A DNA stretch of 64,000 nucleotides from Burkholderiales bacterium (GTDB lineage: Bacteria; Pseudomonadota; Gammaproteobacteria; Burkholderiales; Sulfuriferulaceae). Positions within the stretch are counted from its first letter, which is position 1. Every line of letters starts with the position of its first letter. Below the pieces are notes generated by a model. It was not told where the DNA came from, did not search any database, and saw only the letters and a list, made by a program, of their open reading frames with translations. Positions 1 to 64,000 of this stretch are shown piece after piece. The position numbers were made by a program, and so were the translations under genes. Location of the stretch: assembly GCA_038217005.1 (NCBI GenBank), contig JBBQPT010000009.1, positions 839-64,838 on the forward strand, in the 5' to 3' direction.

Positions 1-1
1 T

Positions 2-319
<318 letters not shown>

Positions 320-338
320 GATTTAAGAGCGAGTTGTT

Positions 339-938
339 ATGAATCCATCCTTAGAAAGTTTATCGGTCACCGTGTTGACTGCGTTGGGAACCAAAATGGT
401 TCGCCAGGTGGTCGCGTTGGATGAGTTAACGATAGAAGTGCGTGCGCAGGATTTGCGAGATGTCATGATGGTCTTGCGTGATAATCCCGGTTTGCGTTTT
501 GAGCAATTGATTGATCTGTGTGGTATGGATTATTCCGATTATCAGGAAGGTCAGTGGCCAGGTAAGCGTTTTGCCGTGGTTTACCATTTGCTGTCTATCA
601 CTAAGAATCGTCGTATACGCGTACGTGCTTTCGCGACAGACGATGATTTCCCGATTTTAGATAGCGTGATACCGGTATGGCCAGCGGCAAACTGGTTTGA
701 ACGTGAAGCTTTTGATTTGTTCGGTATCGTGTTCGTAGGGCATCCTGATTTACGTCGTTTGCTGACCGATTATGGCTTTGTGGGCCATCCCTTCCGTAAA
801 GATTTTCCTGTTTCGGGTAACGTGGAAATGCGTTATGACCCTGAGCAGCAACGTGTTATTTATCAACCCGTTAGTATCGATGCGCGTGAAATTACACCGC
901 GTATCGTACGTGTGGCGAATTATGGAGATAGTGCGTAA
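339..938 (+). CDS. nuoC: NADH-quinone oxidoreductase subunit C
   Basis: Motifs [27 protein letters not shown] and GHPFRKDFP; operon position. Confidence 0.97.
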
Positions 939-2191
939 TGGCGGATATACGTAATTACACCATGAACTTTGGTCCACAACACCCTGCTGCACACGGCGTA
1001 TTGCGCTTGGTGTTGGAGTTGGATGGTGAGGTCATTGAGCGGGCAGATCCGCATATTGGTTTGCTGCATCGTGCAACCGAAAAGCTGGCTGAGAGCAAAA
1101 CCTTTATGCAAGCCCTGCCTTATATGGACAGGCTAGATTACGTCTCCATGATGAGCAACGAACATGCTTACGTCATGGCGATTGAGAAGTTGATGGGTAT
1201 TGCCGTGCCTGAGCGCGCGCAATATATACGCGTGATGTTCGATGAGGTAACGCGGATTCTGAATCACCTGTTGTGGTTGGGTGCGCATGCGATTGATATT
1301 GGCGCGATGACAGTGTTCTTGTACGCATTCCGCGAACGCGAAGATTTGATGGATTGCTACGAGGCAGTATCGGGTGCGCGTATGCATGCGGCATATTATC
1401 GTCCTGGTGGCGTATATCGCGATTTACCAGACACCATGCCGCAATACAAAGCATCTAAGATTCATAATGAAACTGCGATTAAACGCATGAATGAGAATCG
1501 CCAAGGTTCTTTGCTGGATTTCCTGGAGGATTTTACTCGTCGTTTTGATGGTTATGTGGATGAGTATGAAACGCTACTGACGGATAACCGTATCTGGAAG
1601 CAGCGTACTGTGGGTATTGGTGTAGTAAGTCCTGAGCGAGCGATGGCATTAGGATTTTCTGGCCCGATGCTGCGTGGTTCGGGTATCGCGTGGGATTTGC
1701 GTAAAAAGCAACCTTATGAAGTTTATGACAGACTCGATTTTGATATTCCTGTCGGAGTGAATGGCGATTGTTATGATCGTTATTTGGTGCGTATGGAAGA
1801 AATGCGTCAATCAAACAGTATCATCAAGCAATGTATCAATTGGTTGAAGCAGAATCAGGGTCCTGTGATTACGGATAACCACAAAGTGGCTTCGCCGTCG
1901 CGTACCGATATGAAGCAAAACATGGAAGAATTAATCCATCACTTCAAGCTGTTTACTGAAGGTATGCATGTGCCAGAAGGCGAGGCTTATGCGGCGGTAG
2001 AGCATCCTAAGGGCGAGTTTGGCATTTATATGGTATCCGATGGTGCCAATAAGCCTTATCGCTTAAAAATTCGTGCCCCAGGTTATCCACATCTGGCAGC
2101 ATTAGATGAAATGGTGCGTGGTCATATGATTGCTGACGTAGTCGCTATCATTGGTACGCAAGATATAGTGTTTGGGGAGATAGACCGATAA
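938..2191 (+). CDS. nuoD: NADH-quinone oxidoreductase subunit D
   Basis: [16 protein letters not shown]-terminus, [10 protein letters not shown]-terminus; TAATG overlap with nuoC. Confidence 0.98.
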
Positions 2192-2664
2192 TGTTGAGCC
2201 CAGCATCCCTAGCCCAAATCGATCGTGAGATTGCTAAATATCCAGCTGATCAACGCCAGTCGGCAGTGATGTCTGCCTTGCGCATTGCGCAAGTTGAAAA
2301 AGGTTGGTTAGCAACAGAAACGATGGATTATATTGCAAACTATTTAGGTATGCCTGCTATCGCGGTGGCCGAGGTTGCGACTTTCTATAATATGTACGAC
2401 ACCGTGCCCGTTGGTAAATATAAAGTTACGTTGTGCACCAATATTTCTTGCATGTTAATGGGTGCGCCTGAGTTGGCGCAGCACGTTAAGCAGCGTCTGG
2501 ATTGCGATTTTGGTGGGACGACGGCAGACGGTAAATTTACCCTGAAAGAGGGTGAGTGCATGGGTGCATGCGGAGATGCGCCTGTGTGTCTGATTAATAA
2601 TCATCGTATGGAAGGTTTTCTCACGCCTGAGAAAATCGACGCTATTCTTAAAGAGTTGAACTGA
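2191..2664 (+). CDS. nuoE: NADH-quinone oxidoreductase subunit E (2Fe-2S)
   Basis: CTNISC and [10 protein letters not shown] Cys motifs; operon order. Confidence 0.97.
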
Positions 2665-2665
2665 T

Positions 2666-3940
2666 ATGGTTATTAAAGGCGGAGAAGTTATATTTAACAC
2701 AACCCATCTTCCCGAGTCATGGAAGTTGGAAACCTATGTTGCCAATGGCGGGTATAGTGCTTTACGCAAAGTACTGACTGAGCCTATGTCGGCAGAAACT
2801 ATCATTGCTGAAGTAAAAAAATCAGCGTTGCGTGGTCGGGGCGGCGCGGGTTTCCCCACAGGATTGAAGTGGAGTTTTATGCCACGTCATTACCAGGGTG
2901 ATAAGTACTTGGTATGTAATTCCGATGAAGGTGAGCCAGGCACGTTCAAAGATCGCGACATTATGTTGCTCAATCCGCATGCCTTGATAGAAGGAATGGC
3001 TATTGCCGCTTATACCATGGGTGTGAAGCGTGCTTATAACTACATCCACGGCGAAATTTGGGAAACCTACGAGCGTATGGAAGCCGCTATAGAAGAAGCG
3101 CGTGCGGCAGGTTTCCTTGGCGATAATATTATGGGCACAGATTTTAGTTTTGATCTGTTCAACCATCACGGGTATGGCGCTTATATTTGCGGCGAAGAAA
3201 CCGCATTACTCGAATCTATTGAAGGCAAAAAAGGTCAGCCACGCTTTAAGCCGCCTTTCCCTGCCAGTTTTGGTTTGTACGGCAAGCCTACGACGATTAA
3301 TAACACTGAGACATTCGCGAGTATTCCTTACATTATTCGTGAGGGCGGACAGAAATTCCTGGAATTGGGCAAGCCGAACAACGGCGGCACCAAAATATTC
3401 TCGGTTTCAGGTCATGTAAATAAGCCGGGTAATTATGAAGTGCCGATGGGCTTGCCTTTTGCTGAGCTGTTGGAAATGGCGGGTGGCATACGTACGGGGC
3501 ATACTTTCAAGGCATGTATTCCCGGTGGCTCATCTACGCCTGTGTTACCAGCTGAAATCATGATGCAGTGCACTATGGATTACGATTCTATTGCCAAAGC
3601 AGGATCTGCTTTGGGTGCGGGTTCCGTGATTATTATGGATGAAACCGTGTGCATGGTTGAGGCGTTAGAACGTTTGTCGTATTTTTACTTTGAAGAGTCC
3701 TGCGGACAATGCACTCCATGCCGGGAAGGCACTGGCTGGTTGTACCGCGTTATTCACCGTATCGAACATGGCCAGGGTCGTCCAGAAGATTTGGATCTGC
3801 TGGCCGATGTGGCGCATAACATCGGTGGTAGGACTATCTGCGCGCTTGGCGATGCGGCTGCAATGCCGGTACAAGCGATGCTCAAACATTATCGTCATGA
3901 ATTCGAGTATCACATCGAACATGGCAAGTGCATGGTTTAG
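2666..3940 (+). CDS. nuoF: NADH-quinone oxidoreductase subunit F (FMN, 4Fe-4S)
   Basis: Motifs [41 protein letters not shown]. Confidence 0.98.
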
Positions 3941-3948
3941 GTGAACAT

Positions 3949-6297
3949 ATGCTAGAAATTGAAATTGACGGTACTAAAGTAACCGTACCCGCTGGCGGCA
4001 CGATTATGGACGCAGCGGCAACAATTGGTGTGTATATCCCCCATTTCTGTTATCACAAGAAATTGTCGATAGCCGCCAACTGTCGTATGTGCCTGGTGCA
4101 AGTGGAAAAAGCGGCCAAGCCCTTGCCCGCTTGTGCGACACCATTAACCGAAGGGATGAAGGTATTCACCAAATCCGATTATGCTGTTAAGGCGCAAAAG
4201 GGTGTGATGGAGTTTTTATTAATCAACCACCCTTTAGATTGTCCAATTTGCGATCAGGGCGGTGAGTGCAGCCTGCAAGATTTGGCTGTGGGTTATGGTG
4301 GTAGTTCATCACGTTATCAAGAAGAAAAACGTGTGGTCAAAGAAAAAGACTTGGGCCCGTTAGTTTCGACCGATATGACACGTTGCATCCATTGCACACG
4401 TTGTGTGCGTTTTGGTACGGAAATCGCGGGCATTATGGAAATGGGTCAAGTTGGGCGCGGTGAACATTCAGAGATTATGCCGTTCATTAACAAAACCATA
4501 GATTCCGAATTGTCTGGCAATATTATCGACTTATGCCCAGTGGGTGCTTTAACCAGCAAACCGTTCCGCTACACAGCACGCAGCTGGGAATTGTCACGGC
4601 GTAAATCGGTTAGCCCGCACGATGGTTTAGGTAGTAACTTGGCAGTACAAGTTAAGAACAATCGCGTGATGCGCGTGTTGCCGTTAGAAAATGAAGAAAT
4701 CAATGAATGCTGGTTATCTGATAAAGATCGTTTTGCATATGAAGGTTTAAATTCCGCGCAGCGTTTGACCCAGCCTATGGTTAAACAGGATGGCAAGTGG
4801 ATAGAAGTCGACTGGCAAGCTGCGCTGCAGTACGTTGCAAACGGTTTAAAACAAATTCGTGAACTGCATGGTGCCGATAGTATTGGTGCATTGGCAACTC
4901 CGCATCAAACGCTGGAAGAGCTGTATTTATTGCAGAAATTAGTGCGTGGTTTAGGTTCGGGTAACGTGGATGCGCGTTTACGTCAGGCTGATTTTAGCGC
5001 CGATGCTCGTGTGACTGGCGCGTCCTGGTTGGGCATGCCGGTGGCTGAGCTGGACGTGCTGGATCGAGTATTGCTAATCGGTAGCAATTTGCGCCAGGAT
5101 CATCCGCTGATGGCCCATCGCTTGCGCAATGCTGTTCGGCATGGTGCGCAGTTTAGTCTGGTGAATCCAGTAGATGATGATTTATTGATGAAGGTTGCGC
5201 ACAAAGTTATTGTTGCGCCACAGGCGATGGTGCGTGCACTGGCACAAATTCTGGTGGCATTGGCTACGCAAACGGGTAAAACGATACCTGCCGCGCTGGC
5301 GTCTCAGTTGGCTGGCGTAGTAGCTGATGCTAATAGCGTTGCGATTGCAACCAGTTTGACTACTGGAGATCGTAAAGCTGTATTTCTGGGCAACTTGGCG
5401 CAGCATCATCAAAACTATGCTGATTTACACGTCTTGGCACAGTGCATCGCAGAAATGGCTGATGCTACTTTAGGCTTCTTGGGTGAAGCGGCAAATAGTG
5501 TGGGTGCTTACATTGCTGGTGCTGCACCAGTGGGTACCAAAACTGGTTTAAATGCTGACGCGATGTTAGCAAGTCCTCGCAAAGCCTATTTGCTGCTAGG
5601 CGTAGAGCCTGAATTGGATTGTAACAATCCAGCACAGGCAATAAAGGCGATGCAAAGTGCCGATATGGTTGTTGCAATGAGTGCATATAAACATAATGCA
5701 TTGGATTATGCTGATGTGCTGTTGCCAATTGCGCCATTTACCGAGACAGCGGGCAGCTTTGTCAATGTAGAAGGCAAGCTTCAGTCTTTCAATGGCGCGG
5801 TGAAACCTTTGGGTGAAACTCGTCCAGCCTGGAAAGTATTGCGCGTGCTTGGAACGATGTTGGGTCTGAACGGATTTGATTTGGATAGTGTAGAAGCCGT
5901 GCGCGCAGCCTTGTTGCCACAAGGTGGCCTGCCACAAACCGCATTAAATAACAGTCTATCTTCACTTAATGTCGGAGATGTCAGTGTGGCAGAAGGCATC
6001 TATCGTGTTGGTACAGTTCCTATGTATCAAGCCGATGCGATAGTACGCCGTGCGGTATCGTTGCAGAAAACGCAAGATAGCGAGTTTGTCGGTGTCGGCA
6101 TGAATACAGCTTTGATGCAGAAGCTAAATGTAGTGCCGGGCGGAATGGTGGTGGTCGAGCAAGCCGGTGTGCGTTTGACCATGCGTAGTGAGCTCGATAA
6201 TGCGGTAGCCGATGATTGCGTGCGTTTGGTCGCAAGTCATCTATTGACGGCTGGTTTGGGTGCAATGTTGGGTGGAATCAAGTTGGAGCGCGCATAA
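3949..6297 (+). CDS. nuoG: NADH-quinone oxidoreductase subunit G
   Basis: Motifs [38 protein letters not shown]. Start placed at ATG 3949 (MLEIEIDG) rather than the longer ORF-track start. Confidence 0.97.
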
Positions 6298-6298
6298 C

Positions 6299-7327
6299 AT
6301 GGCCTTTTTAGAAAATTTATTTGGTGCAGCCTGGCCATTGGTATGGGATCTGGCCAAAATCATTGCCATTGTTGGTCCTATGATGTTGGCTGTGGCATAT
6401 TTGACCTATGCCGAGCGTAAAGTCATTGGCTACATGCAAGTGCGTATAGGTCCAAATCGCGTTGGTTATAAAGGTTTGTTGCAACCGATAGCCGATGGTA
6501 TCAAGCTGTTGATGAAAGAAATTATTATCCCTAGCGGGGCTAATAAATTCTTATTCGTGCTTGCTCCCGTCATTACCATTGCGCCTGCACTAGCGGCATG
6601 GGCGGTTATTCCATTTAGCCCAGAATTGGTGCTGGCTAACGTTGATGCTGGATTGCTGTACATCCTGGCAATGACTTCGATTGGTGTGTATGGCGTGATT
6701 ATTGCGGGCTGGGCGTCTAACTCCAAATATGCATTTTTAGGTAGTTTGCGTTCGGCGGCTCAAATCGTGTCTTATGAAATTGCGATGGGCTTTGCTTTAG
6801 TGGGGGTGTTGATGGCAGCGCAGAGCCTGAATTTGGTTGAAATCGTTAAGGGTCAAACCGGTGGGGTGTTTAGCTGGTACTGGTTGCCATTATTCCCCAT
6901 GTTTATCGTCTATTTGATCGCAGGTGTGGCTGAAACCAACCGTGCACCATTTGACGTAGCGGAAGGCGAATCTGAAATTGTTGCCGGTTTCCACGTAGAG
7001 TATTCAGGTATGGCGTTTGCTGTATTTTTCCTGGCTGAATACGCCAACATGATCTTGATCGCCGCACTCACCTCGCTCATGTTCCTTGGCGGGTGGCAGC
7101 CTTTATTTGATATTGCACCGTTTAACTGGATACCGGGTTTCGTGTGGTTGATGTTCAAAATAGGCTTTGTTCTATTCTTGTTCTTGTGGTTCCGTGCTAC
7201 CTTCCCGCGCTATCGCTATGACCAAATTATGCGTTTGGGTTGGAAAGTATTTATCCCTATTACCCTGGTCTGGTTGCTGTTTGTCGGCGCGATGATGCAA
7301 ACCCCTTACGGATACTTATTCCACTAA
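6299..7327 (+). CDS. nuoH: NADH-quinone oxidoreductase subunit H
   Basis: Motifs [18 protein letters not shown] and [16 protein letters not shown]; start at ATG 6299. Confidence 0.97.
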
Positions 7328-7350
7328 GCGTGGAATAATGGAGTGATTTG

Positions 7351-7839
7351 ATGAAAGCGATAAAACATTTTTTTACCAGCTTGCTGCTGTTGGAATTGCT
7401 GCAAGGTATGCGCCTGACCGGGCGGCATTTCTTTGCACGCAAAATCACCGTGCAATTCCCTGAAGAAAAAACACCGCAGTCTGTGCGTTTCCGAGGTTTG
7501 CATGCGTTGCGCCGTTACCCTAACGGTGAGGAGCGTTGCATCGCCTGTAAATTATGTGAAGCAGTCTGCCCCGCTATGGCGATTACCATAGAGTCAGAAC
7601 AGCGTGATGATGGTACGCGTCGTACGACAAAATACGATATTGACCTGACCAAATGTATTTTCTGCGGTTTTTGTGAGGAATCCTGCCCTGTGGATTCCAT
7701 AGTAGAAACCCATATTCTGGAGTATCACGGTGAAAAACGCGGTGATTTGTATTACAACAAAGAGATGTTGTTAGCCGTGGGCGACCAGCATGAAACCGAA
7801 ATCGCTGCAGCACGTGCTGCGGATGCTAAGTATCGATAA
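7351..7839 (+). CDS. nuoI: NADH-quinone oxidoreductase subunit I
   Basis: Two 4Fe-4S motifs, [12 protein letters not shown] and [12 protein letters not shown]. Confidence 0.97.
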
Positions 7840-7850
7840 GGTATATAGAA

Positions 7851-8468
7851 ATGAATTTTGAAACTATCGTATTTTATGGCTTTGCGGCAATTTTATTGTT
7901 CGCAGGATTTCGTGTCATTACTACACGTAACCCGGTGCATGCAGCACTGTTTCTGGTGTTGGCTTTTTTCACTGCGGCAGGTTTATGGCTGATGCTGGAA
8001 GCAGAGTTCCTAGCAATTACCTTGGTGCTGGTCTATGTCGGTGCAGTTATGGTGTTGTTCCTGTTTGTGGTGATGATGCTGGATATTAATCTGGATAGAT
8101 TGCGAGAAGGTTTCTGGGATTATCTGCCATTGGCTGGTTTTGTAGCGACAATGCTGGCTATTGAGATGGCGGTGGTATTGGGTAGTCGTAGCTTTGGCCT
8201 GGATATCGTGCCTGCCCCTGCGTTACATGCAGCCGATTACAGCAACACCAAAGAATTGGGCCGTTTGCTTTATACCGACTATGTATATCCGTTTGAATTG
8301 GCTGCGGTGGTGTTGTTGGTGGCAATTGTTGCTGCGATTGCGTTGACTATGCGTAAGCGTAAAACCAGCAAGTATCAGGACCCTGCTCAGCAGGTCAGAA
8401 TCAAGCGTGCAGATCGCGTGCGTCTCGTAAGCATGGCTGCTGAACAGCCATCTTCTACTAAGTCTTAA
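7851..8468 (+). CDS. nuoJ: NADH-quinone oxidoreductase subunit J
   Basis: NPVHAALFL and [18 protein letters not shown]; hydrophobic; operon order. Confidence 0.96.
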
Positions 8469-8479
8469 GGGGAGCAGCT

Positions 8480-8785
8480 ATGGTGTCGTTATCGCATTAC
8501 TTGGTGTTGGGTGGCATATTGTTCGCCATTAGCGTACTGGGCATATTTCTTAATCGCAAAAACGTCATTATTTTATTGATGTCGATCGAGTTGATGCTAT
8601 TGGCCGTTAATATGAATTTCATCGCGTTTTCCCATTATATGGGAGATACAGCAGGGCAAATATTTGTGTTCTTTATTTTGACCGTGGCAGCAGCAGAGTC
8701 GGCAATAGGTTTGGCGATACTGGTGGTGCTGTTCCGTAACTTGCGTACCATACACGTGGACGATTTGGATCAACTTAAAGGCTAA
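8480..8785 (+). CDS. nuoK: NADH-quinone oxidoreductase subunit K
   Basis: [12 protein letters not shown] and [12 protein letters not shown] motifs; 101 aa. Confidence 0.97.
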
Positions 8786-8816
8786 CGATGCGCTACGCAT
8801 CTGACAGGAATCAACC

Positions 8817-10829
8817 ATGACGGAAATTCAAAAACTTTATCTTTTAGTCCCGCTTGCACCATTATTTGGTGCTGTGATTGCGGGATTGTTTGGCTGGGCT
8901 ATCGGTCGTACCCTGTCGCACATCGTGACTATCGCAGGTGTGGCAGTGTCGTGCTGGGCCTCCTGGCTGGTATTTCAAGACGTACAGGCAGGACATGTTT
9001 TCAATGGCACAGTTTATACCTGGATCACCACAGGAGATATACGCTTAGAAATAGGTTTTCTAATTGATAGCCTGACTGCAATGATGATGTTGGTGGTGAC
9101 TTTCGTCTCGCTGATGGTGCATATCTATACTATTGGTTACATGCAGGAAGATCCAGGCTACCAGCGTTTCTTTAGCTATATTTCACTGTTTACTTTCTCC
9201 ATGTTGATGTTGGTGATGTCGAATAACTTCCTGCAGCTGTTCTTTGGTTGGGAAGCGGTAGGTCTGGTGTCTTATTTGCTGATTGGTTTCTGGTTTACAC
9301 GCCCAACGGCAACTTATGCCAACCTCAAGGCATTCCTGGTCAATCGTGTCGGTGACTTTGGCTTCTTGCTGGGTATCGGCATGGTGCTGGCTTATTTTGG
9401 TACACTGGATTATGCATCGGTATTCGCACAGTTACCTGCAATGGCCGCAACGCAGGTCAGCATTATTCCGGGTATGGACTGGTCGTTGATTACCGTTATC
9501 TGCATCCTGTTATTTATCGGTGCAATGGGTAAATCTGCACAGTTTCCATTGCATGTCTGGTTGCCAGATTCCATGGAAGGCCCAACGCCCATATCTGCAT
9601 TGATACATGCGGCAACAATGGTGACAGCCGGTATCTTTATGGTGGCGCGGATGTCGCCTATGTTTGAGATGTCAGATGCGGCATTATCCTTTGTGATTGT
9701 TATTGGTGCTATAACGGCCTTATTCATGGGGTTTCTGGGTATTATCCAGAACGACATTAAACGGGTAGTTGCTTACTCTACCTTGTCACAGTTGGGTTAT
9801 ATGACTGTTGCGTTAGGCGCGTCAGCTTACTCAGTTGCTGTGTTCCATTTAATGACACACGCATTTTTCAAAGCGTTACTGTTCCTGGCGGCGGGTTCAG
9901 TCATTATGGGTATGCACCACGATCAAGACATACGTAATATGGGTGGCTTACGCAAGTACATGCCAATTACCTGGATTACTTCGTTGATTGGATCACTCGC
10001 ATTAATCGGTACGCCATTTTTCTCTGGCTTCTATTCTAAGGACAGTATCATTGAGGCAACTCATGCTGCGATGGAACACGGTCTGCCAGGCGCTGGTTTT
10101 GCCTATTTCGCAGTAGTGGCAGGTGTTTTTGTCACGGCTTTCTACTCTTTCCGCATGTACTTCCTGGTATTCCACGGTAAAGAACGTTTTGATACGCATG
10201 GTCATGACGCTGACCATCATGGTCACGATGATCATGGTCATCACGGTGGTGTGCCGCATGAGTCTCCGTTGGTTGTCACTATCCCACTGATATTGCTGGC
10301 AATCCCGTCTTTATTAATAGGCTATTTCACCATTGACTCCATGTTGTTTGGCGACTATTTCCACGGTGCAATTTTCATTAATAACGAATTGCACCCAGCA
10401 ATGGAAGAATTAAGAACTGAATTCCATGGTGCGGGTGCAATGGCGTTGCATAGCTTAACCAGTCTGCCATTATGGTTGGCAATATCTGGTGTGGCGCTGT
10501 CATGGTTTTTCTATATGAAGCGGCCAGATATTCCGGCAGCGATCAAACAGCGTTTTATTATTATCTACAACATATTGGATAATAAATATGGTTTTGATAC
10601 GTTCAACGCTTGGTTCTTTGCTGGTGGTGCACGTGCATTAGGTGGCTTTTTCTGGCGCGTTGTGGACGTGAAAATAATTGATGGCTTTTTCGTTAACGGA
10701 ACCGCTCATTTAGTCGGCTGGTTTTCAACCATTACCCGCAAATGGCAATCAGGTTATATTTATCATTACGCATTTGCCATGATTATTGGGGTATTTGCTC
10801 TAGTAACCTGGTTTGTGCGCGTGGCTTGA
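8817..10829 (+). CDS. nuoL: NADH-quinone oxidoreductase subunit L
   Basis: GKSAQFPLHVWLPDSMEGPTPISALIHAATMV motif; 670 aa membrane protein. Confidence 0.98.
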   Translation: MTEIQKLYLLVPLAPLFGAVIAGLFGWAIGRTLSHIVTIAGVAVSCWASWLVFQDVQAGHVFNGTVYTWITTGDIRLEIGFLIDSLTAMMMLVVTFVSLMVHIYTIGYMQEDPGYQRFFSYISLFTFSMLMLVMSNNFLQLFFGWEAVGLVSYLLIGFWFTRPTATYANLKAFLVNRVGDFGFLLGIGMVLAYFGTLDYASVFAQLPAMAATQVSIIPGMDWSLITVICILLFIGAMGKSAQFPLHVWLPDSMEGPTPISALIHAATMVTAGIFMVARMSPMFEMSDAALSFVIVIGAITALFMGFLGIIQNDIKRVVAYSTLSQLGYMTVALGASAYSVAVFHLMTHAFFKALLFLAAGSVIMGMHHDQDIRNMGGLRKYMPITWITSLIGSLALIGTPFFSGFYSKDSIIEATHAAMEHGLPGAGFAYFAVVAGVFVTAFYSFRMYFLVFHGKERFDTHGHDADHHGHDDHGHHGGVPHESPLVVTIPLILLAIPSLLIGYFTIDSMLFGDYFHGAIFINNELHPAMEELRTEFHGAGAMALHSLTSLPLWLAISGVALSWFFYMKRPDIPAAIKQRFIIIYNILDNKYGFDTFNAWFFAGGARALGGFFWRVVDVKIIDGFFVNGTAHLVGWFSTITRKWQSGYIYHYAFAMIIGVFALVTWFVRVA

Positions 10830-10865
10830 CCATATTTAAAGCAATACAATTAGAATAGGGATTTT

Positions 10866-12353
10866 ATGTTAGCTGGATACCCACTTTTAAGTTTGGCCGT
10901 TTGGGTGCCGATTATTGCTGGTGCATTAGTATTAGCAACAGGGTCGGACCGTAATGCCAACTTGGCGCGCTGGATAGCATTGATAGGCGCTATCGTTTCA
11001 TTTGCGGTCACCATACCGCTCTATACTGGCTTCGATACCATGACGGCCAATATGCAGTTTGAAGAATTGTTGCCTTGGATACCTACCTACAACATCAATT
11101 ATCATTTAGGAATCGATGGCATTTCTATGCCATTTGTATTGCTCACCAGCTTCACTACCATTTTAGTCGTGATAGCAGGTTGGCAGGTTATCCAGACTAA
11201 AGTGTCACAGTACATGGCAGCTTTTTTAATCATGTCCGGCGCAATCATTGGTGTGTTCGTTGCCTTGGATGCGATTTTATTCTACGTGTTCTTTGAGGCG
11301 ATGTTGATACCGTTATTCCTGGTGATTGGTATCTGGGGTGGCCCGCGTCGTGTATACGCAGCAGTTAAGTTTTTCCTGTATACCCTGCTCGGTTCCTTGT
11401 TAATGCTGGTTGCTTTCCTGTATTTGTATTTCCAGTCGGGCGGCAGTTTTGAGATTCTGGATTATCATCGTTTACCCATTGCGATGTCGGCACAGATATT
11501 GTTGTTCATGGCTTTTTTCCTGTCCTTTGCGGTAAAAGTGCCAATGTGGCCTGTACATACCTGGTTGCCAGATGCCCACGTGGAAGCGCCAACAGGTGGT
11601 TCGGTGATACTAGCGGCAATTACGCTTAAGGTCGGTGCTTATGGTTTCTTGCGCTTCAATCTGCCTATAGCACCAGATGCAAGTCATTACATGACAGGCT
11701 TTATTGTGACCATTTCATTGATAGCAGTGGTTTACATCGGCCTGGTTGCGCTGGTGCAAAATGACATGAAAAAGCTGATTGCTTATTCATCCATTTCACA
11801 TATGGGTTTTGTGACTTTAGGGTTCTTCATGTTTAATGCAATCGGGACTGAGGGTGCGTTAATTCAGATGATTTCACATGGTTTTATTTCTGCCGCGATG
11901 TTCTTGAGTGTTGGCGTGATGTATGACCGTCTGCATTCTCGTCAAATCTCCGATTATGGTGGCGTGGCAAATAAGATGCCGATATTCGCTGCATTTTTGA
12001 TGTTGTTCTCGATGGCTAACTCAGGTTTGCCAGGTACCAGCGGCTTTATTGGTGAGTTTATGGTGATCATGAGCGCGATCAAGGTTAATTTCTGGTATGC
12101 CTTCCTGGCGGCAACGACTTTGATCTTTGGTGCAGCTTATACATTATGGATGTACAAGCGCGTTGTGTTCGGCGCTGTTACTAATCCGCGTGTGAATGAA
12201 ATGAAAGATGTAAGTGCTAGAGAGTTTAGCTTCCTGGCAATATTGGCTGTGCTGGTGTTGTCTATGGGGTTGTATCCTAAGCCATACACCGAAGTCATGC
12301 ATACCTCAGTGAATAACCTGCTTGCGCATGTTGCAATCAGTAAATTGCCTTAA
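10866..12353 (+). CDS. nuoM: NADH-quinone oxidoreductase subunit M
   Basis: KVPMWPVHTWLPDAHVEAPT motif. Confidence 0.98.
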   Translation: MLAGYPLLSLAVWVPIIAGALVLATGSDRNANLARWIALIGAIVSFAVTIPLYTGFDTMTANMQFEELLPWIPTYNINYHLGIDGISMPFVLLTSFTTILVVIAGWQVIQTKVSQYMAAFLIMSGAIIGVFVALDAILFYVFFEAMLIPLFLVIGIWGGPRRVYAAVKFFLYTLLGSLLMLVAFLYLYFQSGGSFEILDYHRLPIAMSAQILLFMAFFLSFAVKVPMWPVHTWLPDAHVEAPTGGSVILAAITLKVGAYGFLRFNLPIAPDASHYMTGFIVTISLIAVVYIGLVALVQNDMKKLIAYSSISHMGFVTLGFFMFNAIGTEGALIQMISHGFISAAMFLSVGVMYDRLHSRQISDYGGVANKMPIFAAFLMLFSMANSGLPGTSGFIGEFMVIMSAIKVNFWYAFLAATTLIFGAAYTLWMYKRVVFGAVTNPRVNEMKDVSAREFSFLAILAVLVLSMGLYPKPYTEVMHTSVNNLLAHVAISKLP

Positions 12354-12372
12354 AGCATAAGAAGGAATACGG

Positions 12373-13818
12373 ATGAATCTCGCTTTTACGGATGTGTTGC
12401 CATTGTTGCCAGAAATTTTCATGCTGGCAGCAGTGTCGTTAATTCTACTTATCGATTTGTTTTTGAGTGATGAACAGCGTTTTATTACTTACATACTCAG
12501 TCTGATCGCTTTATTAGGCTGCGGCTGGTTGACACTGACCACTGCAACCGGTATTCCAACGTATGCTATGCACGGCATGTTCATTGATGATTTGTTATCG
12601 GATACGTTGAAACTGATGCTGTATTTCGTCGTGGCTGTGGTGTTGGTCTATTCTCGTTCATACATCCATGCGCGCGGCATGTTCCAGGGTGAATTTTTTG
12701 TACTGGTGCTGTTCGCTACCCTGGGTATGATGGTGATGATTTCTGCGAGCAGTATGCTTACGCTGTACATGGGATTGGAATTGATGAGTTTGTCACTCTA
12801 TGCGCTGGTTGCATTGCAGCGTGATTCTGCGGTGTCGAGTGAAGCAGCGATGAAGTATTTTGTACTGGGTGCATTGGCATCGGGGATGTTGCTCTACGGT
12901 ATGTCAATGATATATGGCGCGACAGGCAGCCTGGATATCGCACGGATCGCGACAGTGCTACAGGCGGACGTAGCGAATAACACTGTGCTGGTATTCGGAT
13001 TGGTATTTATCGTGGCCGGTTTGGCATTTAAGCTTGGCGTCGCCCCATTCCACATGTGGTTGCCTGACGTCTATCATGGCGCACCGACTGCAGTGACCTT
13101 GTTTATCGCTACGGCGACTAAATTGGCTGCTTTCGCATTTGTGTTGCGTATTTTGGCTCAGGGCCTGCAATCCATGTCGCCTGACTGGCAGCAAATGATG
13201 ATGATTATGGCTGTGCTGTCTATGGCGATAGGTAACATAACCGCTATAGCGCAAACCAATTTGAAGCGGATGTTAGCTTATTCAACTATTTCGCATATGG
13301 GCTTCCTGCTGTTAGGTTTGCTTGCTGCAGACATCAATGGTTATAGCGCTGCTATGTTCTATATCGTCACTTACACGTTGACTGGTTTGGGTGCGTTCGG
13401 CATGATCATGCTGTTGTCACGCAAAGGATTCGAAGCCGATAATCTGGATGACTTGAAAGGCCTGAATCAGCGTCATCCGTGGTATGCGTTTATGATGCTG
13501 ATTATCATGTTTTCACTGGCTGGCGTACCGCCTACAGTCGGTTTCTACGCGAAGCTGTCTGTGTTGCAGGCAGTCGTTAATGCGGGATATATCTGGTTAG
13601 CTGTTGTCGCGGTTATATTCTCATTGATAGGCGCGTTCTATTACTTGCGTGTCGTACGCTTAATGTACTTTGATAAGCCGACTGATACTCACGTGGTCAA
13701 AGTCGAAGGGGACATGGCCTGGTTGATGAGTGCGAATGGTTTAGGTGTATTAGCGTTAGGTATACTGCCACAGCCGCTCATGGCGCTGTGCGTGTACGCT
13801 ATACAGCAATCGCTATGA
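12373..13818 (+). CDS. nuoN: NADH-quinone oxidoreductase subunit N
   Basis: [11 protein letters not shown] and [16 protein letters not shown] motifs. Confidence 0.98.
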
Positions 13819-14108
13819 ATACCAGCGTCTTAGCCCTATTGGTAGTGGCCTTAGTGACTGCTAATGTTCCGTTCTTTTCTAATCGGGTGATGCTGTTAAT
13901 CCCGGTAAAGTCGGAACACAAGGCGTTGGGTTGGCATGCGTTAGAAATGCTCGTATGGTATTTCATTGTGGGATTGCTAGGTCGCCTGCTGGAACAAAAG
14001 ACGGGTATTGCACATCACCAAAATTGGGAGTTTTATGCGGTGACGGCAAGCATGTTTATCGTGCTTGCATTTCCTGGTTTCGTTTATCGCTACTTATGGC
14101 GGCGTTAA
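13815..14108 (+). CDS. DUF2818 family membrane protein
   Basis: ATGA overlap with the nuoN stop. ANVPF...WEFYAVT...FPGFVYRYL pattern; this family usually follows nuoN in betaproteobacteria. Confidence 0.85.
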
Positions 14109-14531
14109 GGTTTTTTTAGTCAAACATTCAAAGTAAATGGCAGGGTCAAAAGCTGTATGATGACGTTGCGCTTGCCATATCATTTCTGCTAAACAGTCCA
14201 TCATTTCATGCTGTGCGCGCATTTCGTCCTGAAATAGTGCGCATAATTTTTGGTAGTAGTCGCGTACACCAGCGGGTTGGTCAATAGATAATTGCTCGTT
14301 TATCGCCAAATGCATAGAAAGATGTAAAAACGGATTGGTTTCGCCCAATTCAGCGGGGAAATCCTGCTCACCATAACGCTCAGGTTGATTCAGCATTGCG
14401 TGGTATTCAGGATGTGCCAGCATAATATCAACAGCGACAAACTCCGCGCCTGCTAACGGTTGTTTATCTAGATATTTGCGCCAGGAGTTGAAATAAAACT
14501 GGCGTGCGTCTTGTCTGCTAGGATTAAACAT
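14094..14531 (-). CDS. DUF1841 family protein
   Basis: MFNPSRQDARQFYF start; HPEYH and NPFLHLSMHLAINEQLSIDQP motifs. Start set at ATG 14531, overlapping the FIST gene stop. Confidence 0.85.
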   Translation of the reverse strand: MFNPSRQDARQFYFNSWRKYLDKQPLAGAEFVAVDIMLAHPEYHAMLNQPERYGEQDFPAELGETNPFLHLSMHLAINEQLSIDQPAGVRDYYQKLCALFQDEMRAQHEMMDCLAEMIWQAQRHHTAFDPAIYFECLTKKTLTPP

Positions 14532-15612
14532 TGTAGTCAAATAGTCCAAAAACGGTTGCATATTCTAACAACTGATTGCTGTCATTAAGCCAGCAAATTT
14601 CACCACTATCATAAAAACCGATAAACGGTAAATCAGGGTGGCACGATTTTACCGCGAGCAAATCTTTGTCTACACCACCATAGAAGCCAGGGCCACGTCC
14701 TGACGAGCTGGCGATAATTGCAAATTTAGGGTTGTGTCCTAAAATCTGCGTTGTTCTGTCGACGGCGACACGCATGCTTCGCTCCGCTGCGAGTGGTTGG
14801 CGGATAGCCCAGAACATTTGGCTGCCTATAGTCAGGCGCGATGCCAGAGTGACGGATCTGTCATCAGTATTTGTGGCAATGACAGGGATAAGTCGATAAC
14901 GACCATCCATCAGTGCCGAATCAGGCTCTCCATAAACCTCTGCCGCCATGATGAGGTGGAGTGGTATGCGTGGTAATTCACGAATCTCGAGCGGTAGTTC
15001 TCTGGCTAATAGATTGAGTGCAGATTGGCGGCCTAAGCTCAGGATGTCATAGCCATTCACCTCAGTAACCGTCACTGGGGCTGTCAAAGCGCGGATGCCA
15101 TGCGATATGCCTATCGCTCCAGTGGTGTTGGGTAAATATAGCTCACAGTGCCCTGCAGGGTTGATTTTGCCATTATTCCAGACTTTGTATAGACCATGTC
15201 CTGTGGCATCACCGGCTACGCCGCCGAAGCGCAGTCCTGGCGATTTAATCCAGTTGTGGTTAATGGCATTGGGTGCGGTCAGTGCGAGCAGTAAGTCGTC
15301 GGCCTCAGGTGAATGTGCGGTATTTAAGCCCAGATTGCCGCTAAACACCATGGCTGCGGCAGCAGGCGCGTCGAGTACCCAATCCTGCTCTGTGAATATG
15401 CCTGCTGCACTACAGCCACTGATTTGCATGCATTGACTCTGGCGTGACGCAGCGAGCAGGGCAGGTTGTGGGTCGCGTGCAAATGCATCGCTTAAAAACA
15501 GTAATACGCTATTGGCGTGAGTTACTGATAGTTTATCCATCGCGATTGCAACCGCTTGTGCGGCAATAGCTGGGTCAGCGGTTTTGCCGGTTGCGATGCC
15601 GGTGGCTATCAT
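14524..15612 (-). CDS. Stand-alone FIST domain protein (FIST_N + FIST_C; NosP-like putative sensor)
   Basis: ISGCSAAGIFT, FGGVAGD, SSSGRG and GFYDSGEI patterns typical of FIST; no output domain. Confidence 0.75.
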   Translation of the reverse strand: MIATGIATGKTADPAIAAQAVAIAMDKLSVTHANSVLLFLSDAFARDPQPALLAASRQSQCMQISGCSAAGIFTEQDWVLDAPAAAAMVFSGNLGLNTAHSPEADDLLLALTAPNAINHNWIKSPGLRFGGVAGDATGHGLYKVWNNGKINPAGHCELYLPNTTGAIGISHGIRALTAPVTVTEVNGYDILSLGRQSALNLLARELPLEIRELPRIPLHLIMAAEVYGEPDSALMDGRYRLIPVIATNTDDRSVTLASRLTIGSQMFWAIRQPLAAERSMRVAVDRTTQILGHNPKFAIIASSSGRGPGFYGGVDKDLLAVKSCHPDLPFIGFYDSGEICWLNDSNQLLEYATVFGLFDYNV

Positions 15613-16241
15613 AGGGATTTATCTTTGTATTTGCAGAGGTCGGCAATGATGCAATGGGTACAGTCTGGTTTGCGTGCCTTGCAAGTGTAGCGACCATGCA
15701 ATATTAACCAGTGATGTGCATTGACCATATAATCTTTGGGTATGGCTTTCATTAACTTTTGTTCAACAATTAATACGGTTTTGCCAGGTGCTAGTCCTAT
15801 GCGATTAGATACCCGGAATATATGCGTGTCGACTGCCATAACAGCTTCGCCGAATGCAGTGTTGAGGATGACATTCGCGGTTTTGCGACCAACACCAGGC
15901 AGCGCCTCTAAGTGCGTGCGGCTGTTGGGCACGATACTGTTATGTTGTTCAACCAGAATTTGGCAAGTAGCGATTAAATGTTTGGCTTTACTTTTATATA
16001 AGCCAATTCTTTGGATGTATTCAGCTAGGCGTTGTTCACCTAGTGCAAATATAGTTTCAGGGGTGTTGGCAACGTTAAATAAAATACGGGTAGCAATGTT
16101 GACGCTTTTATCAGTTGCTTGAGCTGAAAGTAGAACCGCTACCAGTAATTCAAATGTGCTGTGATATTCGAGTTCAGTGGTAGGGTTAGGATTAGCTGCC
16201 GCGAAACGGGTAAAAATCTCGCGGCGTTGTGGGCTGGCCAG
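15609..16241 (-). CDS. nth: Endonuclease III (probable CTG start)
   Basis: TTELEY, LLSAQATD, HhH motif LPGVGRKTANV, VDTHIFRV and CKARKPDCTHCIIADLC Fe-S motif. From CTG 16241 the protein is 210 aa; no in-frame ATG lies near the expected start. Confidence 0.93.
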   Translation of the reverse strand: MASPQRREIFTRFAAANPNPTTELEYHSTFELLVAVLLSAQATDKSVNIATRILFNVANTPETIFALGEQRLAEYIQRIGLYKSKAKHLIATCQILVEQHNSIVPNSRTHLEALPGVGRKTANVILNTAFGEAVMAVDTHIFRVSNRIGLAPGKTVLIVEQKLMKAIPKDYMVNAHHWLILHGRYTCKARKPDCTHCIIADLCKYKDKSL

Positions 16242-16242
16242 T

Positions 16243-16659
16243 TTAGAAATGACGGAACCAACCAATATCTGGCGATGCTGGACGTGGGTTTTGTTTAGCT
16301 TCTTCTTCAAGCTTATGCAGGAAGTTGTGATGATCTTCATCCAATTTATGCATGGCTTCGTCTGACATTTTGCCGAATAGCGTGCCAGTAATGAAACCGC
16401 CTAAATCAATTAGTGTGGTTGCCCATAAGCCCTGGCGTAAATGGAAATCGGTGTGGGAGTGTTGGCCGTATGGGTAGTTCATGAATTCATAGCCTTTAAC
16501 AGCGCTTAAATCCGGGTCATTCATAACAAAGTTTTTCGCCCAGTCATACCACCATTTATAATACTTTTCTTGCATGGTGGTGTTTAGGTTGTGACGATCG
16601 TAAAAACCGAATACGCTTACACGGTTAGTGTTGCCGCTGAAAGGGAAATGACCTGACAT
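16243..16659 (-). CDS. Hypothetical protein, 138 aa, His/Trp-rich, unknown function
   Basis: Clean ORF with a GAAGGA Shine-Dalgarno upstream of ATG 16659. Codon choice (TTC, AAC, CAC, CGT, GGT/GGC) resembles the highly expressed ilvC and ppiB genes here. Confidence 0.8.
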   Translation of the reverse strand: MSGHFPFSGNTNRVSVFGFYDRHNLNTTMQEKYYKWWYDWAKNFVMNDPDLSAVKGYEFMNYPYGQHSHTDFHLRQGLWATTLIDLGGFITGTLFGKMSDEAMHKLDEDHHNFLHKLEEEAKQNPRPASPDIGWFRHF

Positions 16660-16738
16660 ACCTAACATCCTTCATGATAGTAAAAATCACATTTTAACCT
16701 GTTTTTTTGTATTTGGTATATGGAAGTGAGTGAGTTGA

Positions 16739-17293
16739 ATGTTGGCTGGAAATAATGACGCAATATCGACAGTGACTTTGGGTGGCGGGTGTTTCTGGTG
16801 CCTGGAAGCAGTGTTTGAAAAAATGCACGGTGTAATGCTTGTCGAATCAGGTTACATGGGAGGTGCGCGACCCAATCCTGCGTATGAGGATGTTTGCACC
16901 GGTACAACAGGACATGCTGAGGTGGTGCAGATTAGCTACGATACACAGCAGACCAGTCTGGTAGATATATTGCATGTGTTTTTTGCGATTCATGATGCCA
17001 CTACGTTAAATCGCCAAGGCAATGATGTCGGCACGCAATATCGCTCGGTTATTTTTTACCATGATGAGACGCAAAAACAGACGGCTGCTGAAGTATTGGC
17101 ACAACTGCAGGCGCAACTGGATCGTCCTGTGGTAACTGAATTAACGCCAGTTACTGAATTTTATCGTGCCGAAGAAATGCATCAGCATTATTTTGCGTTA
17201 CATCCACAGCAAGGTTATTGCCAGTATGTCGTAGCGCCTAAGGTAGCTAAGTTTAAACAACACTTCCCGCAATGGGTGCAAGTGCGTGGCTAA
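16739..17293 (+). CDS. msrA: Peptide-methionine (S)-S-oxide reductase
   Basis: GGGCFWC active-site motif; TGHAEVV, GNDVGTQYRS and AEEMHQHY. Confidence 0.96.
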   Translation: MLAGNNDAISTVTLGGGCFWCLEAVFEKMHGVMLVESGYMGGARPNPAYEDVCTGTTGHAEVVQISYDTQQTSLVDILHVFFAIHDATTLNRQGNDVGTQYRSVIFYHDETQKQTAAEVLAQLQAQLDRPVVTELTPVTEFYRAEEMHQHYFALHPQQGYCQYVVAPKVAKFKQHFPQWVQVRG

Positions 17294-18440
17294 TTTACCG
17301 TATTGGCGGCTGTCAGGGTTTTATTTCTTTTATTTTGCTTTTGTTGGTGCGATGTCCCCGTATTGGGGTTTGTATCTGCAGTCGCTGTCGTTTAACGCTT
17401 GGCAGATAGGCGTGTTGATGTCGTTGTTGCAGGTGACTCGTATATTTTCCCCTAATATATGGGGTTGGCTGGCGGATAAAACTGGGCGCCGTGCAGCGAT
17501 GGTGCGGTTAACTGCCTGGATAAGTTTGCTGTGCTTTGCGGGTGTGTTTTTTGGCAGTCAATTCGCATGGCTATTCGTGGTGATGGCGACTATGAGTTTT
17601 TTCTGGAGCGCATCTTTGCCTTTGGTTGAGGCAACCACGATGTCGCACTTAGGGTCGCATACGCATCGCTATGGGCAGATACGTTTGTGGGGCTCTATCG
17701 GGTTTGTGATAGCGGTATTGGGGCTAGGTTATTGGCTGAATGTCCGACCTGTCAGTGATTTGCCTTGGGCCGTACTGGCGCTTATGGTCGGTATAGGCTG
17801 GCTGGCAAGTTATATTCCCGATGCGAAAATTAATCCACAACCGCGTGTGCATGTGGATATATGGCATGTGGTGCGACGACCCGAGGTAATGAGTTTGTTA
17901 CTGGGTTGCTTCTTAATGGCTGTAGCACACGGACCCTATTATGCTTTTTATTCTATTGATTTGGTTGCTCATGGCTACAGCAAAAGCGCAGTAGGCTGGT
18001 TATGGGCACTGGGCGTGATAGCCGAAATAGCCGTGTTCCTGTGGTTGCCGCGTTGGTTGCCGAACGTGTCCATGGCGCGGATATTACTGGCGACATTGCT
18101 GATTGCTGTGGTTCGTTTCGTTATTATAGCTTGGGGCATAGATTATTTAGGCTGGGTCATATTCGCACAGATTCTGCATGCAGCAACCTTTGGCGCTTAT
18201 CATTTATCGGCGGTAGCATTAATCCATCGCTATTTTCATGGCCGCAATCAAGCTCGAGGTCAAGGCTTGTACAACAGTGTAACTTATGGTGCAGGAGGCA
18301 CCGTGGGTGGTTTATATGCGGGTGCGGTTTGGGATAGCTGGGGAGCAGTTTGGGTATTCAGTATTGCGGCAGCATGTGCAGCTGTGGGCGCGATTTTAGT
18401 GGCAAGCCAGTTGACTAAGCTAGAAGCGAAAACGCACTGA
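17286..18440 (+). CDS. MFS transporter (HcaT / nucleoside:H+ symporter-like)
   Basis: About 12 hydrophobic segments; WGWLADKTGRR, YGQIRLWGSIGF and QILHAATFG motifs. Confidence 0.85.
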   Translation: MANLPYWRLSGFYFFYFAFVGAMSPYWGLYLQSLSFNAWQIGVLMSLLQVTRIFSPNIWGWLADKTGRRAAMVRLTAWISLLCFAGVFFGSQFAWLFVVMATMSFFWSASLPLVEATTMSHLGSHTHRYGQIRLWGSIGFVIAVLGLGYWLNVRPVSDLPWAVLALMVGIGWLASYIPDAKINPQPRVHVDIWHVVRRPEVMSLLLGCFLMAVAHGPYYAFYSIDLVAHGYSKSAVGWLWALGVIAEIAVFLWLPRWLPNVSMARILLATLLIAVVRFVIIAWGIDYLGWVIFAQILHAATFGAYHLSAVALIHRYFHGRNQARGQGLYNSVTYGAGGTVGGLYAGAVWDSWGAVWVFSIAAACAAVGAILVASQLTKLEAKTH

Positions 18441-18441
18441 T

Positions 18442-18470
18442 TTATCAATTTGCTTGAGTCTGTGTATAAT
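18442..18470 (+). promoter_or_regulatory. Putative sigma70 promoter for leuCDB-asd
   Basis: TTATCA (18442-47), 17-nt spacer, perfect TATAAT (18465-70); lies between the MFS stop and leuC. Confidence 0.55.
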
Positions 18471-18502
18471 TTCTGGTTCGATTATTAAGATTGGTTAGAT
18501 TC

Positions 18503-19906
18503 ATGAGCAGGCAAACGCTATACGATAAGCTTTGGCAGGCGCATTTGGTCCATACAGAAGCCGATGGGTCTGCGTTAATCTACATAGACAGACATTTGGT
18601 TCACGAAGTTACCAGCCCACAGGCATTTGAGGGCTTGCGACTGGCTGGCCGCATACCTTGGCGCGCAGGTGCGGCGATCGCTGTGCCCGATCATAATGTG
18701 CCGACGACTCATAGAGCAGCGGGCATAGCCGACCCTATCTCGCGCTTGCAAGTGGAAACGCTGGATCAGAATTGTGCTGAATTTGGCATACAAGAATTCA
18801 AAATGAATGATGTGCGTCAAGGCATCGTACATGTTATCGGGCCTGAGCAAGGCCTGACCTTACCCGGCATGACCGTGGTGTGCGGGGATTCGCATACCAG
18901 TACACATGGCGCGTTTGGTGCATTAGCATTTGGTATCGGTACGTCCGAAGTCGAGCACGTTCTGGCGACACAATGCTTGGTGAGCAAAAAATCCAAATCC
19001 ATGCGTGTGTTAGTCGAAGGTGAGTTAGGCGCGGGTGTGACTGCCAAAGATGTGGCTTTAGCGATTATCGGCACTATCGGTACTGCAGGCGGCACAGGTT
19101 ATGCGATCGAATTTGCGGGTTCGGCGATACGTGGGCTGAGCATGGAAGGGCGCATGACGCTATGCAATATGGCGATAGAAGCCGGTGCGCGTGCAGGTAT
19201 GGTTGCGGTGGATACCAAGACCATAGATTACGTGCGTGGTCGTCCTGCTGCGCCTACGGGTGCAATGTGGGATCAGGCTGTGGCCTGGTGGCAAACTTTA
19301 GTATCTGATGCAGATGCGGTGTTTGACCATGAGGTCGTGCTTAATGCTGCTGATATTCAACCGCAAGTGACCTGGGGTACATCACCGGAAATGGTGGTTG
19401 CAGTGACAGGGCGCGTCCCCGATCCTGCTGACGCAACTGATGCAGTTAAACGTAATGACTGGGAACGGGCGTTGACTTATATGGGCCTGACTGCAAATAC
19501 GCCGATATCAGAGATTGCGATTGATAAAGTATTCATCGGTTCGTGTACTAATTCCCGTATAGAAGACTTGCGCGCTGCTGCGGCCGTTATCAAAGGCCGT
19601 AAAAAAGCGCCAAATGTGAAGTTGGCGATGGTCGTGCCAGGTTCAGGTCTGGTTAAGCAACAGGCTGAGCAAGAAGGACTGGATAAGCTGTTTATAGCTG
19701 CCGGCTTTGAATGGCGCGATCCTGGCTGCTCCATGTGTTTGGCGATGAATGCGGACAGGCTGGAGCCAGGTGAACGTTGTGCCGCAACCTCCAATCGTAA
19801 TTTTGAAGGTCGCCAGGGGCCGGGTGGTCGTACCCATTTGGTAAGTCCGGCGATGGCTGCAGCCGCTGCATTGGCTGGCCATTTTGTTGATGTGCGTGAG
19901 TTTTGA
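18503..19906 (+). CDS. leuC: 3-isopropylmalate dehydratase large subunit
   Basis: [29 protein letters not shown] and [10 protein letters not shown] motifs. Confidence 0.98.
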
Positions 19907-19919
19907 AAGGTGCTGCTAA

Positions 19920-20558
19920 GTGAAGCCATTTGTTGAGTTAGAAGGGCTGGTTGTTCCGCTCGATAGGGCTAATGTGGACACCGATGCGATTATTCCCAAG
20001 CAATTCCTGAAATCAATTAAACGTAGTGGTTTCGGGCCGAATTTGTTTGATGAATGGCGTTATCTGGATCATGGGGAGCCTGGTCAAGATAATACCCATC
20101 GTCCACTGAATCCTGATTTTGTATTGAATAAACCGCAATATCAAGGTGCGGAAGTGTTATTGGCGCGGGAGAATTTTGGTTGTGGTTCCAGCCGTGAGCA
20201 TGCGCCTTGGGCGTTAGAGGATTATGGTATACGGGTCATCATTGCACCGAGTTTTGCAGATATTTTTTACAACAACTGCTTCAAAAATGGCTTGTTGCCT
20301 ATTGTCCTGGCGGCCGAAATGGTCGATCAGTTGTTTGCTGAAACCGCAGCAACTGTTGGCTATCGTTTGCATATTGATCTGACTCAGCAAATCGTTACCA
20401 CCCCATCGGGGGCGGTATTCGGTTTTGAGGTTGATGCGCACCGCAAGTATTGTCTACTGAACGGTTTTGATGACATCGGGCTGACTTTGCAACACGTGGA
20501 TGAAATTCGCGCGTACGAGGCGCAGCGCAAACTAACCGCGCCATGGTTGTTTGTTTGA
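19920..20558 (+). CDS. leuD: 3-isopropylmalate dehydratase small subunit
   Basis: [13 protein letters not shown] and [16 protein letters not shown]; GTG start. Confidence 0.98.
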
Positions 20559-20589
20559 AGGTTATTTACTTGAATATTGAAAGCATAAA

Positions 20590-21654
20590 ATGAAAATTGC
20601 TGTTTTACCGGGTGATGGAATAGGTCCTGAAGTAACTGCACAGGCGGTTAAGGTGTTGCAAGCTTTGAATAGTGAAGGCTTGAAAATCGAAATGGAACAT
20701 GCGGCTATTGGCGGTGCCGGTTATGATGCGGCGGGTGATCCTTTGCCTGAAGCAACGCTGGCGCTATCACGTGCAGCTGATGCCGTGTTGTTAGGCGCGG
20801 TGGGTGGTTATCAATATGATAGTTTGCCGCGCCCCATGCGCCCCGAGCAAGGTTTGCTGCGTATCCGTAAAGAGCTGAATTTATTTGCGAATTTACGTCC
20901 TGTTAACGTTTATCCAGAGCTCGCTGATGCGTCTACTTTGAAAGCTGAAGTGGTATCAGGACTGGATATCATGATTGTGCGTGAATTAACCGGTGACCTG
21001 TATTTCGGTCAGCCGCGCGGCATCCATATCAATGAACATGGCGAGCGCGAGGGCTATAACACCATGCGTTACGCAGAATCCGAAGTGCGTCGCGTCGCAC
21101 ACATCGGTTTCCAGATTGCGATGAAGCGGAACAAAAAATTATGCTCGGTGGAAAAAGCCAATGTGCTGGAAACCAGCGAATTGTGGCGTGAAGTGGTCAT
21201 TGAAACGGCTAAAGAATATCCTGAAGTGGCTTTGTCGCATATGTATGTTGATAACGCCGCGATGCAATTAGTGCGCAATCCCAAGCAATTTGATGTCATC
21301 GTTACCGGTAATATCTTTGGTGATATTTTGTCTGATGAGGCATCCATGTTGACGGGTTCGATCGGTATGCTGGGTTCTGCGTCTTTAGACCAGAATCGTA
21401 AAGGTATGTACGAGCCTATTCATGGTTCTGCGCCTGATATCGCAGGGCAGGATATCGCCAATCCGTTGGCAACCATTTTATCGGCAGCGATGATGATGCG
21501 TTACACCTTCGGGCGTGATGATGTCGCAGATCGTATCGAAAATGCAGTGAAAAAAGTGATTAGCAGCGGTCTGCGTACAGTGGATATTTATACCGCAGGC
21601 ACGACCAAAGTCGGTTGTGCGGCGATGGGCGATGCTGTTGTTGCAGCGCTTTAA
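20590..21654 (+). CDS. leuB: 3-isopropylmalate dehydrogenase
   Basis: [22 protein letters not shown] and [13 protein letters not shown]. Confidence 0.98.
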
Positions 21655-21668
21655 TTAAGGATAGAAGT

Positions 21669-22784
21669 ATGATGCGAGTGGGTTTGGTCGGTTGGCGCGG
21701 CATGGTAGGTTCGGTGCTGATGCAGCGTATGCGCGAAGAGCGCGATTTTGATGTGATAGATCCTGTGTTTTTCACCACCTCACAAGTGGGGGGCAAAGGT
21801 CCTGAGATTGGGCATGATATCCCAGCATTGAAAGATGCGCGCAATATCGATGAGCTTAAAGCCATGGATGCGATTATTTCCACTCAAGGTGGCGATTATA
21901 CGACTGAGGTATTTGGGCAATTACGTGCTGCGGGCTGGAAGGGCTACTGGATAGATGCGGCTTCTACCTTGCGTATGGAAACCGACAGCGTAATTATCCT
22001 CGATCCTGTTAATCAGCATGTGATCAAAGATGCGCTGGCTAAAGGCGGTAAGGATTTCATCGGCGGTAATTGCACTGTGTCATTGATGTTGATGGCGTTG
22101 GGCGGCTTGTTCCGTGAAAATATGGTTGACTGGATCAGTGCCATGACTTATCAGGCAGCTTCAGGCGCGGGCGCGCAGAACATGCGTGAGCTGTTAAATC
22201 AAATGGGCGAAACGCATCGCACCGTATCTGCTTTATTGGATGATCCCGCCTCGGCAATACTGGATATTGATAGGGAAGTCGCTGGTGTGTTGCGTGATGA
22301 TGCCTTCCCTAAATCCAATTTCGGTGTGCCATTGGCTGGTAGCCTGATCCCTTGGATAGACAAGGATTTAGGCAATGGTCAGAGTAAAGAAGAGTGGAAA
22401 GCTCGCGCTGAGACCAACAAGATTTTAGGGCTGAATGGCGATCAAATTAGCATTGATGGCTTGTGTGTGCGTATCGGTGCAATGCGTTGCCACAGTCAGG
22501 CATTAACGGTCAAACTCAAGCAAGACGTGCCTATGGATGAGATCGAATCTATTATTGCTGGCCATAATGCGTGGGTAAAAGTCGTGCCTAACCAAAAGGA
22601 AATTAGTATGACTGATTTAACGCCTGCTGCAGTAACGGGCACACTGACAGTGCCGGTTGGACGTATGCGTAAAATGTACATGGGCGGTGAATACTTGTCT
22701 GCGTTCACAGTCGGCGATCAGTTACTGTGGGGTGCGGCGGAACCATTGCGTCGTATGTTACGTATTTTGGTAGAGGCGCAATGA
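21669..22784 (+). CDS. asd: Aspartate-semialdehyde dehydrogenase (E. coli type)
   Basis: [31 protein letters not shown] and [14 protein letters not shown]. Confidence 0.97.
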
Positions 22785-23797
22785 GCGCCGCAGTAGTGAA
22801 TATTGCCGTTTTAGGTGTAACTACTTTGGTTGGTGAGGCTGTGCTTGCGCATTTGGCTGCAGCAGAGATTAACTTGGGCCAGCTTTATCTGTTGTCTTCG
22901 GGTGAGGCTATCGGTAGCGAGGTTCGGTTTAAATATCAGGATAAAATCGTTACAGATGTCGATACGTTTGATTTTTCACAAGTGCAGATGGCCATATTCG
23001 CAGCGGATGCTGATGTGGCTGCCCGAATTGCGCCCATTGCTGTGGCGGCGGGGTGTGTAGTAATTGATACCAGCCCACAATTTCGTCAAGATGATGATGT
23101 ACCGCTTGTAGTGGTGGGTGTGAATGAAGCAACGCTAAAAGGATTTGGTAAAGATCTTATTATTGCCAGTCCATGTGCAGTTAGCATGCACTTGGCCCTG
23201 AGTTTGAAATCTATAGCCAGTGAGTTTGGTTTAATAAGTGTCACTGTTTCGACTTATCAGGCTGTTTCTGGATCAGGTCAAGCTGGGGTGGATGAGTTGG
23301 CTGAGCAAACCAAAGCAATTTTTAGTCTTAATGAAACTGAGAATAATGTATATGCTAAGCGTATTTCCTTTAACATTTTGCCGCAAGTTGGTGATTTGAT
23401 GGATAATGGTTATAGTATTGAAGAAATGAAGTTGGTTAATGAAACACGAAAAATTTTAGCGCTTCCTGAGTTGGTTGTTAATCCTACGGCTGTTCGTGTG
23501 CCTGTTTTTTACGGGCATGGTCAATCGGTGCAGATCACAACAGTAAAGCCAGTCAGCGTGGGTTTGTCGACAGCTTTGTGGCAGCAGCAGGCTGGTATTC
23601 TTGTTGCTGATAGTGATGACGGTGTTGGGCCTACACCAGTGGACGTGGTGGGTTGTGATGATGTATTTGTTGGGCGAATTCGCGGTGCAATGGGGACTCA
23701 ATCTGGCTTGAATTACTGGTTAGTTGCGGACAATATCCACTCGGGTGTGGCATTAAATAGTGTGCGAATTGTTAATGTGCTAAAAGATTTGATGTGA
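22781..23797 (+). CDS. usg: Asd-family paralog (USG-1 / PA3116-like), divergent
   Basis: [19 protein letters not shown] and WLVADN motifs; ATGA overlap with asd; degenerate nucleotide-binding fingerprint. Confidence 0.75.
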
Positions 23798-23857
23798 TGT
23801 GATTTAATTTAAAACAATGGATATGTTGAAGCATACCGAAATAAAGGGGTCGAGATA

Positions 23858-26608
23858 ATGCATAAAAAGAAGATGGTGAGTTGTTTGTCAGCTGCTATGT
23901 TGCTACTTGCGCAAGCACCCGCATATAGCGCAGGTTTAGGTAAGCTTTCAATCAACTCAGCGCTGGGTCAGCCTTTGAATGCCGAGATTGAAGTGTTGGC
24001 AACCGACCCAACTGAATTAGCGACCCTGCAAGCGCGGATGGCGAGTCCTGAAGCGTACCGCAACGCTAACGTCGATATGACGGGTGTGTTATCCAGTTTG
24101 AAATTCGTTTTAGAGAAACGGCCTGGTGGTCGTTCGGTGCTGAAAGTAAGTTCGAATAAACCGATTAACGATCCATTTGTGGATATGTTAATCGAGTTAA
24201 ATTGGGGTGGTGGTCAGATGGTGCGCGAGTACACTTTGCTGCTAGACCCACCAGGCATGGCATCAGCTAACACCAATAACAACATCACGGTGACGCCGGC
24301 TACCACGTCAGCACCAACCCCAGCTACCAGTTCGACTGTGCCGACGGCGGAAAAGCCATCAGTTAATAATGTATCGAATGAGCGTGCGCCTGCTAAAGTA
24401 GCGCCAGAAAAAGCGCCTGTGCCGAAAACTGTCGTCAAGCCTAAAGCCGTGCCGCCTGTCGCCAGCAAGCCTGTCGAAGCCGCGCCTGCAAAAACAGAAT
24501 CTGTAGCGCCATCCAACGATTTGGCAGTAATGCCAGCAACTATTGCCGCTAAACGTGGTTCTACGTTAAGTTCATTGGCAAAAGAGGTCAAGCCTGAAGG
24601 CGTGAAGTTGGAACAGATGCTGGTCGGTTTGTATCGTCAAAATCCATCAGCATTTAACGGCAACATGAATCAGATGAAAGCCGGAAAAATTCTGAAAGTG
24701 CCAAGCAAAGAGGAAGTTGCGGCTATCAGCCAGGCTGATGCAGTGCGCGAAATCAAGCTGCAAGCCAATGATTGGCATAATTATCGTCAAAAACTGGCGG
24801 GTGAGGTTGCTGCTGCGCCCGTTGCGGAAACCAAGTCCACACCGAATGTTGGAAAAATTACGCCTAAGGTTGAGGATAAGGCTGCCCCAGTTAAATCTGG
24901 TCAGGATGTGCTTAAGCTCTCCAAAGGTGAGGCACCTGCAACGAATACTCAGGCGGCAAGCGCGGCGAAACCAGCTAAGCCTACTGCGGCTGAGTTAAAG
25001 CAGGCGGCACAGGATGAGGCTGTTGCGAGACAAAAGGCATTGAAGGAAGCGAATGATCGTGCTGCGGCGCTAGAAAAAAATATCAAAGATATGCAGCGCC
25101 TGGTAGAGCTGAAAAACCAGAGCATGGCGAATATGCAAAAAGAAGCCGCCAAGCCAGCGGCTATCACAGCGCCACCTGCGGTCAAACCAGAAGCAAAACC
25201 AGAGGTTGCACCTGCGGTAGTTAAAAAACCTGCAGTAAAACCAGTTGTTCCAGCCCCTGTTCCAGTTGCTGAGCCGGCGTGGTATGAAGATATCAATCCA
25301 CTCTATGCCGCAGGCGGTGCGGTGGGTGCGCTTTTATTGGCATTGCTGGGGTTTATGGCAAAGAGCAGAAGTCGTCGTGCAAACTTGTCCAAGTTTGAAA
25401 ATAGCATCATGACCAATGTTGCGGCGAAGCCAAATACGGTTTACGGTACACAAGGCGGTGCAGTAGTTAATACCAACAATACTTCATTTTTGACTGATTT
25501 TAGCCAGTCAGGTCTGGGCAGCCTTGATACGCATGACGTAGATCCTATCGCTGAAGCGGAAGTGTATATGGCTTATGGCCGAGATGCACAAGCAGAAGAA
25601 ATACTCAAAGAAGCGATGGTTAAAGATCCCGCACGTCATGAAATCAAGTTGAAATTGCTGGAGATCTATGCCGGGCGTAAAAATCTGCCAGCTTTTGAAT
25701 CCATTGCAACTGAATTGTATTCAGCGTTGGCGGGTGAGAACACGCCAGTTTGGGAAAAGGCGGCAGAATTGGGTCGTAGTCTGGATCCAAATAATCCATT
25801 ATATGGCGGCTCGGCAGCGTCTGCTGCAGAAAAAATGGTTGAACCCGTGGTTGCCGCAGCAGCAGTAGCGGCTACGCTTGCTGATGAACCGGCAGAAATT
25901 GATACCACTCCAGTTGCTGAGGGGGTAATGGATTTATCAGGCACATTGGATTTTGATGGCGAGTCATTTGATGTGAATGACATGGTAAGTGATAAAGTCG
26001 TTGCTGAAGAAAGCGTACCTGCAGAGGGTATGTTGGATATGAGCGAGTTTGAATTGCCGGCAACTTTTGAGCCGGCTGCGTTGGAAACATCCAATGTGAT
26101 GGATTTGGATGTGCCTGCTGTTGATGCGCATCATCAAGTTGTTGCTGCGGTTGAGCAACCGACAGAGGTTGAGGCGAATGCTGCTGCCATTGAAGCATTA
26201 GTTCATGACGAAAATATGCTCAACTTTGATTTCAGTGTGGATGAGCCTGTTCATCAAGAGACGGAAGCAGAAGTGGCTCCTGTCGCCACGACAGAAGATA
26301 TTGCGTTGGATTTTTCTGGCATAAGTTTCGATTTTGATGAGCCTGAAGTGGCTGAGGTGTCTGATAAGTCTGCGGTAGCTGAAACGGTTGATGCGACCGA
26401 AGCAGTTGCTGACCATCCTGCTGAAATGCCTGCGGCACCGGAGCTTAGTGAAGCCGAGCAAGAAGTAAAAACCAAGTTAGACTTGGCGCAAGTTTACTTG
26501 GAAATGGGTGACAACGAGAATGCGCGTGAAATTTTGCAAGAAGTGATGCAAGAAGGTAATGCACAACAGCAAGAGCAGGCGCATGCATTTCTACAGCAAG
26601 TGGGTTGA
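23858..26608 (+). CDS. fimV: FimV/HubP family polar landmark protein
   Basis: Signal peptide then GLGKLSINSALGQPLNAEI; LysM-like region; coiled coil; TM helix; DVDPIAEAEVYMAYGRDAQAEEIL; C-terminal TKLDLAQVYLEMGD. Confidence 0.95.
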   Translation: MHKKKMVSCLSAAMLLLAQAPAYSAGLGKLSINSALGQPLNAEIEVLATDPTELATLQARMASPEAYRNANVDMTGVLSSLKFVLEKRPGGRSVLKVSSNKPINDPFVDMLIELNWGGGQMVREYTLLLDPPGMASANTNNNITVTPATTSAPTPATSSTVPTAEKPSVNNVSNERAPAKVAPEKAPVPKTVVKPKAVPPVASKPVEAAPAKTESVAPSNDLAVMPATIAAKRGSTLSSLAKEVKPEGVKLEQMLVGLYRQNPSAFNGNMNQMKAGKILKVPSKEEVAAISQADAVREIKLQANDWHNYRQKLAGEVAAAPVAETKSTPNVGKITPKVEDKAAPVKSGQDVLKLSKGEAPATNTQAASAAKPAKPTAAELKQAAQDEAVARQKALKEANDRAAALEKNIKDMQRLVELKNQSMANMQKEAAKPAAITAPPAVKPEAKPEVAPAVVKKPAVKPVVPAPVPVAEPAWYEDINPLYAAGGAVGALLLALLGFMAKSRSRRANLSKFENSIMTNVAAKPNTVYGTQGGAVVNTNNTSFLTDFSQSGLGSLDTHDVDPIAEAEVYMAYGRDAQAEEILKEAMVKDPARHEIKLKLLEIYAGRKNLPAFESIATELYSALAGENTPVWEKAAELGRSLDPNNPLYGGSAASAAEKMVEPVVAAAAVAATLADEPAEIDTTPVAEGVMDLSGTLDFDGESFDVNDMVSDKVVAEESVPAEGMLDMSEFELPATFEPAALETSNVMDLDVPAVDAHHQVVAAVEQPTEVEANAAAIEALVHDENMLNFDFSVDEPVHQETEAEVAPVATTEDIALDFSGISFDFDEPEVAEVSDKSAVAETVDATEAVADHPAEMPAAPELSEAEQEVKTKLDLAQVYLEMGDNENAREILQEVMQEGNAQQQEQAHAFLQQVG

Positions 26609-27240
26609 TGCAAGTTAGACTTAAATTGCGTTATCCCTGCCATCCAGCCACAGCAGTTTTGCTGTGGCTGTTTTTTGTGGTGTGGATGATGGACAAGCCG
26701 CCAGCAGTGCTGTTGGCTATGAGTGGACTAATGTTGTTAGGATTTAATGGGCAAGTGCTCAAGCAGTTTTTGCGATATTTGCGTAGAAGTCGGTGGTTGC
26801 TGTTGGTGTTGTTTTTAGTTCATGCCTATAGCTTGCCAGGTGCCCCTTTATTGCCGCATTTGGCAGTTTATAGTCCCAGTGTAATCGGGGTGCAAAGCGG
26901 ATTGTTGCAAATGTGGCGGTTAGTGTTGGTGTTAGCGCTACTGGCGATATTAATGGCAAGGCTTACTCGGGAGTCTATGTTGCTGGGTCTATACAGCATC
27001 ATGCGCTATGTGTGTTTTTGGGGGTGTTCGGCGCAGCGAGTCGCGACGCGTATAGGACTGACTTTAACTTATGCCGACGCTTTAATGAATGAGCCGGTGC
27101 CACTGCAGCAGCGTTTGCAGCAGCTGCGTCAGCCACTCATCGTGCCTTCGTCAGATGTGACACTAACGCAGCGCCCGTTTGCGTGGCTGGATTATGCAAG
27201 TCTATTGGCAGTAATGGCTTTATTTTGGTGGATGCCTTAA
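26608..27240 (+). CDS. Orphan CbiQ/EcfT-like membrane protein (ECF T component)
   Basis: HPATA start, RRSRWLL, PG..L, and G.....RL..L pattern; TGATG overlap with fimV and abuts truA. Confidence 0.65.
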   Translation: MQVRLKLRYPCHPATAVLLWLFFVVWMMDKPPAVLLAMSGLMLLGFNGQVLKQFLRYLRRSRWLLLVLFLVHAYSLPGAPLLPHLAVYSPSVIGVQSGLLQMWRLVLVLALLAILMARLTRESMLLGLYSIMRYVCFWGCSAQRVATRIGLTLTYADALMNEPVPLQQRLQQLRQPLIVPSSDVTLTQRPFAWLDYASLLAVMALFWWMP

Positions 27241-28014
27241 ATGCGGATCGTTTTGGGTGTGGAATACAATGGCGCGCAGTTCTGTGGCTGGCAGCATCAG
27301 CCACAGGGTTGTGGTGTACAGGATGCCCTGGAGTTCGCGTTGGCACAAATTGCTGGTCAACCTGTTGCAGTGGTAGCCGCTGGACGTACGGATACGGGCG
27401 TGCACGCTACATTGCAAGTAGTGCATTTCGATGTTGATGTGACGCGCCCGTTAAGCGCATGGGTACGGGGTGTGAATTCGTTTTTACCTGCAGGTGTTGC
27501 CGTGTTGTGGGCACATCCGGTCAGTGAGCAGTTTCATGCGCGCTTTAGTGCGCTGACGCGAAGCTATCGCTATGTCCTGTTAAATCATCCCATCAGGCCT
27601 GCGCTACAGTCAGGACAAGTCGGTTGGTATCATGTGCCACTGGATGTCGTGTTAATGCAGCAAGCGGCGCAATATTTAATTGGGGAGCATGATTTCAGTG
27701 CTTTTCGTGCAGCTGAATGTCAGGCTAATACACCTGTGCGTCACATGAGTGAGTTGCGGGTGAGTCGGCAAGAGCATCAAATTATATTTAACCTTACCGC
27801 GAATGCATTTTTACATCATATGGTGCGCAATATCATCGGTGCACTGGTTTATGTCGGGCAGGGTAAACAGCCGCCAAGCTGGATGCAGCATTTGCTGCAG
27901 CAACGCGATCGTACCCAGTCTGCCCCCACTTTTGCCGCAGCGGGTTTGCATTTGTGTCACGTGAGCTATGATGCACAATGGGATTTGCCCTCCAGTCGTT
28001 CACCTTGCGAGTAA
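27241..28014 (+). CDS. truA: tRNA pseudouridine(38-40) synthase
   Basis: GWQHQP, AGRTDTGVHA and ANAFLHHMVRNI. Confidence 0.97.
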   Translation: MRIVLGVEYNGAQFCGWQHQPQGCGVQDALEFALAQIAGQPVAVVAAGRTDTGVHATLQVVHFDVDVTRPLSAWVRGVNSFLPAGVAVLWAHPVSEQFHARFSALTRSYRYVLLNHPIRPALQSGQVGWYHVPLDVVLMQQAAQYLIGEHDFSAFRAAECQANTPVRHMSELRVSRQEHQIIFNLTANAFLHHMVRNIIGALVYVGQGKQPPSWMQHLLQQRDRTQSAPTFAAAGLHLCHVSYDAQWDLPSSRSPCE

Positions 28015-28017
28015 ACT

Positions 28018-28644
28018 ATGATGCGAACACGGATTAAAATTTGCGGTTTTACCAGCGTCGATGCTGCAGTATATGCCGCTGAGCAAGGCGCAGATGCAAT
28101 AGGCTTGGTATTTTATCCACCTAGTCCGCGCCATGTCGAGATAGCGCAAGCGCAGTTGATTGCCAGGGCGGTGCCTGTTTTTGTTAGCAGCGTTGCGCTG
28201 TTTGTCGATACGGATGTGGCAACTGTGAAGGAAGTCATTGCGCAGGTAAAGCCTGGTCTGCTGCAATTCCATGGTAACGAATCCCCCGCGTACTGTCGCC
28301 AGTTCAATTTACCCTATATTAAAGCCGTGCGCGTAAAGCAGGGGTTAGATTTGGTACAATACGCTTTGCAATTTCATGATGCGCAGGGCATATTACTCGA
28401 TGCTTATGTTGCTGGCGAAGCGGGTGGGACTGGCCATGGGTTTGACTGGAATTTAATCCCCGCAGACTTGCCGCTGCCATTGATATTGTCAGGCGGACTG
28501 GATGCGAGCAACGTCAGTGCAGCGATACAGCAAACGCAGCCTTGGGCCGTGGATGTGTCCAGTGGCGTAGAAGCGAGTAAAGGCATCAAAGATGCGACTA
28601 AAGTCGCTCAATTTATACACGAGGTAAACAATGCGTATCGGTGA
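28018..28644 (+). CDS. trpF: Phosphoribosylanthranilate isomerase
   Basis: [22 protein letters not shown] and AVDVSSGVE. Confidence 0.97.
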
Positions 28645-29830
28645 ACTCCCTGATGAACGTGGCCATTTTGGCCCTTATGGTGGTATTTTTGTTGCGGAAA
28701 CATTAATCGCAGCGCTAGATGAGCTGCGTCAGGAATATGATGTGGCACGCAAAGATCCTGCTTTCATGGCGGAATTTCGTCATGAGCTCAAGCATTATGT
28801 AGGTCGCCCTAGCCCGATTTATCACGCCAAGCGTTGGTCGGAACATCTGGGTGGCGCGCAGATTTATCTGAAGCGCGAAGACTTGAATCACACTGGCGCG
28901 CACAAAATCAATAACACCATCGGTCAAGCCTTGTTGGCCCGGCGTATGGGTAAAAAACGGGTGATCGCTGAAACCGGTGCAGGGCAGCATGGTGTTGCAT
29001 CGGCAACGGTTGCTGCGCGTTACGGCATGGAGTGTGTGGTATACATGGGGGCTGATGACGTTGTGCGCCAATCTCCCAACGTATATCGGATGAAACTGCT
29101 GGGTGCAACGGTTGTGCCAGTGTCGTCGGGTTCCAAAACCTTGAAAGATGCGCTCAATGAAGCCATGCGCGACTGGGTCACTAATGTCGCGTCTACGTTT
29201 TATATCCTGGGTACGGCAGCAGGTCCGCACCCTTATCCTATGCTAGTACGTGATTTCCAGTCGGTGATTGGTGACGAGTGCTTAACGCAAATGCCGGAAA
29301 TGGTTGGCCGTCAACCTGATGCGATCATCGCGTGTGTCGGTGGTGGCAGTAACGCGATAGGTATATTCCACCCCTATCTGGATGAAAAAAACGTGCGTTT
29401 AATCGGTGTCGAGGCAGGTGGCGATGGTATATCGACTGGTCGCCACGCCGCGCCATTATCTGCTGGTACGCCTGGTGTGTTGCATGGTTTCCGCAGCTAT
29501 TTAATGCAAGATGATAATGGTCAAATTATCGAAACCCATTCAGTGTCGGCAGGTCTGGATTATCCTGGGGTGGGACCTGAGCATGCCTGGCTGAAAGACA
29601 GCGGACGTGCCGAATATGTGGCGATTAATGATGATGAAGCGATGGCAGCATTTCATAATCTGTGCCGGTTTGAAGGTATTATTCCTGCACTGGAATCCAG
29701 TCATGCACTCGCTCATGCGGCCAAAATTGCACCGACTATGGCTAAAGACCAGATATTGTTAGTCAACTTGTCTGGACGTGGTGATAAAGACATTAATACC
29801 GTAGCGAAACTAGCGGGCATTACGCTGTAA
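28631..29830 (+). CDS. trpB: Tryptophan synthase beta chain
   Basis: [15 protein letters not shown] and [11 protein letters not shown]. Confidence 0.98.
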
Positions 29831-29852
29831 GCCTACCTAAGAGAAAGCAACT

Positions 29853-30656
29853 ATGAGCCGTATTCAACAAACTTTTGCGCAACTCAAAGCTCAGAACAAG
29901 GCTGCGCTGATTCCATTTATTACTGCAGGTGATCCTGATCCGCAACTTACTGTTGCTATATTGCACGGCTTGGTTGAGGCAGGGGCCGATATTATCGAGC
30001 TGGGTGTGCCGTTTTCTGATCCTATGGCAGATGGTCCGACCATACAGCGTGCATCCGAGCGCGCCCTCAAGCATCATGTGGGCTTGCGTGACGTGTTAGC
30101 GATGGTGGCCGAATTTCGCACCACCAATGCCGCCACACCCATCGTGTTGATGGGATATGCGAATCCGATAGAGCACATGGGTTATGCGACTTTTGCGCAA
30201 GCAGCGCATCTGGCGGGCGTGGATGGTGTGTTAACCGTAGATATACCGCCCGAGGAAAGTGTTGCTGAAATATTTACTGCGGCAGGGGTGGATACCATAT
30301 TTTTGCTGTCACCGACAACACCTGATACACGCATTAACCTCGTTGCCAGCAAAGCCAGTGGTTTCGTTTATTATGTATCGCTTAAAGGTGTAACCGGCTC
30401 GGCTAACCTTGATCTGGTTGAGGTTGCACAGCATATTCCAGTAATCCGTGAACGCTGTGGTTTGCCTGTGGGTGTGGGTTTTGGCATACGTGACGCAGCA
30501 ACTGCGGCGAAAATCGCGCAGTTTGCTGATGCCGTCGTGATTGGCAGTCGTATTGTGGAAGAAATAGAAAATTCGCCACGTGAACAAGTGGTGGGTAATT
30601 TAATTAAATTTGTAGCTGAAGTGCGTGCCGCAATGAATGCAGTGGTAAAAGGATAA
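29853..30656 (+). CDS. trpA: Tryptophan synthase alpha chain
   Basis: [17 protein letters not shown] and YVSLKGVTG. Confidence 0.98.
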
Positions 30657-30659
30657 ATT

Positions 30660-31529
30660 ATGAGCTGGTTTCAAAAAATATTACGTCCAAAAATCAACCG
30701 TCGAATGGCTGACGATGCCAAGAAAATCATGCCTGAAGGTTTGTGGAGTAAGTGTCCATCATGTGAAACGGTATTGTATCGGGCTGATTTAGAGCGGAAC
30801 GCAGAAGTCTGCCCAAAATGTGGCTATCATCATCGTATTAATGCCCGCGCTCGGCTGGATATGTTGCTGGATACGGATGGGCGTGTTGAAATTGCAGCGG
30901 GTGTAGTGCCTGTCGATACGCTGAAATTTAAAGACAGCAAAAAATACAGTGACCGCATTTTGGAAGCGCAGCGCGCAACCAGTGAAAAAGATGCGTTAAT
31001 CGTGATGAAGGGCAGTGTTTGCAATGTGCCATTAGTGGTTGCTGCGTTTGAATTCAAATTTATGGGCGGTTCGATGGGTGCGGTAGTCGGCGAACGTTTT
31101 GTGCGTGGCGTTGAAGCTTGCATACAGGATAAAGTGCCATTTGTCTGTTACGCTGCCAGCGGTGGCGCACGCATGCAGGAAGGTTTATTTTCATTGATGC
31201 AGATGGCGAAAACCAGCGCGGCGCTGACCAAGCTGGCGGAGGCGAAATTGCCATTTATTTCGGTGTTGACCGATCCGACCATGGGTGGGGTGTCAGCGAG
31301 TTTTGCTATGCTGGGAGATGTGATTATTGCCGAACCTAAGGCTTTAATCGGTTTTGCCGGCCCGCGCGTGATCGAGCAAACAGTGCGTGAGACTTTGCCA
31401 GAAGGCTTTCAGCGTGCTGAGTTCTTGCAAGAACATGGTGCCGTGGATTTGATTATCGACCGTCGTGAAATGCGTGATCGTTTGTCTAGTTTGTTGTCCA
31501 TGATGCAACGCATGCCCGCGGCGGCTTAA
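30660..31529 (+). CDS. accD: Acetyl-CoA carboxylase carboxyltransferase beta subunit
   Basis: Zn finger KCPSC..CPKC; GGSMG and SGGARMQEG. Confidence 0.98.
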
Positions 31530-32773
31530 TGGATTTAGCCGGCTGGCTGAATCATTTAGCAAACCTACACCCGCAGACCATCGATATGGGGCTGGCGCGG
31601 GTGGGGGCGGTACGCAAGGTGTTATTGCCCCAGTTGCATGCGCCCATCATCACTGTAGCCGGGACTAATGGCAAAGGTTCAACCTGCGCCTACCTCGAAG
31701 CCATGCTCAGTGCAGCAGGCTATCGCGTAGGTTTATATACCTCACCTCATCTTTTGCGTTTTAACGAGCGCATACGATTAAATCAATCAGAAGCCGACGA
31801 TGCAGCAATTTGTGCTGCATTCAGCGCCATAGAAGCGGCACGCGGTGATATTTCATTAAGCTATTTTGAGTTTGCTACGCTGGCTGCTGTATGGCTGTTT
31901 GAGCAAGCAGAAGTAGATGTGATGATATTAGAGGTTGGCTTGGGCGGTCGTCTGGATGCGGTTAATGCATTTGATGCGCAAGTCGCCGTAGTTACCAATA
32001 TCGATATCGATCACGTTGACTATTTGGGTGACAATCGCGAGCTGATCGGACGTGAAAAGGCGGGTGTCTTTCGGCCACAGCGTCCGGCGGTTTGCGGCGA
32101 TGCGCACCCACCTGAATCATTACAAAGTAGCGCAGAATTGATCGGGGCCGATTGGCATGCGCTGGGGCGTGATTTTAATTATCAGGTAAGTTCGGACGGC
32201 TGGCATTATCACGGGGTACGAGATTATTTAAATTTGCCCCTGCCAGCGATGCAAGGTGCATATCAAATCAATAATGCGGCCACGGCGATTGCGGCGTTGA
32301 GTTATTTCGATGCCTATTGTCCAGTGGATGAGCATGCGCTACGACAAGGTTTGCAAACAGCGCAAGTCACCGGACGATTCCAGGTAATAGCCCACGCGCC
32401 CATGCGGATATTGGATGTCGCTCACAATCCTCACGGTGCTAAAGCGCTGGCGGCGAATTTAGCGCAACTGCCTGTCGTTGGTAAAACCTATGCAGTCTTT
32501 GCCATGCTGTCGGATAAGGATATTGCGGGCGTGATTGCTGCTATGCGTGATGTAATCGATGTGTGGGTGATTGCCGGGTTGGATGTGCCACGTGGTGCCA
32601 AACTCGAGCTGTTGCAAGCACAATTGCAGGCGCTGCATGTTTCTGTCATCGTTACTCAAACGGATATTGTATCTGCTTGGTTTTATGCCTGTGAACATGC
32701 GGCAGAAAATGATAGAATATGCGCCTTTGGTTCCTTCTACACAGTCGCCGCAGTTTTAGATGCGGTCAAATAG
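31529..32773 (+). CDS. folC: Bifunctional dihydrofolate / folylpolyglutamate synthase
   Basis: VAGTNGKGST, YTSPHL, EVGLGGRLDAVN and LDVAHNPHG. Confidence 0.97.
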   Translation: MDLAGWLNHLANLHPQTIDMGLARVGAVRKVLLPQLHAPIITVAGTNGKGSTCAYLEAMLSAAGYRVGLYTSPHLLRFNERIRLNQSEADDAAICAAFSAIEAARGDISLSYFEFATLAAVWLFEQAEVDVMILEVGLGGRLDAVNAFDAQVAVVTNIDIDHVDYLGDNRELIGREKAGVFRPQRPAVCGDAHPPESLQSSAELIGADWHALGRDFNYQVSSDGWHYHGVRDYLNLPLPAMQGAYQINNAATAIAALSYFDAYCPVDEHALRQGLQTAQVTGRFQVIAHAPMRILDVAHNPHGAKALAANLAQLPVVGKTYAVFAMLSDKDIAGVIAAMRDVIDVWVIAGLDVPRGAKLELLQAQLQALHVSVIVTQTDIVSAWFYACEHAAENDRICAFGSFYTVAAVLDAVK

Positions 32774-32781
32774 GAAGCGCA

Positions 32782-33639
32782 ATGGCCATACAAGCCACCT
32801 CTGAAGAACAGCTAAGATTTAAGAAGCGTGCACGCCAGCGTTTGCTAGGTGCGGGTGCGTTATTACTCACCGCCGCTATCGTCCTGCCGCTAGTGCTGGA
32901 CGCTACCCCACGACAGCCACGCTCAGATGTGATCATCGACATGGTCGGTTCCGTTAAGCCAGCAAACGTGCCGGTTAAGCCGGTGACGGCTATTGCCGAT
33001 GTAGCCGCAACGCCTGATTCAGCAGTGATTCCATCGGCAATGCCGCAGCAGAGTGCGGAAAACAAATTGACCGAGGTAAAGCCCCTAGTTGAAAAAGATG
33101 TGGCAAATAGTTTCGCCACTCCAGCCGCTTTGCCCAAGACATCGACACCGCTGACTGAAAAAGCATCAAATAATGCTGCGCACCAGCCTGAGACTAATGC
33201 AAAGTTAAAATCTAAAGTGGAAGTTGCAGCTGAGACTAAACCTGAGGTCAAGTCTGCCATCAAAGCTGATGTTAAAGCGGAAGCCAAACCTAAGCCAGAA
33301 ACTAAAAAACCTGAAGTAAAAGTCGAGACCAAGACTACACCTGAGACTAAAGTCGCGGTAAAAGTTGAGCCTAAGCTGCCTGTTGATACATCGCACGAGA
33401 AGAATGCCGCGAGTTCCCAACATTTCGTGGTGCAATTGGGTGCATTTAGCAATGCGGAAAATATCCAGCAGTTGCGTGATCGTCTAAGCGCCGTAGGTGT
33501 GAGCACTTATACAGAAAAATTACCCAGTGGCGCAACGCGTGTACGTGTCGGTCCTTATGCGGATAAAGCGCAGGCTGATAAAGTGCTCGCTAAAATTAAT
33601 GCAGCAGGTGTGCAAGCTCAAGTTGTCCCGTTGAAATAA
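32782..33639 (+). CDS. dedD: SPOR domain cell-division protein (DedD)
   Basis: N-terminal KKRARQRLLGA plus TM helix; Pro/Lys/Glu-rich linker; SPOR domain VVQLGAFSN...RVRVGPY; lies between folC and cvpA. Confidence 0.9.
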   Translation: MAIQATSEEQLRFKKRARQRLLGAGALLLTAAIVLPLVLDATPRQPRSDVIIDMVGSVKPANVPVKPVTAIADVAATPDSAVIPSAMPQQSAENKLTEVKPLVEKDVANSFATPAALPKTSTPLTEKASNNAAHQPETNAKLKSKVEVAAETKPEVKSAIKADVKAEAKPKPETKKPEVKVETKTTPETKVAVKVEPKLPVDTSHEKNAASSQHFVVQLGAFSNAENIQQLRDRLSAVGVSTYTEKLPSGATRVRVGPYADKAQADKVLAKINAAGVQAQVVPLK

Positions 33640-33643
33640 CACG

Positions 33644-34132
33644 ATGAACAGTGTGGACTGGGGTATTTTGCTGGTGTTGTTCCTGTCCATGTTGCTGGGT
33701 CTGGTTCGTGGTGGCGTCAAAGAAATATTGTCGTTATCTGCATGGGTGTTGGCATTCATTACTGCCAAGTCGTTTGCCGAGAGCGCGGCAGTGTTTGTAC
33801 CTGCTTTTATTACTACGCCCGCGATTCGTTATTTAGCCGGATTCTTGCTGGTGTTTATTGCGGTGATGGTGCTATCCATGTTGCTGAGTCTGTTGTTGTC
33901 AGAATCGCTCAAAGCGGCGGGGTTAGGTCTGATCGACAGGTTGTTGGGATTTATATTTGGTGCGATACGTGGATTGTTTATTGTTACCACCTTGGTATTG
34001 CTGGCAGGTTTAACTGCGTTGCCGAAAATCGAGTTATGGCAGCAGTCTTATATCACACCAATGTTTGTTAAGTTGGCAGTCATATCCACGCCTTGGCTGC
34101 CTGATGGTTTGGTTAAACATATACACTTTTAG
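33644..34132 (+). CDS. cvpA: CvpA family (colicin V production) membrane protein
   Basis: VDW..L, GLVRGGVKE and DRLLGFIFGAIRG; position before purF. Confidence 0.93.
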   Translation: MNSVDWGILLVLFLSMLLGLVRGGVKEILSLSAWVLAFITAKSFAESAAVFVPAFITTPAIRYLAGFLLVFIAVMVLSMLLSLLLSESLKAAGLGLIDRLLGFIFGAIRGLFIVTTLVLLAGLTALPKIELWQQSYITPMFVKLAVISTPWLPDGLVKHIHF

Positions 34133-34141
34133 GGATTTCCT

Positions 34142-35659
34142 ATGTGCGGCATAATTGGCATCGTTTCTCATTCACCCGTCAATCAGATGCTCTATGATGG
34201 TTTGTTGGTTTTGCAACATCGTGGGCAAGATGCAGCGGGGATAGTGACCGCTGAGGGTAATGTGTTCCACATGCATAAAGCCAATGGCTTGGTGCGCGAC
34301 GTATTCCGCACTCGCGACATGCGTAATCTGCTGGGTAATTCCGGCATAGGCCACGTGCGCTATCCAACTGCAGGTAATGCCGCTTCTACCGCTGAAGCGC
34401 AGCCGTTCTATGTGAATTCACCTTATGGCATCGTATTGGCGCACAATGGCAATTTAACTAACACCGATCAACTTAAAGAAGACTTATTCCGTCTGGACTT
34501 GCGCCATGTCAATACCAGCTCGGATTCAGAAGTGTTGCTTAATGTACTTGCGCATGAGTTAGTGGAAGTCGGCAACACCCATCAGCTTAGTGTCGATCGT
34601 ATCTTCAAAGCGGTGAGTGGCGTGCATCGACGTTGCCGTGGTGCTTATGCAGTAGTGGCAATGATATCCGGGCATGGCTTGCTGGCATTCCGCGATCCGT
34701 ATGGCATCCGTCCATTGATTATTGGTAGCCGTCAGTCAGAACATGGCGTCGAGTACATGGTGGCATCGGAAAGCGTGGCGATAGATTCGCTGGATTTCAA
34801 AGTGCTGCGTGATGTTGCGCCAGGTGAGGCGATTTATATCGACGAAGCGGGACAGATGCACAGTCAGCAATGTTCGGATAATCCACAATATTTCCCATGT
34901 ATTTTTGAATACGTTTATCTGGCGCGTCCTGATTCAGTGATAGATGGTGTTTCCGTATACGAAACCAGACTGCGTATGGGCGAGCGATTAGCTGAAAAGA
35001 TCCGCCAGCAATGGTCGCACCTGCATATCGACGTAGTTATCCCGATCCCTGATACCAGTCGTCCGAGTGCGTTGCAGCTTGCCAATGCCCTCGGCTTGTC
35101 TTATCGTGAAGGTTTTATCAAGAACCGCTACATTGGCCGCACCTTTATTATGCCGGGGCAAGCCATGCGCAAAAAGTCTGTACGCCAGAAGCTCAATGCC
35201 ATCGGCATGGAATTCAAAGATAAAAACGTGCTGTTAGTCGATGACTCTATCGTGCGCGGCACCACCAGCCGTGAAATCGTGCAAATGGCGCGTGATGCGG
35301 GTGCGCGTCAGGTGTTCTTTGCTTCAGCCGCGCCACCTGTACGTTTCCCTAACGTCTATGGCATTGATATGCCCACGCGTCATGAGCTGTTGGCGACAGG
35401 ACGTACTGACGAGCAAATTGCACGTGAAATCGGTGCCGATGCACTGGTGTATCAGGATATAGATGCGCTGATCGAAGCTGTGCGTGAAATCAATCCTGCA
35501 TTAGAGCATTTTGATACATCGTGCTTTAACGGCAACTATGTGACAGGCGACATCACCCCAGAATATCTGGATCTCATTGAATCCATGCGCTGTGGCTCAG
35601 ATGGCAAAGCGAAATCATCTTCGTTGCAGCTGGATTTGAATCTGGCGCGTGGGACCTGA
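34142..35659 (+). CDS. purF: Amidophosphoribosyltransferase
   Basis: MCGI N-terminal nucleophile, [19 protein letters not shown] and [11 protein letters not shown]. Confidence 0.98.
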
Positions 35660-35664
35660 AACGG

Positions 35665-35693
35665 TTGACGATAAATTACACAGAGTTTAAGAT
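35665..35693 (+). promoter_or_regulatory. Sigma70 promoter for the metZ leader
   Basis: TTGACG (35665-70), 17-nt spacer, TAAGAT (35688-93). Predicted start site near 35700, at the 5' edge of the riboswitch. Confidence 0.75.
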
Positions 35694-35697
35694 GAAC

Positions 35698-35745
35698 CAT
35701 GCGCCGATTTCCAACTTGCGGGCGCTTAATAAATTCAGCTAAAAC
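35698..35745 (+). ncRNA. SAM-II (SAM_alpha-type) riboswitch aptamer
   Basis: GCGCC-GATTT-CCAAC-TTGC-G-GGCGC-TTAATAAAT-TC-AGCTAAAA matches the SAM-II pattern (P1 GCGCC/GGCGC, GAUUU, UUGC, AUAAAU, GCUAAA). It lies upstream of a methionine-synthesis gene. Confidence 0.88.
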
Positions 35746-35748
35746 CTC

Positions 35749-35783
35749 AACCCGTTTTAGCTATCCAGCAAAACGGGTTTTTT
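35749..35783 (+). terminator. Intrinsic terminator in the metZ leader (riboswitch expression platform)
   Basis: AACCCGTTTT-(A)GCT-ATCC-AGC-AAAACGGGTT stem followed by a T tract, 15 nt before the metZ ATG. Confidence 0.8.
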
Positions 35784-35797
35784 ATTAGGAGCAGTTC

Positions 35798-36976
35798 ATG
35801 CAAAACGAAGATTACGATATTGAAACTCTGGCAGTGCGCGCAGGAATTACGCGCAGCCAGTTTGGCGAGCACAGTGAAGCGCTGTATTTGACTTCCAGCT
35901 TTGTGTTTAACAATGCAGCAGAAGCCCAGGCGCGGTTTAAGGGTGAGCAGCCCGGCAATATTTATGCGCGCTTTACCAATCCCACCGTCACCATGTTTGA
36001 ACAGCGGTTGGCTGCACTAGAAGGTGCTGAGCGTTGCGTGGCAACGGCTTCAGGCATGTCTGCAATATTGGCAACGGTAATGGGTTTGCTCAAAGCCGGT
36101 GACCACATCATTGCTTCACGTTCTATTTTTGGTTCTACCGTGCAGCTGTTCAGCAATATTATCGGGCGCTTTGGTGTGGAAACGACTTATGTATCGCCGA
36201 CTGATATTAGCGAATGGCAAGCTGCGCTGCGCCCTAATACCAAGCTGTTTTTTGTGGAATCGCCATCTAATCCGTTGACTGAAGTCAGCGATATCGGCGC
36301 GTTGTCGGTATTGGCAAAACAGTCTGGCGTGGTGCTGGCGGTGGACAATTGTTTTTGCTCGCCTGCATTGCAACAGCCATTAAAGTTGGGCGCGGATATC
36401 GTTATTCATTCCGCGACTAAATATCTGGATGGGCAGGGTCGCGTGCTGGGCGGCGCGGTACTGGGCAGCAACCAGTTGATGGAAGGTGTATATGGTTTCT
36501 TGCGTACCGCAGGGCCGACCATGAGCGCGTTCAACGCGTGGGTGTTTCTCAAAGGCCTGGAGACGCTTAAGCTGCGGATGGACGCGCACTCCGCCGCTGC
36601 GCTGAGTTTGGCGACCTGGCTGGAAGCGCATCCGAATGTGGCGCGCGTATATTACCCGGGCTTGCCTTCCCACCCGCAACATGAAATAGCCATGCGCCAG
36701 CAGCGTACTGGTGGCGGTATAGTTGCATTTGAAGTCAAAGGCGGGCAGCCAGCAGCCTGGCAGGTGATAGATGCAACCAAGATGATTTCGATAACTGCTA
36801 ATTTAGGCGATACGAAAACGACCATTACCCATCCGACCACCACTACGCATAGTCGTATGACGCCCGAACAACGGGAGAATGCAGGTATCAATGATGGGCT
36901 GTTGCGTGTGGCTGTCGGTTTGGAATCGCTGCGCGACATACAAAATGATTTGGCGCGAGGTCTGGATGGGCTATAA
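35798..36976 (+). CDS. metZ: O-succinylhomoserine sulfhydrylase
   Basis: EHSEALYLTSSF, YARFTNPT and the PLP motif HSATKYLDGQGR; downstream of purF as in many proteobacteria. Confidence 0.95.
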   Translation: MQNEDYDIETLAVRAGITRSQFGEHSEALYLTSSFVFNNAAEAQARFKGEQPGNIYARFTNPTVTMFEQRLAALEGAERCVATASGMSAILATVMGLLKAGDHIIASRSIFGSTVQLFSNIIGRFGVETTYVSPTDISEWQAALRPNTKLFFVESPSNPLTEVSDIGALSVLAKQSGVVLAVDNCFCSPALQQPLKLGADIVIHSATKYLDGQGRVLGGAVLGSNQLMEGVYGFLRTAGPTMSAFNAWVFLKGLETLKLRMDAHSAAALSLATWLEAHPNVARVYYPGLPSHPQHEIAMRQQRTGGGIVAFEVKGGQPAAWQVIDATKMISITANLGDTKTTITHPTTTTHSRMTPEQRENAGINDGLLRVAVGLESLRDIQNDLARGLDGL

Positions 36977-37622
36977 GCTCATCATCGTCGGTGCGATGCT
37001 GTCTGTGCATGCATGGGCAGCGTCGATGACGGAGCTGAATTATCAGGACAGTGACGCAGGCACGCCCGCTTACCGCACGCGAATACTGGTGACACCTGAT
37101 TTTTTGCGTATGGATGCAGGGGTTGATAACGATAATTTCACCTTGCTCAATCGTGTAACAGGACTGCTCTACAATGTTAGCCGCGATGAACACCAGGCTT
37201 ATCGTTACGATACTCAGCAGGCTAAAATTGCACTGCCCAAACCATGGAAAATCACCCGGCACGTCACTCAAATCAATGCAAGCACGCGGCATTTTGACTG
37301 GGCTGTCAATGGTAAACCCTGCGGCCAAGTCACGGCCACCAGCAAACTGCAGCCTGACACTGCTGTAGCGCTACAGCAATACTGGCATGCCCTCGCCACG
37401 AGTCAGTGGCAAACCTGGCAGCGCACCCCCGCGGATATGCGTAACGCATGCGATTTGGCGCGTTATGTTGTTGCTATTCCTTTTGTATTTCAATATGGCT
37501 TGCCACTGAGCGATGAGACCAGCGACGGACGCAGCCGCAATTATCAGTCTGATAGTGTGGTTCCATTGCGTGCAGAGCTCTTTGTGCTCCCGCCTGATTA
37601 CCCTGTCGTCACCGCTCCATGA
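36966..37622 (+). CDS. Hypothetical exported protein
   Basis: ATG 36966 overlaps the end of metZ. Signal peptide MGYKLIIVGAMLSVHAWA|A; two Cys; loosely DUF4412-like beta-rich sequence. Confidence 0.65.
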   Translation: MGYKLIIVGAMLSVHAWAASMTELNYQDSDAGTPAYRTRILVTPDFLRMDAGVDNDNFTLLNRVTGLLYNVSRDEHQAYRYDTQQAKIALPKPWKITRHVTQINASTRHFDWAVNGKPCGQVTATSKLQPDTAVALQQYWHALATSQWQTWQRTPADMRNACDLARYVVAIPFVFQYGLPLSDETSDGRSRNYQSDSVVPLRAELFVLPPDYPVVTAP

Positions 37623-37667
37623 CCATGGCATGACAACATTCATCCAGCACATAAGGAAATTAAAGGC

Positions 37668-38066
37668 ATGAAGACATTAGGGAATTTGCTGTGGTTTGTT
37701 TTGGGTGGTGCATTAATGGGATTGGGCTGGTGGTTCGCGGGCGTGCTGGCGTTGATCACCATCGTTGGCATACCCTGGGCGAAGGCTTGTTTTGTGATTG
37801 GTCAGTTTGCCTTTTTCCCGTTTGGCAAAGAAGTCGTTAGCAGGCGTTTAGTGACTGGTCAGGATGATATCGGTACGGGAGTGCTGGGTATGCTGGGGAA
37901 TGTTATCTGGTTTGTTTTTGTGGGTATATGGTTGGCGATAGGACATGTGATTTCTGCGCTGGCCTGTTTTATCACGATTATAGGCATACCTTTTGGCATC
38001 CAGCATTTGAAACTGGCGATGATAGCGTTAGCCCCTATAGGGATGACGGTCGTCGCAAAGGATTAA
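37668..38066 (+). CDS. yccF: YccF domain inner-membrane protein
   Basis: Duplicated GN.LWF..GG...ITIIGIPF repeat ending LAPIG. Confidence 0.9.
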   Translation: MKTLGNLLWFVLGGALMGLGWWFAGVLALITIVGIPWAKACFVIGQFAFFPFGKEVVSRRLVTGQDDIGTGVLGMLGNVIWFVFVGIWLAIGHVISALACFITIIGIPFGIQHLKLAMIALAPIGMTVVAKD

Positions 38067-38078
38067 ATTTTAATTCGC

Positions 38079-38807
38079 CTAAAGCTGCTTAAGCTGACAA
38101 CCATCAGCGTCACAACGTAAATAACCGCCATGCTCATACCAGTCAGTTAGCACCCAGCGTTGGCAGACGTGTCCATTGATGTTATAGGTGTGGACTGCGC
38201 TGCGGTGGGTGTGGCCGTGGACCAGGCGCGGGTAGTTGTGCATTGAAAACACGGCGGTTACGGCTGCATCATTCACATCCATAATCTCACTGGATTTTTC
38301 TTGCTTGGCGGATTCGCTTTGCTCGCGCGCTTGCTGGGCGAGGGCGATGCGGGTGGTGAGTGGTTGCGCCAAGAATTGATGTTGCCAAGCAGGATTGCGT
38401 ACCTGGTCACGGAATGCAAGGTATTTAACGTCGTCGGTACACAAGGTATCGCCGTGCATGAGCAGGGTGGGTGTGCCGTATAAGTCGATCAGGCTAGGGT
38501 CAGGCAGTAGCATTGCGCCGCTTAACGTGGCGAAATCCTGCGCGATAAGGAAATCGCGGTTGCCATGCATGAAATAGAGTTTTACGCCGGTATCGGCCAG
38601 TTGCTTGAGTGCTGTGGCTACTTGCCGATTGAGAGATTGGTCTAGGGTGTCATCACCTAGCCAATATTCAAATAAGTCACCGAGTATATAGAGCGCGTCG
38701 GCGTGGATGGCTGTTTGTGTTAAGAAATCAAAAAATTTCTGATTGATTTGTGGGCGTGACTCGCACAGGTGTAAATCGGAGATAAACAGGCTGTGCGAGT
38801 GCCGCAT
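38079..38807 (-). CDS. lpxH: UDP-2,3-diacylglucosamine diphosphatase
   Basis: FISDLHL, ILGDLFE, HGNRDFL, HGDTLCTDD and VHGHTHR; adjacent to ppiB. Confidence 0.96.
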   Translation of the reverse strand: MRHSHSLFISDLHLCESRPQINQKFFDFLTQTAIHADALYILGDLFEYWLGDDTLDQSLNRQVATALKQLADTGVKLYFMHGNRDFLIAQDFATLSGAMLLPDPSLIDLYGTPTLLMHGDTLCTDDVKYLAFRDQVRNPAWQHQFLAQPLTTRIALAQQAREQSESAKQEKSSEIMDVNDAAVTAVFSMHNYPRLVHGHTHRSAVHTYNINGHVCQRWVLTDWYEHGGYLRCDADGCQLKQL

Positions 38808-38812
38808 ATTAC

Positions 38813-39304
38813 TTAAACGACTTCAGCGCGTTCAATGATAACGTCAGCGACTGGCACATCTTGATGACCAGCCTTGTTGCCGGTTTTTACTTTTTTGATG
38901 GTATCAACCACATCTTTACCTTCAACTACTTTACCAAATACACAGTAGCCGTAGCCTTGTGCAGTTGGTGCGCTGAAGTTGAGGAAACTGTTGTTTTTAA
39001 TGTTGATAAAAAACTGTGACGACGCGGAATGAGGGTTAGGTGTGCGTGCCATAGCCACGGTGTAGATGTCATTGGTGAGACCATTAGCTGCTTCGTTCTC
39101 GATTTCTGCTTTGGTTTCCTTTTGTTTCATACCAGGTTCAAAGCCGCCACCCTGGATCATGAAGCCATCGATGACACGGTGGAATATGGTGTTATTGTAA
39201 AAGCCACTGTTAACGTACTCTAAGAAGTTAGCCACTGTTTTTGGTGCTTTTTCAGCGTCGAGTTCTAAAGTGATAACGCCGTAGTTGGTATGTAATTTGA
39301 CCAT
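38813..39304 (-). CDS. ppiB: Cyclophilin-type peptidyl-prolyl isomerase
   Basis: [25 protein letters not shown] and GYCVFGKV. Confidence 0.96.
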
Positions 39305-39330
39305 GGTATGTTCCTTTTTAAGTTAAAAAA

Positions 39331-40563
39331 TTATGCGCCGTTTTCTGCGACGATTTTCCAGTTGCCATTTTGGTTGACCCAATATTGCCGTTTATGCATG
39401 ACATTATCAAGGTTGTTGCTGCGGTAATCTTGTTCAAAGCTAACCATGTACATATTTTTCTGGCCAGGGTACTCAAAGATGCTGACGCGTGAAAGTGCTA
39501 CTTTAATCCAGGTTTTGCCTTGATTGACGCGGCGCTTGGCATTAGCCCAATCACTGAATTTTATTTTGTTCGCAGTGAAATTGGCTGCATAGTGCTTGAT
39601 GTATTGTTCAGTGTCGCGGCTTTCCCAGTCGTGACGCCATGATTCTACTTGCTTCATCAACTCATCTTTACTGGTTACTGCGCTTTGTGCCGGTACCCAT
39701 TTAATATGATCGGCAATGACCACAGGAGTGACGCTAGGGGTGATGTACTTGCCTAATTCGACCAGGTCGTTATTCGTGAGCACCACGCAACCACTGCTGG
39801 CTTTGGGGGGGCGACTGTAGGTTTCGCTGGTAGTGCCGTGCAACCAGATGCCATGTCCAAACGAACCCAGTTTCTCATCCCAGTCGTTGGGGAAGTTTAG
39901 CGTAAGAGCGAAATTGCCATACAAGTCAGGCAGTTTATTGCCATCCAGTTTCCGGGTGATGTAATACACGCCGAGTGGCGTACGGTTGTCGCCTTCGCGG
40001 GTTTTTTCTACACCGTTTTTGCCGATAGTGACGTAATAATCCGCAACGTTTTGCAATACACCATGCTGGTTCTTAAATACATACAGACGGGATTTGTCGG
40101 TATCAACGACGACAGCGGTGGGGATGCTGGGGTCAAGTTGCAATAATTGCTGCGGCACCATGCCTACGCTCGGTCTGTCCAGGTAGCTGGTGAGGCGTGC
40201 GCGTGCCTCGTCACGTAAATCAGCAATTGCAGGGGTAGCAATCTTGGTATTGCCAAAGTTGGTAAGTGGTTTAATGCGTGCAGTGAGCAAATCACCGTGG
40301 ATCAGCTGTGCCAGACGGAAATCGGGATGCAGTTGAAGCAGACTCTCAACTTGTTTCAGTGCGACGTCCAGGCGGTTCTGCTGTATAGACAGTAACGCTT
40401 GCGCCAGTAAATTATCAACCTGACTTTTGAGCGGGACGTAATGGGTTGCGGGTGTGCTTTCAAATATGGGCCCCGCCATAGCAATTCGCTCATCACTATA
40501 GGCGCAAGTCGCAGTTAATAAATAAATGGCAGTGATAGCGAGGCGCGATTTCAACATAAACAT
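39331..40563 (-). CDS. L,D-transpeptidase (YkuD) family protein with C-terminal NTF2/Cds6-like domain; start uncertain (40563 or 40557)
   Basis: KTREGDNRTPLGVY, GIWLHG and SSGCVVLTN catalytic region; signal peptide; C-terminal W..DW...Y...F.Q.Y.S...WKIVAE domain. Confidence 0.85.
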   Translation of the reverse strand: MFMLKSRLAITAIYLLTATCAYSDERIAMAGPIFESTPATHYVPLKSQVDNLLAQALLSIQQNRLDVALKQVESLLQLHPDFRLAQLIHGDLLTARIKPLTNFGNTKIATPAIADLRDEARARLTSYLDRPSVGMVPQQLLQLDPSIPTAVVVDTDKSRLYVFKNQHGVLQNVADYYVTIGKNGVEKTREGDNRTPLGVYYITRKLDGNKLPDLYGNFALTLNFPNDWDEKLGSFGHGIWLHGTTSETYSRPPKASSGCVVLTNNDLVELGKYITPSVTPVVIADHIKWVPAQSAVTSKDELMKQVESWRHDWESRDTEQYIKHYAANFTANKIKFSDWANAKRRVNQGKTWIKVALSRVSIFEYPGQKNMYMVSFEQDYRSNNLDNVMHKRQYWVNQNGNWKIVAENGA

Positions 40564-40574
40564 ATGACGCAAAA

Positions 40575-41552
40575 TTAACGTGAACGTTCCTCAGTAATCA
40601 GCCATTTTCCGTGCACTTTTGCTAATGTCATAACTTTATGGGTGCTTGATTTGATTCGATCAGACTGGTAAGTCTGTTTGAAGCTTACAGTAGCCGTATC
40701 GTTGGTCGCATTGGTCACGCTGAGGTCTGCCAGGCTAACTTCGATTTTTTTCGGGGCGCTGATACGCTCGCGACGTGTGGTTTCCCATGCACTGCGCGAT
40801 TCACCATTCGGTGTTTTGAATTGTGGTGCGTAGCTGGCCAGATACGCCTTGACGTTTTGGCCTGCCCAGGCAGCTGCCCAAGCTTGTACCGCGTTGCTAA
40901 CGTCGGAATTGTCCACAGCAGCTACGCCAGGCTTGGTGTCAGCCGGTTTGCTCGCAGCGGGCATCGGTGCAGTGACAGGTCTGGCTGGACTGGCAGCAAC
41001 AGGTTTGGCTGCGCTGGCAATGACTGCGCTGCCTTTGCGGCTGCTGAACAGTTCTTTAATTAAAGCCAGTTTGGTTTGCGCGGTCGCATTTCTGTTATCT
41101 AACTGCAGCGCTTTGTCATAGGCTTGTGACGCCATTTTTGCGTAGATGTCACCCAGGTTCTCGTGGGCAGTAGCATAGCTCGGATGAGTGCGGATAGCCA
41201 TTTCCAGTGCGTTTTTGGCTTTATCGTATTGCCCTTGCGCAGCGTAAAGCACAGCTAGGTTGTTATAGGGCTCTGGCAATTCGGGGAAATCTTCAGTCAG
41301 ACCTGAGAATACTTTGATAGCTTCAGCGGATTTGTTTTGCTCGGTTAAAATTAAACCTTTGAGAAAACGTGTTTGTGCGTCCTGCGGATTTTTGGCGATG
41401 TAAGCATTGGCGCGGATAAGTGCGTTGTCATATTGCCCCTGTTTGAATAAGCTGTTGATTTCCTGATATTCAGAGCTGTTTGCGGCTAGGCTTAAGCCCG
41501 CATGGCTGGTGATGGCAAGGAACAACAGGGCTAAAAGGGAAGTGCGTTTCAT
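40575..41552 (-). CDS. Exported TPR protein with C-terminal NTF2/Cds6-like domain
   Basis: Signal peptide; TPR repeats (PELPEPYNNLAVLYA, HENLGDIY); Pro/Ala linker; C-terminal domain similar to that of the neighbouring L,D-transpeptidase. Confidence 0.85.
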   Translation of the reverse strand: MKRTSLLALLFLAITSHAGLSLAANSSEYQEINSLFKQGQYDNALIRANAYIAKNPQDAQTRFLKGLILTEQNKSAEAIKVFSGLTEDFPELPEPYNNLAVLYAAQGQYDKAKNALEMAIRTHPSYATAHENLGDIYAKMASQAYDKALQLDNRNATAQTKLALIKELFSSRKGSAVIASAAKPVAASPARPVTAPMPAASKPADTKPGVAAVDNSDVSNAVQAWAAAWAGQNVKAYLASYAPQFKTPNGESRSAWETTRRERISAPKKIEVSLADLSVTNATNDTATVSFKQTYQSDRIKSSTHKVMTLAKVHGKWLITEERSR

Positions 41553-41641
41553 TATGATATACTCATCCGACCACTAATCAGGGAGTTCAATTATACAAGA
41601 ACTCACGCTGATTCAAACTATTACCTTAGAATTGAACCATT

Positions 41642-43006
41642 ATGCTGACAATTTATAATTCATTAGGCCGTGAAAAACAGCCATTCGTTGCAATTACTCC
41701 TGGGCAAGTTCGTTTATATGTATGCGGCATGACAGTTTATGATTACTGCCACTTAGGTCATGCGCGGGTAATGGTGGCGTTTGATGTGGTAACGCGCTGG
41801 TTACGAGCTTCAGGCTATGAAGTGGAATATGTGCGTAATATTACCGACATTGATGACAAAATCATCAAGCGTGCCGCTGAGAATAATGAAACCACCACAG
41901 CGCTGACTAACCGTTTTATCGCAGCCATGAACGAAGACGCCGAAGCTTTGGGGGTATTGCCACCTACGCACGAGCCTCGCGCCACCGATTTTGTTGCGCC
42001 TATGCAGGCGATGATTAGCACCTTGATAGACCGCGGGCTGGCCTATGCAGCGGACAACGGCGACGTGTATTACATCGTGCATAATTTTGTGGGTTACGGC
42101 AAGCTGTCAGGTAAATCTCTTGATGAACTGCGCGCAGGCGAGCGAGTGGAAATCGATCAGCATAAGCGTGACCCGCTGGATTTTGTGTTGTGGAAAGCAG
42201 CCAAGCCCGGTGAGCCTGCCTGGGCTTCACCTTGGGGTGAGGGCCGGCCAGGCTGGCATATTGAATGCTCGGCAATGAGTGAGCATTATTTGTCCAGCCA
42301 TTTTGATATACATGGCGGCGGCCAGGATCTGCAATTTCCGCACCACGAAAATGAGATTGCCCAGTCTGAAGGCGCGCATGGCTGCACCATGGCCAATTAT
42401 TGGATGCACAATGGATTTGTGCGGGTTGATAATGAAAAAATGTCCAAATCGCTGGGCAATTTTTTCACCATACGTGAAGTGTTGAAAAAATATGATGCAG
42501 AAACCCTACGCTTTTTTATAGCACGCGCGCATTATCGCAGCGCACTGAATTATTCTGACCATCATCTGGATGATGCCAAACAGTCGCTCAACCGGCTCTA
42601 CACTGCATTGCGTGAAGTACCTACGACACCAATCACCATCGACTGGACGCAACCCCAGGCTGCGCGTTTTAAGGCGGCGATGGACGATGATTTTAATACG
42701 CCAGAGGCAGTTGCTGTGCTGTTTGACTTGGCGAATGAAACCAATAAAACCAAATCAGTTGAAACGGCTAGTCTGTTAAAAAGCCTGGGTGGTTTATTGG
42801 GCTTGCTGCAAAATGATGCAGCCAGTCATTTGCAAGGCGCAGCAGGTGCCGTCGATGCGGTGCAAATTGAACAATTGATAGCCGATAGAGTAGCAGCGCG
42901 TAAAGCCAAGAACTTCGCGGAAGGTGACCGCATACGCCAGCAATTGTTGGATATGGGTGTCGTGCTGGAAGATACCGCGCAGGGCACGACCTGGCGGCAG
43001 AGTTAG
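41642..43006 (+). CDS. cysS: Cysteine--tRNA ligase
   Basis: [17 protein letters not shown] (HIGH motif), [12 protein letters not shown] and KMSKS. Confidence 0.98.
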
Positions 43007-43027
43007 GATTCTTCACAGGAATGCGCA

Positions 43028-44425
43028 ATGCAAGCATCTGAGACCGCTACTGCGAACAATTTATTGTTATCCGATATTATCGGATCGTTAAGTTATGCGC
43101 TGGATTTGACTGAAGGATTGCCCCCGGGACATTGCCTGCGCAGTTGCTGGGTGGGGATGCATATCGGTCAGCAATACGGCATGGATCAGAGTGCGCTGTC
43201 TCATCTGTACTACACGATTTTACTCAAGGATGCTGGTTGCAGCAGTAACGCCGCGCGTTTGTTTGAAATCTATGAAACCGACGATCGCAAGGTGAAAAAT
43301 GATTTCAAACAGGTCGACACTGAGAGTCTGTTTCAGCTGGGTAAATTTGTTATGTCCCACGTTGGGGTGGGTAAGTCCTTGCACGAGCGAGTGAGTAAGA
43401 TGTTGGCACTGGTGGAACGGGGGGAAGAATACGCTCATGAGCTGGTTTCCACCCGTTGCGAACGTGGTGCAGATATTGCACGCCAGCTGGGTTTTGATGA
43501 GGAAGTTGCGCTAGGCGTACGTTATCTTGACGAACACTGGAACGGTAAAGGTAAGCCGTTTGGGTTGGCAGGGGATGAAATACCGGCTAATGCGCGAATT
43601 GCCTTGTTATCCCAGGTCATAGAAGTGTTTTTTGCAGCAAACGGGGTCGAGTTCGCTGTCGCTGAGGTGAATAAACGTTCTGGCACCTGGTTTGATCCAG
43701 ACCTGGTTGAGGCGTTCAATATCGCCCGGCAGCTGGAGGGCTTTTGGCATGGTTTTGTTTGTGACGACTTGCAGAATAGGGTGGGTAAGCTAGAGCCACA
43801 CTCCAGGGTGATAGAGATTGATGAAGATCGTCTGGATACCATAGCAGAGGCTTTTGCCAAAGTCGTCGATGCGAAAAGTCCTTACACTTACGGCCACAGC
43901 AGCCGGGTGGCCGCTTACACACTGGCAGTGGCAAAGCGTATGGGAATTCCTCCTGCTCGGCAAAAATGGTTATATCGCGCAGCCTTGTTGCATGACATAG
44001 GCAAGCTGGGCGTGAGTAACGGGGTGCTGGATAAGCCAGGCAAGCTTGATGAAGATGAATGGGTGCAAGTCAAAGCACACGCGTTTTATTCCGAGCAAAT
44101 TTTATCGCGCCTGAATGTATTTGCCGAACTGGCACAAGTCGCGGCTGCACACCATGAACGTCTGGATGGTAAAGGCTATCCGCATGGACTGAGTGCGGAC
44201 AAGATTACGCTGGAAACGCGCATTATCACCGTGGCCGATATTTTCGATGCGATTACTGCCAATCGGCCTTATCGCGGGCCTATCCCGGTGCCTGATGCAA
44301 TCGCGATTATGGAAAAGGAACGCGGTACGGCGATAGACAGTGATTGTCTTGATGCGTTAAAGCAAGCACTGCCTGATCTGGTCGCACAAGGCTATGTGGA
44401 ATTGCCAGTCGGTTTTGCAATTTAA
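43028..44425 (+). CDS. Tandem HD / HD-GYP phosphodiesterase (V-cGAP3-like architecture)
   Basis: N-domain ALDLTEG..GHCLRSC, LLKDAGCSSNAAR and DEHWNGKG; C-domain DAKSPYTYGHS, LHDIGK, HHERLDGKGYP and ADIFDA. Confidence 0.85.
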   Translation: MQASETATANNLLLSDIIGSLSYALDLTEGLPPGHCLRSCWVGMHIGQQYGMDQSALSHLYYTILLKDAGCSSNAARLFEIYETDDRKVKNDFKQVDTESLFQLGKFVMSHVGVGKSLHERVSKMLALVERGEEYAHELVSTRCERGADIARQLGFDEEVALGVRYLDEHWNGKGKPFGLAGDEIPANARIALLSQVIEVFFAANGVEFAVAEVNKRSGTWFDPDLVEAFNIARQLEGFWHGFVCDDLQNRVGKLEPHSRVIEIDEDRLDTIAEAFAKVVDAKSPYTYGHSSRVAAYTLAVAKRMGIPPARQKWLYRAALLHDIGKLGVSNGVLDKPGKLDEDEWVQVKAHAFYSEQILSRLNVFAELAQVAAAHHERLDGKGYPHGLSADKITLETRIITVADIFDAITANRPYRGPIPVPDAIAIMEKERGTAIDSDCLDALKQALPDLVAQGYVELPVGFAI

Positions 44426-44452
44426 TATTTATATTTACGAGGCAAAACTATA

Positions 44453-45100
44453 GTGCTTACTCAACTCCACTTGGCTGAACAGGTTAAATTTCTGGTTGGG
44501 CTGTTCGCCATCCTGAATCCATTAGGCGCAATTCCGATCTTTTTGAGTATGGCGGGTGACCGGCGACCGCAGGAAATGCACCGCACTGCATTAAAAACGG
44601 CGATTGCTGTGACCGTAATTCTGGTGTTTTCGGTATGGGCGGGTGATGGTGTGCTGGGATTCTTTGGCATAGGTATACCTGCGTTCAGGATTGCGGGTGG
44701 GTTGTTGGTGCTATTGATCGCCATTTCCATGTTTCACGCCAAGGTCAGTCCCGCACGGCATACCGATGCGGAAGAAATTGAAGCCGAGTCCAAGCTGGAT
44801 ATCGCCGTTGTGCCGTTGGCTATCCCCCTATTGGCAGGGCCGGGTGCGATTAGTCTGGTGATTGTTGATGCGCATCAGGCGGCGAGTTTGCTGGATAAGA
44901 TACTGTTTAGCGTGTCGATTACAGGTATAGGATTGCTGGTGTGGTTGGTATTGCGTTTGGCTGAGCCTATTGGTGAGCGTTTGGGTACGGCGGGATTGAA
45001 TATTGCGACACGGGTGATGGGGTTGATATTGGCGGCGATGGCAGTGCAGTTTATGGTTGATGGCTTGATTGTATTATTACCCGGCCTAGCGGCCAAATGA
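44453..45100 (+). CDS. MarC family membrane protein
   Basis: NPLG.IP.F, GIPAFRIAGG, VPLAIPLLAGPGAI and RVMGLIL motifs; GTG start. Confidence 0.92.
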   Translation: MLTQLHLAEQVKFLVGLFAILNPLGAIPIFLSMAGDRRPQEMHRTALKTAIAVTVILVFSVWAGDGVLGFFGIGIPAFRIAGGLLVLLIAISMFHAKVSPARHTDAEEIEAESKLDIAVVPLAIPLLAGPGAISLVIVDAHQAASLLDKILFSVSITGIGLLVWLVLRLAEPIGERLGTAGLNIATRVMGLILAAMAVQFMVDGLIVLLPGLAAK

Positions 45101-45852
45101 TCAGTTCCGTACACAATCCGCAGTACAAAGCCCTGAAAAAACTGGCTGACTCAACCAGCGAGCGGCGCGAGCAGGGGCAAACTTTACTTGATGGTGAGCA
45201 TTTGCTCTTAAGCTACCTCGCTACCGGACAGGTGCCACGTCTGGTTATCGTTGCCGAGTCGGCGGAGCAGCATCCGCTGTTGGCACGACTTGCCAACGTG
45301 CCTGTGTTGGCATTGTCGCAAGGACTGTTTAATACGTTGTCACCCGTAAAGACGCCAACGGGTTTGCTGTTGCTGGTTGATATTCCGCCTCGTGTTGTTC
45401 CTGCTGATGCCAGGTTTATCGTGTTGTTGGAAGCCATACAGGATCCAGGTAATCTCGGTGCAATGTTGCGTAGTTCGGCGGCGGCGGGGGTGGATGCGGT
45501 GTACTTGTCGGCGGGCTGCGCTGATGCCTGGTCACCCAAGGTCTTGCGTGGGGGCATGGGTGCACATTTTGCGACGCAGATTGTCGAGCACGCCAATTTG
45601 ATCACTGTTGCCCAACAATTCGACGGTCTCATTTGTGCAACTGCGCTTGATGCGCCAAACAGCTTATTCCAGACTGATCTGACGGGCAAAGTCGGTTTTG
45701 CCATGGGTAACGAAGGGGCGGGTCTATCCGCACAACTACGTGCCGCAACCAACTGTGCCATCAGCATACCCATGCCCGGGCAAGTTGAATCGCTCAACGC
45801 GGCGGCGGCGCTGGCGGTGTGTGTGTTTGAGCGGGTGCGTCAGTTGGGGTGA
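45097..45852 (+). CDS. TrmH/SpoU family RNA 2'-O-methyltransferase
   Basis: ISS..NP, IQDPGNLGAMLRS, GNEGAG and IPMPGQVESLNAA. Confidence 0.92.
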   Translation: MISSVHNPQYKALKKLADSTSERREQGQTLLDGEHLLLSYLATGQVPRLVIVAESAEQHPLLARLANVPVLALSQGLFNTLSPVKTPTGLLLLVDIPPRVVPADARFIVLLEAIQDPGNLGAMLRSSAAAGVDAVYLSAGCADAWSPKVLRGGMGAHFATQIVEHANLITVAQQFDGLICATALDAPNSLFQTDLTGKVGFAMGNEGAGLSAQLRAATNCAISIPMPGQVESLNAAAALAVCVFERVRQLG

Positions 45853-46630
45853 GGTTGTATTGGGTGAGTTCCACACGTAGTTGTCGCACTTCTGCGTGCA
45901 ATGCGCGGATGTCATGGTGCAGTTCTTCACGCAACTTTTTCTCATCTGCACCGATAAATATTGCCGCGATACTCGCCGTGGTGATAGATAGAATTGCCAG
46001 TCCAAATAATACATTGATGACAGCAAATACCCTTGAAGCATCGGTAGTGGGAACCAGATCGCCATAGCCTACTGTTGCGCCTGTGGTGAATGCCAGCCAT
46101 AAACCTTGGGTGTAAGTGTGTACCGTTGGTTCCAACCAATAAAATCCCGCACCCGAAAGCATGAATAATATCATTGCCCAGCCCAATAAATACGGCATGG
46201 CGCCAGGTGTGAACAGGTTGCGCATTGCGCCTAATACGCGCGCCAGCATGAGTGATACATAAGCTAGGCGAAACAGGCGCGCCAGTGGCAGCCATTCGCC
46301 ATCTACGCCAGTGAGGCTGATTGCGGCCCCGAGGATGATGAGTAAATTGAGCCAGTTGTGCAGCAGGTACAGTGACTTTTGTTCAACCAGATATAACATC
46401 CACACTAATTCTGAAATAAAGGCAACCAGGATGATTAAATCCAGTACTTGACCTAAATGCCTGAACCAGCCAGATTGTTGCGTGATTTCCAGATAAAACG
46501 CGGGCAGGGTGAGCAGGGCGACAATTAACATCAAGCGATGCAGGCGTTGCTCCCAAAGGTAAGCAATGGCTTTGTCATGTTTTGGTACGCCACCAATGCC
46601 GATGTAATGGCGGTAGTTGTCTATGCTCAT
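45794..46630 (-). CDS. Potassium channel (6-TM, Kv-like) with C-terminal coiled coil
   Basis: Selectivity filter TVGYGD; S4-like LARLFRLA; C-terminal heptad repeats. Confidence 0.88.
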   Translation of the reverse strand: MSIDNYRHYIGIGGVPKHDKAIAYLWEQRLHRLMLIVALLTLPAFYLEITQQSGWFRHLGQVLDLIILVAFISELVWMLYLVEQKSLYLLHNWLNLLIILGAAISLTGVDGEWLPLARLFRLAYVSLMLARVLGAMRNLFTPGAMPYLLGWAMILFMLSGAGFYWLEPTVHTYTQGLWLAFTTGATVGYGDLVPTTDASRVFAVINVLFGLAILSITTASIAAIFIGADEKKLREELHHDIRALHAEVRQLRVELTQYNLTPTDAPAQTHTPPAPPPR

Positions 46631-46640
46631 ATGGGCGCGC

Positions 46641-48068
46641 CTAATCAGGATAGTCGGGGGTGATGCTGTCAGCGTAGTCGTATAGATCTGATAATATCAC
46701 TTCACCACGCTCACCGGCAGTTTCAGCCAGTTGGTCTATGGTTTCGCTAAACTGGGTAAGCGTGCGGGCGCCGTGCTTGCCGTTGAATAATCTATCGGCG
46801 CAATGGCTGTGCCAGCGACTGGTTTCTTCTGTATCCAGTGTCGCGGGATAATTGCGTGCGCGGTAACGGAACAGCAGTTCATCCAGCCGCGCATCGCTAA
46901 AACTGGGGCGAGACTGTGACAGTGCTTCAGGGTCGAGACCGCGTAAGCGCGCGAGTAAGCGGCGATCGTCATTGCTAATAAAACCATTGTATAAATCTTC
47001 ATCGACATCAAGCGTGTCGGCATATTCGCGTTGATAAACTTCCCGCCAGGTCGCGCTCATGTCGCCTAGTTGCTGGCATGCAGCAGCGTTGGTCATGACC
47101 TTATCCATATCTAACCCCCAATGTTGGGCCTGTTCTGCAGTTAGCGTTTTGAGGGGGCTGACAACAGGAGATTTATTGATGTGTATGGTTTTGATCGGTA
47201 GCCGCGTGACGCCCGCAGGCAGCGCGTCAGTTTTGCTGAACATGCGCGTGCGCAGCGTGGCGACATCCAGTGTGGCGAGCTCGCTGGGGTCATATGCGCA
47301 ATCCCAGACGATGATTTCATTTTTATTGGTCGGGTGCGTGGCGAGCGGATAAGCCACCATGATGCAGCCCTGTTCTACCGGTATCATCCCCGAAATATGC
47401 ACAAACGGGCGCGGCGCATGCAGGCTAATTTGCTCGGTGACCGCATCTTTTTTATGCAGCTTGAAACAGAAATCAAACAGCTTGGGTTGGTTGGCGCGGA
47501 TAAGCCTGGCGAGGGCGATGGTCGCGCGCACGTCCGAGAGCGCGTCGTGGGCTGCGGTATGGCTGATGTTATTGGCTGCGGTGAGCAGTTCGAGACGGAA
47601 ACTTACGCGCCCATCGGCCCCCGTCGGCCAGTTGATGCCGTCAGGTCGCAGTGCATAAGCAGCGCGTACCACATCGAGGATGTCCCAGCGGCCGCAGCCG
47701 TTTTGCCATTCCCGCGCGTAAGGGTCGATAAGATTGCGCCAAAACATGAAACGCGTTACTTCATCGTCAAAACGTATGGTGTTGTAGCCCACGCCTATGG
47801 TATTGGTTTGCGCCAGTGCGGCCTCGATTGTGGCGGCAAATGCGGCTTCGCTGATGCCTTGCGTCAGGCAGGTTTGCGGGGTGATGCCAGTGATTAAACA
47901 GGACTGCGGATCGGGTAAATAGTCTGGCGCAGGCTGGCAATAACACATGATAGGTTCGCCGATTTCATTCAAATCCGCATCGGTGCGGATAGCGGCAAAT
48001 TGCGCGGGGCGGTCACTGCGGGTATTCACGCCAAAGGTTTCGTAATCGTGCCAGAGAAAAGTGTGCAT
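46641..48068 (-). CDS. sbcB: Exodeoxyribonuclease I
   Basis: WHDYETFG, DRPAQFAAIRTD, GYNTIRFDDE and AHDALSDVRATI. Confidence 0.96.
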   Translation of the reverse strand: MHTFLWHDYETFGVNTRSDRPAQFAAIRTDADLNEIGEPIMCYCQPAPDYLPDPQSCLITGITPQTCLTQGISEAAFAATIEAALAQTNTIGVGYNTIRFDDEVTRFMFWRNLIDPYAREWQNGCGRWDILDVVRAAYALRPDGINWPTGADGRVSFRLELLTAANNISHTAAHDALSDVRATIALARLIRANQPKLFDFCFKLHKKDAVTEQISLHAPRPFVHISGMIPVEQGCIMVAYPLATHPTNKNEIIVWDCAYDPSELATLDVATLRTRMFSKTDALPAGVTRLPIKTIHINKSPVVSPLKTLTAEQAQHWGLDMDKVMTNAAACQQLGDMSATWREVYQREYADTLDVDEDLYNGFISNDDRRLLARLRGLDPEALSQSRPSFSDARLDELLFRYRARNYPATLDTEETSRWHSHCADRLFNGKHGARTLTQFSETIDQLAETAGERGEVILSDLYDYADSITPDYPD

Positions 48069-48174
48069 AGTTGTTTTTGAATAAGGTTATCCCCGAATTA
48101 TTGCGGTTTCGCGCGGGAATGGCAATGCGCAAAATCAGTTACAATGCGAGATACCACAAATCGAGTCAAATATC

Positions 48175-49017
48175 ATGCTGAGTTACCGTCACGCCTTCCA
48201 TGCTGGCAACCATGCCGACGTGCTAAAACATTTCGTCCAGTTGCAAATTTTGCAATATTTCAATCAGAAAGATAAACCCTACTGGGCAATTGATACCCAT
48301 GCCGGTGCAGGTTTGTATGCGCTGGATAGCGGCTATGCGACGCAGAATGCCGAGTTTCAAAGTGGTATCGCCAAGCTCATCGCGCGCAATGATATGCCTG
48401 CAACCTTGGCTGAGTACGTGGATTTGGTTCGCGGCTTAAACCCAGATGGTGGGTTGAAAATCTATCCAGGCTCGCCATGGATAGCGATGCAAGTGTTGCG
48501 TAGTCAGGATCAATTGAAACTATTTGAACTGCATCCGACCGATAGCCAGTTGCTGCATGAGAATTTCGCCAGCGCGGGGCGACAAGTAAAGATCCAGGCG
48601 ATAGATGGATTTACCGGCTTAAAGGCGGTGCTCCCGCCTGCGCCGCGCCGCGGCTTTGTGCTCATCGATCCGCCGTATGAGGAAAAGCAGGATTACCAGC
48701 GCGTTCCCGCTGCGCTCAAGGATGCGCTTAAACGTTTTGAAACGGGTACTTACGCGGTCTGGTATCCGCAACTGCAGCGCCATGAGTCGCAACATTTTGT
48801 TGAGGCGCTCAAGCGCGTCCCCGCCAAATCATGGCTCAACGTCAGCCTTGCCGTGCAAACCCCGTCTGTGGACGGCTTTGGTATGCACGGTAGCGGCATG
48901 TTTATCATCAATCCACCGTGGACGTTGCATGCCACGCTCAAAACCGTGATGCCGTATCTGGTAAGTGTGTTGGGGCAGGATAAGGGTGCTGGGTTTGTGT
49001 TGGAGACGATGGGATGA
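48175..49017 (+). CDS. rlmJ: 23S rRNA m6A2030 methyltransferase
   Basis: MLSYRHAFHAGNHADVLKH, DTHAGAG and IDPPYE. Confidence 0.96.
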   Translation: MLSYRHAFHAGNHADVLKHFVQLQILQYFNQKDKPYWAIDTHAGAGLYALDSGYATQNAEFQSGIAKLIARNDMPATLAEYVDLVRGLNPDGGLKIYPGSPWIAMQVLRSQDQLKLFELHPTDSQLLHENFASAGRQVKIQAIDGFTGLKAVLPPAPRRGFVLIDPPYEEKQDYQRVPAALKDALKRFETGTYAVWYPQLQRHESQHFVEALKRVPAKSWLNVSLAVQTPSVDGFGMHGSGMFIINPPWTLHATLKTVMPYLVSVLGQDKGAGFVLETMG

Positions 49018-49021
49018 TGGG

Positions 49022-51115
49022 TCAGGCTCGCATCGTGCTGTGTTTTAGTTGCTGCTCAAACTGATCCACAGGCGTTGGTTTCCCAAATAGATAACCTTGG
49101 AAGCTCAGGCAGTGATGTTCGCAGAGAAAACTCCTCTGTTCCTCAGTTTCCACCCCTTCCGCAATAACTTCCATGCCTAGGTTGTTTGCCATTGCGATAA
49201 TGGTTTGCACGATGATCGCACTATCACAGTCGTGCGTGATATCGTGAATAAAGCTTTGGTCAATTTTTAGTTGATCTAGCGGTAATTTTTTCAGGCTGGA
49301 TAACGAAGAATGGCCAGTGCCAAAGTCATCCATTGAGAATTTGACGCCCAGTCGCTTGAGTGCCTGCATTTTTCCGACTATCTCATTGATATTACCCAAT
49401 ACCATGCTTTCAGTTAACTCAAGTTTGATGCGAGTTGGATTGATGCCTGTTTTGTGTAAAACGTCAGTGACTTGTTCGACAAAATCAGGGTGTTGGAATT
49501 GGCGGGGGCTTACGTTGACAGCAAGATGCAGGGACGCTTTATCGGCATCCGTTTCCCATACTTTTAATTGGTGGCAGGCCGTTTCCAGTACCCATAGACC
49601 TATCGGAATAATAAGCCCGGTTTCTTCTGCTATAGGTATGAAATCCGCTGGATTGATGATGCCATTGATAGGATGCTGCCAACGCAGCAATACTTCGGCG
49701 CCTTCAATCTTGCCCATGTTGTTTACCTGAGCCTGGTAATAAAGCTGCAGCTGATGTTGACTCAATGCCTGACTCAGATGCATTTCCAGTGAAGAGCGTT
49801 GTTCAATTGCAGCTTGCATAGCGGGATCAAAAAACTGCACTGTGTTACGCCCAGATTTTTTGGCTGAATACATGGCGATATCCGCTCGCTTCATCAGTTC
49901 ATCAATTGATTTGATGTGATGAGTCAGCATGGTGACACCTATGCTTGGTGTGCTCAGGCGATTGTTATTGGCAAGCTGATATGGTTGGCTGAGGCTAGCC
50001 ATTATTTTTGTAGTAAAAGCCTCAACTTGGTGAGCCGCTTCTTGTGGAAACTCACTCAAACCTTCCATGATGATGACAAATTCGTCCCCACCTACACGGG
50101 CAACGGTATCGCCTGCACGCACGCAGTGCGTCAGTCGTTGGCCAACCAGTTGCAGTAGCAGATCCCCAATGTTGTGTCCCAAGGTATCATTAATGTTTTT
50201 GAAGTTATCCAGATCGATGAACAGTAACGCCCCATGTTGGCCGCTGTGGCTACAGGTTGTTAAAGCGTGCTGAAGTCTCTCGGTGAAAAAGCGTCGGTTG
50301 GGCAGTTGGGTCAGTGAGTCATGAAGTGCCATTTCATGGATACGTTGCCGTTGCGAATTGAGTTCGGAAATATCGTGTCCTACCGCCAGCACCGTAGTCA
50401 TTACGCCGTTCAAGTCATATTCCGCAGTCAGTCGGATATGGCTACAGAATTCTTGTTGGTTCTTGCCTGTCCAATGCAATTCAAACTCGATATTCTGCCC
50501 TGTGGCAAATACCATACGTATTTTTTCTTCATATCGCGCAGCATTTTCCCCGCCAGGATGTTCAGTAGGTGTTTTGCCCAACAATGCCTCTTTACCCCCT
50601 TCTGTTATCGCACAGAAGGCGGGATTGGCATAGAGTCGCCGACAATTCTGGTCATAACGCGAGATCGTATTGGGGGAGTTTTCAACCAGGGTACGCCATT
50701 CCAGTTCTCGGGTTGCGAGTAATTCCTCTTTGTTTTTTCTGTCATTGATATTGAAAGTTACACCAATAAAGCGCTGACCTTGTCCATGGCAATCCATGCT
50801 TCTGCCATAGTTTGCATACCATATCCATGCGCCATCTTTACTGCGTAATCTGAACTCGCACCGATATTGTGAAGTGGCGCCAGCCAGATATTCGCTCACC
50901 GTGGTTTTGATGGTTGCAATGTCACTGGGGTGGACGATGGTGAACATGTCGTCGACTAATGAAGCTGTCTCTGCTTCGGTGTAGCCAAGTTCTGCGTAGG
51001 TCTTAATTGCCTTACGAGTAACCTCCCCAGTCACCAGGTTGTTTTCCCAAAGGTCGAGACCGGCCGCCTCTAAAGCAAGCGCCAAACGATCCTTGTCGAT
51101 GTCATGTTCTATCAT
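49022..51115 (-). CDS. PAS-PAS-GGDEF-EAL diguanylate cyclase/phosphodiesterase
   Basis: Two PAS/PAC domains; HDSLTQLPNRR, DLDNFK.INDTLGH and intact GGDEF; EVLLRW, ELTES, DDFGTG and AEGVET. Confidence 0.93.
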   Translation of the reverse strand: MIEHDIDKDRLALALEAAGLDLWENNLVTGEVTRKAIKTYAELGYTEAETASLVDDMFTIVHPSDIATIKTTVSEYLAGATSQYRCEFRLRSKDGAWIWYANYGRSMDCHGQGQRFIGVTFNINDRKNKEELLATRELEWRTLVENSPNTISRYDQNCRRLYANPAFCAITEGGKEALLGKTPTEHPGGENAARYEEKIRMVFATGQNIEFELHWTGKNQQEFCSHIRLTAEYDLNGVMTTVLAVGHDISELNSQRQRIHEMALHDSLTQLPNRRFFTERLQHALTTCSHSGQHGALLFIDLDNFKNINDTLGHNIGDLLLQLVGQRLTHCVRAGDTVARVGGDEFVIIMEGLSEFPQEAAHQVEAFTTKIMASLSQPYQLANNNRLSTPSIGVTMLTHHIKSIDELMKRADIAMYSAKKSGRNTVQFFDPAMQAAIEQRSSLEMHLSQALSQHQLQLYYQAQVNNMGKIEGAEVLLRWQHPINGIINPADFIPIAEETGLIIPIGLWVLETACHQLKVWETDADKASLHLAVNVSPRQFQHPDFVEQVTDVLHKTGINPTRIKLELTESMVLGNINEIVGKMQALKRLGVKFSMDDFGTGHSSLSSLKKLPLDQLKIDQSFIHDITHDCDSAIIVQTIIAMANNLGMEVIAEGVETEEQRSFLCEHHCLSFQGYLFGKPTPVDQFEQQLKHSTMRA

Positions 51116-51120
51116 GTCAT

Positions 51121-52305
51121 TCAGGCGGGGTAAGGTAGGGCGCCAGCATAGCCAATGTTACGGAGTAGCGTTGCAAATGATGTGACGACACCAGGTGTGT
51201 TATACAGTTCTGCTGCTGCGTTGATCTTGATGATACTCACGGTTTTTCCTGTACTGAGGCCAGTGTTTGCATCAAAATAAACGGCTAAGTCATCCGAAGC
51301 ATTAGAAAAACCCAGGCCAGTACTTTCTGAATAGTAGCAAATTGAGTCTGGCGCGATAATGCTGGGCGTATTACTCAGGCTGGTATACATAATCAGATTT
51401 TCATTCAGATTGTATATGGTGTAGGTTGCAGTGCTATTGGCCGGGTCGGGCGTATTGTCGAGGCGGATGATGCCAGTGTCCAGTGATGCATTGGTAGTCG
51501 ATTGAGTCACTGAGGTGATATAAAAGTTGGTGACTATGGCGGTTGCCGAGCGCCCGGTAATGTCAGTAATTTTCGCTGCTACTTCCTTGGTGATTGGTGG
51601 TGTTGTGGCGGTTAACAGAAATTTGCCGAGAGCCCAGGCCTGGGTCAAGGTTCCGGGAATATAGCTTCCAGTTAAAGCATAGTTGTTAGTTGCGTTAGAT
51701 GGCCAAAGCGTAATGCCTGAAAAATTACCGAATGCAGCAACGACTCCGCCAGCCAATGTTTCGGTTTGGGCTGCTGTGGCAGCATTTAAAATGGCGGATT
51801 GAATCGCAGTATGCTCATTAGCATCATTAGCCAGCACACATGGGCTCACTGCCAGTGTGGTGCTGCCGCTATAAGTTGTTTGTGGTAGTTCGGGTACTGC
51901 GCGTCCAGCACCATCCCCATTAACGACCCACATGCCATTGCTGGATATGGCGGCTGCGATGAGCGGCACTATCGAATTAATGGGCCCGATTTCTACTGGA
52001 ATGACACAGCCCAGGGTAAAACCAGTCGAAGACTGATAGGTGTTAGTCGTGTTTACGATAGAATAAGTTACATCCGTCAGTGTCAGCGAGTCCGCAGCAT
52101 CGGGCGAACCCATCAGCGCCAACACGGCACAATTGGTTTTGCCGTCGTAATCCTGCACCAGCACGGTGTCGTGCCAGCCACTATCGGCCAGTTCTTCGAT
52201 GACATTAACCGCATCGTTGTAGCTGCCACCGCCCCCGCTTGCTAATATCGCAGCGCCTGTAGCAATGTATTGGAAGTCAGTAATACCATACTCATAAACG
52301 CTCAT
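51121..52305 (-). CDS. DUF917 family protein (thiohydantoin desulfurase-like fold), atypical Thr/Ser/Asn-rich
   Basis: GAAILASGGGG, MGSP, PVEIGPINS and GDGAGRAVPEL match the DUF917 N-terminal motifs; AAAGGG RBS. Confidence 0.75.
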   Translation of the reverse strand: MSVYEYGITDFQYIATGAAILASGGGGSYNDAVNVIEELADSGWHDTVLVQDYDGKTNCAVLALMGSPDAADSLTLTDVTYSIVNTTNTYQSSTGFTLGCVIPVEIGPINSIVPLIAAAISSNGMWVVNGDGAGRAVPELPQTTYSGSTTLAVSPCVLANDANEHTAIQSAILNAATAAQTETLAGGVVAAFGNFSGITLWPSNATNNYALTGSYIPGTLTQAWALGKFLLTATTPPITKEVAAKITDITGRSATAIVTNFYITSVTQSTTNASLDTGIIRLDNTPDPANSTATYTIYNLNENLIMYTSLSNTPSIIAPDSICYYSESTGLGFSNASDDLAVYFDANTGLSTGKTVSIIKINAAAELYNTPGVVTSFATLLRNIGYAGALPYPA

Positions 52306-52380
52306 GATTTCCCTTTATATAGTGTGATTTTTCTACAAAATCATCTGGCAGGTACGTGCGATAAGTGTAAGGTAAAAGTG

Positions 52381-52653
52381 TTATGGGGCGCAAACGTATG
52401 TTGAGTAATTGCTATGCTTACTGCATTCAAAATTAAACGTTGGGTTTGCCATTATTAGGATGTCGGCATTGCCGATTAGCAGAGCAAGCTTTGCATTGCC
52501 GGTTTGTGTGCGGCAAAACGCATCTGCCAGCGCATCAATGTTTTCCTCGACCAGGTGTTGGTAGGAAACCAGCGACTCGACATCATTTTGGGAGAATGAG
52601 AATAAAGCCTTGTGCTGCTCCACCTGGAATTCAGTAATACGCATTTGTTCCAT
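52381..52653 (-). pseudogene. Truncated globin-coupled sensor (protoglobin) relic
   Basis: EQMRITEFQVEQHKALFSF...EENIDAL..F...QT...ALLIGNADIL resembles the N-terminus of globin-coupled diguanylate cyclases. Similarity stops near 52456, before the proximal His. Confidence 0.7.
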
Positions 52654-52953
52654 TCGTGTGACCTCGTTTTATATGTTTTTATAATTATTTTATGGGCATT
52701 CTGGTGCGTAGTGATGCTCTGTATCGCCCGTGTGATTCTAGGCTTAATGTTTATGGGTAGCAATAACCGTGAGGGGGAGTTTGTGGTTTGGGGTGAGCAA
52801 TAAGGTGTCAGTGCTCTTTGTGACGGATAAAGGCAGTCTTTTTGTGGTGAAAGCGCTGTTGTATTGCGTACTCTCATCAGCTTTTGTACTGTGCTGATGA
52901 AAATAGGGTGGTTAAATCAGGCCGTATTTTATTGCTTAATAATGTAACTTGTT

Positions 52954-53667
52954 TTAAACCTTATCTACGTCTGCGCCAAACACATCCATAAACGCTGTGT
53001 AATAAGTGATAAACGCTATCGGTATCATCACGATGAGTCCGATGAGCGGAAGCGTGGCGAGGAAGAAGAGCACAAACAGGCTAAAGCCATAAACCAGAAA
53101 TGCGCCGGCATTGGACAAAATGGCGATACTGCTGGCTTTCATGGCGTTGATGGGAGTGAGGTTGCCGAAGACGATGAGGGCAGGGGCGAACCAGTAGGTT
53201 GAGATCAGGAGTAATTGCAGGGTGACGCTGATGAGTATGGGCATGCGGTAATTGGCAAGCAGCGCCAGGGTTTCGGCGTTGGAATGGCCTGCGGTCAGGT
53301 CGCGAATTAAGCCTTCGCCACCGAGTTGTCCGACTATCAGTCCTATGATGAGCATGCCAGTGAGGTAGATGCCGCCTACGGTGATTAGCTGTGTGCCGTG
53401 GGTTTTGAAGGCTGCGAACAGGTGGCTGATTTCGAGTTTTTCACCTTGTTGCTGTGCATGGCACCCCATCAATAAGCCAGCGATGAGCGCGGGGTAAATG
53501 AGGGTAAATATGAGTCCACCCATTACGGGTACTGACATGAGCACTGCGCCGATAAGTATGACGGCGAGGCTTAACACTATCCACAGCAGGTAGCTTTTCT
53601 TGAATATGCCAAATGCAGATTTAATCCATTGCCAGCCGTGGCTGGCAGGTACGGTACGTGGGGTCAT
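52954..53667 (-). CDS. BPSS1780 family membrane protein
   Basis: PRTVPASHGWQWI start, hydrophobic core, WFAPAL; ATGA-type overlap with thrB. Confidence 0.82.
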   Translation of the reverse strand: MTPRTVPASHGWQWIKSAFGIFKKSYLLWIVLSLAVILIGAVLMSVPVMGGLIFTLIYPALIAGLLMGCHAQQQGEKLEISHLFAAFKTHGTQLITVGGIYLTGMLIIGLIVGQLGGEGLIRDLTAGHSNAETLALLANYRMPILISVTLQLLLISTYWFAPALIVFGNLTPINAMKASSIAILSNAGAFLVYGFSLFVLFFLATLPLIGLIVMIPIAFITYYTAFMDVFGADVDKV

Positions 53668-54629
53668 GATGGTTCCTGGTTAACCCACATCCGCTGTAAT
53701 GCGGACTGGGCTTGTATGCGGTTGCGCAAGATGCGTTCGAAATGGGATGGATCTTTGGCGTGGGTCATTTCACCGGCGCGCGGGAAGTGCATGTCATACA
53801 GGCGAGATACCCAGAAGCGCAATGCGGCGGCGCGCAGGGTGATGGGCCATGCGCCGCGTTCAATAGCGGTGAACGGGCGTACGCTGTGGTATGCCTGAAG
53901 GAAAGCGCGGGTGGCCACTTCGTCCAATTCACCTGTTGCGGTCACACACCAGTCGTTGGCGGTGATGGCGATGTCGTACAGCCAGGCATCGTTGCAGGCG
54001 AAATAGAAATCGATGACGCCTGAAACGTTGTCACCTTCGAACAGTACGTTGTCGCGGAATAAGTCTGCATGGATGACGCCGCGGGGCAAATCTTGCAAGC
54101 GGTGCAGCGCCTGGAATTTAATTTCGTCTTGCAATAGCTGTGCGGCATCGGTATCCAAAAATGGCAGCAGTTGCGGGCTGGTGGCTTTCCACCAAGTGGT
54201 GCTGCGTTCGTTATCGCGCTGCATGGAGAAGTTTTTGCCCGCGACATGAATTTGCGCCAGTGTTGCACCCATGGCAGCGCATTGCGCGACGGTCGGTTCA
54301 GTGAGCGATGCGCCAGTCAGGCGAGTGACTACGCTGGCGGGTTTACCGTTAAGCGCGCCGAGCAGTTCGCCTTGCCGATCGGACATCGGTAGTGGGCAGG
54401 GTACGCCCAGGCTGGCCAAATGATGCATGAGATGCAAAAAATAAGGGAGTTCAGCAGCAGTCAGGTTTTCAAATAGGGTGAGTACATATTTGCCCTGATT
54501 GGTGCTGAGAAAGTAGTTGGTGTTTTCTATCCCTGACGCAATACCGCGTAATTCGGTGAGCTGGCCTATGGAATAGTTTTCTAGCCAAGCACTGGCTTGG
54601 TCTTCGCTGACGGTGGTAAATACAGACAT
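53664..54629 (-). CDS. thrB: Homoserine kinase type II
   Basis: MSVFT, GIENTNY, LTLFE, GVIHADLFRDN and IDFYFA. Confidence 0.95.
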   Translation of the reverse strand: MSVFTTVSEDQASAWLENYSIGQLTELRGIASGIENTNYFLSTNQGKYVLTLFENLTAAELPYFLHLMHHLASLGVPCPLPMSDRQGELLGALNGKPASVVTRLTGASLTEPTVAQCAAMGATLAQIHVAGKNFSMQRDNERSTTWWKATSPQLLPFLDTDAAQLLQDEIKFQALHRLQDLPRGVIHADLFRDNVLFEGDNVSGVIDFYFACNDAWLYDIAITANDWCVTATGELDEVATRAFLQAYHSVRPFTAIERGAWPITLRAAALRFWVSRLYDMHFPRAGEMTHAKDPSHFERILRNRIQAQSALQRMWVNQEPS

Positions 54630-54685
54630 GGGTGTGAAGTGGTCGTGTTAGCCTGACCTTATCATCAGGCTGGATTCAAATTAAA

Positions 54686-55015
54686 TTACCACTGATGGAT
54701 AATCCACATCGGTGGGCGTACGCCAGAGTCCAGACTGTCTTGGCGGCTAAATTGACCATCACCACGCTCGTCGACGAGGTAATAAGGTTTGCCGGTTTTT
54801 GGCGTGACTTTGATCATATAAAGTTTACCGTTGTGGCGGTATTCTTCATATTTGTCATTACCTTTTTGTTTGATGGTAATTTGTGGTTCCAGTGTGTCGT
54901 TGCTAACGACTGGTGGCGGGGGCGCATCGGGTAAGGCTTCTAAATTAGCAGGGCGATCAGCCGCTCCGCTGATGAGTGGTAGTCCTAGCAAAGCTGCAGC
55001 GATGATTTTACGCAT
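54686..55015 (-). CDS. DUF2782 domain exported protein
   Basis: Signal peptide; EPQITI...EEYR.NGKLYMIKVTP..GKPYYLVD. Confidence 0.88.
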   Translation of the reverse strand: MRKIIAAALLGLPLISGAADRPANLEALPDAPPPPVVSNDTLEPQITIKQKGNDKYEEYRHNGKLYMIKVTPKTGKPYYLVDERGDGQFSRQDSLDSGVRPPMWIIHQW

Positions 55016-55079
55016 GATGAACCTCGTAATGGTGTATTAGCAGGATTTTAGCAGAGCCAGCGCCTGGCTGACGGCTTGC

Positions 55080-55808
55080 TTATAAATAAAGTTGAATTTC
55101 ACGGTCGCGAGCAGTAGGCTCAAAGCCTTGTTTTTCGTAATGGTCAAATATTGCACTTACAACATCTTCGGGGTTGTCGATAATCTGGATTAAATTCAAG
55201 TCGTCAGCGTTAACCATGCCTTCGGCAACCAGGCTGGTTTTGAACCAGTCGATCAAGCCTGTCCAGAAACTGCTTTGCACCAGAATAATGGGGATTTTGC
55301 GGGTTTTGCCAGTTTGTACCAGTGTCAGCGCTTCCATCAGTTCATCCATGGTGCCGAATCCGCCAGGCATGACAACATAAGCTGAAGCGAATTTTACAAA
55401 CATGACTTTACGCACGAAAAAATGTGCAAAGGTTTGTGAAATATCTTGGTAAGGGTTGTCGTGCTGCTCGTGTGGCAGCTGGATGTTTAAGCCGACACTG
55501 GGTGATGTACCGTGAAATGCACCTTTGTTGGCGGCTTCCATGATGCCAGGGCCACCGCCGGAAATGACGGAAAATCCCGCATCTGATAGCTGGCGTGCAA
55601 TGCGTTCAGTGAGCGCGTAATAGGGGTGGTCAATCGGCGTGCGGGCACTGCCAAAGATACTGACGGCGGGGTGGATTTCATTTAAACGCTCAGTGGCAGA
55701 GACAAACTCTGACATAATCTCGAACATGCGCCATGATTCGCGGGCGTTATAACTAGCGTGTGCGGCGAGTTCCGGGTCGGCAAGATGAGGTAGTTTTTCT
55801 TTATGCAT
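55080..55808 (-). CDS. LOG family (TIGR00730) nucleotide phosphoribohydrolase
   Basis: SIFGSAR, SGGGPGIMEA, FFVRK and PGGFGTMDE motifs. Confidence 0.92.
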   Translation of the reverse strand: MHKEKLPHLADPELAAHASYNARESWRMFEIMSEFVSATERLNEIHPAVSIFGSARTPIDHPYYALTERIARQLSDAGFSVISGGGPGIMEAANKGAFHGTSPSVGLNIQLPHEQHDNPYQDISQTFAHFFVRKVMFVKFASAYVVMPGGFGTMDELMEALTLVQTGKTRKIPIILVQSSFWTGLIDWFKTSLVAEGMVNADDLNLIQIIDNPEDVVSAIFDHYEKQGFEPTARDREIQLYL

Positions 55809-55818
55809 GAGGTATGTT

Positions 55819-58536
55819 GTGGCTAAAAAATTGTTGTTGGTCGATGGTTCGTCTTACTTATATCGTGCATTTCATGCGTTGCCAGACATGCGCAACCCTG
55901 CGGGTGAGCCTACCAATGCGATTTATGGCGTACTCAATATGTTACGTCGCTTGCAGAAAGATTATGCCACCGATTATAGCGCCTGTGTGTTTGACGCTAA
56001 AGGTAAAACTTTCCGTGATGACTGGTATCCGGACTATAAAGCCCATCGCCCATCCATGCCTGCTGATTTAGCCAGTCAAATTGAGCCATTACATGCGGCG
56101 ATCAAGGCGATGGGCTGGCCATTATTGATGGTTGATGGTGTCGAGGCAGATGATGTGATTGGTACGTTGGCTTATCAAGCCAGCCAGCAAGGTATAGCAA
56201 GCATTATTTCTACCGGTGACAAGGACATGGCACAGCTGGTTGATGCGCATGTGAGTTTGATTAATACCATGAGCAATGAGTCCATGGACGAAGCGGGCGT
56301 GCTGGCGAAATTTGGCGTGCCACCGAATCGTATTGTGGATTATTTGAGCCTGGTCGGTGATGCAGTCGATAACGTGCCTGGCGTGGAGAAAGTGGGTCCG
56401 AAAACAGCGGTGAAGTGGCTGGCTCAGTTTGATACGCTGGAAGAGATTATCGCTCACGCGGATGAAGTAAAAGGGGCGGTTGGCGAAAATTTGCGCCGAG
56501 CTCTGGGTTGGCTGCCAATGGCGCGCAAGTTGATTACTATCCGCACCGATGTGCCATTAGATAGCGCTGTTGCGGATTTGGTGATGCGACCTGCAGACAA
56601 GCCTGCACTGCTTGAGTTGTATGGACGCTATTACTTCAGAACCTGGCTGCGTGAGGTGCAGGATAGCGATGTTGTTACGGCACCTGTTGAAGTCGGACAA
56701 GCGAGTCTGGATTTGGCCCCACCAGCTGCAGCAAAAATCTATGAAACGATATTAAGCCTGAATCAACTGGATGCATGGATAAGTAGCCTGATGCAGGCCG
56801 AATTAGTGAGTTTTGATACCGAAACCACTAGCCTGGATCCAATGCAAGCGCGTCTGGTGGGGATGTCATTTGCGATTACGCCTTATCATGCGGCGTATTT
56901 GCCATTAGGTCATCGTGGCCCTGATGCACCCGTGCAATTGCCTTTGGATGTGGTGCTGGCACGATTGCGGCCTTGGCTGGAGGACGCGGATCGGGCCAAA
57001 GTTGGGCAGAATCTGAAATACGATATGCATGTATTAGCCAATCATGGTATCCGCCTGGCAGGCGTGGTGCATGACACCATGTTGCAGGCTTATATTCTGG
57101 AGTCACACTTGCCGCGCAATATGGACAGTCTGGCGCAGCGACATTTGGGTGAGGCGACTATCAGTTATGAATCGGTGACAGGCAAGGGCGTGTCGCAAAT
57201 TGGCTTTGATCAGGTTGAGCTCAAGCTGGCTGCGCAATATGCGGCAGAGGATGCGGATATTACGCTGCGTCTGCACCAGAATTTATATCCGCGTGTACAC
57301 AGTGTGTCCAAGCTGGATTACGTGTATCGCCAAATCGAAATGCCGTTATTGCCGATATTATGGCAAATTGAGCGCAATGGGGTGTTGTTGGATAGCGGGC
57401 TGCTGGATCAGCAAAGCCATGAGCTGGGGCAGGCCATGCTGGCGATGGAACAGCAGGCTTATGAATTGGCTGGGCAGCCGTTTAATTTAAACTCACCCAA
57501 ACAGATACAGGGCATCTTGTTTGATCAGTTGAAATTGCCGGTGATCAAAAAAACGCCAGGTGGGGTGCCGTCAACGGATGAAAATGTGTTGTCACAACTG
57601 GCAGCTGATTATCCTTTGCCGAAAATTTTGCTGGAATATCGTAGCCTGGCAAAGTTGAAATCGACTTATACCGATAAGCTGCCGCGCATGGTCAATACGG
57701 CAACTGGGCGCGTGCATACCAGCTATTCACAGGCGGTGGCGGTGACTGGGCGGTTATCCAGCGTAGAGCCGAATCTGCAAAATATTCCTGTTAAAACAGC
57801 CGAAGGGCGGCGCGTGCGTGAGGCGTTTATTGCCGCACCGGGTTGTGTGCTGGTGTCGGCAGATTATTCGCAAATAGAGTTGCGCATCATGGCGCATTTG
57901 TCGGGTGATGCGAGCTTGGTTAAAGCATTTATGGAAGGTGCCGATATTCATAGCGCGACTGCTGCGGAGATTTTTGGTGTGACGTTAGCGGAGGTCAGTT
58001 ATGAGCAACGGCGCGTTGCCAAAACTATCAACTTCGGACTGATTTATGGCATGTCGGCGTTTGGCCTGGCGAGCCAGTTGGGCGTGGAACGTGCGGCTGC
58101 GCAGTCCTATATCGATCGCTATTTCGCCCGCTATCCTGGCGTGGCAGTCTATATGCAGCGTACTCGGGCAACTGCACATGAGTTCGGTTATGTGGAAACG
58201 GTATTCGGACGGCGCTTATGGTTGCCGGAAATTCGGAGTAGTAATAAGCATCGTCGTGATGGCGCAGAGCGTGCTGCGATTAACGCGCCTATGCAAGGCA
58301 CTGCAGCGGATTTGATTAAACTGGCCATGATAGCCGTGGCAGGATGGCTGGTGCGTGAGCAGATGCAAACTCGCATTATTATGCAAGTTCACGATGAACT
58401 GGTATTGGAAGTTCCACAGGCTGAGTTGAGCTCGGTACAAGCGAATTTATCTGATTTGATGTGCCATGTTGTGCAGTTGATTGTGCCCTTGGAAGTAGGC
58501 ATGGGAGTGGGTAAGAATTGGGAAGCTGCGCATTAA
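55819..58536 (+). CDS. polA: DNA polymerase I
   Basis: LLLVDGSSYLYRAFHA, FDTETT, GRLSS.EPNLQNIP, ADYSQIELR and QVHDEL. Start placed at GTG 55819 behind a GAGGT RBS. Confidence 0.98.
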   Translation: MAKKLLLVDGSSYLYRAFHALPDMRNPAGEPTNAIYGVLNMLRRLQKDYATDYSACVFDAKGKTFRDDWYPDYKAHRPSMPADLASQIEPLHAAIKAMGWPLLMVDGVEADDVIGTLAYQASQQGIASIISTGDKDMAQLVDAHVSLINTMSNESMDEAGVLAKFGVPPNRIVDYLSLVGDAVDNVPGVEKVGPKTAVKWLAQFDTLEEIIAHADEVKGAVGENLRRALGWLPMARKLITIRTDVPLDSAVADLVMRPADKPALLELYGRYYFRTWLREVQDSDVVTAPVEVGQASLDLAPPAAAKIYETILSLNQLDAWISSLMQAELVSFDTETTSLDPMQARLVGMSFAITPYHAAYLPLGHRGPDAPVQLPLDVVLARLRPWLEDADRAKVGQNLKYDMHVLANHGIRLAGVVHDTMLQAYILESHLPRNMDSLAQRHLGEATISYESVTGKGVSQIGFDQVELKLAAQYAAEDADITLRLHQNLYPRVHSVSKLDYVYRQIEMPLLPILWQIERNGVLLDSGLLDQQSHELGQAMLAMEQQAYELAGQPFNLNSPKQIQGILFDQLKLPVIKKTPGGVPSTDENVLSQLAADYPLPKILLEYRSLAKLKSTYTDKLPRMVNTATGRVHTSYSQAVAVTGRLSSVEPNLQNIPVKTAEGRRVREAFIAAPGCVLVSADYSQIELRIMAHLSGDASLVKAFMEGADIHSATAAEIFGVTLAEVSYEQRRVAKTINFGLIYGMSAFGLASQLGVERAAAQSYIDRYFARYPGVAVYMQRTRATAHEFGYVETVFGRRLWLPEIRSSNKHRRDGAERAAINAPMQGTAADLIKLAMIAVAGWLVREQMQTRIIMQVHDELVLEVPQAELSSVQANLSDLMCHVVQLIVPLEVGMGVGKNWEAAH

Positions 58537-58592
58537 TTTGTGCAGCAGGTTCGTTTTATACAAAATGTAGTATGTAAATTAAAGGATGGTAT

Positions 58593-59402
58593 ATGCAATT
58601 TAGTAAAGTATTGATATTGGCATTGATGGGGGTGAGTTTAAGTGCATGCCAGACCGTGCGCACGACGCAAGGTGGAATGGTAGGGATAGACAGAACTCAG
58701 ATGATGTCGCCGCTGGTGTCGAGTCAGTCGCTGATGCAACAGGCGACGTTGAGTTATAACGGATTGCTGCAAAAAGAATCCAAACAAGGCACGCTCAATC
58801 CTAATCCGGCACAAACTGCGCGGGTGCGGGCGATAGTCAATCGCTTGATTCCGCAAGTTGCGGTGTTTCGCCCTGATGCAGTGAATTGGAAATGGGAAGT
58901 GAATGTAATTGCTTCGCCGCAGATTAATGCCTGGTGTATGCCAGGTGGAAAAATCGCGATTTATACGGGCATTATCGACAAGTTGAAGTTGAGTGATGCT
59001 GAAATAGCAGCAGTTTTGGGACATGAAATATCCCATGCATTACGTGAGCATGCGCGTGAACAAGCATCTGAACAAAGTTTGATGCAACTAGGGATGTTAG
59101 GCGCGCAGTTGGGCGGGTTGGGGCAGGGTACGGTGAATGCGGCCGGGCAGCTGTATAAAGTCGGCGTGGGCTTGCCACACAGTCGCACCCACGAAATCGA
59201 GGCTGACCGCATGGGTGTGGAATTGGCAGCTCGTGCAGGCTACGATCCGCGCGCAGCAATAGGCTTATGGCAGAAGATGAGTCAGCTGGGTGGGAGTCCG
59301 CCTGAGTTCTTGAGCACGCATCCGAGCTCGCAAACCCGTATTCAGGATTTGGAAGTGTATTCGGCCCGGGTAATGCCGCTGTATCAGGCAGCGCGCAAGT
59401 AA
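58593..59402 (+). CDS. M48 family Zn metallopeptidase lipoprotein (LoiP/Oma1-like)
   Basis: Lipobox LSAC; NAWCMPGGKI, HEISH (HExxH), EADRMG and THPS. Confidence 0.9.
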   Translation: MQFSKVLILALMGVSLSACQTVRTTQGGMVGIDRTQMMSPLVSSQSLMQQATLSYNGLLQKESKQGTLNPNPAQTARVRAIVNRLIPQVAVFRPDAVNWKWEVNVIASPQINAWCMPGGKIAIYTGIIDKLKLSDAEIAAVLGHEISHALREHAREQASEQSLMQLGMLGAQLGGLGQGTVNAAGQLYKVGVGLPHSRTHEIEADRMGVELAARAGYDPRAAIGLWQKMSQLGGSPPEFLSTHPSSQTRIQDLEVYSARVMPLYQAARK

Positions 59403-59407
59403 TTTTT

Positions 59408-59436
59408 TTGACCTGAAGCGGTTTTAGCTTTAGTAT
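59408..59436 (+). promoter_or_regulatory. Sigma70 promoter for ilvIHC
   Basis: TTGACC (59408-13), 17-nt spacer, TAGTAT (59431-36). Confidence 0.7.
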
Positions 59437-59472
59437 TGAATGTTCAACGAATTAAATGGATAGACGACTGCA

Positions 59473-61179
59473 ATGGAATTAAATGGTGCAGAGATTACCG
59501 TAAAGTGTCTGGCTGACGAAGGGGTCGAATTTGTTTTCGGTTACCCTGGCGGCGCGGTACTCAATATTTACGATGCAATCTTCAAACAGGATAAATTTAA
59601 GCATGTGCTGGTGCGTCATGAGCAAGCTGCCGTACATGCGGCCGACGGCTATGCCCGTTCTACAGGCAAAGTTGGCGTGGCGCTGGTCACCTCCGGCCCT
59701 GGGATTACCAATGCGGTAACCGGCATTGCGACGGCTTACATGGATTCTATTCCTATGGTGGTGATTAGTGGGCAAGTGCCAACAGCTGCTATCGGTATGG
59801 ACGCATTCCAGGAGGTTGATGCAGTCGGTATTACACGTCCTTGCGTTAAACATAATTTCCTGGTCAAAGACATCAAGGACTTGGCTGCGACGATTAAAAA
59901 AGCCTTCTATATTGCATCTACCGGTCGTCCCGGTCCTGTTTTAGTGGATATCCCTAAAGACATTACGGGTCAGCCATATACGTACGACTACTCCATGTCG
60001 GTGGATATGCGTTCGTATAATCCTGTCGTCAAGGGTCACACCGGGCAAATCAAAAAAGCTGCGCAAATGCTGTTTGAGGCTAAGCGCCCGATGATATACA
60101 GCGGCGGCGGTGTGATTTTGGGTAATGCATCCAAACAGCTGACCGAATTAACTCGTATGCTGGGCTTCCCCTGTACCAATACCTTGATGGGTTTGGGTGC
60201 TTACCCTGCTAGTGATAAGCAGTTTGTTGGCATGTTGGGGATGCATGGTACGTATGAAGCCAATATGGCGATGCAGCACAGTGATGTGTTGTTAGCGATA
60301 GGTGCGCGGTTTGATGATCGCGTCATCGGTTCGCCTGACCATTTTGCCCGCGAAGCGCGACGTATCATTCATATCGACATTGATCCATCTTCGATTTCCA
60401 AACGCGTTAAAGTTGATGTGCCTATCGTGGGTGATGTCGCTGCGGTATTGGACGAGTTGATTAAGCTGATTAAGGCCAGTAAAGAGCGTGGTGATGCTGC
60501 TGCGCTAACAGCTTGGTGGGCGCAGATTAATGAGTGGCGGAGCATAGACTGCTTGAAATTTGATCGTGCCAGTGCGATTATCAAGCCGCAATATGTGGTG
60601 CAAAAGTTATGGGAAGTGACCAAGGGCGAAGCGTTTGTGACGACTGACGTAGGTCAGCATCAAATGTGGGCGGCGCAGTATTATCCATTTGACGAGCCGC
60701 GTCGCTGGATTACTTCGGGCGGTTTGGGCACGATGGGTTTCGGTTTGCCATCAGCGATGGGCGTGCAGTTAGCGCACCCACACGCTCAAGTTGCGTGTGT
60801 GACAGGTGAATCCAGTATCCAAATGTGCATACAGGAGCTTTCTACCTGTAAGCAATATCATATTCCATTGAAAATTGTGAATTTGAATAACCGCTATATG
60901 GGTATGGTGCGTCAATGGCAGGAATTTTTCTACGGCAATCGCTATGCTGAGTCCTATATGGAATCGTTGCCTGACTTTGTGAAACTGGCTGAGTCCTATG
61001 GCCACGTCGGCATGAAAATCGAAAAGCCGGAAGACGTTGAGCCTGCATTGCGTGAGGCTTTTGCAATGAAGGAACGTTTGGTATTTATGGATTTCATTAC
61101 CGATCAAACTGAAAACGTTTTCCCTATGGTGCCAGGCGGTGCGGGCATTACCGAAATGATTTTGGCGGAGGAACTATAA
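59473..61179 (+). CDS. ilvI: Acetolactate synthase large subunit
   Basis: FGYPGGAVL, VRHEQAA, TSGPG, TDVGQHQMWAAQ and GMVRQWQ. Confidence 0.97.
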   Translation: MELNGAEITVKCLADEGVEFVFGYPGGAVLNIYDAIFKQDKFKHVLVRHEQAAVHAADGYARSTGKVGVALVTSGPGITNAVTGIATAYMDSIPMVVISGQVPTAAIGMDAFQEVDAVGITRPCVKHNFLVKDIKDLAATIKKAFYIASTGRPGPVLVDIPKDITGQPYTYDYSMSVDMRSYNPVVKGHTGQIKKAAQMLFEAKRPMIYSGGGVILGNASKQLTELTRMLGFPCTNTLMGLGAYPASDKQFVGMLGMHGTYEANMAMQHSDVLLAIGARFDDRVIGSPDHFAREARRIIHIDIDPSSISKRVKVDVPIVGDVAAVLDELIKLIKASKERGDAAALTAWWAQINEWRSIDCLKFDRASAIIKPQYVVQKLWEVTKGEAFVTTDVGQHQMWAAQYYPFDEPRRWITSGGLGTMGFGLPSAMGVQLAHPHAQVACVTGESSIQMCIQELSTCKQYHIPLKIVNLNNRYMGMVRQWQEFFYGNRYAESYMESLPDFVKLAESYGHVGMKIEKPEDVEPALREAFAMKERLVFMDFITDQTENVFPMVPGGAGITEMILAEEL

Positions 61180-61180
61180 C

Positions 61181-62712
<1,532 letters not shown>

Positions 62713-62720
62713 AGCGGCAG

Positions 62721-62750
62721 AAAACGAGGTCCTAGACCTCGTTTTAATTT
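62721..62750. terminator. Intrinsic, possibly bidirectional, terminator after ilvC
   Basis: AAAACGAGGTC-CTA-GACCTCGTTTT perfect 11-bp stem with A and T flanks, 9 nt after the ilvC stop. Confidence 0.8.
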
Positions 62751-62867
62751 GTGGATAGCAAATAGCTAATCCACGAAAAACACTTTTGGGTGTTTTTCGT
62801 TGGTTAATTGTTTTTTTTAATCGCAGTGCATGGTTGATATTTGTCCTGCATCATATGATTGTGAATT

Positions 62868-63626
62868 ATGTCAGAATCTAATTACAAATCGCGGATAGGG
62901 AATACTACGCAACGGCGTGGCATTTATTTATTGCCTAATTTATTCACCACGGCTGCATTATTCGCAGGGTTTTATGCCATCGTGCAGGCGATGAATGGCA
63001 ACTATGAGTTATCGGCAGTGGCGATATTCGTGGCCATGGTGCTGGATGGTCTGGATGGTCGTGTAGCGCGCCTGACGCATACACAAAGCGCGTTCGGTGC
63101 GGAATATGATTCATTGTCTGACATGGTGTCGTTTGGCGTAGCGCCAGCACTTATTGCTTATGTATGGGCGTTAAAAGGCATGGGCAAGCTGGGTTGGATG
63201 GCTGCTTTTGTTTATTGTGTGGGTGCTGCATTGCGCCTGGCACGATTCAATACGCAATTGGATGTGGCAGATAAGCGCTATTTTCAAGGCTTGCCTAGCC
63301 CGGCAGCGGCGGCATTGGTTGCGGGTTTGGTATGGGTGATGAATGAATATGGTTACTCGGGTAACGATGCGAGATGGCTGGCATTTGCGGTCACTTTGTT
63401 TGCTGGGCTGACCATGGTGAGCAATGTGCGCTATTACAGCGGCAAAGACATAAACCTGCGTCGCAGTGTGCCATTCTTGGTTGTTTTTCTGATTGCGATG
63501 GGGTTTGTGTTGATAGCATATAGTCCGCCTGAAATGTTGTTTGGTGTGGTGGCATTATATGCATTATCAGGCTACGTCATGAGCGCATGGACGATGTTGC
63601 GGAAAAAACCAAAAATACAGCCTTAA
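62868..63626 (+). CDS. pssA: CDP-diacylglycerol--serine O-phosphatidyltransferase
   Basis: LPNLFT, DGLDGRVAR, DSLSDMVSFGVAP and RLARFN. Confidence 0.95.
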   Translation: MSESNYKSRIGNTTQRRGIYLLPNLFTTAALFAGFYAIVQAMNGNYELSAVAIFVAMVLDGLDGRVARLTHTQSAFGAEYDSLSDMVSFGVAPALIAYVWALKGMGKLGWMAAFVYCVGAALRLARFNTQLDVADKRYFQGLPSPAAAALVAGLVWVMNEYGYSGNDARWLAFAVTLFAGLTMVSNVRYYSGKDINLRRSVPFLVVFLIAMGFVLIAYSPPEMLFGVVALYALSGYVMSAWTMLRKKPKIQP

Positions 63627-63703
63627 TTATCTGCTTGCATCAGTTTTTAGCCTGATAGCAACACGTAACACCATAATCAATATCGAAAAATCCGGAGTAA
63701 GCC

Positions 63704-64000
63704 ATGAGTAGCGACCACTTAATTATATTTGATACCACTTTGCGCGATGGCGAGCAAAGTCCCGGCGCGTCGATGACACGGGAAGAAAAAGTTCGCATTG
63801 CCCGTCAGCTTGAGCGTATGCGTGTGGATATTATTGAAGCTGGCTTTCCTGCTGCTTCGAATGGCGATTTTGAATCTGTCAAAGCCGTTGCTGATGTGAT
63901 TAAAGACAGCACAGTCTGTGGCTTGGCACGGGCGCTGGAACGCGATATACAACGTGCGGGTGAAGCCTTGCGTGGCGCGAATTCATCGCGTATTCATACC
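63704..64000 (+). CDS. leuA: 2-isopropylmalate synthase (3'-partial; absent from the ORF track)
   Basis: Translated by hand: [52 protein letters not shown]; GGAG RBS upstream. Confidence 0.96.

Follow-up and report, generated by a model that had tools for sequence, protein, structure and literature searches.

A previously undescribed family of His-rich proteins encoded next to nth that tracks sHdr-type sulfur oxidation in Gammaproteobacteria

The 64,000-nucleotide stretch of Sulfuriferulaceae DNA analyzed here (the window) carries on its minus strand a four-gene cluster with the order X-nth-FIST-DUF1841, in which the first gene, referred to below as X, encodes a small His- and Trp-rich, Cys-free protein, and msrA is transcribed divergently from it. 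The open reading frame that contains X spans positions 16243 to 16668 of the minus strand, and its coding sequence occupies positions 16243 to 16659: the homologs used to set the start all begin with M-[AS]-G-H-F-P-F, and a Shine-Dalgarno sequence, AAGGA (16668 to 16672, minus strand), can be read 8 nt upstream, so that translation starts at the ATG at 16659 and yields a protein of 138 amino acids. An earlier note on this DNA had placed X within the same limits and given it the same length, and the homolog N termini and the Shine-Dalgarno sequence bear this out. The Shine-Dalgarno sequence, in the form AAGGA or GAGGA, is kept ahead of X in Sulfuriferula loci, and the aligned upstream regions of the Sulfuriferula group also share the sequence CAGG(T/C)TAAAAT or its TAGAAT version ∼32 nt 5′ of the ATG. 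Judging from this alignment, TAAAAT at positions 16691 to 16696 (minus strand), which is preceded by an A-rich tract, could be the −10 hexamer of a promoter of X's own; a promoter consensus scan did not flag this hexamer, and the sites returned by promoter and terminator scans were no more numerous than in shuffled sequence.

The X protein contains, on recount, the 10 His and 5 Trp residues that the earlier note had listed; it has 0 Cys residues, 17% of its residues are aromatic, and its pI is 6.2. No transmembrane helix is predicted (the Kyte-Doolittle maximum over 19 residues is 1.2), again in line with the earlier note, and X is probably an abundant cytoplasmic protein.

Directly downstream of X lies nth (positions 15609 to 16241, minus strand), an open reading frame whose orthologs match the HhH-GPD and HHH families of Pfam and whose product, endonuclease III (EndoIII), carries the canonical C-x6-C-x2-C-x5-C cluster motif. 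As there is no ATG, GTG, or TTG codon between the X stop codon and the conserved N-terminal region of Nth, this gene must start either at the in-frame TTG at 16268, with a 26-nt overlap with X, or at the noncanonical in-frame CTG at 16241, 1 nt past the X stop codon; in other Sulfuriferula loci, nth begins 17 to 23 nt past X. The third gene of the cluster (14524 to 15612, minus strand) encodes a FIST-domain protein, with the FIST and FIST_C families of Pfam detected on its Sulfurirhabdus ortholog, and the fourth (14094 to 14561, minus strand) encodes a DUF1841 protein, with PF08897 detected on its orthologs. The divergent open reading frame at positions 16739 to 17293 of the plus strand, which from its sequence we take to be msrA, shares a 79-bp intergenic region with X. 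The description of X as the leading gene of an nth operon therefore fits the window.

The neighborhoods of X were compared by placing Nth, FIST, DUF1841, and RnfA to RnfG with tblastn in 98 loci, some of which are redundant copies of one contig. In 92 of the 93 loci with enough downstream sequence, nth lies directly 3′ of X on the same strand, with a gap ranging from −22 to +160 nt; the lone exception (locus L056) has rnfE, then X, then a gene for a rhodanese-like protein, and no nth. The FIST gene keeps its place behind nth in loci of the beta type, the Acidiferrobacter type, and Acidithiobacillus, and both the FIST and DUF1841 genes come after nth in most loci of the first two types. The DUF1841 gene also follows nth in an X-negative genome (locus L121) and is therefore tied to nth rather than specific to X.

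On its other side, X is divergent from msrA only in Sulfuriferula-type loci, and rnf genes are found upstream of X elsewhere. A complete rnfABCDGE set is directly upstream of X in 43 loci and a lone rnfB-like ferredoxin gene in 11; 5 loci have an rnfE-like gene or a contig end in this position, and 37, from Sulfuriferula, Acidithiobacillus, and some Thioalkalivibrio members, have unrelated genes. With rnfABCDGE or an rnfB-like gene upstream, X is an extra gene between rnf and nth that coexists with RnfB. X is thus usually an insertion in the classical rnfABCDGE-nth operon; the ancestral order is rnfABCDGE-X-nth, and X remains with nth when the operon breaks up.

In many proteobacteria, the slot just before nth is occupied by a gene for an RsxB/RnfB-type polyferredoxin, and the earlier note had suggested that X could be its replacement. 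This idea did not survive the comparison. Not only do rnf or rnfB-like genes precede X in so many loci, but the genome of the window itself keeps rnfABCDGE intact elsewhere (contig C2, positions 21422 to 26424). RnfB is an Fe-S protein that is rich in Cys and anchored in the membrane, whereas X has no transmembrane helix, and the [4Fe-4S] Cys motifs of RsxB/RnfB (PF04060 and Fer4) are absent from X, which cannot be an Fe-S substitute because it contains no Cys at all. An obligate role of X as an Rnf subunit was rejected as well: matches to RnfD/NqrB (PF03116) were absent from 16 of 26 X-positive genomes, including those of Acidithiobacillus, Acidiferrobacter, and Acidihalobacter, while control genomes behaved as expected. 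Several Rnf-less genomes have a gene for a lone rnfB-like polyferredoxin of ∼240 amino acids before X-nth (loci L004, L006, L047, L052 to L054, L058, L060, and L091), so the pairing of RnfB with nth persists without the membrane complex.

A word-indexed search of 5.8 billion proteins returned 113 clusters of X homologs, with 42 to 96% identity and lengths of 137 to 160 amino acids, none with a Pfam domain; a profile that included distant members raised the number of clusters to 168. An exhaustive HMMER search of 1.84 billion representatives added a few further distant relatives with 27 to 37% identity; large repeat proteins from the same search (P0123, P0127, and P0128) were judged to be low-complexity or repeat artifacts and set aside. 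The family comprises ∼170 to 200 homologs, every one of them labeled “hypothetical,” and is present in ∼127 of 185,579 species genomes. Carriers include Sulfuriferula, Sulfurirhabdus, Acidiferrobacter, Thermithiobacillus, Igneacidithiobacillus, Acidihalobacter, many members of Thioalkalivibrio, and, within Acidithiobacillus, A. ferrooxidans, A. ferrivorans, A. thiooxidans, and A. ferridurans; the closest public locus, with 96% identity, is labeled Sulfuriferula sp.

X is under strong purifying selection, with a median pairwise dN/dS of 0.09 among orthologs of the Sulfuriferula group. Among 202 sequences, the positions conserved in at least 99% include F7, R13, Y33, W37, L51, G65, H67, F72, H73, L74, G87, H110, R136, and H137; two further His residues, H4 and H104, are conserved in 95% and 83% of the sequences, respectively. 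Approximately 93% of the 202 begin with M-[AS]-G-H, and 134 of them contain no Cys. With this many homologs and this degree of constraint, X is not the isolated or neutrally evolving reading frame whose existence would have counted against the earlier note.

The assignment of X to a new family held in every comparison made. The window protein matches no family in Pfam or NCBIfam; a Pfam scan of 25 aligned members with E values of up to 10 gave only noise, with no recurring family; a sequence-profile search of the PDB also gave only noise; and a literature search found nothing on this protein. An AlphaFold2 model built from 25 sequences has five helices (pLDDT of 83 and pTM of 0.80), and a second model built from 149 sequences again has five (pLDDT of 86 and pTM of 0.83). 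Foldseek searches of the PDB with both models found no neighbor (the best E value was 2.4, and all TM-scores were below 0.3, the best being 0.21 to 0.28), and a search of the viral structure library BFVD found nothing like X. The earlier note had named this combination of structure prediction and fold search as a check, and its outcome, a confident five-helix model with no PDB neighbor, fits a protein of a family not described before, whose predicted fold is all-helical and without a counterpart among solved structures. The lowest-confidence parts of both models are the central loop and the C terminus, where the conserved His motifs sit, and the N-terminal segment is also of low confidence in the first model; such a pattern would be expected for parts that become ordered upon ligand binding.

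Codon usage was assessed with a self-consistent codon adaptation index (CAI) derived from the genome (2,191 genes). The top-ranking genes encode the large and small subunits of RuBisCO, ribosomal proteins, EF-Ts, ATP synthase, GlnA, GroEL, DnaK, superoxide dismutase (SOD), IlvC, and PpiB; with such genes leading the list, the dominant codon bias tracks expression. X has a CAI of 0.700 and ranks 48th of 2,191 (98th percentile, with a bootstrap lower bound at the 94th), next to values of 0.734 for ilvC and 0.702 for ppiB, so the resemblance to these two genes that the earlier note had pointed out is real; X is level with ppiB and groEL in the Sulfuriferula genome. Within its own cluster, the values are 0.545 for nth (77th percentile), 0.450 for the FIST gene (20th percentile), and 0.601 for the DUF1841 gene (91st percentile). 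Codon usage predicts a far higher abundance for the X protein than for the product of the adjoining nth, and a CAI so far above those of nth and the FIST gene suggests an abundant protein that acts stoichiometrically. The metagenome-assembled genome (MAG) to which the window belongs (G000) is 94% complete; its contig C1 ends within tuf, motif searches found no signatures of rpsL, rplL, or rpoB, so that this assembly seems to lack the main clusters of ribosomal-protein genes and rpoBC.

The taxa named above as carriers of X are known for sulfur oxidation through the heterodisulfide-reductase-like (sHdr) pathway (PMC6067878, PMC6382920, PMC6335251). The genome of the window is no exception: outside the window, positions 1 to 11700 of contig C31 hold a complete type-I sHdr cluster with the gene order dsrE3-shdrC1B1A-hyp-C2B2-lbpA-dsrE-lbpA, plus genes for a radical-SAM lipoate-assembly protein and an LplA-like ligase, and with a rhodanese and a molybdopterin oxidoreductase set encoded beside it. 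Several genes of this cluster, including those for LbpA and DsrE, are among those with the highest CAI in the genome.

Phylogenetic profiling against sulfur oxidizers, which the earlier note had proposed, proved to be the most informative test. The presence of sHdr was scored with the sHdrB1 protein of the window genome as the query. This protein was detected at 79 to 95% identity in 38 of 41 genomes with His-rich X and was absent from both genomes with a His-less variant of X. Among 400 genomes sampled evenly from the class Gammaproteobacteria (in the GTDB sense, including the beta lineages and Acidithiobacillia), 25 genomes were sHdrB1 positive, 24 were X positive, and 23 were both. All 23 genomes with His-rich X had sHdr, compared to 2 of the remaining 377, and the sole X-positive, sHdr-negative genome (G278) encodes a His-less variant identical to P0124. 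Fisher's exact test, which ignores phylogeny, gave a P value of ∼1e-34 by genome (n = 400) and, likewise with phylogeny ignored, ∼1e-25 by GTDB family, all 17 X-positive families being sHdr positive. SoxB served as a control: 145 of the 400 genomes had SoxB above the curated cutoff, and the ∼120 genomes that were SoxB positive and sHdr negative all lacked X, so that X cannot be regarded as a general sulfur-oxidizer protein.

This association does not extend to gene order. No shdr genes were seen within 6 to 9 kb of X in the loci with annotated neighbors, and in the genome of the window X and the shdr cluster lie on different contigs (C9 and C31). A search for an operator common to the X and shdr upstream regions found one shared 10-mer, which is within chance expectation. 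Nor were sHdr-positive organisms from outside the class Gammaproteobacteria found among the X homolog hits. The association could in part reflect shared ancestry.

The exceptions are instructive. Two genomes of the sample, G376 and G230, are sHdr positive and X negative. The first lacks nth as well, which suggests an assembly gap as the reason for the missing X. The second is a complete genome in which rnfE is directly next to nth and X is truly absent; its shdr cluster looks intact, since an in-frame TAA in sHdrB1, considered as a possible defect, falls outside the aligned coding region. In the Thioalkalivibrio family (55 genomes), X and sHdr are both present in 36 genomes and both absent from 6, whereas 2 genomes, both fragmentary MAGs, have X alone and 11 have sHdr alone (Fisher P value of 0.008); that is, 36 of the 38 X-positive genomes have sHdr and 6 of the 8 sHdr-negative genomes lack X. 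Two Thioalkalivibrio strains of the rDsr type were reported to lack hdr (PMC6382920), in agreement with the X-negative, sHdr-negative genomes. In four genomes of this kind (G486, G498, G527, and G530), rnfE is 95 to 141 bp from nth with no remnant of X, and the one X-negative, sHdr-positive genome that was checked in the same way (G484) has the same arrangement, with a gap of 96 bp. A clade of ∼11 species genomes in this family combines intact shdr with rnfE adjoining nth (locus L109, corresponding to positions 1179500 to 1189500 of contig C1 of G230, and locus L122, from G484). The relation therefore runs one way: His-rich X is hardly ever retained where sHdr is missing, but sHdr is able to function without X.

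Divergent relatives of X with 27 to 37% identity are found in Thiotrichales MAGs (loci L094/L099 and L096, with X at positions 7981 to 8379 of L094). They sit in the order rnfABCDGE-X-nth and still have the Trp/Tyr-rich helix; H4, H73, H104, H137, R13, and R136 are gone from them, and their genomes have no sHdrB1. The conserved His/Arg set thus behaves as one unit: it is kept along with sHdr and is lost together in the sHdr-negative lineage that retains the gene.

X is probably a so far unrecognized helper of the sHdr-based lifestyle. As for its biochemistry, the reading that we favor, tentatively and well short of conviction, is that of a His-ligated accessory protein that binds a metal or an oxyanion and is needed only in sHdr-type sulfur oxidizers. 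Its candidate functional site would bring together the N-terminal (M)-A/S-G-H hook, the loop G-Q-H-x5-H-L, H104 and H110 of helix 5, and the C-terminal G-x-F/Y-R-H motif, and would thus hold two H-x5-H pairs, the C-terminal R-H, and two invariant Arg residues. Ala or Ser at position 2 favors removal of the initiator Met by methionine aminopeptidase; excision of this residue would leave A/S-G-H, an X-X-His N terminus of the ATCUN type, and with Met removal predicted, His is indeed at position 3 of the mature chain in the ∼93% of family members that share this start. ATCUN sites normally bind Cu(II) or Ni(II), and the scarcity of these ions in the reducing cytoplasm counts against such a role for X. 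The His set could bind a metal ion or, alternatively, the His/Arg/Trp pocket could bind a sulfur oxyanion. The metal or heme binding put forward in the earlier note is plausible in view of the strongly conserved His residues and the X-X-His N terminus predicted after Met removal.

Under the favored reading, X would act in stoichiometric amounts to buffer or protect against a by-product that arises in sHdr-driven cytoplasmic sulfur oxidation, and those protected may be Fe-S proteins, such as EndoIII and RnfB, or DNA. Such a protective role would explain why X is cotranscribed with the gene for the Fe-S DNA glycosylase EndoIII and often with those for RnfB/Rnf as well. Sulfite by itself does not account for X, because oxidizers of the rDsr type also make cytoplasmic sulfite and yet lack X. 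X may also be in physical contact with Nth, RnfB, or sHdr. In its most explicit form, this proposal makes X a metalloprotein with a new fold and a lineage-specific component of the sHdr system in Gammaproteobacteria that captures a metal or a reactive sulfur oxyanion or radical and shields Fe-S proteins and DNA; so specific a version is doubtful, although shielding of this kind would explain the insertion of X into the rnf/rsx-nth operon and its retention there.

The constancy of nth as a neighbor invites a different explanation, namely, that X is a dedicated partner of endonuclease III: a chaperone, an inhibitor, a DNA-lesion cofactor, or a cluster-protecting subunit. The His set would then serve in protein-protein or protein-DNA contacts, and the link to sHdr would come about only through the added load that sHdr metabolism places on Nth. 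X does stay with nth where rnf is absent or located elsewhere, in Sulfuriferula the two genes are separated by a short gap or overlap, and the aromatic-rich helix YYKWWYDW could stack on bases. However, a codon adaptation so much higher than that of nth argues against a 1:1 partnership, Nth is universal and X is rare, locus L056 has X after rnfE with no nth, and the pI of X suits neither a mimic of DNA nor a basic DNA-binding protein. On balance, we consider this explanation unlikely.

Another explanation does without a specific partner: X could serve a few chemolithoautotrophic lineages as a His-rich metal buffer or stress protein of general use, tied to sHdr not by function but by phylogenetic inertia or a shared habitat, such as metal-rich or sulfidic sites. 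Mine drainage, tailings, and soda lakes are indeed the source of many X-positive genomes, sHdr operates without X in the 11 genomes of the Thioalkalivibrio family and in all nongammaproteobacterial sHdr organisms, and X is not adjacent to shdr genes. What makes this explanation quite unlikely is that the 17 X-positive families are interspersed among the ∼120 SoxB-positive, sHdr-negative genomes from similar niches, none of which has X, that exactly the sHdr-negative lineage in which the gene persists has lost the His set, and that most sHdr-negative genomes of the Thioalkalivibrio family have no X, with no trace of the gene in the four inspected.

The placement of X behind rnfE or a lone rnfB-like gene recalls RnfH (PF03658), a small soluble accessory subunit encoded right after rnfE in the rnfABCDGEH operons of Azotobacter and Rhodobacter; X, too, is a small soluble protein encoded directly after rnfE in an rnf operon. 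X could accordingly be viewed as an electron-transfer adaptor or accessory of Rnf/RnfB that would use a His-ligated redox cofactor (heme b or a metal) to pass electrons from the RnfB-type ferredoxin to a partner. The most divergent relatives of X still keep the rnfE-X order, and conserved Tyr/Trp residues combined with His pairs would be typical of electron- or hole-hopping and cofactor sites. The similarity goes no further, as RnfH has no resemblance to X in sequence (in the Pfam scan of 25 members) or in fold (by Foldseek), and X occurs in Rnf-less genomes and stays with nth, not rnf, when the operon is split. The genes upstream of X are unrelated to Rnf in 37 loci, rnfABCDGE is on another contig in the genome of the window, and X has no Cys, no known heme motif, and no match to a cytochrome or flavoprotein fold, all of which renders the Rnf connection very unlikely. 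Finally, there is next to no chance that X is a fortuitous open reading frame or a decaying relic: nothing beyond the missing annotation speaks for it, and this reading is already refuted by the conservation of ∼200 homologs of constant length, with the low dN/dS, invariant motifs, confident fold prediction, and conserved position and strand noted above.

To return to X as a ligand-binding accessory of sHdr-type oxidizers, three groups of known proteins offer partial parallels. Like the nickel superoxide dismutase (NiSOD) and other proteins with N-terminal metal hooks of the ATCUN type, X is a small helical protein whose conserved N terminus could wrap around a metal; in contrast to NiSOD, it lacks the HCxxPC hook and any Cys, its fold matches neither NiSOD nor another PDB entry, and its five further conserved His residues have no counterpart there. 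The resemblance to Dps, ferritin-like, and hemerythrin-like proteins is only conceptual: ∼140 to 160 amino acids, a helical structure, potential His and carboxylate ligands, conserved Trp, and a link to DNA protection. X has no Pfam or Foldseek match to these proteins, its His residues are mostly in loops and termini rather than in the ExxH or HxxxE motifs of helices, and the Pfam, PDB profile, and Foldseek searches gave no indication of a four-helix-bundle di-iron fold.

The closest parallel in distribution is with the sHdr accessory proteins LbpA, TusA, DsrE3, and Rhd (PMC6067878, PMC11094781), which are also small and cytoplasmic, show high codon adaptation, and occur along with sHdr. X shares this co-occurrence, with its gene located away from the shdr-lbpA cluster. 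The genes for the known accessory proteins lie in or beside the shdr cluster, and their chemistry relies on Cys or lipoate, whereas X is encoded at nth and has no Cys. In addition, X is found in a single bacterial class, and some lineages run sHdr without it.

The sHdr-LbpA system ranks among the major routes of dissimilatory sulfur oxidation, and its workings are not yet fully understood; it operates in the bioleaching acidithiobacilli of the genus Acidithiobacillus, in Thioalkalivibrio from soda lakes, and in many bacteria from mine drainage and groundwater. When the presence of a probably abundant protein predicts this pathway almost perfectly across an entire class, and yet the gene for that protein sits at a DNA-repair locus, current models would seem to leave out some cost or by-product of sulfur oxidation by this route. 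X also gives a handle on an old puzzle, the persistent cotranscription of rnf/rsx, or of a lone rnfB-like ferredoxin gene, with nth. Beyond these questions, it defines a new protein family with a confidently predicted fold, clear candidate ligand residues, and tractable hosts.

Follow-up and report, generated by a model that had tools for sequence, protein, structure and literature searches.

The purF-metZ spacer

The window analysed here, a stretch of 64,000 nt, carries purF (34142-35659) and, downstream of it, metZ (35798-36976), coding for O-succinylhomoserine sulfhydrylase (NF006003, 720 bits). The spacer between them is 138 nt long, and every element listed in a preliminary description of this DNA is present in it. 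A sigma-70-type promoter on the + strand, TTGACG-17-TAAGAT, lies at 35665-35693 (9 of 12 matches), its -35 box beginning 5 nt past the purF stop; the transcript is predicted to start at about 35699-35701, right at P1 of an aptamer that was also correctly placed. P1 (35701-35725, + strand) pairs GCGCC at 35701-05 with GGCGC at 35721-25 in 5 bp, encloses the loop GAUUUCCAACUUGCG and is seen in every fold computed. There follow the A-rich linker L3, UUAAUAAAUUC (35726-35736, + strand), with the motif uuAAuAAAU that is kept in all betaproteobacterial homologs, and the 3' tail AGCUAAAAC (35737-35745, + strand), whose GCUAAA is invariant across the family. The tail is the switching sequence, because it serves both as the 3' strand of P2b (equivalents of G42 C43 U44 A45-A48) and as the 5' arm of an antiterminator.

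The antiterminator hairpin (35737-35762, + strand) has 9 bp, AGCUAAAAC/GUUUUAGCU, an 8-nt loop and an energy of -8.9 kcal/mol. As the preliminary description had it, AGCTAAAAC (35737-45) and GTTTTAGCT (35754-62) are exact reverse complements, and the terminator hairpin with its T tract is where it was said to be: an intrinsic terminator on the + strand (35749-35784), with a stem at 35749-35779 (10 + 3 bp, -15.6 kcal/mol) followed by UUUUUU (TTTTTT at 35779-84). Since the antiterminator 3' arm overlaps the terminator 5' arm at 35754-62, the two hairpins are mutually exclusive. The metZ Shine-Dalgarno sequence AGGAG (35787-91) and the ATG at 35798 (together 35787-35800, + strand) are sequestered by the terminator in neither case. 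The fold has a minimum free energy of -26.8 kcal/mol, moderately better than that of shuffled sequences (z = -2.65).

The statement that purF has no terminator of its own also stands: there is no other + strand terminator-like site in 35310-35749. At the other end of metZ, an ORF of 247 aa (36879-37622, + strand), unmatched in NCBIfam, shares about 100 nt with the 3' end of the gene; it is spurious or else truly begins further downstream.

Homology to SAM-II leaders

One way to classify such a leader is by the Rfam covariance model for SAM-II, SAM_alpha (RF00521), and by this measure the locus fails: it scores 13.6 bits (E 1.1, from a permissively filtered scan of 301 nt), where the gathering score is 36. 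Searched over the 2.48-Mb genome, the same model ranks the locus 4th of 10 chance-level matches of 11 to 15.5 bits, and no Rfam family reaches its gathering score anywhere in the 64-kb window. The permissive 301-nt scan also returned Trp_leader (16.7 bits), RybB (11.3 bits) and Bp2_287 (14.4 bits, minus strand), all sub-threshold; the Trp_leader and RybB matches are partial and come from the terminator hairpin, and the Bp2_287 match is on the antisense strand. The preliminary description had proposed that the absence of a covariance-model hit would refute it, and with RF00521 nothing above chance level was indeed found; but that test is too strict, because the Rfam threshold also misses 18 of 20 homologous betaproteobacterial leaders. 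These leaders score 25-41 bits on RF00521, and only two (among loci L010-L038) reach 36 or more. The SAM_alpha family is thus under-annotated in this clade.

A second approach starts from the relatives themselves. BLAST of the leader against 60 of them finds the aptamer part (35698-35743) in many families of the order, often in 2 or 3 copies per genome. The consensus of the homologs reads GCGCC-GAUUUGA..CAGCUUGCG-GGCGC-uuAAuAAAU.c-aGCUAAAGCG, then a terminator. A covariance model, R1, was built from 19 betaproteobacterial aptamers with the window's own sub-type left out; it scores 35697-35755 at 49.7 bits (E 1.7e-12), the next match within the window having 9.3 bits. In the whole 2.48-Mb genome the locus is the sole strong match to R1. 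On inspection by eye, the next two (17 and 15 bits) resemble coding sequence, and a BLAST match that might have been a second copy (G000:C3:50567) lies inside an ORF read as trpC; as these candidates all look like coding sequence, the element is taken to be present in a single copy. BLAST and R1 together point to homology by descent with accepted SAM-II leaders.

The element here stands upstream of a methionine-metabolism gene, metZ, and homologous leaders precede metZ, metX and metH in other Betaproteobacteria. In 48 of 80 named metZ loci (from Gallionellaceae, Sideroxydans, Thiobacillus, Methyloversatilis and others), the element lies ahead of the gene on the coding strand; further copies stand before ORFs whose translations appear to be those of metX and metH.

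A side observation concerns RF02424 (Bp2_Cand287_SIPHT, 'Burkholderia sRNA'), the sub-threshold matches of which (at most 37.5 bits) are always antisense to a SAM-II aptamer plus terminator: in the window at 35670-35782 (minus strand), at L025 1460-1585, and at L029, L030, L031, L023, L027 and L028. RF02424 may represent a SAM-II leader that was modelled in the wrong orientation.

Promoter, terminator and antiterminator as family traits

Taken alone, the promoter match is not significant, with 3 promoter-like sites in 2.5 kb against 2.7 expected. In 23 of 29 homologous leaders, which come from many families, a TTGAC-N16-19-TAnnnT motif ends 6-13 nt ahead of P1. Folding places a hairpin ending at a U-tract in all 29 aptamer-bearing homologs, and the stems covary.

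To look for the antiterminator, leaders were truncated just ahead of the terminator 3' arm and folded. At least four of the six GCUAAA bases pair downstream in 19 of 27 distinct leaders, against 3.3 expected when the downstream part is shuffled; the sequences being related, this contrast carries no formal probability, yet the lineages use different pairing partners. The terminator 5' arm has, within Sulfuriferula, UU as bases 8-9 in the type of leader found in the window (hereafter window type) and CC in the main type; the antiterminator partner in the tail is correspondingly AA or GG, and the terminator partner in the 3' arm A or G. Tail, 5' arm and 3' arm thus covary three ways. At this locus an intrinsic terminator precedes the ORF, and the antiterminator that excludes it is built on a strand of the aptamer.

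The computed energies describe how the two hairpins would compete. P1 alone has -9.2 kcal/mol, P1 with the antiterminator -18.9 and P1 with the terminator -24.8, the hairpins by themselves contributing -8.9 and -15.6 kcal/mol, respectively. Once the nascent RNA reaches about 35760, the antiterminator is its minimum-free-energy structure, and at about 35775 the balance tips to the terminator. With a gap of about 6 kcal/mol in favour of the terminator, anti-termination would have to be kinetic, and strand displacement could make the switch leaky. Main-type leaders have a similar balance, with terminators at about -16 kcal/mol and truncated-leader folds at about -19 to -21 kcal/mol.

A shortened P2 pseudoknot

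The preliminary description called this a complete transcriptional SAM-II switch. Homology, conservation and covariation support the core of that reading (a SAM-II-type aptamer with its own promoter, and a mutually exclusive antiterminator and terminator that make up an OFF switch for metZ); that the distal part of P2 is absent had been missed.

Residue roles can be mapped onto the numbering of the Sargasso Sea metX structure (PDB 2QWY) as given in PMC3303485. In that structure U21 and G22 sandwich the adenine of SAM, whose pairing partner is the unpaired U44; triples are made by U11 with U21-A45 and by U12 with A46-U20, and position 19 faces A47. The residues that contact SAM or form the triplex are U10-U12, U20, U21, G22, U44, A45 and A46 (PMC3303485). 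The window type retains the equivalents of U10-U12, U20, U21, G22, C23, G42, C43, U44 and A45-A47: GAUUU, CUUGC and GCUAAA occur in the right order, the U44 equivalent is unpaired, and all four core pairs (U20-A46, U21-A45, G22-C43 and C23-G42) can form.

Beyond this core the two types part. The loop is GAUUU-CCAA-CUUGCG in the window type versus GAUUU-GAAACAG-CUUGCG in the main type, so that it is 3 nt shorter; the tail is GCUAAA-AC versus GCUAAA-GCGGAAC. The distal P2 pairs 19-48, 18-49 and 16-50 are impossible in the window type (C19/A48, A18/C49 and C16/C50), and nothing replaces them. The extended P2 (the P2a side), which is the usual interface with the expression platform, is therefore missing. 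An unbiased duplex search found no loop-tail partner for the shortened loop better than -2.2 kcal/mol; for main-type leaders and most others the same search gave the canonical register, at -5.5 to -13 kcal/mol, with two leaders at -3.4 and -3.7. In 41 distinct betaproteobacterial leaders, CAGCUUGCG (CAGCUU) and GCUAAAG(C/A)G are nearly invariant; only the window-type sub-clade departs from them.

Two consequences follow from the loss of the distal pairs. With a loop-tail duplex of just -2.2 kcal/mol, affinity for SAM could be low or lost; and the antiterminator would compete directly with the strand of the ligand-binding core.

Selection on the variant

Twenty-seven Sulfuriferula species could be sorted by R1: nine carry the main type (77-78 bits), five the window type (47-51 bits; genomes G000, G009, G020, G021 and G026) and 13 none. 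A metagenome scan for the variant core returned only the contig already known as G009. The window-type form is derived and common to the five species.

Among these five, identity at 4-fold synonymous sites of metZ is 0.35-0.53, which is near saturation, apart from one close pair at 79%; the leader from P1 to the Shine-Dalgarno sequence is almost invariant. Outside the antiterminator, 32 of 36 aptamer positions do not vary at all, and the four varying columns are a P1 C to U that keeps a G-U pair, a loop C to U, and two L3 positions. In one of the five, G026 (locus L012), the element is kept before metZ despite a different upstream sequence that has neither the purF 3' end nor the promoter match. 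A nearly invariant aptamer at synonymous saturation, together with this retention, argues for selection on the aptamer fold itself and not on the terminator alone. The window-type form, to judge from these comparisons, is under strong purifying selection and is no relic.

In the element-less species, eight genomes have an identifiable metZ, which follows another gene. Of seven readable upstream regions (L063 and L065-L070, from G002, G005, G008, G010, G014, G017 and G023), five or six have metZ almost directly after that gene, with no leader; in G014 and G005 there is a spacer of about 130 nt before metZ. The preceding gene, ending in ..RTHLYRKLKQLGV.., looks from its C-terminus like a Fis-type helix-turn-helix regulator.

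Proposed mechanism and rival explanations

The locus is probably (at about 0.8) a SAM-II-derived transcriptional OFF riboswitch that responds to SAM and controls metZ; SAM binding, the direction of the switch and its kinetic control we infer. In this scheme, transcription would start near 35700 from the promoter at 35665-93, or arrive as read-through from purF, and P1 would be the first element to fold. When SAM is abundant, GCUAAA of the tail would dock on the loop strand CUUGC with L1 (GAUUU) in the groove, that is, as the P2b triplex of tail, loop strand and L1 that holds SAM in the solved SAM-II structure (PMC3303485); with the tail unavailable, the terminator at 35749-84 would form and polymerase would stop, 14 nt short of the metZ start codon. 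At low SAM, the tail AGCUAAAAC would remain free and pair with GUUUUAGCU as soon as the latter had been made; the antiterminator would then block the terminator 5' arm while polymerase passes the U-tract, and metZ would be transcribed.

Any read-through from accD-folC-dedD-cvpA-purF must cross the riboswitch, as there is no other terminator and the -35 box begins so soon after the purF stop. The earlier suggestion, that the hairpin may also act as a SAM-dependent end for transcripts of the purF operon, is compatible with the sequence; the consequence for purF expression would be small.

The shortened aptamer might have lost the ability to bind SAM, leaving the terminator and antiterminator as a SAM-independent attenuator or a switch for some other signal, such as a protein, another metabolite or transcription speed. 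The loss of the otherwise nearly invariant tail G48-C49-G50 and of loop G18, the weakness of the predicted loop-tail duplex (-2.2 kcal/mol) and the sub-threshold Rfam score would all be expected then; yet P1, L1 and L3, which lie outside the terminator and antiterminator, are almost invariant near synonymous saturation, every residue known to contact SAM is kept, and the regulated gene is still metZ. Loss of binding is accordingly considered unlikely. A second proposal takes the hairpin as the constitutive terminator of the accD-folC-dedD-cvpA-purF operon and its resemblance to SAM-II as fortuitous, which would suit a purF with no other terminator and an RF00521 score at chance level. Against it stands that metZ can be expressed by read-through only, because its start lies 14 nt past the U-tract and there is no room for a promoter of its own. 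The proposal is already contradicted by the clade-specific model (E about 1e-12), by conservation of the promoter before P1 and by G026, where the element precedes metZ in different surroundings, and is very improbable.

Scarcely credible, finally, is the idea that the locus is no riboswitch but works by leader-peptide attenuation or encodes an antisense small RNA of the kind of Rfam Bp2_287. The weak matches to Trp_leader (16.7 bits) and Bp2_287 (14.4 bits, minus strand) could be cited for it, as could a 16-codon ORF, MNHAPISNLRALNKFS (ATG 35692 to TAA 35742, + strand), that overlaps the aptamer and the -10 box. That ORF, however, has its ATG within the -10 box, ahead of where the transcript is predicted to begin, and has neither a Shine-Dalgarno sequence nor an internal Met codon, and was set aside as fortuitous; the Trp_leader match spans only the terminator hairpin; and Bp2_287 is far below its gathering score of 70 everywhere, its matches always antisense to SAM-II.

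Returning to the SAM-responsive switch, there is about an even chance that the window-type leader is a naturally minimised, working SAM-II, in which four Watson-Crick pairs around the ligand and the L1 triplex suffice and the 9-bp antiterminator competes directly with the strand that binds the ligand. If so, a transcriptional SAM-II could do without the distal P2 helix, and in the variant the SAM threshold may be shifted or switching faster.

Relation to known systems

The combination of promoter, aptamer, antiterminator and terminator has been in the literature since 2005-2007 and is no discovery, so that the novelty implied by the preliminary description falls away. Corbino et al. (2005) reported that SAM-II usually comes with -35 and -10 elements a few nt before P1 (PMC1273637), and Barrick and Breaker (2007) that terminators are its most frequent expression platform in alpha- and beta-Proteobacteria (PMC2258182); the terminator-coupled form is thus the commonest predicted one there (PMC2258182; PMC1273637), and a metZ example has been studied (PMC9373788). 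The remark that the best-studied SAM-II examples act on translation holds for the structural literature; in this clade, transcriptional SAM-II is the norm.

With the terminator type of RF00521 (the metA motif; PMC1273637) the locus shares P1, the GAUUU L1, the CUUGC/GCUAAA core of P2b and the unpaired U44 equivalent, as well as the A-rich L3, a promoter a few nt before P1, an intrinsic terminator between P2 and the ORF, and a methionine-pathway gene downstream. It differs in having no distal P2 (P2a side) that can form, in its 13.6 bits against the gathering score of 36, and in a tail that reads AAAAC where others have AAAGCG; the interface with the platform is the core strand itself.

Scheuer et al. 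(2022) studied the Sinorhizobium meliloti metZ SAM-II (the RZ sRNA), which has a terminator and yields a terminated RNA of about 100 nt (PMC9373788). The gene regulated is the same and so is the predicted logic, in which SAM leads to a Rho-independent terminator and a short leader RNA; the S. meliloti element differs in being alphaproteobacterial and canonical, with its terminated RNA seen on a Northern blot (PMC9373788), while the switch at the present locus is predicted from sequence.

The nearest relatives are the main-type betaproteobacterial metZ leaders of Sulfuriferula multivorans TTN (L075), Gallionellaceae, Sideroxydans and Thiobacillus. They share with the present locus homology over the whole leader, the promoter position, the terminator base ACCCG...CGGGU, the GCUAAA antiterminator and, within Sulfuriferula, the purF-leader-metZ synteny. 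In the main type, the loop ..GA..CAGCUUGCG and the tail GCUAAAGCGG allow three more P2 pairs than here, and the antiterminator is split by an internal loop into two short helices, in contrast to the unbroken 9-bp helix of the present locus. Public RNA runs for this organism and for cultured relatives consist of unitigs assembled from mixed communities, with neither direction nor true ends, and the conserved aptamer core draws in contigs from other organisms. For the L075 leader (499-614), run X41, of unspecified kind, includes a 117-nt unitig over this S. multivorans-type sequence at depth 133, versus 35 for metZ and 12 for purF. This could be abundant terminated leader RNA, although the core words are common to different organisms.

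The Sargasso Sea metX SAM-II (PDB 2QWY) has the same binding-core residues, and its tail likewise has an A run after U44, with an A19-A47 mismatch (PMC3303485, PMC5352136). It differs in being translational, with the Shine-Dalgarno sequence buried in P2a/P2b and no terminator, and in keeping U18-A48 and the P2a pairs.

Set against these systems, the locus is best described, from its sequence, as a lineage-specific, shortened-pseudoknot variant of the well-known terminator-coupled SAM-II. The shortened pseudoknot, which hides it from the standard Rfam model, is its sole unusual trait. For annotation, the analysis assigns a putative regulator to metZ in Sulfuriferula; it also shows that the Rfam SAM_alpha threshold misses most of the betaproteobacterial SAM-II leaders tested (18 of 20) and this variant entirely. 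Beyond that, the shortened pseudoknot offers a natural test of how much of P2 is needed to sense SAM and drive a terminator, a matter of modest interest for riboswitch structural biologists.

A tandem arrangement occurs in other families of the order (L026, L031 and L034): within about 20-60 nt downstream of a first aptamer and its terminator stands a second, SAM-II-like one, its loop being ..CGACAACUUGC.. and its tail GCUAAAGCG.

What the first reader, a model, noticed from the sequence alone, without database searches (positions are those of the whole stretch)
51121..52305. Orphan DUF917 enzyme with the composition of an extracellular protein
By hand count it has about 51 Thr (13%) and only about 10 Lys+Arg in 394 aa, with abundant Ser, Asn, Gly and Ala. 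That profile suits adhesins or secreted enzymes, yet there is no signal peptide. DUF917 genes usually sit with hydantoinases and nucleobase permeases, and characterised members release sulfide from thiohydantoins in ergothioneine breakdown (known). None of those partners is here; it sits among c-di-GMP genes instead. It could be a secreted thione desulfurase or a repurposed ligand-binding protein (inference).
Basis: partly seen in the sequence, partly recalled or inferred. Interest (0 to 1): 0.64.

Follow-up and report, generated by a model that had tools for sequence, protein, structure and literature searches.

The report
DUF917 partner of c-di-GMP enzyme
This threonine-rich DUF917 gene is not a secreted enzyme but the upstream half of a conserved, apparently undescribed two-gene cassette, always followed by a c-di-GMP signalling enzyme that starts with one dedicated PAS sensor domain, so it is probably a cytoplasmic input to that switch.

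Summary
The 394-aa ORF at 51121-52305 (-) has 51 Thr (12.9%) and 10 Lys+Arg, hits both DUF917/S-Me-THD Pfam domains, has no signal peptide, and the ~94%-complete genome has no hydantoinase or ergothioneine-catabolism genes. The "extracellular" reading fails. The composition is a family trait: DUF917 in general is acidic and Lys/Arg-poor, this subfamily more so, and Thr% rises as GC falls. Neither this protein nor its partner has any export signal. The real finding is the context. In all 24 intact subfamily loci examined (Sulfuriferula, Ferrovum, Propionivibrio, Rhodoferax, Acidovorax, Halothiobacillus, MAGs) the gene is followed, at -23 to +37 nt on the same strand, by a gene whose product begins with one dedicated PAS_3 domain. 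The output behind that domain varies (GGDEF, GGDEF-EAL, extra PAS). DUF917 and this PAS domain co-diverge (r=0.88). No other neighbour is conserved. Four independent DUF917 remnants sit upstream of intact partners, and no intact DUF917 lacks the partner. All family-invariant residues are kept and dN/dS is 0.10. Best reading: a cytoplasmic, small-molecule-binding or -converting accessory input to a c-di-GMP enzyme. The ligand and the mode of coupling are unknown.

The parts
51121..52305 (-). DUF917 / S-Me-THD-like gene (394 aa), upstream gene of the cassette
   Evidence: ORF; Pfam PF06032+PF20906; 2o3i full-length match; all family-invariant residues kept: GGGG24-27, G66, E105, G107, R135, D276, N301, E302, P319, N335; dN/dS 0.099 against the nearest relative.
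51116..51120 (-). 5-nt spacer between the DUF917 stop (TGA) and the partner's ATG; probable translational coupling
   Evidence: Sequence read directly. The equivalent spacing is -23 to +37 nt in the 16 genome-contig loci that have downstream DNA. No minus-strand terminator-like site lies between the two genes.
50711..51115 (-). Dedicated N-terminal PAS_3 domain ('PAS-N', residues 1-135) of the partner protein; the part that is conserved together with DUF917
   Evidence: PAS_3 hit. Class-wide scores are bimodal, 136-299 bits in 5 genomes against <=68 bits elsewhere. It is 59-66% identical across 17 of the 18 other loci compared (46% in the most divergent, L021), while the GGDEF domain falls to 32-37% between the short- and long-partner classes; distance correlation with DUF917 r=0.88, Mantel p=0.0005.
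49022..51115 (-). Partner gene: PAS-PAS-GGDEF-EAL protein (697 aa), predicted c-di-GMP synthase/phosphodiesterase
   Evidence: Pfam EAL 243 bits, GGDEF 172 bits, PAS_3, PAS_9. Motifs GGDEF, I-site RAGD, EVLLRW, ELTE and DDFGTG are all present. No TM segment.
52306..52953 (-). Upstream spacer (probable promoter region of the cassette), containing a relic of a globin-coupled sensor gene at 52381-52653
   Evidence: Weak truncated Protoglobin hit, E 0.0014, profile positions 3-54 of 158. The nearest relative has the same spacer minus ~170 bp of the relic. One minus-strand promoter-like site lies at 52763-52735, but the site count is no higher than in shuffles.

Best explanation
The gene encodes a soluble, cytoplasmic member of a distinct, monophyletic DUF917 (S-Me-THD-like) subfamily. 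This subfamily has left the family's usual hydantoinase-type catabolic context. It now works as the upstream half of a bicistronic signalling cassette. The downstream half is a c-di-GMP-metabolising enzyme that always begins with one dedicated PAS_3 domain (PAS-N). What follows PAS-N is interchangeable: GGDEF alone, GGDEF-EAL, or extra PAS domains ahead of these. Shown: the ORF, its family membership, retention of all family-invariant residues, purifying selection, absence of export signals, invariable adjacency and co-divergence with PAS-N, and absence of hydantoin/ergothioneine catabolic genes in the genome. Inferred: the two genes are co-transcribed and translationally coupled. Also inferred: the DUF917 protein binds or converts a small cytoplasmic metabolite in its conserved pocket, plausibly a five-membered cyclic (thio)ureide like the wider family's presumed substrates, with the pocket altered at R186G, M203S, G260N, G273A/G274S, Q300L and W307Y. 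It would then pass that information to PAS-N, most likely by direct protein-protein contact, and so tune c-di-GMP synthesis or breakdown. It behaves as an accessory input. The partner survives its loss, but this DUF917 is never found without the partner. The Thr/Ser/Ala/Asn-rich, Lys/Arg-poor make-up is an inherited subfamily trait, pushed to its Thr maximum here by the low GC content and by ordinary Ala/Ser/Thr exchange at variable positions.
For: Family and integrity. Composition is inherited. Cytoplasmic. Cassette: 15 intact genome-contig loci plus the window, G399, G418, G407, G410, G412, Halothiobacillus, Ferrovum and L034 make 24 of 24 intact DUF917 genes with the PAS-N gene immediately downstream on the same strand. 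No other neighbour is conserved. PAS-N scores are bimodal in 401 genomes of the class, and 4 of the 5 strong hits lie beside DUF917 while the fifth lies beside a DUF917 remnant. Co-divergence r=0.88, Mantel p=0.0005, while the output domains are swapped; partner architecture tracks the DUF917 tree. Boundary: the 57%-identical homologue still has the partner. Homologues at 46% and 45% do not, and the 39% homologue lies with Hydantoinase_A plus a second DUF917. Asymmetry: four independent truncated DUF917 copies exist; three of them (an in-frame deletion in G243, an internal deletion in G413, an IS3 insertion in L017) lie directly upstream of intact partners, and the fourth (5'-cut L018) runs off its contig. 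Their PAS-N domains nest next to those of intact pairs. No catabolic partners in the own genome. Partner catalytic motifs are intact.
Against: Direct DUF917-PAS-N contact is untested; the pseudo-complex prediction was abandoned. Co-divergence shows co-inheritance, not interaction. PAS-N is not exclusive to the cassette: three 'solo' proteins with a 51-59% identical N-terminal PAS-N have no DUF917 trace upstream. The ligand is unknown, and the biochemical activity of any DUF917 could not be verified from the accessible literature. The AF2 model is only moderate (pLDDT 73) and is poor over residues 133-201, which hold the most conserved motif.
Confidence: 0.6

Rival explanations
1. Parallel rather than serial function. 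The DUF917 protein is an ordinary metabolic or detoxifying enzyme for some cyclic amide or thio-compound. The PAS-N enzyme independently senses the same compound (or the enzyme's product) as a freely diffusing ligand. The genes are co-inherited because they respond to the same chemical, without any protein-protein contact.
For: All family-invariant, presumably catalytic or ligand-binding residues are kept. The wider family is tied to hydantoin chemistry by Hydantoinase_A neighbours and by a natural fusion to hydantoin racemase. PAS domains commonly bind small ligands (established knowledge). Solo PAS-N proteins exist and partners survive DUF917 loss, so PAS-N can work without DUF917.
Against: No transporter, second pathway enzyme or regulator is conserved with the pair, which is unusual for a catabolic or detoxification function. 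The genome lacks every recognisable up- or downstream pathway enzyme. The very tight spacing and the high co-conservation of exactly the PAS-N domain are more typical of stoichiometric partners.
Confidence: 0.22
2. Cofactor or maturation helper. The DUF917 protein makes or loads a prosthetic group onto PAS-N, by analogy with the chromophore-supplying enzymes encoded beside photoactive yellow protein, rather than sensing anything itself.
For: The link is strictly to one PAS subtype rather than to the output domains. The enzyme-like conserved pocket is intact.
Against: Partners persist intact after DUF917 loss, with unchanged PAS-N conservation. The one conserved Cys of PAS-N (YRCEFRL) is Ser in Propionivibrio. 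No known PAS cofactor chemistry involves this family (own knowledge).
Confidence: 0.08
3. One reading: an exported or surface-exposed thione desulfurase whose Thr-rich, Lys/Arg-poor composition reflects extracellular life.
For: Extreme composition within the window. Non-classical secretion cannot be excluded from sequence alone.
Against: The composition is shared by the whole subfamily and foreshadowed in the family, and it tracks GC. There is no Sec or Tat signal, lipobox, TM segment, RTX repeat or LPXTG motif. The N-terminus is a structural strand of the fold. The gene's stop lies 5 nt before the start of a cytoplasmic partner. No secretion genes are conserved nearby.
Confidence: 0.03
4. The pair is a mobile defence or stress island module, with nucleotide second-messenger signalling triggered by an enzyme-like sensor.
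For: Patchy distribution: 4 of 401 genomes in the class and 6 of 19 in the genus. Different genomic positions within one genus. Mobile-element neighbours in Ferrovum and an IS hit in L017. Repeated decay.
Against: No PADLOC model matches either protein. The GGDEF/EAL outputs are canonical c-di-GMP housekeeping-type domains with an I-site. No effector gene is conserved. Within the genus, DUF917 divergence roughly tracks that of rlmJ, consistent with mostly vertical descent plus loss.
Confidence: 0.03

Closest known systems
DUF917 / S-Me-THD-like family (Pfam PF06032 + PF20906; structure 2o3i, CV_3147 of Chromobacterium violaceum)
   Same: Both domains are present, the alignment is full-length, and the fold is the same (TM 0.72; it is the only PDB hit with E<0.001). 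All strictly conserved residues are kept.
   Different: It forms a separate clade: about 575 bits within the clade, then 325 bits or less, monophyletic at 95/90 support. It has subfamily-specific replacements at otherwise well-conserved positions (R186G, M203S, G260N, G273A/G274S, Q300L, W307Y). It has lost the usual Hydantoinase_A / second-DUF917 / racemase context and gained an obligate PAS-GGDEF neighbour.
Stand-alone sensor proteins encoded beside and controlling c-di-GMP enzymes, e.g. H-NOX with HaCE in Shewanella woodyi / Legionella (own knowledge, not checked in papers here)
   Same: A small soluble sensor-type protein is encoded immediately upstream of a GGDEF or GGDEF-EAL enzyme as a conserved pair. 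The output enzyme can exist without the sensor.
   Different: The sensor has an unrelated, enzyme-like fold (DUF917, not a heme H-NOX). The conserved docking or receiving element is a dedicated N-terminal PAS_3 domain. The ligand is unknown, and regulation by contact is inferred, not shown.
PAS-GGDEF(-EAL) sensor diguanylate cyclases / phosphodiesterases
   Same: The partner is a canonical member: PAS_3, signalling-helix linker, GGDEF/GGEEF, EAL with a full catalytic motif set, and an I-site.
   Different: Its first PAS domain forms a discrete subtype (136-299 bits against 68 or less for generic PAS_3) that co-occurs with DUF917.

Membership tests
DUF917 / S-Me-THD-like (PF06032 + PF20906) | Both Pfam domains above the gathering threshold, in order N then C | tested here: met
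   89.2 and 50.1 bits against a cut-off of 27; residues 9-168 and 179-367.
DUF917 / S-Me-THD-like (PF06032 + PF20906) | Fold of the only solved member (2o3i) | tested here: met
   phmmer E 1.4e-22 over residues 4-389. The AF2 model (pLDDT 73, pTM 0.81) matches 2o3i at TM 0.72, E 3e-16, with no other significant PDB hit.
DUF917 / S-Me-THD-like (PF06032 + PF20906) | Family-wide invariant residues (GGGG loop, G66, E105, G107, R135, D276, N301, E302, P319, N335) | tested here: met
   All are present in the window protein, judged against 121 distant family members.
DUF917 / S-Me-THD-like (PF06032 + PF20906) | (Thio)hydantoin desulfurase / hydantoin-type ring chemistry | not testable with these tools
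   No open paper on the characterised enzyme was found. The only evidence is the family name, Hydantoinase_A neighbours of a distant member and a racemase fusion.
Ergothioneine / hydantoin catabolic gene cluster | Co-occurrence with hydantoinase A/B, thiourocanate hydratase (urocanase-like) and ergothionase (aromatic lyase-like) | tested here: not met
   PF01968, PF02538, PF01175 and PF00221 are all absent from the 94%-complete own genome, while the control genomes scored positive.
Secreted / cell-surface protein | Sec or Tat signal peptide, lipobox, TM anchor, or known C-terminal sorting or secretion repeat | tested here: not met
   No K/R in the first 10 residues; no RR motif, lipobox, GGxGxD or LPXTG. 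The maximum KD19 of 1.68 falls in the conserved core strand carrying E105. Non-classical export cannot be tested here.
Accessory-sensor + c-di-GMP enzyme cassette (H-NOX/HaCE-like logic) | Conserved same-strand adjacency of sensor gene and GGDEF/EAL gene across taxa | tested here: met
   24 of 24 intact loci, spacing -23 to +37 nt, other neighbours not conserved.
Accessory-sensor + c-di-GMP enzyme cassette (H-NOX/HaCE-like logic) | Sensor protein directly modulates enzyme activity on ligand binding | not testable with these tools
   Needs biochemistry. The in-silico pseudo-complex was abandoned.
Catalytically competent GGDEF-EAL enzyme (partner gene) | GG(D/E)EF, I-site RxxD, EAL/EVL, ExTE, DDFGTG motifs | tested here: met
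   GGDEF, RAGD, EVLLRW, ELTE and DDFGTG are present in the window's partner. GGEEF is present in all the short partners.
Known anti-phage defence systems (PADLOC) | Match to any PADLOC model | tested here: not met
   No hit at E<=0.01 for the DUF917 protein or for two partner types.

The most novel reading that the evidence does not exclude
This DUF917 clade is a 'catalytic receptor'. It is an enzyme-derived sensor that recognises, and perhaps turns over, a cyclic (thio)ureide-type metabolite. It would report this through direct contact with a dedicated PAS domain, defining a new input class for c-di-GMP signalling and giving the first physiological role to a DUF917 lineage outside catabolism.
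Probability: 0.3. Interest if true: 0.7.

Novelty: new variant of a known kind. Interest (0 to 1): 0.55.

Why it matters
Most of the many GGDEF/EAL proteins in bacteria have unknown input signals, and DUF917 is a widespread family with almost no experimental characterisation. A strictly conserved DUF917 + dedicated-PAS pairing gives both problems a concrete, testable handle. It names a candidate sensor protein for a defined set of c-di-GMP enzymes, several of them in culturable Acidovorax, Rhodoferax, Propionivibrio and Sulfuriferula strains. It also narrows the ligand search to the chemistry of the DUF917 pocket. Finally, it is a caution that extreme amino-acid composition can be a family trait rather than a sign of where a protein is located.

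Tried and rejected
(1) The primary literature on S-methyl-thiohydantoin desulfurase / ErtC / DUF917 biochemistry. Six searches found only incidental mentions; one preprint states that DUF917 proteins are uncharacterised and presumed hydantoinases. An active-site check against a characterised enzyme was therefore replaced by a family-wide conservation analysis.

(2) NCBIfam gave no hit.

(4) The promoter/terminator scan found no more sites than shuffled sequence.

(5) Pseudo-complex AF2 using natural in-frame TGA read-through of DUF917 into the partner (L015). It was abandoned because MAFFT placed the first 66 residues of all partner-only rows in the DUF917 region. Without those rows only about 6 paired sequences remain, and the tool returns no PAE or coordinates with which to judge an interface.

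(6) Looking for an 'empty site' at rlmJ in congeners lacking the cassette. Synteny there differs too much to be informative.

(7) The idea that the 12 extra Thr relative to the nearest relative reflect a special process was rejected. They come from 5 A>T and 1 V>T in the window lineage and 4 T>A/I/S in the relative, all at variable columns.

(8) Defence-system reading: no PADLOC match.

(9) The PAS-N tree could not resolve whether solo PAS-N proteins are secondary losses or a sister lineage.

Full report
OBSERVATION. The ORF is exactly where stated: 51121-52305, minus strand, 394 aa. The hand counts were right: 51 Thr (12.9%), 6 Lys + 4 Arg, 30 Asp+Glu, pI 4.05. Among the 46 ORFs of at least 200 aa in the window it is both the most Thr-rich and the most Lys/Arg-poor. 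It hits both halves of the DUF917 family, now named S-Me-THD_N (PF06032, 89 bits) and S-Me-THD_C (PF20906, 50 bits). It aligns end to end with the only solved member, 2o3i. An AlphaFold2 model built on 33 subfamily sequences (pLDDT 73, pTM 0.81; residues 133-201 poorly modelled) matches 2o3i at TM 0.72 and matches nothing else in the PDB. The organism's genome (2.48 Mb, 61 contigs, about 94% complete) is a Sulfuriferula, judged from the 90%-identical syntenic locus L002. It contains one DUF917 gene. It has no Hydantoinase_A, Hydantoinase_B, urocanase-type hydratase or aromatic-lyase-type ergothionase, while the control genomes scored positive. So 'orphan with respect to the usual partners' is correct.

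THE COMPOSITION IS INHERITED, NOT A LOCALISATION SIGNAL. An exhaustive search puts the protein in a tight subfamily that collapses into one 50%-identity cluster. Scores then fall from 575 to 325 bits or less. 118 subfamily members average T 8.8%, S 10.4%, K+R 3.0% and pI 4.2. 124 other full-length DUF917 proteins average T 5.8%, S 6.7%, K+R 7.8% and pI 5.2, and a few of them also reach K+R 2-4%. Across 19 loci, Thr% and Asn% fall as locus GC rises (rho -0.69 and -0.72), while K+R is low at every GC. The window copy is the subfamily's Thr maximum. Its 12 extra Thr relative to the nearest relative come from 5 A>T and 1 V>T in its own lineage and 4 T>A/I/S in the relative, all at variable columns. 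There is no Sec or Tat signal, lipobox, TM segment, RTX repeat or LPXTG motif. The N-terminus is acidic and forms the first strand of the fold. The most hydrophobic 19-mer is the conserved core strand carrying E105. The secreted-enzyme reading is therefore not supported.

WHAT IS REALLY THERE: A TWO-GENE CASSETTE. The DUF917 stop codon lies 5 nt before the ATG of a 697-aa PAS-PAS-GGDEF-EAL protein. I clustered all ORFs in 18 related loci from named genomes. Only one neighbour is conserved, and it is the gene immediately downstream on the same strand. In every locus with downstream DNA it starts -23 to +37 nt from the DUF917 stop. Its product always begins with the same ~135-residue PAS_3 domain (M.E.D.NKERLELALEAAGLDLWEN...YRCEFRLR...WYANYG...FIGVTFNID.RK). 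After that the architecture varies:
- GGDEF only, ~340 aa: Rhodoferax, Acidovorax, Halothiobacillus.
- GGDEF-EAL, 590 aa: Propionivibrio.
- PAS-GGDEF-EAL, ~700 aa: the window, Ferrovum.
- PAS-PAS-GGDEF(-EAL), 588-866 aa.
After removing duplicates between tools, I examined 24 intact subfamily genes and all 24 have this partner.

SPECIFICITY TESTS. In an even sample of 401 genomes from the organism's class, the subfamily occurs in 4 genomes, covering 3 of 321 genera. A search of the same sample with PAS-N alone gave a bimodal result: five genomes at 136-299 bits and all others at 68 bits or less. Four of the five strong hits abut the DUF917 gene. The fifth (G243) abuts a DUF917 remnant, a clean in-frame deletion that fuses the first 22 codons to the last ~31. 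Pairwise distances of DUF917 and PAS-N correlate at r=0.88 (Mantel p=0.0005). PAS-N stays 59-66% identical to the window's copy in all but the most divergent locus (L021, 46%), whereas the GGDEF domain drops to 32-37% between architecture classes. So the conserved unit is DUF917 + PAS-N, with output modules exchanged behind it. The DUF917 subfamily is monophyletic (95/90 support), and the short-partner lineages (Halothiobacillus plus Comamonadaceae) group together on the DUF917 tree. The association has a boundary. A 57%-identical homologue still has it. Homologues at 46% and 45% do not. A 39% homologue sits in the classical context of Hydantoinase_A plus a second DUF917 and a MalT-like regulator on a conjugative element. 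A natural DUF917-hydantoin-racemase fusion also exists in the wider family.

ASYMMETRY AND DECAY. I found four independent truncated DUF917 copies:
- G243: the in-frame deletion described above.
- G413: residues 1-45 plus 308-393 remain.
- L017: an IS3-family transposase ends where residue 304 begins.
- L018: truncated at the 5' end.
The first three lie directly upstream of intact partner genes; L018 runs off its contig before the partner could be seen. Their PAS-N domains are nested beside those of intact pairs on short branches, so these are recent losses. Conversely, three 'solo' proteins (G417, G427, G402) carry a 51-59% identical N-terminal PAS-N with no DUF917 trace upstream. They sit on long, unresolved branches. 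So this DUF917 is never without the partner, but the partner can exist without DUF917. That is the behaviour expected of an accessory input, not of a core subunit.

IS THE GENE FUNCTIONAL? Every strictly conserved family residue is kept: the GGGG loop at 24-27, G66, E105, G107, R135, D276, N301, E302, P319 and N335. The subfamily has fixed replacements at otherwise well-conserved positions: R186G, M203S, G260N, G273A/G274S, Q300L and W307Y. Against the nearest relative its dN/dS is 0.099, close to the partner's 0.095 and somewhat higher than the housekeeping neighbours' 0.03-0.06. The partner's GGDEF, I-site, EVL, ELTE and DDFGTG motifs are intact. Both proteins therefore look active.

MECHANISM (INFERRED). 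The most economical model is a cytoplasmic sensor cassette. The DUF917 protein binds or converts a small metabolite in its conserved but re-tuned pocket. It then transmits this to the dedicated PAS-N domain, which controls the c-di-GMP output through its signalling-helix linker. I favour direct contact because of three observations: the near-abutting or overlapping gene spacing, the one-to-one conservation of exactly one PAS subtype, and the absence of any conserved transporter or second enzyme. A diffusible product sensed by PAS-N is the main rival. A cofactor-loading role, a defence role (no PADLOC hit) and export are less likely. Ligand identity, transcription and interaction remain untested here.

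DISTRIBUTION. Within the genus, 6 of 19 genomes carry the intact cassette and one carries a remnant. It lies next to rlmJ only in the window's genome and its closest relative, and elsewhere in the other four. In Ferrovum it is flanked by a TraI fragment, a PhD/PIN pair and an IS1595 transposase. Its presence in Halothiobacillus as well as in several Burkholderiales-type families suggests some horizontal spread. Within the genus, however, DUF917 divergence roughly tracks that of rlmJ, which is compatible with vertical descent plus frequent loss.

COMPARISON AND NOVELTY. As a protein it is a genuine DUF917 member, with all sequence and fold criteria met. It fails the contextual criterion of hydantoin/ergothioneine catabolism, and its chemistry is untestable here. 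As a system it works like the stand-alone-sensor plus c-di-GMP-enzyme pairs exemplified by H-NOX/HaCE (own knowledge), but with an unrelated, enzyme-derived sensor and a dedicated PAS receiver. I found no paper describing this pairing: only six held papers mention DUF917 at all, and none of the four listed concerns c-di-GMP. I rate it a new variant of a known kind, of moderate interest.

Noticed in passing
window 52381-52653 (-): A 90-codon ORF whose first ~60 residues are a weak, truncated Protoglobin match (E 0.0014, profile positions 3-54 of 158). It is a relic of a globin-coupled sensor gene. The nearest relative (L002) shares the same spacer and the relic's ATG but has lost ~170 bp more of it. 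No other DUF917 locus has a globin piece. So the relic belongs to this lineage's insertion site and is not an ancestral part of the downstream PAS-GGDEF-EAL gene.
   Followed up: partly
L020 4709-4861 (G243); L026 4039-4440 (G413): Two independent internal deletions of the DUF917 gene keep its start codon, its last 31-86 codons and the spacing to the intact partner gene. The G243 deletion is demonstrably in frame; the G413 remnant lies in a single 144-aa open frame. This suggests that translation through the upstream ORF's end matters for expression of the partner.
   Followed up: partly
L017 7500-8276: The C-terminal end of an IS3-family (rve-type) transposase abuts DUF917 residue 304. This is an IS-mediated truncation of the DUF917 gene, with an intact PAS-PAS-GGDEF-EAL gene downstream.
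   Followed up: partly
L035 2057-5062 (G417), L036 1901-4969 (G427), L037 4552-6351 (G402): Three long 'solo' proteins (599-1022 aa) start with a PAS-N-like domain 51-59% identical to the cassette's PAS-N but have no DUF917 upstream. Whether they are old losses or a sister lineage is unresolved.
   Followed up: partly
L024 5001-11116: A distant DUF917 (39% identity) lies on what looks like a conjugative element (DUF736, TraF-type peptidase, SLT, DUF3363). It is followed by a MalT/LuxR-type STAND regulator, a Hydantoinase_A gene and a second DUF917, which is the classical family context.
   Followed up: no
protein P0242 (700 aa): A natural fusion of a complete DUF917 to an Asp/Glu/hydantoin racemase domain. 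It independently links the wider family to five-membered cyclic ureide substrates.
   Followed up: no
window 51121-52305, residues 133-201 of the protein: The AlphaFold2 model is very uncertain (pLDDT <50) exactly over the segment that carries the most conserved motif of the family (GDGAGRAVPELPQTTYSG, with invariant R135). This may be a mobile lid or hinge between the two domains.
   Followed up: no
window 43121-60305 vs L002: Against the closest relative, the neighbouring proteins are 94-97% identical but the DUF917 protein is only 89.6%. It has the highest dS (0.55) and dN (0.055) of the nine genes compared, although dN/dS remains low.
   Followed up: partly
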